Assembly (NCBI GenBank): GCA_009914755.4 | Contig: CP086569.2 | Coordinates: 1,600,001 to 1,664,000, forward strand | DNA from: the human T2T-CHM13v2.0 reference genome, Homo sapiens | Length of the DNA: 64,000 nt | Direction of reading: 5' to 3' | Shown here: positions 1 through 64,000 of the stretch, piece by piece | How the letters are laid out: the number at the start of each line of letters is the position of its first letter | Position numbering within the stretch: position 1 is the first letter of the stretch | The notes under the pieces: model-generated | The model's input: the letters and a program-made list of their open reading frames with translations, nothing else | Told to the model about the DNA's origin: nothing | The model's database searches: none | Translations under genes and position numbers: made by a program

Positions 1-1214
<1,214 letters not shown>

Positions 1215-1394
1215 TGTAGTTAACTTTCCTTCTCCAAAGCTCTTGGCAGAATTCCAGGTAACTTATTTTATCCTAATGAAATAGACGACATAGCCCTTTG
1301 ATGTTTGTATTGACTCCTGTCTCCCAGTGGAGAAAAATCACGAGGAAAAGAAAAGACAAAAATATTTACCCTTTAGGGTTCCCTTCATGTATCA

Positions 1395-1769
<375 letters not shown>

Positions 1770-2437
1770 TCAATCAGATGTTTCCAATGATAACGAAAAA
1801 GCGACATCCACTGTTCACCTCGTGTTCACTCACCAGCTCACTCAACCCAAAGCACCGTCGTTTCTCAGGACGCACCATCCCATCATTTTTCCCGTAATTT
1901 CTCCGGTTAGTGTTGATTCGTGCTGTTAACATGCAAACCCACCTTACGTTCCTGCTTTACGGTTATGAATTGCAGTCTCGCTGTTCTTGGAAGGGACTTC
2001 CAGCCTGGAAAGAAAAGGGAGGGGTAAGAGAGCATCTGTGGATCTTCCTGGCATATTCCTTCTCCTACAAGGTGAGCTCAAGAGCACAGAGCTTATCTCC
2101 ACACAAGCAAACTCCCACTCTTCCTGTCATTGAACATAAGGAAGAAACAGGATTCTCCTCTTTTCTCAGTTGCATAAGCAAATCCTTATGCAAACATCTG
2201 AAGAGACATCAGAGAATCTTTGCCCATGCCAGATGCCCTTCGGGGGACAGTCTGCGTCTGCTTTGCTTGGAGTAGCACAGGAGCTTGATGTGCCTGTGGA
2301 GAAGAGCATTGAGAGCTTGTTGGAAGGAAAATTGGTCCTGAAACTGCACAGGGCTACCCTAGGATTGGCTTATCAGGGGAGGCATATGTCCTGGTCCTGT
2401 AGGTCACAATCCTAGTGTTACTAAAAGGGCTCCCTCT

Positions 2438-2750
<313 letters not shown>

Positions 2751-2845
2751 GGGTCCCTCTCCAGACCCCAAGAGAGGGTTCTTGGACCTCAGGCAAGAAA
2801 GAATTTGGGGCAAGTCCCTAGACTAGAGTGAAAGCAAGTTTCTTA

Positions 2846-3179
<334 letters not shown>

Positions 3180-4389
3180 CTACTCCATCGCAGAGCAGCC
3201 CTGAGGGCTGCTGGTTGGATATTTTTGTGGTTGTTTCTTGATGGTATGGTAAACAAGGTGGATTATTGATGAGTTTTTCTGCACAGTGGAGGAGATTTCC
3301 CAGAGTGAAGGGTTCCTCCCCCTTTTAGACCATACAGGGTAACTTTGAGTCATGGCCATGGCATTTGTAAACTGTCCTGGCGCTGGTGGGAGTGTCTTTG
3401 AGCATGCTAACACGTTATAATTAGTGTATAAAGAGCAGTGAGGATGACCAGAGGTTGCTCTCTTTGCCATCTTGGATTTGGTGGGATTTGTCCGGCTTCT
3501 TTACTACAACCTGTTTAATCAGCAGGGTCTTTATGGCCTGTATCTTGTGCCGACCTCCTATCTCATCCTGTGACTTACAATGCCTAACCTCCTGGGAATG
3601 CAGCCCAGTACGTCTCAGCCTCATTTTACCCAGCTCTGTATTCAAGATACATTCACTCTGGTCCCAACGCCTCTGACACTACGTTCCAGGGATTACGGCA
3701 TGAACATACTGTTTTCAGGACCCTATCTAGCCCACCATGGTAAGGAAACACCCAACAAACATCATGCTTATTAAGTTTCCAGGCAGGTGCCTCTCTATCC
3801 CAGCTTCATTGTTGTGTTCTTTTCTTCACAAGTATTTTCAGAGCGCCCTTGGCCATCTGGAAGATGCATGGTGAAAGAAACGGATGCTTGCTCTCAGCAC
3901 ACACTTCCTTCCCTGACAGTTTGTCGCCTAGCAGCTATTTTGGCTTCCCAAGGGAAATCTTGTCCTTTGCCCTTGTGGGGCTTACTGCAAATCAACTCAT
4001 CATGAGGAAGATTAATCAGAGAAAAGACATACAATTTTTTTTTTTTAAACTGTGAGCATGAAGAGAATCACAGAGTATATACTCAATCTCCCAATGGGGG
4101 CAAAATACTTCTGTAACCTCCTTTCAGGTGGTGAGAGGGGACATGGGAATGTAGGTAATTCTGTTGAGCGGTAATAAGTGATGACTAGGAAGATTGAATG
4201 GATACTTGGGAGAATGAATAGGGGGAGGAAACAGAGATTGACTTATTAATGGTTCTCTTTGGAAATTAAATACTCCTTGGAGACCAGTCATTACTTTGTA
4301 AAAAAGTCTGTTTGAGCGGGCTTACATCTTAACGTTCTTTCCTGTAGTCAAGAAGAAGATCCCAGGGAGGGAGGGAAAGTGAATTGTAA

Positions 4390-4702
4390 TAATCCCGACA
4401 TGTTCAGGGAGGGACCCTGTGGGAGGTCATTGAATGATGGGGGGCAGGTGCTTCCTGTGTTGTTCTTATGATAGTGATTAAGTCTCACAGGATCTGATGG
4501 TTTTATAAAGCCAGGTTCCGCTGCACATGCCCTCTTGCCTGCCGCCATGGAAGATGTGCTTTTTCTCCTCCTTTGCCTTCCGCCATGATTGTGAGTCTTC
4601 CCCAGCCATGTGGAACTGTGAGTCCATTAAACCTGTTTCCTTTATACATTACCTAGTCTTGGATATGTCTTCATTAGCAGCGTGAGAACAGACTAATACA
4701 GA
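4390..4702 (+). mobile_element. MaLR-type LTR fragment (THE1/MST-like 3' portion)
   Basis: Contains gggaggtcattgaatgatgggggcagg ... ccatgattgtgagtcttccccagccatgtggaactgtgagtccattaaacc ... gagaacagactaataca, a hallmark of the THE1/MST family. The family name is recalled from memory. Confidence 0.55.
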
Positions 4703-5039
4703 ACGGAAAAAAAAAATGTTTTACTTGGTGGATGTCTCTGGTTTTTATGTCAATGGGGAAAAGTCCCTTCCAAGGTCTTTTAATCTTTAAGGGTTTTTAA
4801 TTTAAAATATTCGTTTTGCAAAGGAGCCATATTTTGGGGTGAAATTATCTGTACAGAGCCAGTAATTCATCACAGAGGAGATAATTCTGTTTTATCAGAG
4901 ACTGACCAAGAGCTATGTTGATCTTGTGAATTTGGGAGATTACCCTTTGCTCAGCTGATGTTCAAGGAAGGCAACGGCTTTGGGAAAAAGTTCAATATGT
5001 ATCCGTGAAACTGCTAACCTTTGGGAGTTACCGTAGTTT

Positions 5040-5463
5040 GGATATGGGTTATTTGTTCCCACCAAATGTCATGTTGAAATTTGATCTCCAGTGTTGGAGG
5101 TGGGGGTAGTGGGAGATGTTTGGGTCCTGAGGGTGGTTCCCTCCTGAATAGATTAATGCCCTCCCTCAGGGCTGAGTGAGTTCTCACTCTATCAATTCCC
5201 TCAAGAAATGCTTGTCAGAAGAGTCTGGCACCTCCAACCCGTCTCTCTTTCTTCCTGTGTCTCCGTGTGATCTCTACACACTGGCTCCCCTCTGCCTTCC
5301 GTCATGAGTGGAAGCTCCTTGAGGTCCTCAAGATCCTTCTTGAGAAGAAGATGCTGGTGCTAAGCTTCTTGTACAGCCTACAGAACTGTGAGCCAAATGA
5401 ACTACTTTATAAAATACCCAGCCTCAGGTGTTCCTTTCTGGCAACATAAAATGGACTAAGACA
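5040..5463 (+). mobile_element. MaLR-type LTR (near full length, diverged)
   Basis: Starts ggatatgggttatttgttcccaccaaatgtcatgttgaaattt and ends cagcctcaggtgttcc...aaatggactaagaca. Confidence 0.5.
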
Positions 5464-5504
5464 GGGCCCCATACTCATAGCTACCTTTTCATGTAGGGCT
5501 GAAA

Positions 5505-5725
5505 TGAGGAGAGGAGGACACAGACACACACAGATGGAAGACCCTGTGAGTTCTCAGGGAGAAGATGGCATCTACAAGCCAAGGAGAGAGGCTGCAGGAG
5601 GAAGCAGCCCTGCAATGCCTTGATCTCAGACTTCCAGCCTCCAGAACTCTGGGAAATAAATACCTATTGTTTAAACGACCTGGTCTGTGGTCCTTTGTAA
5701 TGGCGGCCTTAGCCAACTAATATAC
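5505..5725 (+). mobile_element. MaLR-type LTR 3' fragment
   Basis: gacacagacacacacag...cttccagcctccagaactctgggaaataaatacctattgtttaaacgacctggtctgtgg...aactaatata. Confidence 0.5.
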
Positions 5726-6149
5726 TCCTCAAAAGCCTGACACATATGCTCATTTGGAGATTTGGGAGATGTGCTTGGAAATGACATGATTGAAAGTCTA
5801 CCAGGCATTTCACATCAATCGTTCCGTCATCCTCTCCAAACCTCGGGGATGGCTTGTCTTTCTCTCTTGTAAAAATCACTTCTCCCTTCTGACCACATAA
5901 ATATTCCAGACAACAGACTCTTCGGAAACAAGTGCTCACACTTCGGTCCTCTGTTAACTCTCTTCCTAAAGACACCAGACACTGGGGGAGAGATCGGGGC
6001 TGGAGGGGTGACTGACCGACAAAAGCGAGACTGTAGGAGCAGAGACATGTCGGATGGGTTTTACAGGTTTCCTGGAGCAACAGCTCTTATTCTGGGCTCC
6101 TGGGGTTGCCAACTGCCTGTTATGGGCCAAATTGTGTCCGTCTCCAATT

Positions 6150-6990
6150 TTATACATGGAAGTCTTGATCCCCAGGACTTCAGACTGTGACTGTGTTTGG
6201 AGATGGGGTCTTTAAAGAGGTGATTAAGGCACAATGAGGTTATTAGGGTGAGCCCTGCTCCTATAGCTATGGTATCTTTACAAGAAAAGGAGATGAGGAC
6301 ACAAACACACACAGAGGGATGACCCTGTGAGGACACAGGGAGAAGACAGTGTCTCCAAGCCCAGGAGAGAGGCCTCAGGAGGAACCAGCCCTGCCCACAC
6401 CTGGATCTCAGACTTCCAGCCTCTAGGACTGTGGGAGAATCAATGTCTGTTGTTTATAAGCCACCGAGTCTATGATATTCTGTGATAGCAGCCTGAAATG
6501 GACTAAGACATCCCATAAGAAGAAGAGACGAGGACACAGACACACACACAGGGATGACCCTGTGAGGACACAGGGAGAAGACAGTGTCTCCAAGCCCAGG
6601 AGAGAGGCCTCAGGAGGAACCAGCCCTGCCCTCACCTGGATCTGGGACTTCCAGCCTCCAAGACTTGGGAGAATCAATGTCTGTTGTTTATAAGCCACTA
6701 AGTCTATGGTATTCTGTGCTAGCAGCCTGAAATGGACTAAGACATCCCATAAGCAGAGGAGATGAAGATTCAGACGCACACAGAGGGACGACCCTGTGAG
6801 AACACAGGGAGAAGACAGTGTCTACAACCCCAGGAGAGACGCCTCAGGAGGAACCAGCCCTGCCCACACCTTGATCTCAGATTTCTAGCCTCCAGGACTG
6901 TGGGAAATAAGTATATATTGTTTAAGTCACCCAGTCTGTGGTGATTTGTTATGGAGGCTTTAGCCAAGTAATATACTCCTCAAAACCCTA
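6150..6990 (+). repeat. Three tandem copies (~245-bp period) of the 3' half of a MaLR-type LTR
   Basis: 'ggactaagacatcccataag' recurs at ~6491 and ~6736. Each unit is ...gacacagggagaagacagtgtct...cttccagcctc[ct]a[ga]gact[gt]tgggagaatcaatgtctgttgtttataagccac... Confidence 0.7.
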
Positions 6991-7795
6991 TTTCTATTGG
7001 GAGATTTCTATTGGAAGGAAGATTCAGAGTGCAAATTTGTAGTATCCCTGCTGATCTATCTCCTAAATGAAACACATCATTCCCAAGCACTTGTCTTTGT
7101 GCGAAGATCCATTTTGCAACCAACCATATATAATGTGTGAGGCCTTTTCACAAGACTGGCTTAATTAAAAATTCACATCCTCCTGACATCTTAAATATAA
7201 GAGCAGTAAGATATGCAGCTTTAACAGTTTGTAGTGGCTGGGATTTTGAGGAGGGATGTTTTGTCGTTAGCTTGGGAAAATAGGTTCTACTGACATCTGT
7301 TCAGCTTAGCTATTATTGTTCTTTTTTGTTACAGAAGTAAAACGGGGAATTTTTTAGAAACACGTCGATTACCTTTGATTTTGTGTCATATACAGAAGGG
7401 AATGTTTTTATTCCTGCAAACCCCATAAAAGCCAGTGATGCATTTTCATAGCCCTCTCTTGGCAGAAAACTGCCTTTGAAATTTCTGGATCAAGAACGTA
7501 TTATTTTCTGATGGCTTTTTTTTTTTTTTTTTCTGGTGATGTATCTCAAAAGCTTCAACTTTTCCCCTCCTGTTAGCAGAATACAGGTGAGTAGTAAAGT
7601 ACGAACCATTTTTTATTTTCTTCTTACAGTAGAATTTTTTCATCGCTTACAAATATAGGTGCCCCTGGCTTCAGAGAATCACACTTTTCCATGCCACTAA
7701 ATTCAGACACCACCAAGGACTGTGAATTTGAGCAGAAGTGAGGTGTGTCACTTCCTCCCAGAAGCCTGGGTCGTGGTTGCCCTTGGAGAACATAA

Positions 7796-8452
7796 TTTTT
7801 TGAAAATATTTATTTTACTTTAAGTTCTGGGATACATCTGCAGAACGTGCAGGTTTGTTATACTGGTGTACATGTGCCATGATGGTTTCCTGCACCTATC
7901 AACCCATCATCTAGGTTTTAAGCCCCACGTGCGTTAGGTATTTGTCCTAATGTTCTCCCTCCCCTCACCCTCAACCCCCTGACAGGCCCTGGTGTATGAT
8001 GTTCCCCTCCCTGTGTCCATGTGATCTCATTGTTCAACTCCTACTTATGAGTGAGAACATGTGGTGTTTGGTTTTCTGTGTCTGTGTTAGTTTGCTGAGA
8101 ATGATGGCTTCCAGCTTCATCCATGTCCTTGCAAAGGACATGAACTCATTCTTTTTTATGGCTGCTTAGTAATTCATAGTATATATGTGCCACATTTTCT
8201 TTATCCAGTCTATCATTGATGGGCATTTGGGTTGGTTCACTGTTTTTGCTATTGTAAATAGTGCTGCAATAAACATACGTGTGCATGTGTCTTTATGGCA
8301 GAATGATTTACAATACTTTGGGTATTTGCGCAGTAATGGGATTGCTGGGTCAAATGGCATTTCTGGTTCTAGATCCTTGAAGAATTGCCCCACTGTCTTC
8401 CACAATGGTTGAACTAATTTACACTCAACAGTGTAAAAGCGTTCCTATTTGG
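7796..8452 (-). mobile_element. L1 3'-terminal fragment (L1PA-like), 5'-truncated
   Basis: This is the reverse complement of the L1 3' end: tttattttactttaagttctgggatacat..gcagaacgtgcaggtttgtta...gtgagaacatgtggtgtttggttttctg...caataaacatacgtgtgcatgtgtctttat. Confidence 0.85.
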
Positions 8453-9212
8453 AGAACATCTTTTGTTCTCTCTCTCCCTCCCTGAGAGTGGAAGTATTCC
8501 AGAACAGGGCTGCTTTATCCCCCTGGGTCCTAGTCTTAAGATGACAAATAGTGAAGCCCCCATTGGTGAGCAGGTGGTATGGGTGAGAAACAGACTTTGG
8601 TGATGTTAGCTGCTGAGATTCTGGGATTGTTTGTTATAGCAGCATCACCTGGTCTGTCCTGACTAATACACATATTGACAATTTACTTTTCATCGAATTA
8701 CTTTGTTGAGCTGTGTGTTAATAGAATGAAAATGCTGCTTTGTGCAAAAAACACTAGCTAATAATATAGACCCTTAGTTCCACGAGCATTTTCTACCTTG
8801 TATTCCTTGGTGCAAGGACTTAACAAATCATTTGGCACTTGTACAAGAGCATTCATATAAAGAGGCAGCAGCTTAATTTTGCTTGTTTCCCAAGCAATGT
8901 GTTCAGGGAGGTCTAGACACAGAGTGGACAGATGAAGGAAAATGACCCAATGAAGACATTTTCCAGGACATGTTCCCTGGCTGTGCTGTAGGGGTGACCA
9001 CATTTTAGTCTAGTAAGGTTAAAGATCAGAGCTGAATACTGCTGAAACTTGAGCGTCCTAAAAATTCCCTGTTAAAGGTATCCCATGGAGAGATCCAGGT
9101 CTCACTACATGATTTGAAAATGGTCTTATTTGGAGGAATCAAATTAATCAGCTCACAACAAGATGCTTGTATACTTGTGGTGTTGAGACCTCAGTGATGG
9201 ATACCTTTTTGT

Positions 9213-9652
9213 TTTTTCTTTGAGACAGAGTCTTCCTCTGCTGCCCATGCTGAAGCGCAGTGGCAATCACATAGCTCACAGCCCCCTTGAACTCCTGGGC
9301 TCAAGATATCCCCTCAACTCAGCCTTCTGAGTAGCTGGAACCACAGCTCTGTGCCACCACAGCTGGCTGATATTGTAATGCTGAGATCTTCATCTGTACA
9401 AAAAAAATAAAAAATAGCCAGGTGTAATGGTGCACACTTGTAGTCCCAGCTACTTTGAAGGCTGAGGTGGGAGGATTGTTTGAGCCTAGGAGTTTGAGGC
9501 TACAGGGAGCCATGATTGCACCCACTGCACTCCAGCCTGAGCAACACAGTGATGTTGCCCAGGCTGGCCTTGAACTCCTGACCTCAAGCAATCCTCCCAC
9601 CTTGGCCTCCCAAATTGCTGGGATTACAGGTGTGGGCCATCGCACTCAGCCG
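9213..9652 (-). mobile_element. Composite Alu: an Alu(-) interrupted at its linker by an Alu(+) right-arm fragment (9416-9552)
   Basis: Antisense Alu halves lie at 9213-9372 and 9553-9652. A sense-orientation right arm lies between them (agccaggtgtaatggtgcacacttgtagtcccagctac...cactgcactccagcctgagcaacacagtga). Confidence 0.7.
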
Positions 9653-11568
9653 GTGTTGAATACTTTCCGATGGCAGGTTGAGAAGACATGACTGGTAGAA
9701 GAAAAATGTTCCTAGGGCCAACCACATGGGGGCAGACTTTGTTGGGGCACCATGGCAACAGTTCCCAGTGGCAGGACCTGACGTTTCAGGAGCTAGGGAA
9801 AAGGGAGGCCATGGAATACAGGTTGAGACGTGGTAAGGACAGTCCCAAATGTTGCCTACCCCAGTTTTGTTCAGCAAAAGTCTCAGTCGTTGATTCCTTT
9901 TGTGGGCTGAAGGTATAATTCGGCTTTTTCTGCCCAATATGATGTTTGTGAGATTCATCCATATCATCCAGATGTAGGAGCCTCCTGGATTTGGAGCCTC
10001 CTGGATTTTACAGCTCAGGGTACCTTGGGGAACTGGAGGCAGAGCTTACTCTTGTTAATAACTAAAATCATAACAGTGATAGTTGACATTTACCCAGCTC
10101 TTGCAGTGTCTAAGGGGCTATCCCAAGAGCTTCCTTTATGTGCGTTGCCTCGTTTAATTTTACAGCCTTCTCATCATGGTTACACCATTATTATCTGAAG
10201 TTACAGGTGCACCAACTGAGACCTAGAGGGTTTCAGGACTAGCTGTGCATGCCTGGAAAAGTTTATGACAGTTCTGGGTTTGCAGCTTCAGTCAGTGTGG
10301 CTGAGAGCTTGTAATCACCAGGCTTCTGCCCACAGGAAGCAAGCAGGGTGAGGATGGACTGGGTTCCTGGTTATCTTGATTCTGATTCTTTGATAGTAAT
10401 TAGACACACATGTAGCTGAGGTGCCATCAGCCCTGTTGTTTCCTGAGGTAGCTTTGATGCTGATGGTAGGGTCGGCTTTTCAACTGTGACTTTGCAGCCC
10501 TTGGAATAAATTTCATTGTAGGAAGCACTGAGTCACCATCTTCAAAGCAGGCAGCAAAGACCTTCAGAGCTGCTCCAGGGAACGCAGACAGCTCAGCTAA
10601 GTTTGTTTACCTTCTGGAAATGTCAGATTTGGAGGTTCATTGCATTTGTCAGGGGAGCAACGTGCCTCTGTTGACATCGCCTCACCCTGCCGTGCAGCTA
10701 TGCTTCTCTTCTCTGCTCCTGAAGGTCTCAGACAGCCAGGCTGCAGTCCAAGTGTCACCCCTTAATTTCAGCAGGCAGGCTGTTCTCCCGTGTCAGGGAA
10801 CAACCTGAGTTTCAGAAAAGTGTCAATTTTGTGCTGCCGAGGAAGAATTTGGGCTTAGGCAAATGGTAAGGTCATAGCAGATGCAAGCCCCAAATTTAGT
10901 TCCGAATCGTGTTTTAATTATGATTTCAGGCAAATGTAACACATTGAAATATGTGACAAGTATAAATGTAGTCATACCACCTACATTGGGGAATGACTTG
11001 TCCTGCAGCATTTTGGGGTGGGGAAGAGGGAAATTCCCAACATTGTGTTAAAATAATATCCTACATAAGAATACAGAATTAATCAACTGAAATGCTAGAT
11101 TTGTTTTGGTTTTACTCCAAAGACTAGTTAGACATACTCATGACACAAGAGTCACATAGTCTACTTTTGAGACTTAAAGAGAGAAACTAGAAGCTCAGAA
11201 AGCAGACTTTGGCGTTAAGCACTGGGTAAGTGGGAAGAACAGGGAGAAGAATGAGTTTCTATCCTTCATCCGTCTTTGTTCTGCTGCCTGTAAGCCCAGT
11301 TCATCTGTTGTTGTTGTTTTTTTCCCAAGGGGATCCGGTACCGAATGCAGCATCTACCAACCACAGGCACTGGATGTAACTATGCTTTGGTGAGCTTTCT
11401 TCTTGGGAAAACATGAAGAAATCACAGGCATTATTACTGTGTCTGTGAGTGTTGCTGGCAGGGCTGGCGGTCTCTGTTTTAATTCGCTTAATTGTGCACT
11501 AAAGCTTATCTTTTCCTTGCTGGTGCTTGTCCTTAGTTTATCACGCGAGGGAATTAAGATTCATTGGT

Positions 11569-11870
11569 TGGCCGGGTGCGGTGGCTCATGCCTGTAATCC
11601 CAGTACTTTGGGAGGCCGAGGCAGGCGGATCACGAGGTCAGGAGATCGAGACCATCCTTGCTAACACGGTGAAACCCCGTCTCTACTAAAAATACAAAAA
11701 TTAGCTGGGCATGGTGGTGGGAGCCTGTAGTCCCAGCTACTCAGGAGGCTGAGACAGGAGAATGGCGTGAACCGGGGAAGGCAGAGCTTGCAGTGAGCTA
11801 AGATTGCACCACTGCACTCCAGCCTGGGCAACAGAGCAAGACTCCATCTCAAAAAAAAAAAAAAAAAAAA
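11569..11870 (+). mobile_element. Alu (AluS/Y-like, long A-tail)
   Basis: GGCCGGGTGCGGTGGCTCATGCCTGTAATCCCAGTACTTTGGGAGGCCGAGGCAGGCGGATCACGAGGTCAGGAGATCGAGACCATCC...(A)22. Confidence 0.92.
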
Positions 11871-12169
11871 TTCATAGGTAAGGAATGCGTGGAGGGCTCT
11901 TTTATAACGTATCAATGCACAGCATAGATGGAAAGCATTCTTAGATCAAAAGAGCATGCCCAGGTTATTTCCCCAAATGAAACTACCCATAAACAGACTG
12001 AGATCCAGATGGTGACTCACCACTAGCAGCTCCCTGGAGAGCTCCACACACGCCTGCTGACAGTCACCATCCCTCTGCTGCCATCACGGTCTTCTAACGT
12101 TGCTGGTAGTTTTGAACATTTTCATACTTCATGCAAATACATCATATAGAGTAGGTGATTTTGGGGGTT

Positions 12170-12470
12170 CAGGGTATAATTCAGCCTTTTCTGCCTAAGA
12201 TGATGTTTGTGAGATTCATCCATGTCATGGCGTGTCAATATAGCTGTTTCATTGTCAACGACGTTTAGCATTTTCTTGGGTCAACACATCGAGACTTATT
12301 GATCCACTCTGCTGCTGATGGGCATTTCAGAAGTTTCCCATTTGCAGATACTGTCAATCAGGTACCTGGGAGCACTCTCGTCCATAGCATTTGTGACATA
12401 TCTGTGGCTTGCTAGGGAATTTCTACCCGGGGTGGACTTAGCACACCGGGGTCTGGAGGACTATTTTGAA
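12170..12470 (-). mobile_element. Ancient L1 (L1M-like) 3' fragment; a ~70-bp paralogous piece lies at 9893-9965
   Basis: ggtataattcagccttttctgcctaagatgatgtttgtgagattcatccatgtcat... resembles antisense L1M (ttcatccatgttgtagcatgtatcag...). Weak, from memory. Confidence 0.35.
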
Positions 12471-12847
12471 AAGAATGCTGGAAATTCGGTGAAAAGAGGG
12501 AGTGACTGATGACAAAAATCCTCCTATGGCAAAGAAGGTGGTAGTGGGCAGAATCTTCTACAGAGATCATCTCACTCTTCATGCACATCCCCACTAAACT
12601 TAGGAGAAACTTGAAAAGGGAAGAAATCTTTGCCCAAGGTCACTGTTGGTAAAAACCTAAGATCCTTCCTCCTTCCCTGGATGGCTTGTATTCTAACAGA
12701 AGCTCAGATAAATTCTGAAGTAAAGGGTTGGTATTTGATTGAAACCGATTTTGACATGATTTGTGAGTTTTTAAACCTTCCCAGGGGCATTCATTACCTT
12801 AAAATTCTAAAAGAAATTCAGGGCCATCTTAAAAGAGCTGATGGTTA

Positions 12848-13272
12848 TAGACAAATCAGGCCATCTAGCAGAAGCATGAAAGAATGGATGTAAAATGAAA
12901 CTCACCTATAGACAAATCAGACCCTCTAGCAGAAGCATGAAATAATGGATGTAAAATGAAACTCACCTATAGACAAATCAGGCCCTCTAGCAGAAGCATG
13001 AAAGAATGGATGTAAAAATGAAACTCACCTATAGACAAATCAGACCCTCTAGCAGAAACAGGAAAGAATGGATGTAAAATGAAACTCACCTATAGACAAA
13101 TCAGGCCATCTAGCAGAAGCATGAAAGAATGGATGTAAAAATGAAACTCACCTATAGACAAATCAGGCCCTCTAGCAGAAGCAGGAAATAATGGATGTAA
13201 AATGAAACTCACCTATAGACAAATCAGGCCATCTAGCAGAAGCATGATAGAGGATGTAAAATGAAACTCACC
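12848..13272. repeat. Minisatellite, 60-61-bp unit x ~7
   Basis: The unit tagacaaatcaggccatctagcagaagcatgaaagaatggatgtaaaatgaaactcacc is repeated head-to-tail with point variants. Confidence 0.92.
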
Positions 13273-13294
13273 GTGGCATACTGGAACACTCACT

Positions 13295-13680
13295 ATCTTA
13301 GTCTGTTTTTTGTTGCTATGACCGAATACCTAAGACTCGGTAATTTGTAACGAAAAGAAATATACTTATGACAGTTCTGGAGGCTGGGAAGTCCAACAAT
13401 GAGGAGCTGCATCTGGTGAGGACCTTCTTGCTAGTGGGGACTCTCTCTGGAGAGTTTTGAGATGGGGCAGGCCTCCGAGAAAAACAACCTGGCTTTTGAT
13501 CACAGACCTGCTCTTCTGATAACTAACCCACACCTTAGATAACTTATTAATTGATTAATTCATGAAGGGATTAATCCATTCACGAGGGCAGAGCCTCATC
13601 TAAACACTCTTACATTGGGGGACCCAGCCTCAACATGACTTTTGGTAAGGGCAAACCGTATTCTAACCATAGCACTTACA
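13295..13680 (-). mobile_element. MaLR-type LTR (antisense)
   Basis: tcttagtctgttttttgttgctatgaccgaatacctaagactcggtaatttgtaacgaaaag...gttctggaggctgggaagtcc...ctaaccatagca is the reverse complement of the tgatatgg... start. Confidence 0.55.
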
Positions 13681-13962
13681 AACCATCTGCTTATGTTGAA
13701 TTAAATTTAGGTGGTTGAATACACACTCAGAGCTGTGACTCTTCGGTTTGATTTATCTCAGAAAGCTCTCAAAGTCCTCATGCTCTACTGAGCCCTCTCA
13801 GTATAGGTGGCATTTGCTACATAGCTGGACACTGAAGTTGGCAGCTGAACTTGGCTAGCAACAGGAGAGACTGATGGGTTAGAGTCGTTATGAATTAGTA
13901 CTATTTTACATTTGTTAGAAAAAAATTGCAAAACTGAACTATTATTATTAATCTTATCATTA

Positions 13963-14040
13963 TTTTGAGAGGGGGTCCTGCTCTATTGCTCAGGCTGGAG
14001 TACAGTGGTGCAATCGTAGTTCACTGCAGCCTCAAACTCC
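13963..14040 (-). mobile_element. Alu 5'-terminal fragment (antisense), abutting a minisatellite
   Basis: tgagagggggtcctgctctattgctcaggctggagtacagtggtgcaatcgtagttcactgcagcctcaaactcc. Confidence 0.75.
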
Positions 14041-14646
14041 ATACTGCAGCTCTGACCATACCACGGCTCCGACCACAGCACAGCTCTGACTATACCCCAG
14101 CTCTGACTTTACTGTAGATTGGACTATACTGCAGCTGAGACCATATTGCAGCTCCTGCCACAGCACAGCTCCAATCATACCGCAGCTCTGACTGTACGGC
14201 AGCTCTCAGCATAGCACAGCTCTGACTACACCGCAACTGTGACCATACCTCAGCTCTGACCATAGCACAGATCTGGCCATAGCACAGCTCTGACTCTACC
14301 GTAGCTCTCACTATGCTGTAGATCTCGCTATCCTGGAGCTCTAATCATACCACAGCTCTGAGCATAGCACAGCTTTGAGCGTATCTCAGCTCTGACTGTA
14401 CTGCAGCTGTGATCATACCGCAACTCTGACCATATCTCAGCTCTGACCATAGTGCAGGTCTGATTGTGCCACAGCTCTGACCCTACTGTAGATCCGACTA
14501 CACTTCAGCTGTAACCATCCTGCAGCTCTGTGCAGACCTTACATCTGATCTTGCTTCAGCTTTGACCATCCTGCAGCTCTGACCAGACCCCACGCAGTGC
14601 TGATCTCACTGCACATCTGACTGCTGCAGCTCTAACCATGCCGCAG
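14040..14646. repeat. Minisatellite, 17-bp unit (CTCTGACCATAGCACAG-like) x ~35
   Basis: Strict 17-bp periodicity: ...cagctctgaccataccg cagctctgactgtacgg cagctctcagcatagca... with degenerate variants. Confidence 0.92.
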
Positions 14647-15059
14647 GAAGTGAAGGAGACGAGAGAGAGAACTAAGGCTGCAATGCTGTTTGCATAGCTT
14701 GTTGGCACGGCCGCCAGGAATCTTGGATCCAAAGTTAGGAGTGCTGCTGCTGCTTCTCCCAGGGATGGGTCTGCCTCAGTATCCCTGCAGAGTCAGTCCT
14801 GGGGTGTTGGGGCAGCCGTGCACATGTGGTCTCTGTGGCCGGTGTTCCAGTGGGTTTCAGAGCAGCGGCTGAAACTGTCAATGAAACCCCCAATGTCTGA
14901 CATCTCAGGAGGCTTCTCAGGTCTCCCACATGGCAGCTTTTTTTTTTCCTCTTTAAAATAAAAACTTTTTTTCATCCTTCACTAAGAAATAGCATTTCCC
15001 TATACACCTGACCTCAGCAATGTACACCGTACCAAATAATTACAAATGGTAAGTGCTTT

Positions 15060-15500
15060 TGTGAAAAGATAATCAACATGCCAGATAAGGAAAGAAATAC
15101 AACATTAAAAAAAAAGAGGCCATAATTGTCCATACATTTGGCAAACATACAAAGAAAATGGACAATACTGACACGTTTCAGGGTATCGGGCAAAAGGATT
15201 CTCTGTTAAGGGTGGAAACTGGTAACATCAACTCTAGATGGCCCATTTACACATTATTTGGAGAGATTAAAAAAGTACCCATCCATTGAACCAGCAATTC
15301 AATGTGTAGGAGTGTAGCCTGCAGGTCGCAGGTGCACAAAGACTGTGTAAAGGGAATTGGCTGCAAAAAGGTATTTATTTGCAAAACACTGGGAATGAGT
15401 TGGAATCAATTTATAGGTTGATGGTTAAGGGTTATGTACAGTTGTTGGTTGCCAGCAAGAGAAACAGACTCTAGTTGATTGAAGAAATTTAATAGATATC
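15060..15500 (+). mobile_element. Possible ancient L1 3'-region fragment
   Basis: cccatccattgaaccagcaattcaa and tggttgccagcaagagaaacagactctagttg resemble the old L1 3' region (tggttgccagggactgg...). Weak. Confidence 0.25.
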
Positions 15501-16285
15501 GGGCAGGTCAGATAAAGGATGAGAAGATTAGGGAATTATAAGTAGAACCCCATGAAGGCTGGTGGATAAGAAGTCCATGTGTATACCTGCCATGCCCCAG
15601 TTATACACAGCCTGCTTAGGACACAGCTTTGTTGAATTACCTGTAGACCCCAGACTCTGTTGAAGCATTCTTGCTTCCATCACGAATAACTACTGAACTT
15701 TTTTTGTTTTGTTACATCCTTCCCTCAGAATTTTGAAGGTCCCTGATAAGACATCTTTGAGGTCAGGCATAAATCATCACTTCACATCTTGACGGCAATG
15801 CAACGAAGACAAGTATCTGTCTCTTTGGGTCTGTCTAACAAGGAGCAAAGCCTGGCCTCCCACCAGCATCCAGACAATAGTGGATTCCCTCTCCATAGAT
15901 GTCAAAAAAGAAACAGATGCTCCCGCAGGTGAAATGAGCTCTGGTCCACAATGCAACGCAGGCTGTGCAGAAAATCAAAGAGGAACCAACCCAGAAGTAT
16001 CCCCCAGGACAAATCATTAAGGGGGAAAAGGCAAGTGGTACAACCCTTTATTTTATGATTCTACTAGGAAAAAAAATAGCGGCATTCCTTAAAATATTGA
16101 GATAACTGGCAGGTAGAATGAACCAAAAACTATTAACAGGGGTTCCCAGGAGAATGGAGGACAATTGAAACAGGGTGTGAAGCGGAGAGGCATAATTCGT
16201 TCTAGTGATCCTGTCATTCTCGCCTTTCCAATGATACTATATTGGTGAATGCATTGCCCAGATAACATTTAAAAAGGTTTTAAGT

Positions 16286-16593
<308 letters not shown>

Positions 16594-16599
16594 GGTTTA

Positions 16600-16962
<363 letters not shown>

Positions 16963-17266
16963 TTAACAAGCATGAATACATATATATGGTCATGTGAGAG
17001 TGAGTATACAAGCAGATAATGGTCTGGCCATCTACATAGATAAAACTCTGACCCACAACCTGCCAAGAAAACCAACCCCTTATCCACTGTAACCAGCGCA
17101 GGAAGTCACCTGCTGTGTACAAGTCAGACATGCAGGATGTCAGATTACTATCTCCAGCAAACAGTCCAGGAAGGCAAACAATATCTTCAGGCACCATGGG
17201 CCCTAAACAAGATTTGATTCATAACCACCAGATTTCCTAATGTTTGCCCCTGATTTAAAATTAGAT

Positions 17267-17621
<355 letters not shown>

Positions 17622-18213
17622 TCATGAGCCTCCTACAGCTTTAGAATGTGGACAGCCTCTAATTAGGGCATGCCTGCAGTCTTCCTGATTCTCCTATCTG
17701 GGGTTCCTGCTTTTACATTTTTGCTAAATGCAAGGGACGGTGGCTGCCTCCCTTGGTATAGCAAGCCCTGGATAAATCGTTTCTTCTTGCTCGCTGTTGG
17801 GTGAGCTTCTATTATTTCCATAGTGACCAGTCATCATCACCTTGTCATCAGCAGCATGTCAATGTAGCGTGGAAAGTGGGGCTGGTGGATGGAGATGTCT
17901 TTTGCAGAGCCAGGGATTCCACGTGGAGCATTTACATTGGGACATTCACTGTTGAGGGTGCTTCCCCTCTCCCCTGCAGACCACCCCCACCAAGGGTCAA
18001 CCCAAGACCCCCAAGCTCACTTTCTTTCCTCCAGGTCTTCACTCTGATGTCAAGTCGTTTCATCTCTCTGAGTTCCTCTTTCTTTATTTGCTAGAAAGGG
18101 ATCCTGCCCTCCCTTTCCTATGACTCTTAGGTTTGTTCTGTGATAAGGTGATTCAAGGGGTGGACACTGCTTCATAAGCTGACCCACAGTGACTGCTGGA
18201 AATGAAAGAGGTT

Positions 18214-18520
18214 GGCTGGGCTCAGTGCTTCATGCCTGTAGTCCCAGCACCTTGGAAGGCCATGGTGGGAGCATTGCTTAAAGCTGGGAGGATCGTTGGA
18301 AGCCTGGGCAACATGGCAAGACACTCATCTCTACAAAAATAAAAATAAATTATCCAGGTGTGGTGGTGTGTGCTTGTAGTCCCAGCTACTCTGACGGCTG
18401 AAGTAGGAGAATCCCTTGAGCCTAGGTGTTTGAGACTGCAGTGAGCTAGGATTGCATCACCTCACTCTAGCCTGGACAACACAGTGAGACCCTACCTTCA
18501 AAAAAAAGAAATTAAAAAAA
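18214..18520 (+). mobile_element. Alu (older, AluJ-like)
   Basis: Diverged body ggctgggctcagtgcttcatgcctgtagtcccagcaccttggaaggccatggtggga... with an A-rich tail. Confidence 0.8.
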
Positions 18521-18654
18521 CAGCTCACCCTTCATTTCCACACCACTGATGTTGGCAGTTGTGATGCTAGAAGTGAAATTGGTCCTGTTCTCTCTTTGCA
18601 AATAATTTCATTTAGACTTGAGGGGGTCTCCTTCTAGCTCCTAGTTTCTTTGTG

Positions 18655-18715
18655 TATCTGTGTGTGTGTGTGTCAGAGAGAGAGAGCAAGACAGAGAGAG
18701 AGAGACAAGGATATT
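18655..18715. repeat. (GT)n followed by (GA)n microsatellite
   Basis: tgtgtgtgtgtgtgtcagagagagagagcaagacagagagagagagac. Confidence 0.85.
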
Positions 18716-18835
18716 TTTCTCTTTTGGTGTTCAGTGGATAGGCGTCCAGGAAGGAGTGTTTGCTGGTTTTCTGGGGAGTAAAATAAAAACAAATGTGGAT
18801 TTAGATAAGAAAGAGATTTGAAAAGACAATTACAG

Positions 18836-19210
<375 letters not shown>

Positions 19211-19461
19211 TCAAAGACTCAGGCAGAAACAAATTTCATTTATAGGGAGAGGCATGTCAGAATAATTGATCAGGAAATACTTCCCCTTGTCGTTTGTTGA
19301 TTTTTCAGGAGGGGTTGTTGAAGAGGGGCTGTCCCACGTTCCAACGTACGAGGGTGTTCAGAGGAGCTGGGGGTGGGTGGGGGAGGAGAAAACTTCAAGT
19401 TTGGTCCACAAGCACTTTATTCCTATTGATTGTGGGGATGAACAGGTCAGCTAGACATTTA

Positions 19462-19790
<329 letters not shown>

Positions 19791-19940
19791 AGAAGAAAAT
19801 AAAAAGAAGGGATTTGGAGAGTCTGGTCTGGCCTTGCTCTGGAGATCAAGAGGAAGGCAGCCATGCATCTTTCCTAAGTCATGAGAGAAAGGCAGGAGTT
19901 TACAGCAAGTCACTTCTCAGAATACAAAAAGGTAAGGGGG

Positions 19941-20077
19941 ATTGAGACTATCCTGGCTAATGCAGTGAAACCCCATCTATACAACAACAAAAAATTAGTC
20001 AGATGTGGTGGTGCATGCCTGTAGTCCCAGCTACTTGGGAGAGGCAGGAGAATGGCGTGAACCCAGGAGGCAGAGGT
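19941..20077 (+). mobile_element. Alu right-arm fragment, truncated at the (TTCC)n tract
   Basis: gattgagactatcctggctaatgcagtgaaaccccatct...gaatggcgtgaacccaggaggcagaggtt, then an abrupt switch to ttccttcc... Confidence 0.8.
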
Positions 20078-20305
20078 TTCTTCCTTCCTTCCTTCCCTCC
20101 CTCCTTCCCTCCTTCCTTCCCTCCTTCCTTCCCTCCTTCCTTCCTTCCCTCCCTCCTTCCTTCCCCTTCTCCTTCCTTCCTTCCTTCCTTCTTTCCTTCC
20201 TTCTTTCCTTCCTTCTTTCCTTCCTTCTTTCCTTCCTTCCCCCCTTCTTTCTCTCCTCTCTCTTTCTTTCTCTCTCTTTCTCTCTCTCTCTTTCTTTCTT
20301 TCTTT
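20078..20305. repeat. (TTCC)n/(CTTT)n/(CT)n polypyrimidine tract (~230 bp), the expanded tail of the downstream Alu(-)
   Basis: tcttccttccttccttccctccctccttccc...ctttctttctctctctttctctctctctctttctttctttcttt is contiguous with gatggagtctcactctgtcaccc. Confidence 0.9.
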
Positions 20306-20586
20306 GATGGAGTCTCACTCTGTCACCCAGCCTGGAGTGAAATGGCACATTCTTGGCTCACTGAAACGCCCACCTCCCAGGTTCAAGTGATTCTTCTGCT
20401 TCAGCCTCCTGAGTAGCTGGGACTACAAGCGTGCACCACCACACCCAGCTAATTTCTGTATTTTTAGTAGAGATGGGGTTTCAACATGTTGGCCTGGCTG
20501 GTCTTGAACTCCTGACCTCAGGCGATCTGCCCATGTCGGCCGCCCACAATGGTGGGATTACAGGCATGAGCCACCCCACCTGGCCC
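20306..20586 (-). mobile_element. Alu (antisense)
   Basis: gatggagtctcactctgtcacccagcctggagtgaaatggcacattcttggctcactg...ggattacaggcatgagccaccccacctggccc. Confidence 0.9.
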
Positions 20587-21005
20587 AGGTAGGGGGATTT
20601 CTTACCCTTCACTGTTTTCTAGAAACACAGTGCTCAGAAAACGTTCAATAGTGTCTGGGACAAGATACTTAGGTCATTTGAGGGTCTTTTAAATAAAAGA
20701 ATAAAAAATTACGTATACACATTTAGACATGAAAGAGAATTTTTGTTTAGAATAAAATCACAGCAAATTGCAAAATCTGGAAAAGCTGATGGGCAGCCTC
20801 CAAAATCACAGGATTTACAGAACTAACATTGTTATGCATTCACCGTCAGACCCAATCCTATTTCCCCTACAACTTCTAGCCGGAAGGTCTTTGATCAGCG
20901 ATTTTTGTCTCATCCATACAGGCACGGGAAAGGTATTTCATTCTTTCCTGTAGCACAGCTGACTGTCATTTATTTATTTTTCAGACTTTAGAAAAGTATC
21001 TTTGA

Positions 21006-22248
<1,243 letters not shown>

Positions 22249-22488
22249 CATGTCAACTATGGGGAAAAGCTCATTAATTTTCTCTTCTATAAAATTTGAA
22301 AGATTTCTTGACGTTGCAGTTTCTTCTCCCATGATCATTTATCTCAATCTCATTTGAATTGACAGCATTCATTAGCTCGTTGGTTCTCAGTGTTCTCAGA
22401 GTAGCAGTATTTCAAACATTGTATGCTACCTACGTTGATGTTGTACTTTTTCCTAAATTGCTAAAAAATAGAAGGGTTTTTGCAATGA

Positions 22489-22803
<315 letters not shown>

Positions 22804-23029
22804 TCTTTTTCTTCTTTTTGTTCTTTTGAGGCTGCGAATGGATTGGATAAGGCCATCCCATGTTGGAGAAAATGATCTCCCTTTCTCAGGCTACCAATTC
22901 AATTTCTAACATCACTGCGAAGCACCCTCACAGATACCCCAGAGTGACATTCAATCAGACATCTAAACACCCCATGATCCAGTCAAGTTAACACATAATA
23001 TTAATTGTTCCAACCTCATTCTAGATATA

Positions 23030-23590
23030 AGAAGGGCCCTAAATGCAATGACAGCTGTTCTAAGAGACAGAAGAGGAGACGCAGACACAGAGGAGAAGGC
23101 CACGTGTAGACAGAGGCAGAGACTGCAGTGATGTGGCCACAAGCCCAGGGATGCCTGGAGCCCCCAGGAGCTGGGAGAGGCAGGAAGGATCCTCCTCTAG
23201 AGCCTCTAGAAGGAACTGGATACAATTGGAATGGGTTATATGGTGATCCCCAAAATATATGTTTATTTCCTTTTCCCCAGAACCTATAAATGCAATCTTA
23301 CTTGGAAACAGGATCTCTGCAAATGTAATTAGTGAAGGATCTTGAAATAAAACCTGTCCTAGATTAGGGGGTCCTAAATGCAAGGACAGGTGTCCTTCTA
23401 AACACAGAAGGGGAGACCCAGACAGAGGAGAAGGCCACATGGAGACAGAGACTGGAGTGGTGTAGCCACGAGCCCAGGAATGCTGGGAGCCCCTGGGAGC
23501 TGGGAGAGGCAGGAAGGATCCTCCCCTAGAGACTCCAGAGGGAGCTCAGCCCTAACATACCTTCATCTCAGACTCCTGGTATCCAGGATT
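23030..23590 (+). mobile_element. MaLR-type LTR 3' region, internally duplicated (partial copy 23030-23215 plus fuller copy 23222-23590)
   Basis: gggccctaaatgcaa.gacag...gagaaggccac.tg.agacagag...ggagctgggagaggcaggaaggatcctcc.ctagag occurs twice. A paralogous copy lies at 61195-61625. Confidence 0.5.
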
Positions 23591-23616
23591 ATGTGAGCAT
23601 ACATTTCCATTTTAAG

Positions 23617-24370
23617 CCTTGAAGGTTGTGAAATCTGCCACGGCTGCCATGAAGGTTGTGAAATTGGTCACGGCTGCCTTGAAGGTTGTGAAATTGCTCA
23701 CGGCTGCCTTGAAGGTTGTGAAATTGCTCACGGCTGCCTTGAAGGTTGTGAAATTGCTCACGGCTGCCTTGAAGGTTGTGAAATTGCTCACGGCTGCCTT
23801 GAAGGTTGTGAAATTGCTCACGGCTGCCTTGAAGGTTGTGCAATTGCTCACGGCTGCCTTGAAGGTTGTGAAATTGGTCACGGCTGCCTTGAAGGTTGTG
23901 AAAGTGGTCACGGCTGCCTTGAAGGTTGTGAAATTGCTCACGGCTGCCTTGAAGGTTGTGCAATTGCTCACGGCTGCCTTGAAGGTTGTGCAATTGCTCA
24001 CGGCTGCCTTGAAGGTTGTGAAATTGGTCACGGCTGCCTTGAAGGTTGTGAAAGTGGTCACGGCTGCCTTGAAGGTTGCGAAATTGCTCACGGCTGCCTT
24101 GAAGGTTGCGAAATTGCTCACGGCTGCCTTGAAGGTTGCGAAATTGCTCACGGCTGCCTTGAAGGTTGCGAAATTGCTCACGGCTGCCTTGAAGGTTGCG
24201 AAATTGCTCACGGCTGCCTTGAAGGTTGCGAAATTGCTCACGGCTGCCTTGAAGGTTGTGAAATTGCTCACGGCTGCCTTGAAGGTTGTGAAATTTGCCA
24301 CGTCTGACTTGAAGGTTGTGAAATTGGTCACGGCTACCTTGAAGGTTGTGAAATTGGTCACGGCTGCCAC
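23617..24370. repeat. Highly homogeneous 30-bp minisatellite (CTTGAAGGTTGTGAAATTGCTCACGGCTGC) x ~25
   Basis: Exact 30-bp period. Variants occur in runs (aaattgGtca, Caattgctca, ggttgCgaaatt x6 consecutive). Stop-free frames here are a repeat artefact. Confidence 0.95.
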
Positions 24371-24861
24371 TGCAAACTTTCGTATGGATAGAAGACCCCC
24401 TTTCTGACTCATCTGCACATTCTGGTCTGGAATTTGGGATGGCAGTGAACCAGCTGCCCAGTGTATACTGATCTCTCCCCTTGTCTGTGTGTCTAGGAAT
24501 GGAACAGCCATACAGCCAAGAAACCCACCACAAAGAGTGTTCTTGAATGTCCCAAACTGCAGGCAACTTTTCTGCTCTGGCCCATGGGCATGTCCTGGGA
24601 AGCTTGTGGTACAGAAAATCCAGCTTACAGCTTCCATCCGGGTAGAGCTGACCTTCCAAAGAGTGGAAGCTGTCTCAGTTCCTCGCCTGGTGGGGGGCAG
24701 ATATCTGAAGGCATGGATGCTAGAGAGATTTCTCCTTGGCTAAGGTCCAAGGTTATTTTCTGGGTACTTCCTTGCTCGTGATATTATTTTGTGAGCTCTC
24801 TAAATGCTTTGGAGTGTTGAGCTTTACCCTGTTGTGTGTTGTGTATTAAGAAACGCAATTA

Positions 24862-25474
<613 letters not shown>

Positions 25475-25678
25475 CTACTCCCCAGGAATTTTTCCATTTC
25501 TACCACTCTCCGTCTCTCCACTACCCCCTGTTGCAAGCTCCTTGGCTGGGACACTCTCAGCGTGGGATACATCAGCCCATCTCCTCCCTGCTCTGTTGCC
25601 TTGGGGATGTGCCACCTCCCACCAACCACCTTGCCTCTCCATGCTGCGCACTCTTCACTCAGAAACTCGAGATGATGG

Positions 25679-26029
<351 letters not shown>

Positions 26030-26748
26030 TCATGCAAAAAAATGCTTTGAGACAACGACAGGCAAGCCCAGGTGGTACAACAGGACACAGAAACCATCCC
26101 AAAACAAACACTCATGATTCTCCTGTATGACACCAGGAGCCAGCTGTTTCTCACATGCCCCAGCCACCTCCCAGTCCCAAACCTTTCTTCCTTGGCCAGC
26201 TCCATGTCTTCCATTTGGAATGTCTTCCAGGGGTCAAGTCTGGGGTTCCCTGGGGTCCCCAGTTGGCCTCACACCGTGGATGCCCTGGGTATTGGCTCTG
26301 GACGATGACTTTTGAGCAGCTTTTCTGACAGCATCCACCACCTGTGGCTGCCTCCCTGGCAGAGGCGGTAACCATGGAAACGGGGAAGCCAGCCAAGGAT
26401 CATCTGTGATGGGAGAGTGGGAGGGAAAAGGAGGCAGACAAAGGGGGCAGGCATCGGTTCATGAGTCGAAGGGCGTCGGCACCTGAGTGTGGTAGGCCTT
26501 TTACAATTCACACCTCCCCAGCGTGTCTACAGGTATCACGTCCCAGGCCCCCAGGAGGTAAGGAGGAGGGTGAGAGCTCCTCACATCTGTGGCTCCGTGG
26601 AAGAGGACGCGTCCTGTGCCTCCACACCACACCCTTGACATTGGCTGTTGTGATGCTCTGGGTATAATCAGTCCCAGCTCCAACTCTTTCCATGGCACTG
26701 AAGCCTGGATAACACAGTGTAAGACCTCATCTCTAAAAATAAGAAGGA

Positions 26749-27133
<385 letters not shown>

Positions 27134-27222
27134 CTAGCACCATCCTATGTGGGGGTCTCCAAGAGCAATCCTCAGGTGTTGTGATACGGCTGCTAGGAGG
27201 TCTCCTGGGATGCTACATATAG

Positions 27223-27900
<678 letters not shown>

Positions 27901-27921
27901 TATTATTTTATTTTATTTTTT

Positions 27922-28201
<280 letters not shown>

Positions 28202-28229
28202 CCCCTCCCCCACCCTTTTTTTTAAAAGT

Positions 28230-28449
28230 CTTCTGCAGTGGGCTGAAGTATGTCTCTGCAAAGTTTATGTCCACCAGAACCTCAGAAGGGAAACTTATTT
28301 GGAAATAAAGTCTTCGTGGACGTCGTTAAGATGAGGTTGCACTGGAATAGAGTGGGCCCTAAATCCAATGACTGGAGCCCTTGTAAGAAAAAAAGAGAAC
28401 ACACAAAGGAGAAGATGGAGACAGAGGTTGGACTGACACATCTATGAAC

Positions 28450-28450
<1 letters not shown>
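28230..28450 (+). mobile_element. MaLR-type LTR internal fragment
   Basis: ggaaacttatttggaaataaagtcttcgtggacgtcgttaagatgaggttgcactggaatagagtgggccctaaatccaatgactggagcccttgtaagaaaaaaagag. Confidence 0.45.
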
Positions 28451-29205
<755 letters not shown>

Positions 29206-29409
29206 ATTAACCGCTTCCCATACCCACATGTAAAACTTCAAAGCTGTCAGTAACGCCTCACGCATGATCCTCTTCCATCAATCCCACCTCCAGTTACGGC
29301 CAGAGAAGACACAAGACCCCAGTTCAAAAAACTGTCTTTTTTGTGGAGCTCTTCTTTCTACTAAGACTTTAGTTGTGTATATCAATTGTGACTTCAATTA
29401 CGTATAATG

Positions 29410-30293
<884 letters not shown>

Positions 30294-31374
30294 TGAGGAA
30301 TCTTTCAACCCCTTGCTACCTTTCAAATTGCATAGGAACATTGAAAAGATGATAAAATGTGGAGGCTCAAAGAAAACAAGCAGTGTTCAGCATTCCGAAA
30401 GTGGCCTGGTTTGAGGAAATTAATTATTTGGCATCTCTGAACAAGTGGTGTTTTGGACTCCTAAACTTAAAGATAAATACATATTGTTTCCTACCCTTCA
30501 TTCGTCTTCCTTCTCCTCGCCCGACCCAGAACTCCAAGAAGGCTAATCTCTTCTGCAATATCGTAATGGCCTTGAAGCAATCTAACATCTGTGTTCTTCC
30601 TTTCCTCATCTATGAAATTACTTTCAAATAACCAAATTAAACAGGATCTTCCATTTGGGCTGGAATGGTAAGAGCGGCAGAGGACAGCATGTTCCCATTT
30701 ATAATAGCAGGCACGGAAATTCAACCAGACTTTGCTGATCTAAGAGATGCTCTTGGAAGACCCCATTACTTAAATGATCTAGAAAATGTCCTCCCGAGTC
30801 AAGGTATGTCTTAAGGAAGAAAAACGTACAAACAAAACCCAGAAAACTGTTTTAAGAGTCTTATTCTGATGAGACTCTATTTGTATTTGCCAAATAGCTG
30901 TGATTTTCTGGAATGCAGGACAAGCTGATAAATTAGGCAGGATGAAGACACTTTTTTTCTCAAGGGCAGGAACACAGATAAGAGCACCTAAGTGTAACAC
31001 TTTGTTCTGGGACACAGCCCAACTCCAGTCCTTCTGTAGAATATCTGTATTCAGTCAGAGGATATCAAAGATGGATAGAGCCTTGGGAATTATCTAGCAC
31101 AACCTTATCCATTTTACAGCTGGGGAAACCAGAGCTGGGAGGGCAACTTCCAAATTGGTAGTGATCCATCGTACACAATTGAAGTCATCATTGGTAGACA
31201 CAACTGAGGTCCTAGTAGAAAGAACAGCCTCACAAGACAGTGATTTGAACTGGGGTCTTGTGCCTTCTTTGGCCATGACTGGAGGTGGGATTGGTGGAAG
31301 TGGGTGATGGGTGAGGCTTTACTGACCAATTTGAAATTTTGCATGTGTGTACGGAAAGGAGTTGACTCAACAGG

Positions 31375-31942
<568 letters not shown>

Positions 31943-32029
31943 TCAACTTTCACCCCCCCACACCCCAACACTCTCCCCTTTGGACTCCCCAGTGTCTGTG
32001 AACTCCATCTCTTATGTTTATGGGTACCT

Positions 32030-33560
<1,531 letters not shown>

Positions 33561-33855
33561 TCAGACGTTGAATGCATACCTAGCTTAGCTCCGTACCTGG
33601 TGCTATGCCCCGAATGCTTATTGATCTTGTTTTCTGGGTATTGTGGATGAGTGAAGATCCATGCACTGATGTTGGGTTGTTTCATTGTGGTCACTTCTCA
33701 TAGCCCCCATCACACTGCAGCCTTCTCTGTGTCTCTGCATCCACATAGTTGGAGCTAGCCATCTCACTCAGGGCTTTCTTGGAAGCATAGGGAGTTGCTC
33801 CATGCTGCAGAACGGATTCCATCTGTGCAGTGAGAGAACAGGAATTGATAGATAA

Positions 33856-35045
<1,190 letters not shown>

Positions 35046-35089
35046 GATGTTGGTTTTCATCTCTACTTTTGAGGAATGCTGATCTAGTA

Positions 35090-35490
35090 CATGTAGGGAA
35101 GACTCATGTATTGTCACAACAACCATGAAAGCAAAGGACAGAATCTGGGTGTCAGGGAGTGACATGGGTAGAATTGTGTGCCCTACAACATTAGGTTCAA
35201 GTTCTGACGCCAGGTACCTGTTAACGTGACCTTCTTTGGAAATCAGGTCTCTGCAAATGTAATGAGTCCAGACACCAAGGGAAACGGAGAAGATAAGAAG
35301 CAGAGATTGAGGTAATGCGTCCACCAGCCAAGGAGCACCAAGACGTGCTGGCGACCACCAGATGCTAGCGGGGAGACCTGGAACAGATTCTCCCTCAAAG
35401 CCTCCAGAAGTAAACCAACTCTGTAGACACCTTCATTTCAGACTTCTGGTCTCCAGAGCTGTGAGAGAATCCATTTCTGTTCATTGCAGC
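35090..35490 (+). mobile_element. MaLR-type LTR
   Basis: ...gtgaccttctttggaaatcaggtctctgcaaatgtaatgagtccagacaccaagggaaacggagaag...cagacttctggtctccagagctgtgagagaatccatttctgttcattgcagccac. Confidence 0.5.
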
Positions 35491-35632
35491 CACTTTTTTC
35501 TTTTCTTCCTTCTTTCTTTTCTTTTTTCTTTCTTTCTTTCTTCCTTCCTTCCTTCCTTTCTCTCTCTTTCTCTCTTTCTTCTTTTCCTTCCTTTGCTTCC
35601 TTTCCTTCCTTTCCTTGTTTCTTCTCTCTTTC
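35490..35632. repeat. Complex (TTTC)n/(TTCC)n polypyrimidine tract, the expanded tail of the downstream Alu(-)
   Basis: cttttttcttttcttccttctttcttttcttttttctttctttctttcttccttccttccttcctttctctctc... Confidence 0.85.
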
Positions 35633-35633
35633 T

Positions 35634-35913
35634 GAGATGGAGTTTTGCTCTGTCACCCAGGCTGGAGTGCAGTGGCGCAATCTCGGTTCACTGTGACCTC
35701 TGCCTCCTGGGTTCAAGTGATTCTCCTGCCTCAGCTTCCTGAGTAGCTGGGATTACAGGCACAAGCCACCATGCCCGGATAATTTTTTATATTTTTGGTA
35801 TAGACGAGGTTTCACCATGTTGGCCAATCTTGTTTCAAACTCTTGACCTCAAGTCATCCAGCCACCTTGGCCTCCCAAATTCTGAGATAACAGGTGTGAG
35901 CCACTGTGTCTTG
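35634..35913 (-). mobile_element. Alu (antisense)
   Basis: gagatggagttttgctctgtcacccaggctggagtgcagtggcgcaatctcggttcactg...gtgtgagccactgtgtcttgcc. Confidence 0.88.
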
Positions 35914-35989
35914 CCTGAGCCATTTCTTCAGCAGTGATTTTTTTTTTTCATGGCTGCCCTAGCTAAGGAATACCATTACAATGAAAGCT

Positions 35990-37500
35990 GAGCTGCTTAA
36001 GCTACAATTTTTTTTATTACTTATTTATTTACTTTTGTTTCAGTCATTTTTGGAGAACAGGTGGTTTTAGGTTACATGGATAATTTCTTTAGCAGTGATT
36101 TTTGAGATTTTCATGCACCCATCACTCAAGGAATGTACACTGTACTCAATGTGTAGTCTTTTATCCCTCACTCCCCTCCTACCCTTTCCCCCGAGTCCCC
36201 AAAGTCCGTTGTATAATTCTTATGCCTTTGCATCCTCGTAGCTTAGCTCGCACTTATGACTGAGAACGTTTGATATTTAGTTTTCTTATACCCAAGTTAC
36301 TTCACTTGGAATAATGGCCTCCACTTCCATCCATGTTACTGCAAAATACATTATTTTACTCCATTTTATGGGTGAGTAGTATTCCGTGGTGTATATACAC
36401 CACACTTTCTTTATCCACTCCTTGGTTGATGGGGATTTAGGCTGGTGTCATATTTTTGCAATCGCAAATTGTGCTGCTATCAGTTACCACTAAAGAACTC
36501 ATCCATGTAACCTAAAACCACCTGTCCTCCAAAAACTACTGAAACAAAAGTCAATCAATAAATAATAATAAAAGGCAAGTGCCTTTTTTCATATAATGAC
36601 TTCTTTTCCACTGTGTAGATACTCAGTTCTGAGATTGCTGGATCAAATTGTTGATCTACTTTTAGTTCTTCAAGGAACCTCCATACCTGGATCAAATGGT
36701 AGTTCTATTATTAGTTCTTCAAGGAGTCTCCATACCTGGATCAAATGGTAGTTCTAGTATTAGTTCTTTAAGGAGTCTCCATACCTGAATCCAATGGTAG
36801 TTCTACTATTAGTTCTTTAAGGAGTCTCCATACCTGGATCAAATGGTAGTTCTATTATTAGTTCTTTCAGGAATCTCCATACCTGGATCAAATGGTAGTT
36901 CTAGTTTTAGTTCTTCAAGGAGTCTCCATACCTGGATCAAATGGTGGTTCTATTATTAATTCTTCAAGGAATCTCCATACCTGGATCAAATGGTGGTTCT
37001 ATTATTAGTTCTTTAAGGAGTCTCCATACCGGGAACAAATGGTAGTTCTAGTATTAGTTCTTTAAGGAATCTCCGCAGTGGTTTCCATAGTGGTTAAACT
37101 AGTTTACATTCCCACCAGCAGTGTAAAAGTGTTCCCTTTTCACCACATCCACACCAACATCTGTTATTCTTTGATTTTTGAATTATGGCCATTCTTGCAG
37201 GAGTAAGATGGTATCTCACTGTGGTTTTAATTTTCATTTCCCTGATCATTAGTGATGTTGAGCATTTTTTCATATGCTCATTGGACATTCATATATCTAC
37301 TTTTGAGAATTGTCTATTCATGCCCTTTGCCTATGTTTTGATGGGATTGTTTGTTTTTTTTTCCTGCTGATTTGTTTGAGTTCCTTGTAGATTCTGGATG
37401 TTAGTCCTTCGTCGGATTCATAGTTGGGCAAATTTTTCTCCCATTCTGTGAGTTGTGTGTTTACTCTGCTGATTCTTTGTTTTGCTGTACAGAATAAGCT
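35990..37500 (-). mobile_element. Rearranged old L1 (antisense): 3'-end segment 35990-36490, inverted duplicate of its first ~75 bp at 36500-36580, internal 49-bp tandem array 36640-37080, ORF2-antisense segment 37085-37500
   Basis: ttgtttcagtcatttttggagaacaggtggttttaggttacatggat (36025-36072) has its reverse complement at 36505-36575. The body matches the L1 antisense (attccgtggtgtatatacaccacactttctttatccac; tttacattcccaccagcagtgtaaaagtgttcc). Confidence 0.7.
36640..37080. repeat. 49-bp tandem repeat x ~9, derived from L1 ORF2-antisense sequence
   Basis: The unit cctggatcaaatggtagttctattattagttcttcaaggagtctccata derives from L1 'ctgggtcaaatggtatttctagttctagatccttgaggaatcgccac'. Confidence 0.88.
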
Positions 37501-38161
37501 ACAATTTTAAGGAAGAGGATTTGTGGCAACTTACGTAGCTCAGTAAAGAGAGTGAGTAGGACCTCAAAGCATTCTTTAAAGGAGAGAGAGGACATGATCC
37601 AACTTAGACAAAGAGAATGTTCTGGCCACAGAGGCAATTTGGCCAGAAACTAGATAACAGGATGTCAAACTAGATAACAAGGAAGTCTACCTTAATTCAA
37701 TGGCACAAGAGCTTGAAATCATCAAAGAGTCTTTCTGAATACTACGCTAAAGCAATTGCTTTTAATGAATATATTCAGACTTGCCAAGGCTGAGACCTCA
37801 AATACTATCTTGAGGTCTTTAACAGCTATCTGATGCTGTCAATGATTTTGTATATAAAAAGACCTTGGAACAGGAGGTTGCCATTTAGTGAACAGGGTTG
37901 GCAGTATACCTTCCCGCCTGCTTTGCATAGTGACTCATTGTCTACTCAACGAGGATTCTTAATAATCATGTCATTGGTGACACATAGGCAGTCAGTGGAT
38001 TTTTTTTTTTAATGACAAGTGGAAAAATGTTAAAAGCCAGCTTTGATTAAAATGTGAGTTAAGCTGGAAAGCTCAGTGAAATCCATCCATGGCTGTATAT
38101 TAAGAACTGTAACCTGCCACTGTGTGTAACACCCGTTATATAAACTCATGTAAAGATTTCA

Positions 38162-38495
<334 letters not shown>

Positions 38496-39137
38496 CTACC
38501 AAGTATGTCTCCGCTGGCAATCCTTGAGAATCAATAGAAGTTATTCCAAAATATAAGCTGGTATAGTGATAAACCTGGTGAAAAGCACCGTGTTTTATAA
38601 TGCAATGTCTAAGCCCACAGTGGCGCCTGTGTCATGGATGGAAACAATTTCCAAGTATGGCAGTGTGGGCTGCAGCTGTTCCACAGAAGATCGTAAAGTA
38701 TATGGAATGGTAAATGCATGGCACGTTTTGTAAAATAATTAAATGAAGCCCAATGCTGCCATCCCTCAGGTCATATTTACATAGATGATTGAGCTGTCTG
38801 ATTCACTGAGGGTTCTCTCTGTGTGTCTCTTTGGTGAAGCAATTTATTCTGCTTTTACAGATTAGATATTTTCTAAGTGACGAAATACAAGTCTTCCAGT
38901 GGCACAATATAAAATCGTATTAAAGAGCATTAAAGCATATAAGCTAACAGCATGCATACTTATCTACAAACTGGTTTCTAAAAATGGAGAAGCATTTTTT
39001 GCTTTCAGATGGAGATTGTGTACTCAGATCTCGAATTCTGTTTCCTTAAAAAATGGTTTAATGAACCCTAATGCATCTACCACTCAGGTTTTAACGATTA
39101 CAAACAGTTATCAATGTGTTTTATTTTTCCATTTTAA

Positions 39138-39526
<389 letters not shown>

Positions 39527-39880
39527 CAACAATACTTTTATCTACTCATCAGTATGTGTTCAAATTTCCCTCAGTCTTAGAAATGACTTTCTGTGGTTGG
39601 TTTCTTTAAATAAAAATGGAAAGAAACTCCACACACTTTAGATGGCTGATTTGTCTCATAAAAGTTTTTTGATTTGTAATAATTCACCATCTTCCCTTTA
39701 TTTTGTCCTGATTATATAGTCCATATCCCTTGTGACTTTCACCATAGAAGGACTTTATCCCTGTCTTCAAAAGCCATAAAAATAGTCCCCGTTGCTAACT
39801 AACAACATTGATGCTTTTGTGACCTAGGAAAGCTTCTAAGTGTAGCTTTGATCTCCTTTGTTGAGACAGAAATGGGCTGA

Positions 39881-40339
<459 letters not shown>

Positions 40340-41065
40340 TGACTACAGTTTCTGTACATTGGACCAATTTGGCACATTTCTTTATATAGGACAATCCATG
40401 TCCATTTACCTGTGTTCTGTGAGACAGAGGAAGCCTGGACTTCTGCTATCCTGCCCTTGCTGGGAATGAGCAGGGTTGTACCTGCACTCATCATGGAATA
40501 AGCACTAAAGAAACAAAGCTACAACAGAAGATGTCCTCTACTGCAGGGCACCTTACATTCCAATCCTCCAATATGGCAGCGAGTCAAAATCTCAAAAGAC
40601 CTGAGTGCCTTCTGCGTAAGTCCCCGTAGGCTTCTAGTATTCATTTTACAAGTATACTGATGCTCTCAGTTGATGCTGAGGGGGTGGCTGTTCATGAAGA
40701 TGATGGAATTGGCTTTGGCAGAGGTCTCTCTTTGACCATCTAGAGGCACTGTTGCTTATCTATCAGGAAACGGAGGGAGGCACTGGGAATTTGAACTCGA
40801 GCTCTGGAGTTCTTCCATGCAGCTGTGTTTACGTATCATCAAGCACCGATTCATTGCCCGTTGGGACAGAGGAGAATCAGGCCTGGTCTGGCATCATTGC
40901 CGGGTGGGTGTGAAATGCCACTTCTACCGAGACCAACTGGAAATGAAAGATCGTCAACAGTCAAAAAGGTCACTGCATAAATGCCTGTGAAGTCCAAGTA
41001 ACTGTCAGAGACAGAATACGCTTTGCAGCGGAGAGTTTTCCAGGAAAGAAAAATGGTCTCTGTGA

Positions 41066-41800
<735 letters not shown>

Positions 41801-41939
41801 TGTTTAATTCCGCCAACTTGAGCAAAGAGGCATAATGGTTATTGCCTCTCTGGGTTCACTAAACACATAAACATGCCCACACTAATAATTCACGTCGACC
41901 GCAGTACTCTCTGCTTTTCCTGAATAGCATATTGTGTTG

Positions 41940-42040
41940 AACAGGTTATACGACCTTGGGTAGAGACTTAGCTCTCTTTAAGCCTCCATTTCTCATCTGT
42001 AAAATGAGAATGAAAGATGGTTTCTCCGTATTTATGGAAG
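41940..42040. mobile_element. Possible MIR fragment
   Basis: agctctctttaagcctccatttctcatctgtaaaatgagaatgaaaga resembles the MIR core (gcctcagtttcctcatctgtaaaatgggg). Weak. Confidence 0.3.
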
Positions 42041-42353
42041 GGTTCCAACAAGGTAAAGTGTGTAGCGTACTTTGTCAATTCTAAAGCACTCTTCTGATAT
42101 AAATTATAGCATCCCCGGATTCATTGTTTGAGTTGGTTTCTTTTTTAAAATTAATTTCTGTTGTATGTATTTAAGGTGTGCAACATGATTTTTTGATATA
42201 GTGACATAGTGAAATGATTATAATTGTTAAGAAAATGAACACAGCTATCATCTCACATATTTACCTTTTTTGCGACAAGAGCACCTTAAATCTACTCTCT
42301 TAACAAAAATCCTAAATATGAAATGTATTATAGTCCTTATATTTTGCATTTGA

Positions 42354-42680
<327 letters not shown>

Positions 42681-43474
42681 TAGATTCTTTATATAAGTGA
42701 GATCCAATACTTTTAACTGAATGTGAACATTTCTTTTACAAAATAAAATGTATGTTCAGGCTTTTACTTAATCCATGCTAGTAAGAGCCTGGTTCAAAAA
42801 TGAGCTGCAGGTTTTTTCAAAGAGAATCACAATCATTTCTGTGGAATAGGTGAAGTGAAAGACATTTTTAGAAAGTTTGCATCTTTTTGCAGAGACTTTT
42901 AATGAAGGGGTTTATGTTTTCCGCTCTGTTCGTTTACTGAAAGCAAAAGAAGAAAAGTGAGGAAGGGATTATACAAAGAAAGTGACTGAAAAATTCTGAA
43001 AATATCTGTTTTCATAAGATAAGAGCTTTATTCTAGTTCTGAACATATAATCATAGTCATCATTGTCCTTATTTAAATAAAAACAGCTAGCTGGGCAACT
43101 TAGTCTCATTGAAATTCCTGAGATCTTCATTCTTTCTTGGTATTTGGCTGAAAAAAGAATAAGTTTATCTCATTCTTTTCCCAAAGTATAGCACAAGGTT
43201 GAGAGCCTGGACTCGTGGCATGCATACCTAATGAGACCGTTGTATTACTTGGGGTGAAACTCCTTCCATTTGACTTGATGTAGTTATTTTCTTTTTCTTG
43301 CAAGGGAAGCAAACTTTGGGTTCTACCTGGGTCTTCCTTAAGCATCAGGTGTGTTTCAAATGGATAGATTTAATAATAATTGATCCACTAATAATTGATC
43401 CACTGGGCAATGATTTTTTAAATGTTTGTTTTCAAATTTAAAACAATGCCTCAAGTTTAGAAATGCCTCTCCTC

Positions 43475-43831
<357 letters not shown>

Positions 43832-44210
43832 TCAAGGCTGAGTTCTGGGTTGGCAGGACAGTCTTGAATGAGGATCTGAATGTAGGAGTATTCCTGCAAT
43901 TAGTCTTCGTTGCCACTAGGAGGTGGTGTGTAGCGGGGTGTCCTTTTGAGTTGACTTGCCAAGAAGACCAGGTGTAGGGTTAAGCATGATTTTCCAAATG
44001 GAAGCTTCAGGAAAGCTTCAAAAGATACCTTATGCACTGTAATGCACAGCATTTGATATTAAAACAATACATAGCATCTTAAACAATACATAGCAAGTGA
44101 AGTTTCTCTCAGGCTTCCCTCACAAAGAGCAAGCCTTGCTTATGGTGTCCTTGTTCTGTCCTATACCTTATCTCAGGCACTGTGAGCTGGGAATTAAAAT
44201 TTTCTTTCCT

Positions 44211-44500
44211 TTTTTTTTTTGAGACAGAGTCTCGCTCTGCTGCCCAGGGTGGAGTGCAATGATGCAAACTTGGCTCACTGCAACCTTTGCCTCCTGGGTT
44301 CAAGCAATCATCCTGCCTCAGCCTCCTAAGTAGCTGGGATTACAGGCGCCCGTCACCACACCATGCTCATTTTGTATTTTAGTAGAGATGTTGGTTTCAC
44401 CATGTTGGTCTGGCTGGTCTCAAACTCCTGATCTCAGGTGATCCACCTACCTCCACCTCCCAAAGTGCTGGGATTACAGGTGTGAGCCACCACACCCAGC
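44211..44500 (-). mobile_element. Alu (antisense)
   Basis: (T)11 gagacagagtctcgctctgctgcccagggtggagtgcaatgatgcaaacttggctcactgcaacc... Confidence 0.9.
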
Positions 44501-44559
44501 TATCTTTACATTTTAATTATGGCAAAATACATATAACATAACATTTACTACTAGTGACA

Positions 44560-44670
44560 TTCAGAACATTCCCCATGCTGTATAGCCATTACCTCCATCT
44601 CCTTCCAGAACATTCAACATTCCCCATGCTGTATAGCCATTACCTCCATCTCCTTCCAGAACATTCTAAT
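44560..44670. repeat. ~57-bp tandem duplication x2
   Basis: cattccccatgctgtatagccattacctccatctccttccagaacattc occurs twice in tandem. Confidence 0.8.
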
Positions 44671-44789
44671 CACCCTAAATGGAGACCTTGTACCTATTAA
44701 GCCCTCACTCCTCCTTTTCCCAACCCATGCAAACCCCTAATCTACTTTCTATCTCTAGGGATTCATTCCTTCTAGACATTTCACATAAA

Positions 44790-45033
44790 TGGAATAACCC
44801 AAGGTGTGGCTTATTTATATCTGGCTTCATTTACTGAACATAATGTTCTCAAAGTACACTCACATAGCAGCGTGTGTCAGGATTTCATTGTGTTTGATGG
44901 CTGTTTCATATTCCACCATATGGATAGACGCCATTTTGTTTCTCCATTCACCTATGGGTGAACATTTGGGTTGTATTTACCCGTTGGTGATTGGGAAGAA
45001 TGCTGCTATGAATAATTGGATACGTATTTTTGT
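44790..45033 (-). mobile_element. Ancient L1 (L1M-like) fragment
   Basis: ctggcttcatttactgaacataatgttctcaaagt...attccaccatatggatagacgccattttgtttctccattcacctatgggtgaacatttgggttgt...gctgctatgaataattgg has the L1 antisense 3'-region pattern. Confidence 0.55.
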
Positions 45034-45385
45034 TTGAACATTTGTGCTATGCTCTGAAGGTTTCTGTGTCCCCAAAGTTCATATGAGGAAAGCTAATACT
45101 CAAGGTGATAGTATTAAGAGGTGGAACCCTTGGAAAGTGATGAGGTCAAGAGAATGGAAGCTCCATGGATGGGATGAGTGCTCTTATCAAAAGAACCCCA
45201 GAGAGCTCCTTTTTTTCCTTCTACCATGCAAGGACACAGAAAGAAGGTGCCATCTACGAACCAGGAACTGGGTTCTTACCAGACACTGAATCTTCTATGT
45301 CTTGATTTTGGACATCCAACTTCCAGAACTGTGAGCAATAAACATCTGGTGTTCAAAAGCCACCCAGTCTAAAGTATTTTGTTAC
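45033..45385 (+). mobile_element. MaLR-type LTR
   Basis: tgctatgctctgaaggtttctgtgtccccaaagttcatatgagg...ccaacttccagaactgtgagcaataaacatctggtgttcaaaagccacccagtctaaagtattttgttacagcaac. Confidence 0.55.
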
Positions 45386-46299
45386 AGCAACATACAAAAA
45401 GACAGTGGCCCCCAAAATCTCCTCTCATCACAAGGAGCCCCCTTCACTTCACCCACAAAGGAGGCAAGATTTGAGGTCATCAGGCTCCCAACCAAGGGAC
45501 TGGGTGTTCTGATCTATGTTTTAACTTTTCAATCAAGTACATCACTTCCAGCTGGGACTCTGGGTCTAGCACAGGGAGAAATAAAGTGTGAACCATCATT
45601 ACAAGCTCAGGGAGGGAGGGAGAAAGTGCAAATCGAAGAGCTGGAAAATCATCGAGCCAGCCCAACTGTTGGGAGATTGGGGATTCTTTGTGCACGGAGC
45701 AGAAACAATCTCCTGCACGGGGTGGCGGCTTGGGCCAGGACTTCTCGGCATTGAGGAGTTACAGAGCTGTTTTGTAGCTAAACCGACTTTCATTCCAAGC
45801 ACTTCTACAGAGAACGAAATCAAACAGCGGTGATGATGGGATCCCCAGGCCCGGCCAGTGATCTGCTTAATTACTGACCAGGGAAGCTTCAGTAGCTTAA
45901 TTGGATTGATGGGCACAGTGCCTAGTCCTCCACCCACTGGTCCCAGAGATTTTTATGGATAGCATGCTGATCTTCCATGCCCTGAGGCTTGGGGTCCTGT
46001 GTCCAGCATTCCCCACCAACTGGGCAGATGCTGCTGGATTTATGTCAACAGCGAGTTCTGCAGGCACACCTCTAAAACACAGTCTCATAGTGTCTTCTGT
46101 TTTCAGGAACAAATACAAATTTTCTTCTCACATAAGTTATATCATGAACATGAGCATTTAACAAGGGACGGTGTGTGTGTGCGAGCACGTACATGTTGTA
46201 TGTTGTGTGTTTTGTGTGTGTATGAGAGAGACACCACAGACACACTAGCCCCATGAAAGGCCAGGGCAGTGAGGCCTGGACCATGGTCTGCTAAGGACC

Positions 46300-47075
46300 T
46301 GGTGTGGCACACTGATGGTTATCACAAGTGGCCTGGGAGGTGTTCTGTTGGCCCCAGGGGTTCACTGACCATCATCACAGGTGGCCTGTGATGTGTTGAC
46401 TTGGTGGGGCCCACTGACCACCATTGCTGGTGGCCTTAGAGGTGATCTGTTGACCCCAGGGGCTCACTGGTGACCACTGCCGGTAGCCTGGGAGGTGGTC
46501 TGTTGACCTTGGGGACTCATTGATGACCATTACAGGTGGCCTGGGAGATGGTCTGTTGACCCTGGGGAGTCACTGATGACCATTTCAAGTGGTCTGTTGA
46601 CCTTGGGGGCTCACTGACGGCCATTGCAGGTTGTCTGGGAGGTGGTGTGTTGACCTTGTGGGCTCACTGATGGCCATTGCTGGTGGCCTTGGCGATGATG
46701 GTCTGTTGACCCCAGGGGCTCACTGGTGACCACTGCAGGTGGGCTGGGAAGTGGTCTGTTGACCTGGGGACTCACTGACCACCATTGCTGGTGGCCTTGG
46801 AGATGGTTTGTTGACCTTGGGGACTCACCACCATTGCAGGTGACTTGGAGATGGTTTGTTGACCTTGGGGACTCACTGACCACCACTGCAGGTGACTTGG
46901 GAGATGGTTTGTTGACCCTGGGGACTCACTGGTGACCATTACAGGTGGGCTGGGAAGTGGTCTCTTGACCTGGGGACTCACTGACCACCACTGTTGGTGG
47001 CCTTGGAGATGGTTTGTTGACCCCAGGGGCTCACTGATGACCATTGCAGGTGGCCTGGGGGATGGCCTATTGACT
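46300..47075. repeat. Minisatellite, ~60-63-bp unit x ~13
   Basis: The unit gtctgttgacc..ggggactcactgaccaccattgcaggtggcctgggagatg is repeated with variants. The minus- and plus-strand 'ORFs' across it are artefacts. Confidence 0.9.
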
Positions 47076-47912
47076 GGGCACATCCTACTGATTCACTGCA
47101 GAAGGCGGGCAATTTGCTGAGCACCTAGAAGGGCCTGACTATCAGTGCCAGGGTTAGTGGGTCCAACCTCAAGGTCCTGCACCTAGAGGACCTAACACAG
47201 ACAATGTTCTGCTGGCTGCTGAACACTTGGACCTAACCCTGACCATCTTCTGCACATTGCCCAGGACTAGTTGGCCCCACTTCTTCTCTTCTCAGAGCCC
47301 ACGATAGGCCCTGTGGTCACTCCCTCTGCAGAGGTGGAACTGAAATTCCCTCAGGTCACATTCCTGGTTATGCAGGAAGCTGAGAATGAGACAGGAATTC
47401 CAAACCCAGGTCAGTGGCCTAAATATGGTCCTGTGGGTCTGACCACAGGCAGTTACAAGGCTGGAACCCAGGGGAAAGCTGCCTTCCCACATCGCGCTGG
47501 GTGCACACCTGGAGCATTACACAGCTTGGGGGGATGAAGGGTAAGACCTCAGGCCCCTGGGCAGCCATGCTCTTATGAGTATGTATATCCTGGAGCAGGT
47601 CCTGCCACTTCAGGCCTCCTTACTAGTGGTGGAAGAGGCAGGTGCCTGAGCCCCTCTTCCCCATTCTGACTTGTACCTTTTGACTCCTAGCCCTTTCCAC
47701 TCTCCCTCCCCAGACCTCCTAGTTCAGGACATGCCTGAACACCTCCGGTAACCTTCCCATGTGTAGTTTCCAGTATACCAAGAGGAGCTTGTGCGGTGGT
47801 TGAGCTTTAAGCAGCAGAAAGTTTCTCAGCAATTTGCCTCGTATATATTGGTATTGGTGTGCTCCAGGGAGACAGAACCAATTGTATCATTTCACGATAA
47901 GAAGAGGTTCTA

Positions 47913-48234
<322 letters not shown>

Positions 48235-48245
48235 AGGTTCTAAGC

Positions 48246-48935
<690 letters not shown>

Positions 48936-49360
48936 AGACAGCATCTGAAGGACTTCAGGCTAAACCTACCTGGTGGAAGAAACTATTCTCTTAACTCTCA
49001 TTTCCAAATGAGAAGTATATTTAAGATGGGTGTACTTCCCTCACGGTGAAATGGTTTTCAACTTCTCAGGGAGAGAAGTCTTATTTCCTCTTTGCCTTTC
49101 TCCCCCCATTTTCCCTTTCTTTCCTCTTCCACATAGAGCATTTTAGATGCGTCCAGGGGGCCATGGTCTGTCACTCACTCACTTCTCTTTAGCTTACAGA
49201 AAGACAACATGCTATGAAAAAGAAAGAAAAAATCTCTCTTCTCAGTTTCTGATGTTTGCTTATCTGTTATTCTTGTAGATGTATATTGCCAGATTAGTAT
49301 ATGTCAATGTGTTATGGAAATTTTAACAGATATAAAAAGTATAAACAATAGTGAATTTCA

Positions 49361-49670
<310 letters not shown>

Positions 49671-49687
49671 CAGAATAGTGAGTTTCA

Positions 49688-49830
49688 GCCAGGTGTGGTG
49701 GCTCATGCCTATGATTCCAGCACTTTGGGAGGCCGGAGAATTACTTGAGCCCAGGAGGTCGAGGCTGCAGTGAGCCAAGATCACGTCAAGGCACTCCAGC
49801 CTGGGTGATGGAGCGACGTTCTGTCTCGAA
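49688..49830 (+). mobile_element. Alu with an internal deletion, starting right after the previous Alu's 3' TSD
   Basis: ccaggtgtggtggctcatgcctatgattccagcactttgggaggccggagaattacttgagcccaggaggtcgaggctgcagtgagccaagatcacgtcaaggcactccagcctgggtgatggagcgacgttctgtctcgaa. Confidence 0.85.
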
Positions 49831-50469
49831 TTTTTAAAACAAGAAGGGTGAGTTTAAAAGCTTGTGTACCTGCGCAGAACTTCAAGAAAATATTGCAATG
49901 TTATCTTCTTCACTTTCAGCCAGAAACTTAGCCAGGTGTGGTGGCAGGTGCCACCTGGAGATCTGGATGGGGGTCGTATGAGAACATCACGTTCTTTTTC
50001 TGAGCCTCTGGTATCCAGCCTAGCCTGTAGGCATTGCTTCCTCCGATGGGCAGTTTGTGCCTTTGGAAATCACCCTTCTACCTCCCATACCCCCATCCCA
50101 ATATCTCTGTGTGCTTGGCACATAGGAGGTGGGACATTTGGTAGAGAAAATACGTGCTGAAGCAAATGGAGTGAAATTGGGGAATCTGATAGAAGCAAAT
50201 GGAGTCAAATCTGGGAATTTGATAAGCCTCCCATTCACACTGGGGATACTGGGACCAGATCCAAAGCCAGCAGCATTGAAACAGCGGTTGAAGCAGCGTT
50301 CAAACAGTATTGAAACAGATTTGTGGACACCGCAGTCGTGCATGCATTCCTCATGAGGAAAGGCTGTCACTCTTTAAATTTCTCCCTGACTTGGGTGTCT
50401 GCAAATATCCATGAGTCTTATTCTCTACGTGGACACACAGATGTCCACTCGGATACCTCAGCCGTAGAA

Positions 50470-51760
<1,291 letters not shown>

Positions 51761-52439
51761 GGGACCCTCTGGGCAGAATCACCTCCATCCCACCTGGGTT
51801 TCCACTTTAAACCCCCCAGTGGGGATTTTCCCATTCTGGAGACCTGGATGGGGTCCTCTGAGAACATCAGGCTCTTTTTCTGAGCCTTTGATCTCCAGCC
51901 TAGCCTGAATCAGGCTGGATGTCAGAGGTGCATCCTCCTTAGAATGAAGGAAGAAGGGACTTGGTAGTGTTCTATGTACACACGGCAGGGTGATGCTTTG
52001 GGGTGTTTGTAAACGAGGTTTCTCCCTCTCATTCAGTTGCTCATCTTCCCTTTCACCCACTGCCCTGCCAACTAATTTGAGTAGCCTGATGGTGCTTGCT
52101 TCATCTCGCCAGGGGAGGGATGGGTTAGACCAGAGAGATGGAGAAAAACCAGCCTCTCCCTCGCTTGACTTCAAGGTCTGTTTTCAAGAGGGAGGCGCGC
52201 GTGGGTTTGGGTTAGACCTAAAGTGGTTGATGCTTAGAGGGAGGGATTTCTTTGCTCTCAGACTAGGGGGCAGAGATGAGGTAGCGAGGATGGAATATAG
52301 AGGTGATTGAAGGTATCTGGAAAGATATGCGTGGGCAATATGCAAATATTACACCATTTTATATAAGGGACATCCATGAATTTTACTAGCATCTGCTGAG
52401 TGTCCTGACATCAATCCTCCACAGATAACAAGGGATGAC

Positions 52440-53101
52440 TGTATATAGATGACTTAGAGATACAGAAAGATATATAGAGAGATAGGGCGATACAGAGATG
52501 AAAGATTGATTGATGATAGATACCTGGATGGATAGATAGGAGATAGATAAATACATAGATACATAGATAGACGACAGATAGATACATAGATAGATAGATA
52601 CATACATAGATAGATGATAGAAAGATAGATGATAGATGGTAGATAGATAGATAATAGATAGATAAGTAAATAGATAGTAGACAGAAGATAGACAGTAGAC
52701 AAGTAGCTGGTAGGTACATAGTAGAAAAGTGGTAGATAGATAGATAGAAGACAAGTCGCTGGTAGGTAAGTAGACAGACAGTAGACAGGTAGCTGTGTAG
52801 ACAGATGATAGATAGATAGATAAGATAGATAGAAACATAGATGATAGGAGACAGGTACATAGATATCTGGATGAATAGATAGGAGATAGATGACAGATAG
52901 ATAGATAGATGATAGATGGTAGATAGATAGATAATAGATAAGTAAATAGGTAGATAGTAAACAGAGATAGAAGATAGATAGTAGACAAGTAGCTGGTAGG
53001 TAGATAGGTAGATAGAAAAGTAACTGGTAGATAGATAGAAGACAAGTAGCTGGTAGGTAGGTAGATAGAAAGACAGTAGACAGGTAGCTGTGTAGACAGA
53101 T

Positions 53102-53147
<46 letters not shown>

Positions 53148-53275
53148 CAAAGATAGATAGTAGATAGATAGTAGATAGAAAGATAGATAGATGGATAGTA
53201 GATAGATAGATAGAGATAGATGATAGATAGGAGACAGGTACATAGATTGATGTCGTGTTGATTGACAGATGATAG
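52440..53275 (+). repeat. (GATA)n-rich compound repeat (~830 bp) with a ~280-bp higher-order unit
   Basis: gatagatagatagatag... runs are interleaved with agtagacaagtagctggtaggta.atag..agaaaagt..tggtagatagatagaagacaagt.gctggtaggta.gtaga.aga.agtagacaggtagctgtgtagacagatgatagatagatagata, repeated at ~52700 and ~52980. Confidence 0.9.
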
Positions 53276-53934
53276 AGCCATATACACTGAGGTGTGTACA
53301 CACACATGTATAAACGCACATTGGATATACAGATGTATATATAGAGAGAGAACCATATGCACAGAGTCATGTACTCATATGCCCCCCACTGCTGTGTCAC
53401 TGCGTACATTTTCAGAAATCCACCTATTTCTGAGTCGAGGAAGAACCTGCTCTCCCAGGGGTAAAGGGGTGTGCCGCTCCAGGATGACATGCCACCCTGG
53501 TGTTGACTCTTTCAGCCCCACACACAAACCCCACCCGCTGGGTCAGGGTTTACACCCTCTTCAGTGAATGTCCTGGATTTCCTGGAGAGGCTCAGCCAGG
53601 CAGGAGGGGACCAGGAGAGGCGCTGGCCATTCCTCCAGTTTGGTCACCAAGAGGTGGGTGGTTTCAGCCTGAAAGATGCACCTGCAGGACCTGTGGGTTG
53701 AGTAGATGGTGTCACCTGAGGGGCAGGGGATGACCAGCGTCCCTGGGTGGAGAGGGCTGCGTGGACAGTGCACTCATCCCACCTTGCTGCCCCTCAGTCG
53801 CCTGGCCACAGAGACTCCGGGTCCACCACATTGAACCCCCACTGCCACGATGCCCTTCACCCTTGACGTGAAAGTCCCTTCCTCACCTGAGCCCGCCAAC
53901 GTCTCTCCATCCTCACTTCCTCATCTCTGCCCCC

Positions 53935-54420
53935 AGTCTATCTACTTATCTATTTATCTATGTATCTATCTATCTACTATCTATGTATCTATCTATCTAC
54001 TATCTATCTATATCTATGTATCTATTATCTATCTATATCTATGTATCTATGTATTATCTATCTATATCTATCTATGTATCTATCTCTATCTACCTATCTA
54101 TCATCTATGTATCTATTTATCTATCTAGCTATCTATGTGTGTATCTAGTATCTATCTATCTAGCTATGTATCTATGTATTATGTATCTATCTTCTATCTA
54201 TATCTATCTATCTATGTATCTATCTATCTCTATCTATCATCTATGTATCTCTCTATCTAGCTATCTATGTATCTAGTATCTATCTATCTGGCTATCTATG
54301 TATGTATCTATGTATTATCTATCTTCTATCTATCCATCCATATATCTATCATCAGTCAATCAATCCTTTCATCGCTGTATCGCTCTATCCAGGTATCTTA
54401 TCTATTTATTTTTCTCTTTC
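53935..54420 (-). repeat. (TATC)n/(TCTA)n-rich compound repeat, the inverse complement of the GATA array type ~650 bp upstream
   Basis: ctatctacttatctatttatctatgtatctatctatctactatctatgtatctatc... Confidence 0.9.
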
Positions 54421-54774
54421 TATATTTCTGTATCTCTAACTCATCTATATACAGTCATCCCTTGTTATCTGTGAGGGATTGGTTCCAGGACACACGACAG
54501 ATAATAGTAAAATTCATGGATGTGGCTGATAGAAAATGGTGTAGTATTTGCATATTAGCTATGCACATCCTTCCAAATACCTTCAATTGCCTCTATATTA
54601 CTTATAATACTTAATACAATGTAAGTGCTATGTAAATAGTTACTATACCATATTGTTCAGGGAATAATGTTTTAAAAAGTCTGTACATGTTCAGTACAGA
54701 TGCATTTTTTTCCAAATATTTTTCATCTGTGGTTGGTTGAATCCACGGATTTGGAAGCCACAGATATGAACAGC

Positions 54775-55405
54775 CAACTCTGTGTGAGTGTGTGGGTATA
54801 TATACATATGTATGTGTGTATACATGTATATGTATATATGTATGTGTGTATATGTGTATATATGTGCGTATAGATGTATGTGTGTATATATGTACATGTA
54901 TATATGTATGAGTGTATATATGTGTATATGTATATGTGCATTTATATGTATATATATGTGCATATATGTATGTGTATATATGTACACGTATATATGAGTA
55001 TATATGTGATTTGTATATATGTATGTGTATATATGTGCGTATGTATATGTATATGTGTGTATGTTTATATGTACATGTGTATATATGTACATGTGTGTAT
55101 ATATGTATATATGCATGTGTGTATATCTGTCTGCATGTACATGTATGTGTGTATATATGTATATGCACATATGTCTGCGTGTACATATGTGTGTATATAT
55201 GTATATGTTTATATGCACGTATGTACATGTATATATGTGTGTATATATGTACATGTATATATGTATGTGTGTATATATGTGTGTATATATGTATGTGTGT
55301 GCATATGTATGTGTATGTGTGTGTGTAGATATGTATATGTACGTGTGTATATATGTGTGAATATGTATGTGTGTATATATGTATATGTGTATTCGTGTAT
55401 GTATA
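54775..55405. repeat. (TG)n/(TA)n/(TGTATA)n low-complexity block (~630 bp), compositionally like 48521-48935
   Basis: tgtgtgagtgtgtgggtatatatacatatgtatgtgtgtatacatgtatatgtatatatgtatgtgtgtatatgtgtatatatgtgcgtatagatgtatgtgtg... Confidence 0.88.
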
Positions 55406-56261
55406 CACTACATTTATTCTATCTCATAATTATGTATAAAACATGTAAGACAGATGCTAATTGTTGCCGCTCACCTACCTACATTTTCTCTTTAAGAAAC
55501 ATACGGTTTCAGATTTTAAAATGAAACAGACTTGAAGCCATGTGGAAATTTTTGACTGAAGTTCTCCAGTGGCCAATTTCTGTTTAAAAAATGTAAAAAG
55601 ACCAAGGATTTCACACACTCCATCAGGCACCTAATAAAGAGACTCATGCATCTGTCAGTAACAGCAGCCCAGCAACCCAGCATTGCACGGTTAGAATATC
55701 TACTAGGAAGTGAAAAATAAATAACCGTTGTATCTGAACCTTTACAGGGTCTCAAACACCTGCCTGATTCACAATGGTGCATAATTCCAGTGATTTTCCA
55801 TTTATGAAGGTTCTTGGAGCACCTGGTCTCTCTTCCCTATGATCATGCAAAACCAGCTTTCAAAACCTTTTCATCGGCGGATTAAACAGATTCTCATTTC
55901 CCCTCTCCCTTAATACGTTCCAAGGTGTTTGAAAGAGTCGTGGATACATTTTAATTTTCTTAATCATAGTTTTGCGGCGAATTGTCACGTCACCGGGTTC
56001 ATTTGTTTGGAAGTGTATTGAAGCTTCCTCTTCTGTAACGTTATGAGATAATTGCTTTCTATCCAAATCCCATTCTGTGAATCCATGTGTCCAGTGGAGG
56101 GTGCCTGTACCCAAGCTAAGTTACTCTTTCAGCCCGGGAGGCTCTAAAATCCAAAGAATGCTTGCTTGTCTAAAACGTCCAGTTCAATATCTGGACCTTT
56201 GCTTTTTCTTTTCTTTTTTATTTTTAACCAGTAGCCTAGTTAGAAGGTCCCTTTCTCTTTA

Positions 56262-56875
56262 TTTTTATTTTACTTTAACTTCTGGGATACATGTGCAGAA
56301 TGTGCAGGTTCGCTACAGAGGTATACATGTGCCATGGTGGTTTGCTGTACCTGTGAACCCGTCATCTAGGTTTTAAGCCCTGCATGCATTAGATATTTGT
56401 CCTAATGCTCTCCCTCCCCTTGCCCCCCACCCCCTGACAGGCCCCTGTGTGTGATGTTCCCCTCCCTGTGTCCATGTGTTCTCATTGTTCAACTCCCACT
56501 TATGAGTGAGAACATGCAGTGTTTGGTTTTCTGTTCTTGTGTTAGTTTGCTGAGAATGATGGTTTCCAGCTTCATCCATGTCCCTGCAAAGGACATGAAC
56601 TCATTCTTTTTGATGGCTGCATAGTATTCCATGGTGTATATGTGCCACATTTCTTCATCCAGTCTATCATTGATGGACATTTGGGTTGGTTCCAAGTCTT
56701 TGCTATTGTGAATAGTGCTGCAATAAACATACGTGTGCATGTGTCTTTATAGTAAACTGATTTATAATCCTTTGGGTGTATACCCAGTAATGGGATTGCT
56801 GGGTCAAATGTATTTCTGGTTCTAGATCCTTGAGGAATCGCCACACTGTCTTCTACAATGGTTGAACTATTTTTC
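56262..56875 (-). mobile_element. L1 3'-terminal fragment (L1PA-like), 5'-truncated; an independent insertion from the 7796-8452 copy
   Basis: tttatttttattttactttaacttctgggatacatgtgcagaatgtgcaggttcgctacag...gtgagaacatgcagtgtttggttttctg...caataaacatacgtgtgcatgtgtctttatagtaaactgatttataatcctttgggtgtatacccagtaatgggattgctgggtcaaatg. Confidence 0.88.
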
Positions 56876-57129
56876 ATATCGTTTCTATTGCATAAGCACT
56901 TTCTTAAATAAAAAAAGTTTTATTCCTCCTTCCCAATATGTAGGCATTTTCTTAGCTTTTTTGAATTGCACTAGAGGGTCCTACAGTTTGCTTTTGTGTG
57001 AGACAGGACACTTTGCTGTGCTCCTGATCTTACCAGGAAGGCATTTAGCCCTTCCCTGCTAAGTATAATCAATAGCTGTCAGTTTGTAATGTGCTTTATA
57101 AGGTGGAAGAAATTGTCTCTATTCCTACT

Positions 57130-57132
57130 TTA

Positions 57133-57192
<60 letters not shown>
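57130..57192. repeat. (TA)n, ~31 perfect copies
   Basis: A pure atatat... run of ~62 bp. Confidence 0.95.
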
Positions 57193-57193
<1 letters not shown>

Positions 57194-57362
57194 AACATGA
57201 ATGTGTACATTTGTCAACTGTCTTTTTGGCATTTACTGTAATCATATGCTTTTAATTCTTTATTCTGTTGTCATGGTGAGTTACCTTGATCTGCTTCAAA
57301 GGCTGAGCCAACCCACATTTCTGGGATAGATTCTTTCCTTCCCCAACCCTTGGTCATGAAAT

Positions 57363-57473
57363 ATTCTCTTCTCCTCTCCTCTCTCCTCTCTTCTCCTCTC
57401 TCCTCTCCTCTCTCCTCTCCTCCCTCCTCTCCTCTCTCCTCTCCTCTCCTCTCCCCTCCCCTCTCCTCTCCTT
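57363..57473. repeat. (CTCCT)n/(CCTCT)n pyrimidine microsatellite
   Basis: tctcttctcctctcctctctcctctcttctcctctctcctctcctctctcctctcctccctcctctcctctctcc... Confidence 0.88.
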
Positions 57474-57476
57474 TTC

Positions 57477-57545
57477 GGTGTGTGATGTTCCCCTCCCTGT
57501 GTCCATGTGTTCTCATTGTTCAACTCCCACTTATGGGTGAGACTC
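57477..57545 (-). mobile_element. ~70-bp L1 fragment, a near-identical copy of 56453-56516
   Basis: gtgtgatgttcccctccctgtgtccatgtgttctcattgttcaactcccacttatgggtgagac compared with ...cccacttatgagtgagaac at 56.45 kb. Confidence 0.7.
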
Positions 57546-57576
57546 TCTTTTCTTTCTTTTCTTTTCATTTATGTTT

Positions 57577-57862
57577 TTGAGACGGAGTCTCACTCTTGTC
57601 ATCCAGGCTGGAGTGCAGTGGCGCGATCTCAGCCTCACTGCAACCTCCGCTTCCCGGATTCAAGCGATTCTCCTGCCTCAGCCTCCCGAGTAGCTGGAAT
57701 TACAGGCACCCAGCAGCACATCTTGCTAATTTTTGTTATTTTTAGTAGAGACGGGGTTTCGCCATGTTGACCAGGATGGTCTCAATCTCTTGACCTGGTG
57801 ACCCGCCTGTCTCGGCCTCCCAAAGTGTTGGGATGACAGGTGTGAGCCACTGCACCCGGCCA
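57577..57862 (-). mobile_element. Alu (antisense)
   Basis: gagacggagtctcactcttgtcatccaggctggagtgcagtggcgcgatctcagcctcactgcaacc...gtgtgagccactgcacccggcc. Confidence 0.9.
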
Positions 57863-58953
57863 ATACTATTGTTTTAGTACTGGTGGTATTAATCTGTCAA
57901 CATCTTGCGAAGCCAGCATTCCCTGGATACTAACACCAGACTAGGACATTGTCAGACTCTAAAACGAATGGCAAAGATTCCTCATGAGCAAATATACAAA
58001 AAGTCTTTAATATAATGGGCTGAGAAGTATATGCTTCCATTTTCTGGAAGCATTTCTATAGCATTGAGGTTTTTTTTTTCTTGAATAATTGGTAGAATTT
58101 ACCTGTACAGCTGTTTGGGGTTGGAGTTTTCTTTGGGAGTATTTAATGGCAAATTCATTTACCTTATTCGATATATAAGAGAGCAGTGAGTGAGCTGAGC
58201 CTCTTTCAAACCAGAACCCCTGTGGGATCCCAAGACCTTCCACTGAGCCAGATGCTGGAATCCACCTCAGTACCCCACGGAACTCAAAGAACAGGCTTAA
58301 ACAGTGAGAAAAACACCCTTTCGAGTCAGATTAAAAACTGGGACATTTCCATGTTTCTGTTTGACGCCATTTGGTGCGTGTATAAATATAATCTCAAGGG
58401 ATAACTTCCAGTTCCAGGCAGAGCAAAGGACCATGACGTCTCAGCCCAGAGAGAAAGGCTTTGAATATCTGCCATCCTCTCAGGAAAAAATAAAGGCGTT
58501 TTTCCATAGTTCCCTTCCGACTTATCTTCCCCTTGACATATTGCATCAAATGCTTTAAAATTTTATTTTTGGTGTTGGCTCATGACTCACATCCATGCTT
58601 CAATGTCTGAAATCTAATTAATATTCTCTGAGTCCCCCTGTTGAGTTAGCCTGAAGTCCCAGCCTTTGAGCAGTGCTCAGATGTTACAGGAAGAAGAAAG
58701 TAATCGAAACTTGGTGAGTTTGAGACACTTTTGAAATGTTCCTCTGCGTTTAGAGATCCTGCTAGTTCTCATCTCTTGCCAGTTCCAAAGTGTAACACAT
58801 TCTGCTTCCCTGAGCTAATAAAAATCAATTTCTGCTGCTCACAGTTTGTCTTTCTCAGAAAGACGGGTCTCAGGCTATTTGTCTTGGCCAGGTGCCACAG
58901 AAGTAACCGCAGGGAGAAACTGGTCTTGGATGTTCTGCCCGTAAGATTAGTCA

Positions 58954-59250
<297 letters not shown>

Positions 59251-59289
59251 ATTAATCATCTCCTGGGTTTTTTGTTTATTTTTATTTTT

Positions 59290-59580
59290 ATTTTTTTTGA
59301 TATGGAGTCTCACTCTCTGTCGCCCAGGCCGGAGTGCAGTGTCGCGATCTCAGCTCACTGCAACCTCCGCCACCCAGGTTCAAGCGATTCTCCTGACTCA
59401 GCCGCCTGACTAGCTGGGACTACAGGCACATGCCACCATACCTGGCTAATTTTTGTATTTTTAGCAGAGATGGGGTTTCACCATGTTGGCCAGGCTGGTC
59501 TCGAACTGCTGACCTCAAGATCCGCCCGCCTCAGCCTCCCCAAGTGTTGGGTTTACAGGCGTGAACCACTGTGCCTGGCC
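59290..59580 (-). mobile_element. Alu (antisense)
   Basis: tgatatggagtctcactctctgtcgcccaggccggagtgcagtgtcgcgatctcagctcactgcaacc...ggcgtgaaccactgtgcctggcc. Confidence 0.9.
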
Positions 59581-59659
59581 AGAATGATCTGGTTTTAAAC
59601 ATCAATACTGCTGAGGTTGAGAAAATCTTCTTTAGCATGAGAGACTCAGTCTACATATT

Positions 59660-60673
59660 CTCTCTCTGTCTTTCATCTGTCACTATTGTTACTATTCTAT
59701 CTGTTCATCTATCTATTAATATCTACATATCTTCTATATATCATCTATTATCTAACATCTACCTATATCTATATATCATGTATTATCACGTATCTATCCA
59801 TTGTCTATTTCTGTCATTTATCATTCTGTGTATTGATCATCTTTTTTTCTATCATCTATGTAACTCATCTATCATCTGTCATGTCTATCATCTATCTATT
59901 TTTCTATCATCTGTGCATTGATCGATCTAGCATCTATTATCCCTCTCTATCATCTATTGATCTATCTACATATCTATCCGTCTACCTACTTAGCATCTAT
60001 CTGTCATCTATTGGTCTTTCTACATATCTACCTACCTACCTACCTACTCAGCATCTATGTATCTGTGTATCCATCTATCATCTATTGATCTTCCTACATA
60101 TCTACTTACCTACCTACTCAGCATCTATGTATCTATCTATCATCTATTGATCTCTCTACATATCTACCTACTAACCTACTCAGCGTCTATGTATCTATGT
60201 ATCTATCTATCATCTATTGATCTCTCTACATATCTACCTACCTACCTACTCAGCGTCTATGTATCTTTGTATCTAGCTATCATCTATTGATCTATCTACA
60301 CATCTATCTACCTACTTAGCATCTATCATCTATTGACCTATCTATATATCTATCTACCTACCTACTCAGCATCTATTATCTATCATCTATCTATCATCTA
60401 TCTAATCTATCTATTGTCTATTGATCTATCTACACATCTATCTACCTACCTAGTTAGCATCTATCATCTGTTATCTATCTACATATGTGTCTACCTATCT
60501 ACTTAGCATCTATCTATCATCTATTGATCTATCTATATATCTATCTATCTACCTACTTAGCATCTATCTCTGTATCATCTATTGATCTATCTACATATCT
60601 ACCTACCTATCTACTTAGCATCTATCTATCACCTATTGGTCTATCTACATGTCTATATACCTACCTCCTTAGC

Positions 60674-60720
<47 letters not shown>

Positions 60721-60905
60721 ATCTATTGATCCATCTACTTGTCTATATACCTACCTCCTTAGCATCTATCTAATCTATCATCTGTCTATCTATCTATCTA
60801 TCCAGCTATCTCTCATCTATTTACCTAAGTATTCTCTCTCTCTCTCTCTCTCACTCTTGCTCTCTCCCCCTTGCTCTCTCCCTACTACCTATCTATTATA
60901 TATCT
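59660..60905 (-). repeat. (TATC)/(CATC)/(TACC)-rich compound repeat (~1.2 kb) with a ~62-bp higher-order unit; includes a pure (TATC)11 at ~60676-60720 and a (CT)n at ~60830-60860
   Basis: catctattgatct.tctacatatctacctacctacctactcagc.tctatgtatct.t.tatc.atctat recurs ~15 times between ~59990 and ~60790. Confidence 0.88.
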
Positions 60906-61194
60906 ATCTATGGCAGTTGCTAGCAACCAGGTACGATGTTTTGCCCTAGGGCACATTTGGCAATGTCTGAACATATTCTTGGTGTCACAAGGCTGTTTGG
61001 CACATCTTGTGTAATTATGAATTTCCCAGAACATAGGCTTTTATCAGGAAATCCTCATGGTTCTGCCCTCAGCATGTATCCCACAGGTGAGTACATTATG
61101 ACCTCTAGGGTGCCCAGTGAAGTCTCAGCCCTCCACCACACACCCTGTGCTTGACTTTTGAAGCCATCTCTTCCTGGTCTTTCTGCCTCTTACC

Positions 61195-61625
61195 TGACCC
61201 TTGGTCTATCAACTGTAGATAATCCTGGGGAATAATCATGCTGTTACCTGAGTGGGCTGCTTTGAAGAATGTGTCCCAAATCCATCCAACGGGAACCTCA
61301 GAATGTGACCTTATTCGGAAATAAGATTTTTGCTGAAGTGATGAGTTAACACAACATCATATTGGAGGTGCATGGGCCTTAAGTCCAATGACAGGTGTCC
61401 TCACAAGAGACAGAAGAGGAGACACAGACACAGACGAGGAGGCCACATGGACATGGCGGCAGAGACTGGAATGATGTGGCCACAAGCCCATGGATGCCTG
61501 CCACCCCCAGGAGCTGGGAGAGGCAGGAAGGATCCTCCCCTAGAACCTCCAGAGGGAGCTCAGCCCTGAGACACATTCAGTTCAGACTTGTGGTCTGCAG
61601 GACTGGGAGAGGATACATTTCTGTT
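61195..61625 (+). mobile_element. MaLR-type LTR, a paralogue of the 23222-23590 copy
   Basis: gaacctcagaatgtgaccttattcggaaataagatttttgctgaagtgatgagttaac...gggccttaagtccaatgacaggtgtcctcacaagagacagaagaggagacacagacacagacgaggaggccacatggacatgg...ggagctgggagaggcaggaaggatcctcccctagaacctccagagggagctcagccctga. Confidence 0.5.
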
Positions 61626-62545
61626 CTACCTGTCTGACTATCATCTATCTATCATCTCTATTTATCTATCACCTCTATCTATCTATCGTCTATCCCTCAT
61701 CTCCATCTATCTATTATCTATCGACCTATCATCAATCTATCATCTATTATCTATCTATGTATCTATCTATCCTTTCCATCTATCATGTCTATTTATCTAA
61801 CCTGTCTATTATCTATGTATCTCTCACCTCCATCTATTATCTATCGATCTATCATCTATCATCTATGTATCTCTCATCTCCATCTATTATCTATTATCTA
61901 TTGATCTATCATCGATCATGTGTTATCTGCCTATCTATCATCTATTATCTGTCTCTCATCTCCATCTATTATCTATCGATTTATCATTTATCTATCATCT
62001 ATTATGTGTCTATCTATCCTTTCCATCTATCATCTCTATTTATCTATCCTATCTATGTACCTCTCATCTCCATCTATTATCTATCGATCTATCATCCGTC
62101 TATCATCTATGTATCTCTCATCTCCATCTATTATCTATCGATCTATCATCTATCTATGATCTATGTATCTCTTATCTCCATCTGTCTATTATCTATCTAT
62201 TGCCTATTGATCCATCATTATCTGCCTATCTATCATCTATTATGTATGTATCACTCATCTCCATCTATTTTCTATAGATCTATCATGTATCTATCATCTA
62301 TTATGTATCTATCTATTATCTATGTATCTCTTATCTCCATCTATTATCTATTTTCTATAGATCTATCATCTATCTATCATCTATTATGTACGTATCTCTC
62401 ATCTCCATCTATTATCTATAGATCTATCATGTATCTATCTTCTATTATCTATCTATCTATCTATCTATCCTTTCCATCTGTCTATCATCTATTATCTATC
62501 TATCTATCTATCTACCCTTTCCATCTATCCATCATCTATCATTTA
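61625..62545 (-). repeat. (TATC)/(CATC)-rich compound repeat (~0.9 kb) with ~65-85-bp higher-order units
   Basis: ...ctctcatctccatctattatctatcgatctatcatc.atctatcatctat... recurs at ~61960, 62110, 62170, 62250, 62335 and 62400. Pure (TATC)n stretches occur at ~62450-62470 and ~62495-62515. Confidence 0.88.
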
Positions 62546-63003
62546 CTGTGGTGTCCCCAGGATCACCCCCTGGGCTCTCATCAACAATGAGAATGAATCC
62601 CAGTGGACATCCTTTTGTTCAGGGTCTCCGGACACCATCTCTGGACACCCTCCTCTTTTCTAACTCAAACTGCCACAGACCAAGATAAACATTTCAGCTG
62701 GAATTTCCACTTTGTGACCCTGGAGGAAGAATTTCCTATCCTTCAGGTCCCAGTCTTGATTTAGTCATTTCTGCTGGCTGATTGCTCTGTGATTTGTTAA
62801 TTACCCACTTGCTCTTCAGTGACCACAATTTAATCTCAACTTAACAGGGTCGCGCTCCATACTCAGACCTTGGCGGATGTTTTCTTACTGACCAAAGACT
62901 GGATTTCTCAGGCATGTGTTTTCAGACACTGCTCAGAATCTACAGGCAGGAATGGCAGAGCTAATTTCAGGTCTTAGGAGCTCAGCACAAAATTAGGTAG
63001 TGA

Positions 63004-63335
<332 letters not shown>

Positions 63336-63610
63336 CCAGAGTCAATTCTGATCATTCAGCGTGTAGAACAGCTCAGGAACCATGGATCTGGCTTGGTGTT
63401 TGCAGCCACCAGGTGCTTTCTCTATAGGCTGGTCCCCTTCCCATCTCTTCTTGTGGACTGGATTTGACCCCCTACCACCGCTCAGAGACACAGGTGGAAG
63501 CTCTGAGTCCACCATTACGACTGTATTTGGAGACAGGGTCTGTGAGGAGGTAACTGAGGTCAAATGTGATCATAAGTGTGGGGTTGTAACCTGGTAGAAT
63601 TGTGTCTTTA

Positions 63611-63998
<388 letters not shown>

Positions 63999-64000
63999 CA

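What the first reader, a model, noticed from the sequence alone, without database searches (positions are those of the whole stretch)
19941..20586. 230-bp polypyrimidine (TTCC/CTTT/CT)n tract as an expanded Alu tail that truncates a neighbouring Alu
A sense Alu right arm stops abruptly at ...ggaggcagaggtt, followed by ~230 bp of (TTCC)n→(CTTT)n→(CT)n. This runs straight into the poly-T start of an antisense Alu (20306-20586). The simplest reading is that the A-tail of the antisense Alu mutated to (GGAA)n/(GAAA)n and expanded. Either the expansion or the original insertion deleted the end of the sense Alu. Tracts this long and pure are classic H-DNA/triplex-forming mirror repeats and are often polymorphic. 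The same tail-expansion pattern occurs at 32318, 35490-35632, 39935 and 42400.
Basis: partly seen in the sequence, partly recalled or inferred. Interest (0 to 1): 0.5.

Follow-up and report, generated by a model that had tools for sequence, protein, structure and literature searches.

The report
Expanded Alu tail beside Alu fragment
A 229-base all-pyrimidine stretch is the overgrown, G-enriched A-tail of an ordinary primate Alu element, a well-known way in which microsatellites arise, and the half-Alu next to it was probably patched in later rather than cut off by it.

Summary
Window 20077-20305 is an uninterrupted 229-nt C/T run. It lies between a sense Alu fragment (19944-20078) and a full-length antisense AluSx-like element (20306-20585).

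The tract is that Alu's A-tail turned into a compound (AAAG)/(AG)/(AAGG)/(AGGG) microsatellite:
- It starts at the Alu's 3' end and is purine on the Alu's own strand.
- It has strong period-4 and period-12 structure.
- It is about ten times the median Alu tail in this window.

New point: a direct repeat brackets the whole composite. AGGTAAGGGGGATT (19930-19943) matches AGGTAGGGGGATT (20587-20599), shuffle P = 6e-5. With the fragment excised, the match grows to 17 nt (AGGTA(A)GGGGGATT+TCTT), ending at TCTT/ACCC. Another Alu in this window (32343-32563) used that same 14-mer site.

So the antisense Alu most likely inserted classically. The 135-nt tail-less, doubly truncated sense fragment most likely entered afterwards, inside the left duplication copy.

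The tract meets formal H-DNA motif criteria, but perfect mirror arms reach only 17 nt. Length polymorphism could not be tested. This is an ordinary, known kind of feature, so interest is low.

The parts
19930..19943 (+). Left copy, first part, of the target-site duplication: AGGTAAGGGGGATT
   Evidence: It matches 20587-20599 at 13 of 14 positions with one indel. Shuffle P = 6e-5. It also resembles Alu consensus 66-78 at 10 of 14 positions, so it could have served as microhomology for joining the fragment.
19944..20078 (+). Sense Alu fragment of 135 nt (about consensus 79-220), truncated at both ends, with no A-tail and no duplication of its own
   Evidence: It aligns best to an AluY/Sc-type consensus (score 180, against 161 for AluSx). 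Non-CpG divergence is 10.2%. No near-identical donor exists in the window; the best match is 81.6%. It is not a fold-back copy of the neighbouring Alu: the inverted arms are 72-84% complementary and carry different diagnostic bases.
20079..20082 (+). TCTT: inferred second part of the left duplication copy. It could instead be simply the first bases of the tract.
   Evidence: With 19944-20078 excised, the left copy reads AGGTAAGGGGGATT+TCTT, against AGGTAGGGGGATTTCTT on the right. None of 100,000 shuffles reached this score. The four bases alone are weak evidence, because TCTT fits the TTCC repeat.
20079..20305 (-). Expanded A-tail of the antisense Alu. On the Alu strand it reads (AAAG)4, (AG)n/(AAAG), G6, [(AAGG)2 AAAG]x4, (AAGG)5, then (AAGG/AGGG)n. 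It is 227 nt; with the two T of the fragment it forms the 229-nt pure pyrimidine run 20077-20305.
   Evidence: The G fraction rises from 0.33 next to the Alu to 0.63 distally. Lag-4 autocorrelation is 0.81 (z = 9.4). A perfect 12-mer occurs four times at 20183-20233. The median tail in the window is 21.5 nt and the next longest is 141 nt.
20306..20586 (-). Full-length AluSx-like element (consensus 1-280), with one extra base (C at 20586) at its 5' junction
   Evidence: 84.6% identity to AluSx (score 388, against 341 for AluY). Non-CpG divergence is 9.1%.
20587..20603 (+). Right copy of the target-site duplication, AGGTAGGGGGATTTCTT, ending at the inferred L1 endonuclease nick TCTT/ACCC
   Evidence: The same 14-mer GATTTCTT/ACCCTT flanks the antisense Alu at 32343-32563. 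That Alu has a clean 12-nt duplication GGATGATTTCTT and its tail starts right after TCTT.

Best explanation
This is a two-step composite of Alu elements in primate DNA.

**Step 1 (inferred from the duplication and site).** An AluSx-like RNA was inserted in minus orientation by ordinary L1-driven target-primed reverse transcription. The + strand was nicked at GATTTCTT/ACCC. The insertion carries a 17-nt target-site duplication, AGGTAGGGGGATTTCTT.

**Step 2 (shown by anatomy; the process is inferred).** Its poly(A) tail acquired G substitutions and grew by slippage of 4-nt and 12-nt units into a 227-nt compound (AAAG)/(AG)/(AAGG)/(AGGG) microsatellite. On the + strand this gives a 229-nt pure polypyrimidine run.

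**Step 3 (inferred).** A 135-nt piece of another Alu (Sc/Y-like) was joined into the left duplication copy between GATT and TCTT, four bases from the tail.
- It is truncated at both ends, has no tail and has no duplication of its own.
- The junctions show short microhomologies: GAT on the left and TT on the right.
- This is the signature of an endonuclease-independent ('non-classical') Alu insertion, or of a templated patch at a double-strand break.

The tract is a sequence by-product with no demonstrated function. It formally qualifies as an H-DNA motif cluster and is probably a mutable microsatellite.

**Sub-confidences.** Tail origin of the tract about 0.9. The repeat being the antisense Alu's duplication, with the fragment arriving later, about 0.55.
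For: - **Tract anatomy.** It is a pure C/T run of 229 nt, directly contiguous with the Alu 3' end.
- **Periodic structure.** Lag-4 autocorrelation is 0.81 (z = 9.4) and lag-12 is 0.81 (z = 9.3). The 12-mer CCTTCCTTCTTT is perfect four times. Random A-to-G decay of a long poly(A) cannot produce this, so tandem expansion is required.
- **Tail length.** It is about ten times the window median of 21.5 nt. Four other antisense Alus in the window show the same kind of tail on a smaller scale.
- **Bracketing direct repeat.** Shuffle P = 6e-5 for the 13/14 match. None of 100,000 shuffles reached the 17/18 match obtained after excising the fragment.
- **Duplication length.** The inferred 17 nt lies within the 5-27 bp range (mean 14) reported for new Alu inserts (PMC3415434).
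- **Nick site.** The inferred site TCTT/ACCC was demonstrably used by another Alu in this window, with an identical 14-mer context and a clean 12-nt duplication.
- **Fragment features.** They match those listed for non-classical Alu insertions: 5' and 3' truncated, no poly(A), no flanking duplication (PMC5402677).
- **Subfamily order.** The fragment scores better against AluY than AluSx, and the full Alu the reverse. An Sx-type element inserting before an Sc/Y-type element is the usual order.
- **Known process.** Retrotransposon tails giving rise to A-rich microsatellites is established (PMC3812793; PMC11667243).
Against: - The left repeat copy also aligns to Alu consensus 66-78 at 10 of 14 positions. 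It could therefore be read as Alu sequence or as the fragment's own junction.
- Five A's (19925-19929) precede the left copy. A classical 5'-truncated sense Alu would show exactly this: target AC/AAAAA and duplication AAAAAGGTAGGGGGATT.
- The TCTT extension is only four bases and fits the TTCC repeat.
- Most reported non-classical insertions come with a target deletion. None is evident here.
- The divergences of the two Alus (10.2% and 9.1% non-CpG) do not order them in time.
- No orthologous or allelic sequence could be obtained.
Confidence: 0.55

Rival explanations
1. A 5'-truncated sense Alu inserted first, at target AC/AAAAA with duplication (AAAAA)GGTAGGGGGATT. The AluSx-like element later inserted into it at ...GAGGTT/GCAG. 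That insertion removed the last ~62 nt of the sense Alu plus its A-tail (about 90 bp in all). The new Alu's 5' end therefore now abuts the older Alu's right duplication copy.
For: - The left repeat copy joins the fragment at a point of Alu microhomology.
- An A5 run precedes the left copy, as at a canonical L1 endonuclease site.
- About 10% of genomic Alus are 5' truncated, and about 4% of new inserts come with deletions or rearrangements (PMC3415434).
Against: - The deletion would have to end within a base or two of the older Alu's tail/duplication boundary. No mechanism favours that end point: a nick in the T-run would leave A's, and only one A is present.
- GGTT/GC is a poor L1 endonuclease site.
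- The good site GATTTCTT/ACCC, 17 nt from the Alu's 5' end and used by another Alu in this window, would be coincidence. So would the TCTT that follows the fragment.
- It needs an Sc/Y-like element to predate an Sx-like one.
Confidence: 0.25
2. The whole composite entered in a single event. It would be either a copy of an RNA that read from the Alu through its tail into a downstream antisense Alu, or a DNA segment copied from another locus. The 13-nt repeat would then be the duplication of that one event.
For: One repeat pair brackets everything. The Alu's 5' end is exactly full length, as expected for a Pol III transcript.
Against: - On the Alu strand the fragment contains TTTTTT, a strong Pol III terminator, about 50 nt before its end.
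- Priming would have had to be internal, with no terminal poly(A).
- The repeat extends to 17 nt only when the fragment is taken out. A one-step origin does not predict this.
- No second copy was found in the window.
Confidence: 0.05
3. Most of the tract's length was created at the moment of insertion, not afterwards. The source Alu would already have had a G-interrupted tail. L1 ORF2p slippage during reverse transcription then multiplied the distal units.
For: New Alu inserts show tail expansion during insertion, with duplication of non-A interruptions, preferentially at the distal end (PMC3415434). Here the distal part is the most repetitive and the most G-rich.
Against: - Reported expansions are roughly doublings of tails a few tens of bases long, not growth to 227 nt.
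- The tract has several distinct blocks with different units, which suggests repeated later events.
- Sequence alone cannot separate this from post-insertion slippage.
Confidence: 0.1
4. The pyrimidine tract was a microsatellite that existed before the Alu, which merely landed next to it.
For: T-rich pyrimidine tracts can be nicked by the L1 endonuclease. The window holds one long pyrimidine tract that is not next to an Alu tail (57364-57476).
Against: - The tract lies wholly between the Alu's 3' end and the left duplication copy.
- Its A-richest part is next to the Alu.
- Four other antisense Alus in the window show the same arrangement.
Confidence: 0.03

Closest known systems
A-rich microsatellites born from Alu/L1 poly(A) tails (reviewed in PMC3812793)
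   Same: The repeat starts at the Alu 3' end, is purine-rich on the Alu strand, arises by A-to-G change plus slippage, and has tetranucleotide units such as GAAA and GGAA.
   Different: Nothing in kind. This one is simply long (227 nt) and compound, with many variant units.
RFC1 (AAGGG)n expansion in the tail of an AluSx3, and the FXN GAA repeat in an Alu (PMC11667243)
   Same: A homopurine/homopyrimidine repeat derived from an Alu A-rich region, with G content rising as the repeat grows, and H-DNA potential.
   Different: Those are long, nearly pure penta- or trinucleotide arrays of hundreds of units, with disease consequences. Here the units are tetranucleotides, the longest pure run is 5 units, the total is 227 nt, and no gene context or effect is known.
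Non-classical (endonuclease-independent) Alu insertions, as summarised in PMC5402677
   Same: An Alu fragment truncated at both ends, with no poly(A) and no duplication of its own, joined with short microhomologies.
   Different: No target deletion and no extra filler sequence is evident. No pre-insertion allele is available to prove it. The insertion point lies in a T-rich stretch (GATT/TCTT), so an endonuclease nick cannot be excluded.
Alu retrotransposition-mediated deletion (Callinan et al. 2005, cited in PMC4666360)
   Same: It would explain a neighbouring Alu losing its 3' end when a new Alu inserts.
   Different: Such events lack flanking duplications. Here a significant direct repeat flanks the insert.
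H-DNA motifs as defined for genome scans (PMC11879447)
   Same: Arms of at least 10 nt, spacer under 8 nt, at least 90% purine or pyrimidine, under 80% AT. The tract yields 21 such motifs. That paper reports 15,259 such motifs within 12,221 Alu loci.
   Different: The arms are short (10-17 nt) compared with the long perfect mirror repeats studied experimentally. Triplex formation itself was not tested.

Membership tests
Classical L1-mediated (TPRT) Alu insertion: the antisense AluSx-like element | Intact 3' end followed by an A-rich tail | tested here: met
   The consensus is matched to position 280. The purine tract then begins, reading AAAGAAAG... on the Alu strand.
Classical L1-mediated (TPRT) Alu insertion: the antisense AluSx-like element | Flanking target-site duplication of about 5-27 bp | tested here: met
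   13/14 repeat at 19930-19943 and 20587-20599, shuffle P = 6e-5. It becomes 17/18 when the fragment is excised. The left copy is separated from the tail by the 135-nt fragment.
Classical L1-mediated (TPRT) Alu insertion: the antisense AluSx-like element | Target resembling the L1 endonuclease site (TTTT/AA and variants) | tested here: met
   The inferred nick is TCTT/AC. The identical 14-mer was used by the Alu at 32343-32563, which has a clean 12-nt duplication.
Alu-tail-derived microsatellite | Contiguous with the Alu 3' end, purine on the Alu strand, and inside the duplication | tested here: met
Alu-tail-derived microsatellite | Tandem periodic structure beyond what substitution alone would give | tested here: met
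   Lag-4 z = 9.4 and lag-12 z = 9.3. A perfect 12-mer occurs four times. Tandem Repeats Finder reports period 4.
Alu-tail-derived microsatellite | Length variation between individuals or species | not testable with these tools
   Three exact-protein look-ups and two metagenome scans with unique flank sequence found no other copy of the locus.
H-DNA (intramolecular triplex) motif | Mirror repeat with arms of at least 10 nt, spacer under 8 nt, at least 90% R or Y, under 80% AT | tested here: met
   There are 21 motifs, merged into 20111-20238 and 20245-20299. The definition is from PMC11879447.
H-DNA (intramolecular triplex) motif | Long uninterrupted mirror symmetry ('classic' H-palindrome) | tested here: not met
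   The longest perfect arm is 17 nt (spacer 5). The best imperfect arm is 33 nt with 3 mismatches. The longest pure TTCC run is 5 units.
H-DNA (intramolecular triplex) motif | Triplex actually forms (S1 or chemical probing under supercoiling) | not testable with these tools
   This needs an experiment.
Non-classical (endonuclease-independent) Alu insertion: the sense fragment | 3' truncated, no poly(A) tail | tested here: met
   It ends at consensus position about 220 and abuts the pyrimidine tract.
Non-classical (endonuclease-independent) Alu insertion: the sense fragment | No target-site duplication of its own | tested here: met
   Only TT is shared at the two junctions.
Non-classical (endonuclease-independent) Alu insertion: the sense fragment | No L1 endonuclease site at the insertion point | tested here: inconclusive
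   The insertion point GATT/TCTT is T-rich but not followed by A. It can be read either way.
Non-classical (endonuclease-independent) Alu insertion: the sense fragment | A pre-insertion allele shows the fragment filling a break, often with a deletion | not testable with these tools
   No ortholog or allele is available. No deletion is evident from the restored 17-nt duplication.
   A significant direct repeat flanks the insert. The rival reading must assign this repeat to the older Alu instead.

The most novel reading that the evidence does not exclude
The sense Alu fragment is the scar of a double-strand break at the edge of a structure-prone, expanded Alu tail, and the break was repaired by capturing Alu cDNA or Alu-templated DNA. 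If this recurs, expanded homopurine/homopyrimidine Alu tails would be hot spots for endonuclease-independent Alu capture. A possible second case in this window is the truncated Alu abutting a 160-nt purine tract at 39970-40324. Such capture would then be one source of closely spaced inverted Alu pairs.
Probability: 0.12. Interest if true: 0.35.

Novelty: already known. Interest (0 to 1): 0.15.

Why it matters
It matters little beyond annotation. Alu tails that mutate and expand into GAAA/GGAA-type repeats are a textbook source of primate microsatellites and of H-DNA motifs. This locus is a long but much-interrupted example with no known gene context.

The one useful lesson concerns method. The order of events at nested Alus should be read from the target-site duplications. 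Here they suggest that the truncated Alu is a later patch rather than a victim of the insertion. The locus would probably be a multi-allelic length polymorphism, but that was not tested.

Tried and rejected
- **Other copies of the locus, for polymorphism and for the order of events.** Exact-protein look-ups with three ORFs of the window found nothing: the 137-aa ORF across the tract, and ORFs at 23060-23440 and 17801-18094. Two metagenome scans with unique 28-31-mers from the left and right flanks also found nothing. The remaining collections are bacterial, viral, plasmid or E. coli, and were not used.
- **Fold-back or inverted duplication of the neighbouring Alu as the source of the fragment.** Rejected. 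The arms are only 72-84% complementary and carry different subfamily bases.
- **A local donor Alu for the fragment.** None exists in the window; the best match is 81.6%.
- **Paralogy between this locus and the Alu sites at 32.3 kb or 39.9 kb.** Rejected. Apart from the shared 14-mer, the flanks do not align. The Alu-masked self-comparison shows no such duplication.
- **First significance test for the direct repeat.** This test drew random pairs of window segments. It was inflated by other repeats, giving P of about 0.003-0.014. It was replaced by composition-preserving shuffles.
- **Rfam scan of the window.** No hits.
- **ORF survey for exons, to establish gene context and the transcribed strand.** Nothing convincing was found, only L1 fragments and minisatellite read-throughs. 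Splice-site and RNA-binding ideas for the tract were therefore dropped.
- **G-quadruplex on the purine strand.** There is no canonical motif with loops of 7 nt or less.

Full report
**What is there**

The window is primate DNA, dense with Alu elements: 61 Alu matches in 64 kb. At the reported place the + strand reads as follows:
- unique sequence ending ...ACAAAA-AGGTAAGGGGGATT (19930-19943);
- a sense Alu fragment, GAGACT...GGCAGAGGTT (19944-20078);
- an uninterrupted pyrimidine run, 20077-20305 (229 nt, 117 T and 111 C);
- a full-length antisense Alu, 20306-20585, plus one extra C;
- then AGGTAGGGGGATTTCTT-ACCC... (20587 onward).

Tandem Repeats Finder calls the run a period-4 array. One correction applies: the sense Alu is truncated at both ends (about consensus 79-220), so it is not only a right arm with its end cut off.

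The antisense Alu fits an AluSx consensus best (score 388, against 341 for AluY). The fragment fits an AluY/Sc type best (180 against 161).

**The tract is the Alu's tail**

Read on the Alu's own strand from its 3' end, the 227 nt are: (AAAG)4, a mixed (AG)/(AAAG) block, GGGGGG, [(AAGG)2 AAAG] four times, (AAGG)5, and then a mixed (AAGG)/(AGGG) block.
- The G fraction climbs from 0.33 next to the Alu to 0.63 at the far end.
- Identity at lag 4 is 0.81, against 0.50 in shuffles (z = 9.4). Lag 12 gives the same value (z = 9.3).
- A 12-mer is repeated perfectly four times at 20183-20233.

Random A-to-G decay of a long poly(A) would not give this pattern. Units of 4 and 12 nt must have been multiplied in tandem.

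Among 56 Alus in the window with an intact 3' end, the median purine tail is 21.5 nt. This one is the longest, and the next is 141 nt.

The one at 32311-32342 has a clean 12-nt target-site duplication directly after the tract.

That retrotransposon tails give birth to A-rich microsatellites, including tetranucleotides, is established (PMC3812793). The RFC1 (AAGGG)n repeat in an AluSx3 tail is a well-known disease example (PMC11667243).

**A direct repeat brackets the whole composite**

AGGTAAGGGGGATT (19930-19943) and AGGTAGGGGGATT (20587-20599) match at 13 of 14 positions. They sit exactly at the outer edges of the fragment and of the antisense Alu.

A first test against random window pairs was contaminated by other repeats. 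With composition-preserving shuffles of the two 30-nt flanks, the score is reached in 6 of 100,000 trials.

If the 135-nt fragment is removed, the left copy continues with TCTT (20079-20082), just as the right copy does (20600-20603). This gives a 17-nt duplication, and no shuffle reached its score. Seventeen bases is within the 5-27 bp range reported for new Alu inserts (PMC3415434).

The implied nick, GATTTCTT/ACCC on the + strand, is a variant L1 endonuclease site. Strikingly, the identical 14-mer GATTTCTTACCCTT flanks the antisense Alu at 32343-32563. That Alu's tail begins right after TCTT. The two loci are otherwise unrelated.

**Most likely history**

The simplest reading is as follows.
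1. The AluSx-like element inserted classically at this site, with a 17-nt duplication.
2. Its tail turned into the compound repeat.
3. A tail-less, doubly truncated piece of another Alu was later joined into the left duplication copy, four bases from the tail.

The junctions show short microhomology. On the left, GAT of the target matches GATC of the Alu. On the right, TT is shared.

The fragment's features are those listed for endonuclease-independent, non-classical Alu insertions: truncated at both ends, no poly(A), no duplication (PMC5402677). A DNA-templated repair patch would look the same.

The fragment is not a fold-back copy of the neighbouring Alu. It has no close donor in the window.

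**The main rival**

- a 5'-truncated sense Alu inserted first; five A's precede the left repeat copy, as at a canonical AC/AAAAA target;
- the AluSx-like element then inserted into it at GAGGTT/GCAG, with loss of about 90 bp.

Its weaknesses are:
- it needs the deletion to end exactly at the older Alu's tail/duplication boundary;
- it needs a poor nick site;
- it leaves both the TCTT match and the proven endonuclease site 17 nt from the Alu's 5' end as coincidences.

My rough weighing of these coincidences favours the later-patch model by about 3-6 to 1. This is a judgement, not a computed likelihood. The non-CpG divergences of the two Alus (10.2% and 9.1%, against a window median of 6.2%) show that both are old, but they do not order them.

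One-step origins are unlikely. A read-through transcript is unlikely because a T6 Pol III terminator lies inside the fragment. A moved DNA segment, like the transcript, does not predict that the repeat extends to 17 nt only after the fragment is excised.

**H-DNA claim**

The usual genome-scan definition requires arms of at least 10 nt, a spacer under 8 nt, at least 90% purine or pyrimidine, and under 80% AT (PMC11879447). By that definition the tract yields 21 motifs, in two merged blocks: 20111-20238 and 20245-20299.

Variant units (CCCT, CTTT, CCCC) limit the symmetry:
- perfect mirror arms reach 10-17 nt;
- the best imperfect arm is 33 nt with three mismatches;
- the longest pure TTCC run is five units.

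So it is a cluster of modest H-DNA motifs, not a long perfect H-palindrome. Such motifs are common: that paper reports 235,970 in the genome, of which 15,259 lie in 12,221 Alu loci. This window alone has 12 merged H-DNA loci.

The purine strand has no canonical G-quadruplex motif. Whether a triplex forms was not tested.

**What could not be done**

No other copy of the locus could be retrieved. Neither length polymorphism nor the order of events could therefore be checked against another genome. No exon, CpG island or RNA family was found nearby, so gene context and the transcribed strand are unknown. No function is claimed.

**Verdict**

The feature is real and correctly described, but ordinary: an expanded, G-enriched Alu tail. 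Interest is low.

Noticed in passing
window 39927-40324: A polypurine (GGAA/GAAA/GA)n tract of about 160 nt (40164-40324) directly abuts the 5'-truncated end (consensus 85) of the antisense Alu at 39970-40165. That Alu has its own 43-nt pyrimidine tail at 39927-39969. The purine tract is on the wrong strand to be that Alu's tail. No flanking duplication was found, either right after the Alu or after the purine tract. This is possibly a second case of a truncated Alu joined to a long purine/pyrimidine tract.
   Followed up: partly
window 20596-20609 and 32577-32590: The identical 14-mer GATTTCTTACCCTT lies at the 5' flank of two different antisense Alus. In both, the tail starts after TCTT on the other side. 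The surrounding flanks do not align. This is probably endonuclease site preference plus chance.
   Followed up: yes
window 57364-57476: A 113-nt pure pyrimidine tract of CTCTCC-like units has the longest perfect mirror arm in the window (25 nt; 27 H-DNA motifs). It lies about 100 nt from the nearest Alu, so it is not an obvious Alu tail.
   Followed up: no
window 6282-6942, 12846-13272, 23616-24368, 36638-37074, 46284-47081, 52294-55400, 59660-62590: The window is unusually rich in minisatellite arrays; 23616-24368, for example, has a 30-bp unit about 25 times at roughly 94% identity. There is no CpG island, no convincing exon and no Rfam hit. The region looks like a VNTR-rich non-coding stretch.
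   Followed up: no
window 35493-35632: This is the second-longest Alu tail in the window (about 141 nt, G fraction 0.33), on the antisense Alu at 35634-35904. An imperfect flanking duplication lies at 35471-35499 and 35920-35944.
   Followed up: partly
window 18835-22249: Alus around the finding are more diverged (about 8-11% non-CpG) than the window median of 6.2%. This could reflect an older cluster or locally raised mutation; the two were not distinguished.
   Followed up: no
window 7806-8423 and 56261-56876: Two L1 ORF2 3'-end fragments are 88.7% alike, in the same orientation and 48 kb apart.
   Followed up: no
window 20586: A single extra C lies between the antisense Alu's 5' end and the right duplication copy. 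It belongs to neither the consensus nor the duplication, and looks like an untemplated base at the 5' junction.
   Followed up: no

What the first reader, a model, noticed from the sequence alone, without database searches (positions are those of the whole stretch)
35990..37500. Rearranged L1 with an inverted terminal duplication and an internal 49-bp VNTR derived from ORF2 sequence
Within one old antisense L1, the first ~75 bp (36010-36085) reappear as a reverse-complement copy at 36500-36580. Together they flank a ~400-bp L1 segment, an inverted-repeat 'stem' able to form a large hairpin. Immediately after, a 49-bp unit derived from the L1 segment 'ctgggtcaaatggtatttctagttctagatccttgaggaatcgccac' is amplified ~9 times (36640-37080), then the L1 sequence resumes. 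A minisatellite born inside L1 coding sequence, next to an inverted duplication, points to a replication-based (fork stalling/template switching) origin.
Basis: partly seen in the sequence, partly recalled or inferred. Interest (0 to 1): 0.55.

Follow-up and report, generated by a model that had tools for sequence, protein, structure and literature searches.

The report
Decayed L1 with internal repeat rearrangements
This is an old, dead L1 retrotransposon fragment that later gained an inverted copy of its own tail end and a nine-copy 49-bp tandem repeat; the structure is real but is an ordinary kind of junk-DNA scar with no sign of function.

Summary
Window 36012-37494 (minus strand) is a 5'-truncated L1. 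It encodes ORF2p residues 1019-1258, then the 3'UTR and an A-rich tail. It is flanked by a perfect 14-bp target-site duplication at a TTTT/AA site.

Three secondary changes sit in or next to it:
1. A 49-bp x 9 minisatellite (36638-37078). Its unit is an exact 49-nt L1 segment (ORF2 codons ~1157-1173) bounded by CTG microhomology.
2. A 90-nt piece (36484-36573), an inverted copy of the L1's last ~62 nt plus its A-rich tail. It has no target-site duplication, and the host lacks ~8-12 nt at that site. It shares rare variants and the tail pattern with the element's own 3' end, so the two are sister sequences, not two unrelated L1s.

The 84-bp stem is predicted to form in single-stranded DNA.

The FoSTeS story linking the inverted repeat to the VNTR is possible but unsupported. 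TE-derived minisatellites are common. The inverted piece could equally be fold-back break repair or a reverse-transcriptase by-product. A second human assembly is identical here. Interest is low.

The parts
35998..36011 (.). Left copy of the L1 target-site duplication, TAAGCTACAATTTT
   Evidence: Perfect 14/14 direct repeat with 37495-37508, directly abutting the poly-T start of the antisense L1. The pre-insertion site reads ...CAATTTT/AAGG, which fits the L1 endonuclease consensus TTTT/AA.
36012..37494 (-). 5'-truncated L1 (ORF2 codon 1019 to stop, 3'UTR, A-rich tail), including the two internal additions listed below
   Evidence: phmmer match to L1 ORF2p 1019-1258, E = 8e-62. 72-84% identical to 20 independent L1 copies of the same 3'-end family. 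10.8-14.2% diverged from their consensus.
36012..36036 (-). Patterned A-rich tail of the host L1 (sense: AAAAGTAAATAAATAAGTAATAAAA...)
   Evidence: Read directly from the sequence. The pattern is not part of the family consensus 3' end.
36009..36098 (-). Left arm of the inverted repeat: the host L1's own 3' terminus plus tail (the donor or sister of the inverted piece)
36093..36483 (-). Spacer between the arms: L1 3'UTR and the last ORF2 codons (~1197 to stop), in normal orientation
   Evidence: ORF2p 1205-1258 maps to 36447-36289 on the minus strand, the same orientation as the rest of the element.
36484..36573 (+). Inverted 90-nt copy of the last ~62 nt of the L1 3'UTR plus a 28-nt A-rich tail, inserted between ORF2 codons ~1193 and ~1197
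   Evidence: 84-nt arm at 89%, extended to 36484 by a match to the family consensus. No target-site duplication. Family copies have 12 nt between the flanking points where the host keeps about 4. Shares 5 rare states and the tail pattern with the host 3' end.
36638..37078 (-). 49-bp minisatellite, nine units, derived from ORF2 codons ~1157-1173
   Evidence: TRF, unit table, alignment to the family consensus showing an exact 49-nt source segment bounded by CTG on both sides.
37495..37508 (.). Right copy of the L1 target-site duplication
35922..35971 (-). Flank piece 'P': a gapped ~50-nt direct copy of host L1 3'UTR segment 36083-36134, lying outside the target-site duplication
   Evidence: Smith-Waterman score 45 against 23.6 +/- 3.1 in dinucleotide shuffles, reached by 0 of 1000. 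P = host but not family at 10 positions, P = family but not host at 1.

Best explanation
The region is a mutational record, not a working device. Step 1 (shown): an L1 of an old primate/mammalian family inserted on the minus strand by classical target-primed reverse transcription. It was 5'-truncated at ORF2 codon 1019 and left a 14-bp target-site duplication at a TTTT/AA nick site. Step 2 (structure shown, mechanism inferred): a 90-nt inverted copy of this element's own 3' terminus, including the A-rich tail, was placed about 390 bp further into the element. This happened at a break-like site with no target-site duplication, no endonuclease motif and a loss of ~8-12 nt. My preferred mechanism is a self-templated fold-back. 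A 3' end at the break (window ~36483, plus strand) snapped back onto the same strand near 36098 and was extended through the L1 terminus into the T-run. The new end was then joined without homology to the other side of the break. This could have been DNA-polymerase fold-back repair after insertion, or the L1 reverse transcriptase switching template during integration. The data do not separate these two. Step 3 (shown): a 49-nt ORF2 segment bounded by CTG...CTG was duplicated and then amplified to nine head-to-tail units by slippage or unequal exchange. The edge unit keeps the ancestral bases, and the amplified units descend from a slightly mutated copy. Step 4 (shown but unexplained): a ~50-nt direct copy of the neighbouring 3'UTR segment sits in the flank. 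Nothing suggests selection or function.
For: L1 identity and insertion hallmarks. Inverted piece: arms 89% complementary. They share 5 identical non-consensus states in 63 body columns, where host x family gives at most 2, inverted piece x family at most 1, and only 1 of 190 family pairs reaches 5. They have the same AAAAGT.AAT.AATAA.TAATAAAA tail, which is not in the family consensus. The host flanks are contiguous in six other copies apart from 12 nt. VNTR: TRF. Edge units match the array consensus at 41-42 of 49 positions, interior units at 45-48 of 49. The unit is an exact 49-nt family segment flanked by CTG on both sides, and unit 1 retains GATCTACTTTT where units 2-9 have GTTCTA.TATT. 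Local copying happens at this locus: flank piece P carries 10 host-specific states. Neither rearrangement is a family trait: 0 of 20 other copies have either. Fold-back templated inverted insertions at breaks, with one end joined by NHEJ, are documented in yeast (PMC11724301). TE-derived minisatellites make up at least 23% of human mini/satellites, some initiated between short flanking direct repeats (PMC3389668).
Against: A DNA-level fold-back gives no reason for the copy to end within the terminal A-run of the L1; that endpoint is what a reverse-transcriptase product would show. I found no convincing microhomology at either junction of the inverted piece. Documented fold-back insertions are mostly 5-34 bp and templated right next to the break (PMC11724301), whereas this one is 90 nt and templated ~390 bp away. 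Timing is unresolved. Arm divergence (11-13%) is lower than twice the host's divergence from the family consensus (2 x ~12%), which suggests a post-insertion origin. But a CpG that decayed in opposite directions in the two arms (TG versus CA) and the perfect target-site duplication suggest an early origin. The shared variants could be sub-lineage markers rather than private ones: one family pair also shares 5 states.
Confidence: 0.7

Rival explanations
1. The inverted piece is an independent, very short L1 cDNA from another RNA of the same sub-lineage, captured at a double-strand break inside the older L1 (endonuclease-independent insertion). It is not a copy of the host's own end.
For: It begins with an A-rich tail and has an intact L1 3' end, as a cDNA would. 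It has no target-site duplication, a small target deletion and a non-TTTT/AA site, features reported for endonuclease-independent insertions (PMC1920257). Sub-lineage sharing does exist in this family: one family pair shares 5 states.
Against: The published criteria for such loci include 3' truncation and absence of a poly(A) tail (PMC1920257), and this piece has both the 3' end and the tail. None of 20 independent copies carries the states at alignment columns 36, 70 or 75 or the tail pattern, so the sub-lineage would have to be rare and yet land inside its sibling. The primer end (...CACTTGCC-3') has no T's to pair with poly(A).
Confidence: 0.18
2. One reading: one replication-based event or process (fork stalling and template switching, possibly driven by the hairpin) produced both the inverted duplication and the minisatellite.
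For: Three local copies of L1 segments lie within 700 bp (the inverted piece, the VNTR and flank piece P), and P and the VNTR lie on either side of the inverted repeat. The stem is thermodynamically strong in single-stranded DNA. Template switching is a documented source of inverted copies and hairpins (PMC5453318, PMC8794818).
Against: There is no junction or sequence evidence tying the events together. The VNTR junction is a CTG/CTG direct-repeat duplication, while the inverted piece has blunt junctions and a deletion. Apparent ages differ: arms 11-13%, interior units about 7%. The amplified units descend from an already mutated copy. With a 397-nt spacer and 11% mismatch, the repeat is in the range where inverted repeats are weak inducers of instability in ordinary duplex DNA (PMC10164571, abstract).
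Confidence: 0.1
3. The structure is inherited: the source L1 already carried the inverted piece and/or the array, and this copy simply retrotransposed it.
For: It would explain why the piece sits cleanly inside otherwise contiguous L1 sequence.
Against: None of the six family copies spanning the insertion site has the inverted piece, and 0 of 20 carry a second copy of their own 3' end or an internal minisatellite. The array units have diverged from each other in situ, with edge units oldest.
Confidence: 0.02

Closest known systems
Transposable-element-derived minisatellites (Ahmed & Liang 2012, PMC3389668; Alu-derived arrays of Jurka & Gentles, cited there)
   Same: A head-to-tail array whose unit is an internal TE segment. 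A short direct repeat (here CTG) flanks the source segment. Expansion was by local duplication after insertion.
   Different: The flanking repeat is only 3 bp, against 5-20 bp in that paper's class. The source is L1 ORF2 coding sequence of an old element, whereas that survey found younger TEs to be the more frequent sources.
L1 twin priming and dual priming 5' inversions (Ostertag & Kazazian 2001, from my own knowledge; Meyer et al. 2010, PMC2837659)
   Same: An L1 insertion that contains an inverted L1 segment. In the dual-priming and poly(A)-priming variants, the inverted part starts with the reverse-transcribed poly(A).
   Different: In those cases the inverted part lies at the 5' end, against the target-site duplication, and replaces upstream L1 sequence. 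Here it is internal, flanked on both sides by contiguous L1 (minus ~8-12 nt), and duplicates the element's own 3' end.
Endonuclease-independent (non-classical) L1 insertion at double-strand breaks (Morrish 2002, from my own knowledge; Sen et al. 2007, PMC1920257)
   Same: No target-site duplication, a small target deletion, and a site unlike TTTT/A.
   Different: Those loci are 3'-truncated and lack a poly(A) tail. This piece has an intact 3' end and tail and matches its host's private variants.
Fold-back or template-switch templated inverted insertions (PMC11724301; short template switches, PMC5453318; FoSTeS/MMBIR, from my own knowledge)
   Same: An inverted copy of nearby sequence inserted at a break-like site with a small loss. 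The orientation and order fit a 3' end folding back on its own strand. One junction is joined without homology.
   Different: Larger (90 nt against mostly 5-34 bp) and templated ~390 bp away rather than next to the break. The template endpoint coincides with the L1 A-tail.

Membership tests
LINE-1 insertion by target-primed reverse transcription | Encodes L1 ORF2p-homologous sequence followed by a 3'UTR | tested here: met
   ORF2p residues 1019-1258, E = 8e-62. 3'UTR homologous to 20 other L1 copies.
LINE-1 insertion by target-primed reverse transcription | A-rich 3' tail abutting a 7-20-bp target-site duplication | tested here: met
   Tail at 36012-36036. 14/14 duplication at 35998-36011 and 37495-37508.
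LINE-1 insertion by target-primed reverse transcription | First-strand nick at a TTTT/AA-like site | tested here: met
   The reconstructed empty site reads CAATTTT/AAGGAAG.
Minisatellite / VNTR | Head-to-tail array of 10-100-bp units | tested here: met
   Period 49, 8.9 copies, 90% matches, 0% indels.
Minisatellite / VNTR | Copy number varies between individuals | not testable with these tools
   Only two assemblies are available (the window and L001), and they are identical. No population long-read data.
L1 twin priming / dual priming inversion | [quoted passage not shown] | tested here: not met
   The inverted piece at 36484-36573 has 921 nt of sense L1 (36574-37494, VNTR included) between it and the 5' duplication.
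L1 twin priming / dual priming inversion | Two L1 fragments in opposite orientation within one pair of target-site duplications | tested here: met
Endonuclease-independent L1 insertion (NCLI criteria of PMC1920257), applied to the 90-nt piece | No target-site duplication, and a site diverging from the L1 endonuclease consensus | tested here: met
   Flanks are ...GCTATCAG | piece | GGCAAGTGCC..., with no repeat. The implied nick, TGCC/AC, is unlike TTTT/AA.
Endonuclease-independent L1 insertion (NCLI criteria of PMC1920257), applied to the 90-nt piece | 3' truncation and absence of a poly(A) tail | tested here: not met
   The piece runs to the L1 terminus and carries a 28-nt A-rich tail.
Template-switch / fold-back templated insertion | The insert is a copy of nearby sequence and carries donor-specific variants | tested here: met
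   5 shared rare states plus the tail pattern. The donor lies 390-475 bp away.
Template-switch / fold-back templated insertion | Microhomology at the switch junctions | tested here: inconclusive
   No clear microhomology found by inspection of either junction. About 12% decay since the event could have erased 2-4-nt homologies.
Template-switch / fold-back templated insertion | The pre-event allele (L1 without the insert) exists in an outgroup | not testable with these tools
   No primate genomes are available. The exact-protein look-up returned only one human contig.

The most novel reading that the evidence does not exclude
The inverted piece is a by-product of L1 integration itself. While copying cDNA or RNA, the L1 reverse transcriptase switched to the poly(A)/poly(T) end of its own template, copied ~90 nt, and returned to almost the same place. 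That would be an internal 'snap-back' class of L1 insertion not covered by twin or dual priming. The resulting intra-element hairpin then made the locus prone to further template switches, giving the flank copy P on one side and the minisatellite on the other.
Probability: 0.12. Interest if true: 0.45.

Novelty: new member of a known kind. Interest (0 to 1): 0.2.

Why it matters
It matters little on its own. It is one more case of a minisatellite born inside a transposable element, and of an old L1 scarred by small templated rearrangements. It has modest value as a worked example, because the inner copy of the inverted repeat includes the element's own A-rich tail and has break-repair-like junctions. 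Such structures would be mis-annotated as two nested L1s. A genome-wide count of them could show whether L1 reverse transcriptase or ordinary fold-back repair makes them, and whether intra-element hairpins seed nearby tandem repeats. If the 441-bp array varies in length in people, it is an unremarkable intronic or intergenic VNTR marker.

Tried and rejected
1. My first collection scan (genome contigs) used a pattern with one base missing. Those loci should be ignored.
2. The search for related loci with the decayed 64-aa ORF in viral contigs found nothing.
3. Rfam at gathering threshold over 35000-38500 found no known RNA family, so the hairpin is not an annotated miRNA or other RNA.
4. Primate orthologs and other human haplotypes: the exact-protein look-up gave only one contig (L001), identical to the window here. 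Presence/absence dating and VNTR polymorphism could therefore not be tested.
5. Dating the VNTR by a CpG shared by all units: rejected, because both TG and CA states occur across family copies and CA is also seen in a younger L1 in the window.
6. Inversion of the spacer between staggered breaks, which would also give inverted duplications: rejected, because the 397-nt spacer has the same orientation as the rest of the L1.
7. A 161-bp tandem duplication to explain flank piece P: rejected, because only the first ~50-60 nt are similar.
8. P as an independent older L1 fragment: rejected, because it carries 10 host-specific states against 1 family state.
9. Subfamily assignment (L1PB versus L1MA): not possible without Dfam/RepeatMasker. 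My recollection that this 3' end is L1MA-like is memory only.

Full report
OBSERVATION. The repeat finder reports an inverted pair at 36009-36092 and 36490-36573: 84 nt, 89% complementary, 397 nt apart. An explicit ungapped comparison gives 75/84. Tandem Repeats Finder reports 36638-37074 with period 49, 8.9 copies, 90% matches, no indels and score 685. In register there are nine units, 36638-37078. Folded as single-stranded DNA, 36000-36585 forms the long stem in both the minimum-energy and centroid structures: -91.7 kcal/mol against -43.1 +/- 4.3 for 100 dinucleotide shuffles, z = -11.3. Rfam finds no known RNA family in 35000-38500.

WHAT THE ELEMENT IS. Minus-strand reading-frame fragments from 37494 down to 36289 match human L1 ORF2p residues 1019-1258 of 1275 (8uw3_A, E = 8e-62). 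The element runs from 37494 (5' truncation at codon 1019) to an A-rich tail ending at 36012. It is flanked by a perfect 14-bp direct repeat, TAAGCTACAATTTT (35998-36011 and 37495-37508). The reconstructed empty site, CAATTTT/AAGG, fits the L1 endonuclease preference. This is therefore a classical target-primed insertion. Flanking Alus show the host is a primate. A 6.2-kb JGI metagenome contig (L001) is the same locus at 99.9% identity and is identical from 34996 to 38477. That gives a second, independent assembly with the same array and the same inverted repeat.

FAMILY COPIES FOR COMPARISON. No human genome or Dfam was available. I scanned metagenome contigs for the 24-nt core shared by both arms, leaving four positions free, and obtained 32 host-contamination loci. 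They collapse to 20 independent L1 copies. An earlier scan of genome contigs was wasted on a mistyped pattern. The host L1 is 72-84% identical to these copies and 14.2% (3' part) or 10.8% (ORF2 part) diverged from their consensus, like the copies themselves at 8-16%. I could not assign a subfamily.

THE MINISATELLITE. In the family consensus the source is ...GATTG[CTG]GATTGAATGGTAGATCTACTTTTAGTTCTTTAAGGAATCTCCATA[CTG]TTTTCC.... The repeated unit is exactly the 49 nt from the first CTG up to the second CTG, so a 3-bp direct repeat bounds it. It covers ORF2 codons ~1157-1173, by my count from the alignment. The two edge units are the most diverged from the array consensus (41 and 42 of 49), and interior units are 45-48 of 49. 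Unit 1 keeps the ancestral GATCTACTTTT, while units 2-9 share GTTCTA.TATT. The amplified units therefore descend from a copy that had already mutated, and expansion followed the initial state rather than coming with the L1. Interior units differ pairwise by about 7%. This matches what is described for TE-derived minisatellites, which make up at least 23% of human mini/satellites. Some of those are initiated between short flanking direct repeats and are then expanded locally (PMC3389668).

THE INVERTED PIECE. Against the family consensus, the right arm extends to 36484 (TTACCA against consensus TCACCA), giving 90 nt. It is the last ~62 nt of the L1 3'UTR plus a 28-nt A-rich tail, in sense orientation on the plus strand, and so inverted relative to its host. 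In six family copies, the host sequences on either side of the piece are contiguous except for 12 nt, of which the host keeps about 4. The piece is therefore a clean insertion between ORF2 codons ~1193 and ~1197. It has no target-site duplication, the host lost ~8-12 nt, and the site does not resemble TTTT/AA.

ARE THE ARMS SISTERS? The alternative is an unrelated short L1 nested in an older one. Over 63 body columns the two arms share 5 identical non-consensus states. Host against any family copy gives at most 2, and the piece against any family copy gives at most 1. Among 190 family pairs, only one reaches 5. The states at alignment columns 36, 70 and 75 occur in 0 of 20 copies. Both arms also carry the same patterned tail (CAAAAGT.AAT.AATAA.TAATAAAA), which is not the family 3' end. 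Neither this piece nor an internal minisatellite occurs in the 20 other copies, so these are not family traits.

A THIRD COPY. Following up a 21-nt repeat, I found that 35922-35971 is a gapped ~50-nt direct copy of L1 segment 36083-36134. This piece lies in the flank, 26 nt outside the left target-site duplication and abutting a minus-strand Alu. Its score is 45 against 23.6 +/- 3.1 in shuffles, reached by 0 of 1000. It agrees with the host against the family at 10 positions and with the family against the host at 1, so it derives from this very L1 or has been converted by it. Its donor interval abuts that of the inverted piece. Target-primed reverse transcription does not explain a copy outside the duplication, and I leave it unexplained. 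It does show that DNA-level local copying occurred at this locus.

TIMING. This is unresolved.
- The arms differ by 10.7% (84 nt) to 13% (90 nt). If the host's ~12% divergence is all post-insertion, copies made at insertion should differ by ~20-24%, which points to a later event.
- If about half of that divergence is sub-lineage difference (the shared states), the arms fit an origin at insertion.
- The dinucleotide at columns 11-12 is TG in the host, CA in the piece, and mostly CA with some TG in the family. That pattern fits a CpG still intact when the copy was made.
- The perfect 14-bp duplication also fits a younger element.
- The neighbouring Alu, whose degenerate duplication seems to include the end of the flank copy, is 12.1% diverged. 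That fits an old L1.

MECHANISM. The orientation and order of the piece fit two mirror-image models.
- Fold-back from the 3'UTR side. A plus-strand 3' end at ~36483 anneals near 36098 on its own strand, is extended to the T-run, and is joined to the other end without homology. Templated inverted insertions made this way, with one end joined by NHEJ, are documented at yeast breaks, though they are mostly 5-34 bp and templated next to the break (PMC11724301). Short template switches are known in human and ape genomes (PMC5453318, PMC7954356).
- Reverse transcription from the ORF2 side, starting on a poly(A). This explains naturally why the piece starts in the tail. The template could be the same RNA during integration (a double template switch) or a sibling RNA captured at a break.

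FIT TO KNOWN L1 CLASSES. Twin and dual priming put the inverted part at the 5' end against the duplication (PMC2837659), and that feature is not met here. The published criteria for endonuclease-independent insertions require 3' truncation and no tail (PMC1920257), which is also not met. I therefore file the piece as a self-templated inverted insertion of undetermined enzymology. My rough split is 70% for a copy of the element's own end or own RNA, 18% for an independent sibling cDNA at a break, and the remainder for other explanations.

THE PROPOSED LINK BETWEEN HAIRPIN AND VNTR. I found no evidence for it. The junction types differ, the apparent ages differ, and the array grew from an already mutated unit. 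An 84-bp repeat with 11% mismatch and a 397-nt spacer is in the range where distance and divergence reduce instability in ordinary duplex DNA, although such limits relax in long single-stranded regions (PMC10164571). The positions of the flank copy and the array on either side of the repeat are suggestive, but this is a single locus.

VERDICT. This is a decayed L1 with ordinary secondary rearrangements and no sign of function: a new member of known kinds. The one mildly unusual point is the internal inverted copy of the element's own tail end. Orthologous loci and a genome-wide survey would settle its origin.

Noticed in passing
window 35922-35971 (possibly to 35983): A ~50-60-nt direct, gapped copy of host L1 3'UTR segment 36083-36134 lies in the flank, outside the L1's target-site duplication. 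It carries 10 host-specific states. It is a mosaic of perfect blocks (20/21 core) and a badly diverged middle. Target-primed insertion does not explain it.
   Followed up: partly
window 35493-35633 and 35634-35912: A minus-strand Alu, 12.1% diverged from the window's Alu consensus, whose A-tail has grown into a ~140-bp compound (CTTT)n/(CTTCC)n microsatellite. Its degenerate target-site duplication (35471-35492 against 35917-35939) appears to include the left end of the flank L1 copy.
   Followed up: partly
whole window: Very high Alu density: 46 near-full-length Alu matches in 64 kb, with divergence from their consensus of 6.6-15.6%.
   Followed up: no
L030 (Ga0115852_104532), about 489-673 against 675-1048: Another L1 of the same family whose ORF2 part is inverted relative to its 3' end. 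It looks like a classical twin-priming 5' inversion and makes a useful contrast to the internal inverted piece studied here.
   Followed up: no
L014, L015, L016, L019, L027, L028, L031, L033, L034, L035, L039, L040, L042: Thirteen metagenome contigs from different records are the same primate (presumably human) L1 locus with identical flanks. This is recurrent host-DNA contamination assembled in many samples, and it would bias any consensus if not collapsed.
   Followed up: yes
L001 (JGI Ga0326364_1159905), whole contig = window 34996-41182: A 6.2-kb contig in a JGI metagenome is the same locus (99.9% identical to the window). The gene calls on it, including 212-aa and 236-aa 'proteins', are spurious ORFs across Alu, microsatellite and L1 sequence.
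   Followed up: partly
window 8043-8445 and 32035-32202: Two other L1 fragments in the window cover the same ORF2 C-terminal and 3' region (71-73% identical to the host). The one at 8330-8450 has the 49-bp source segment in single copy.
   Followed up: no
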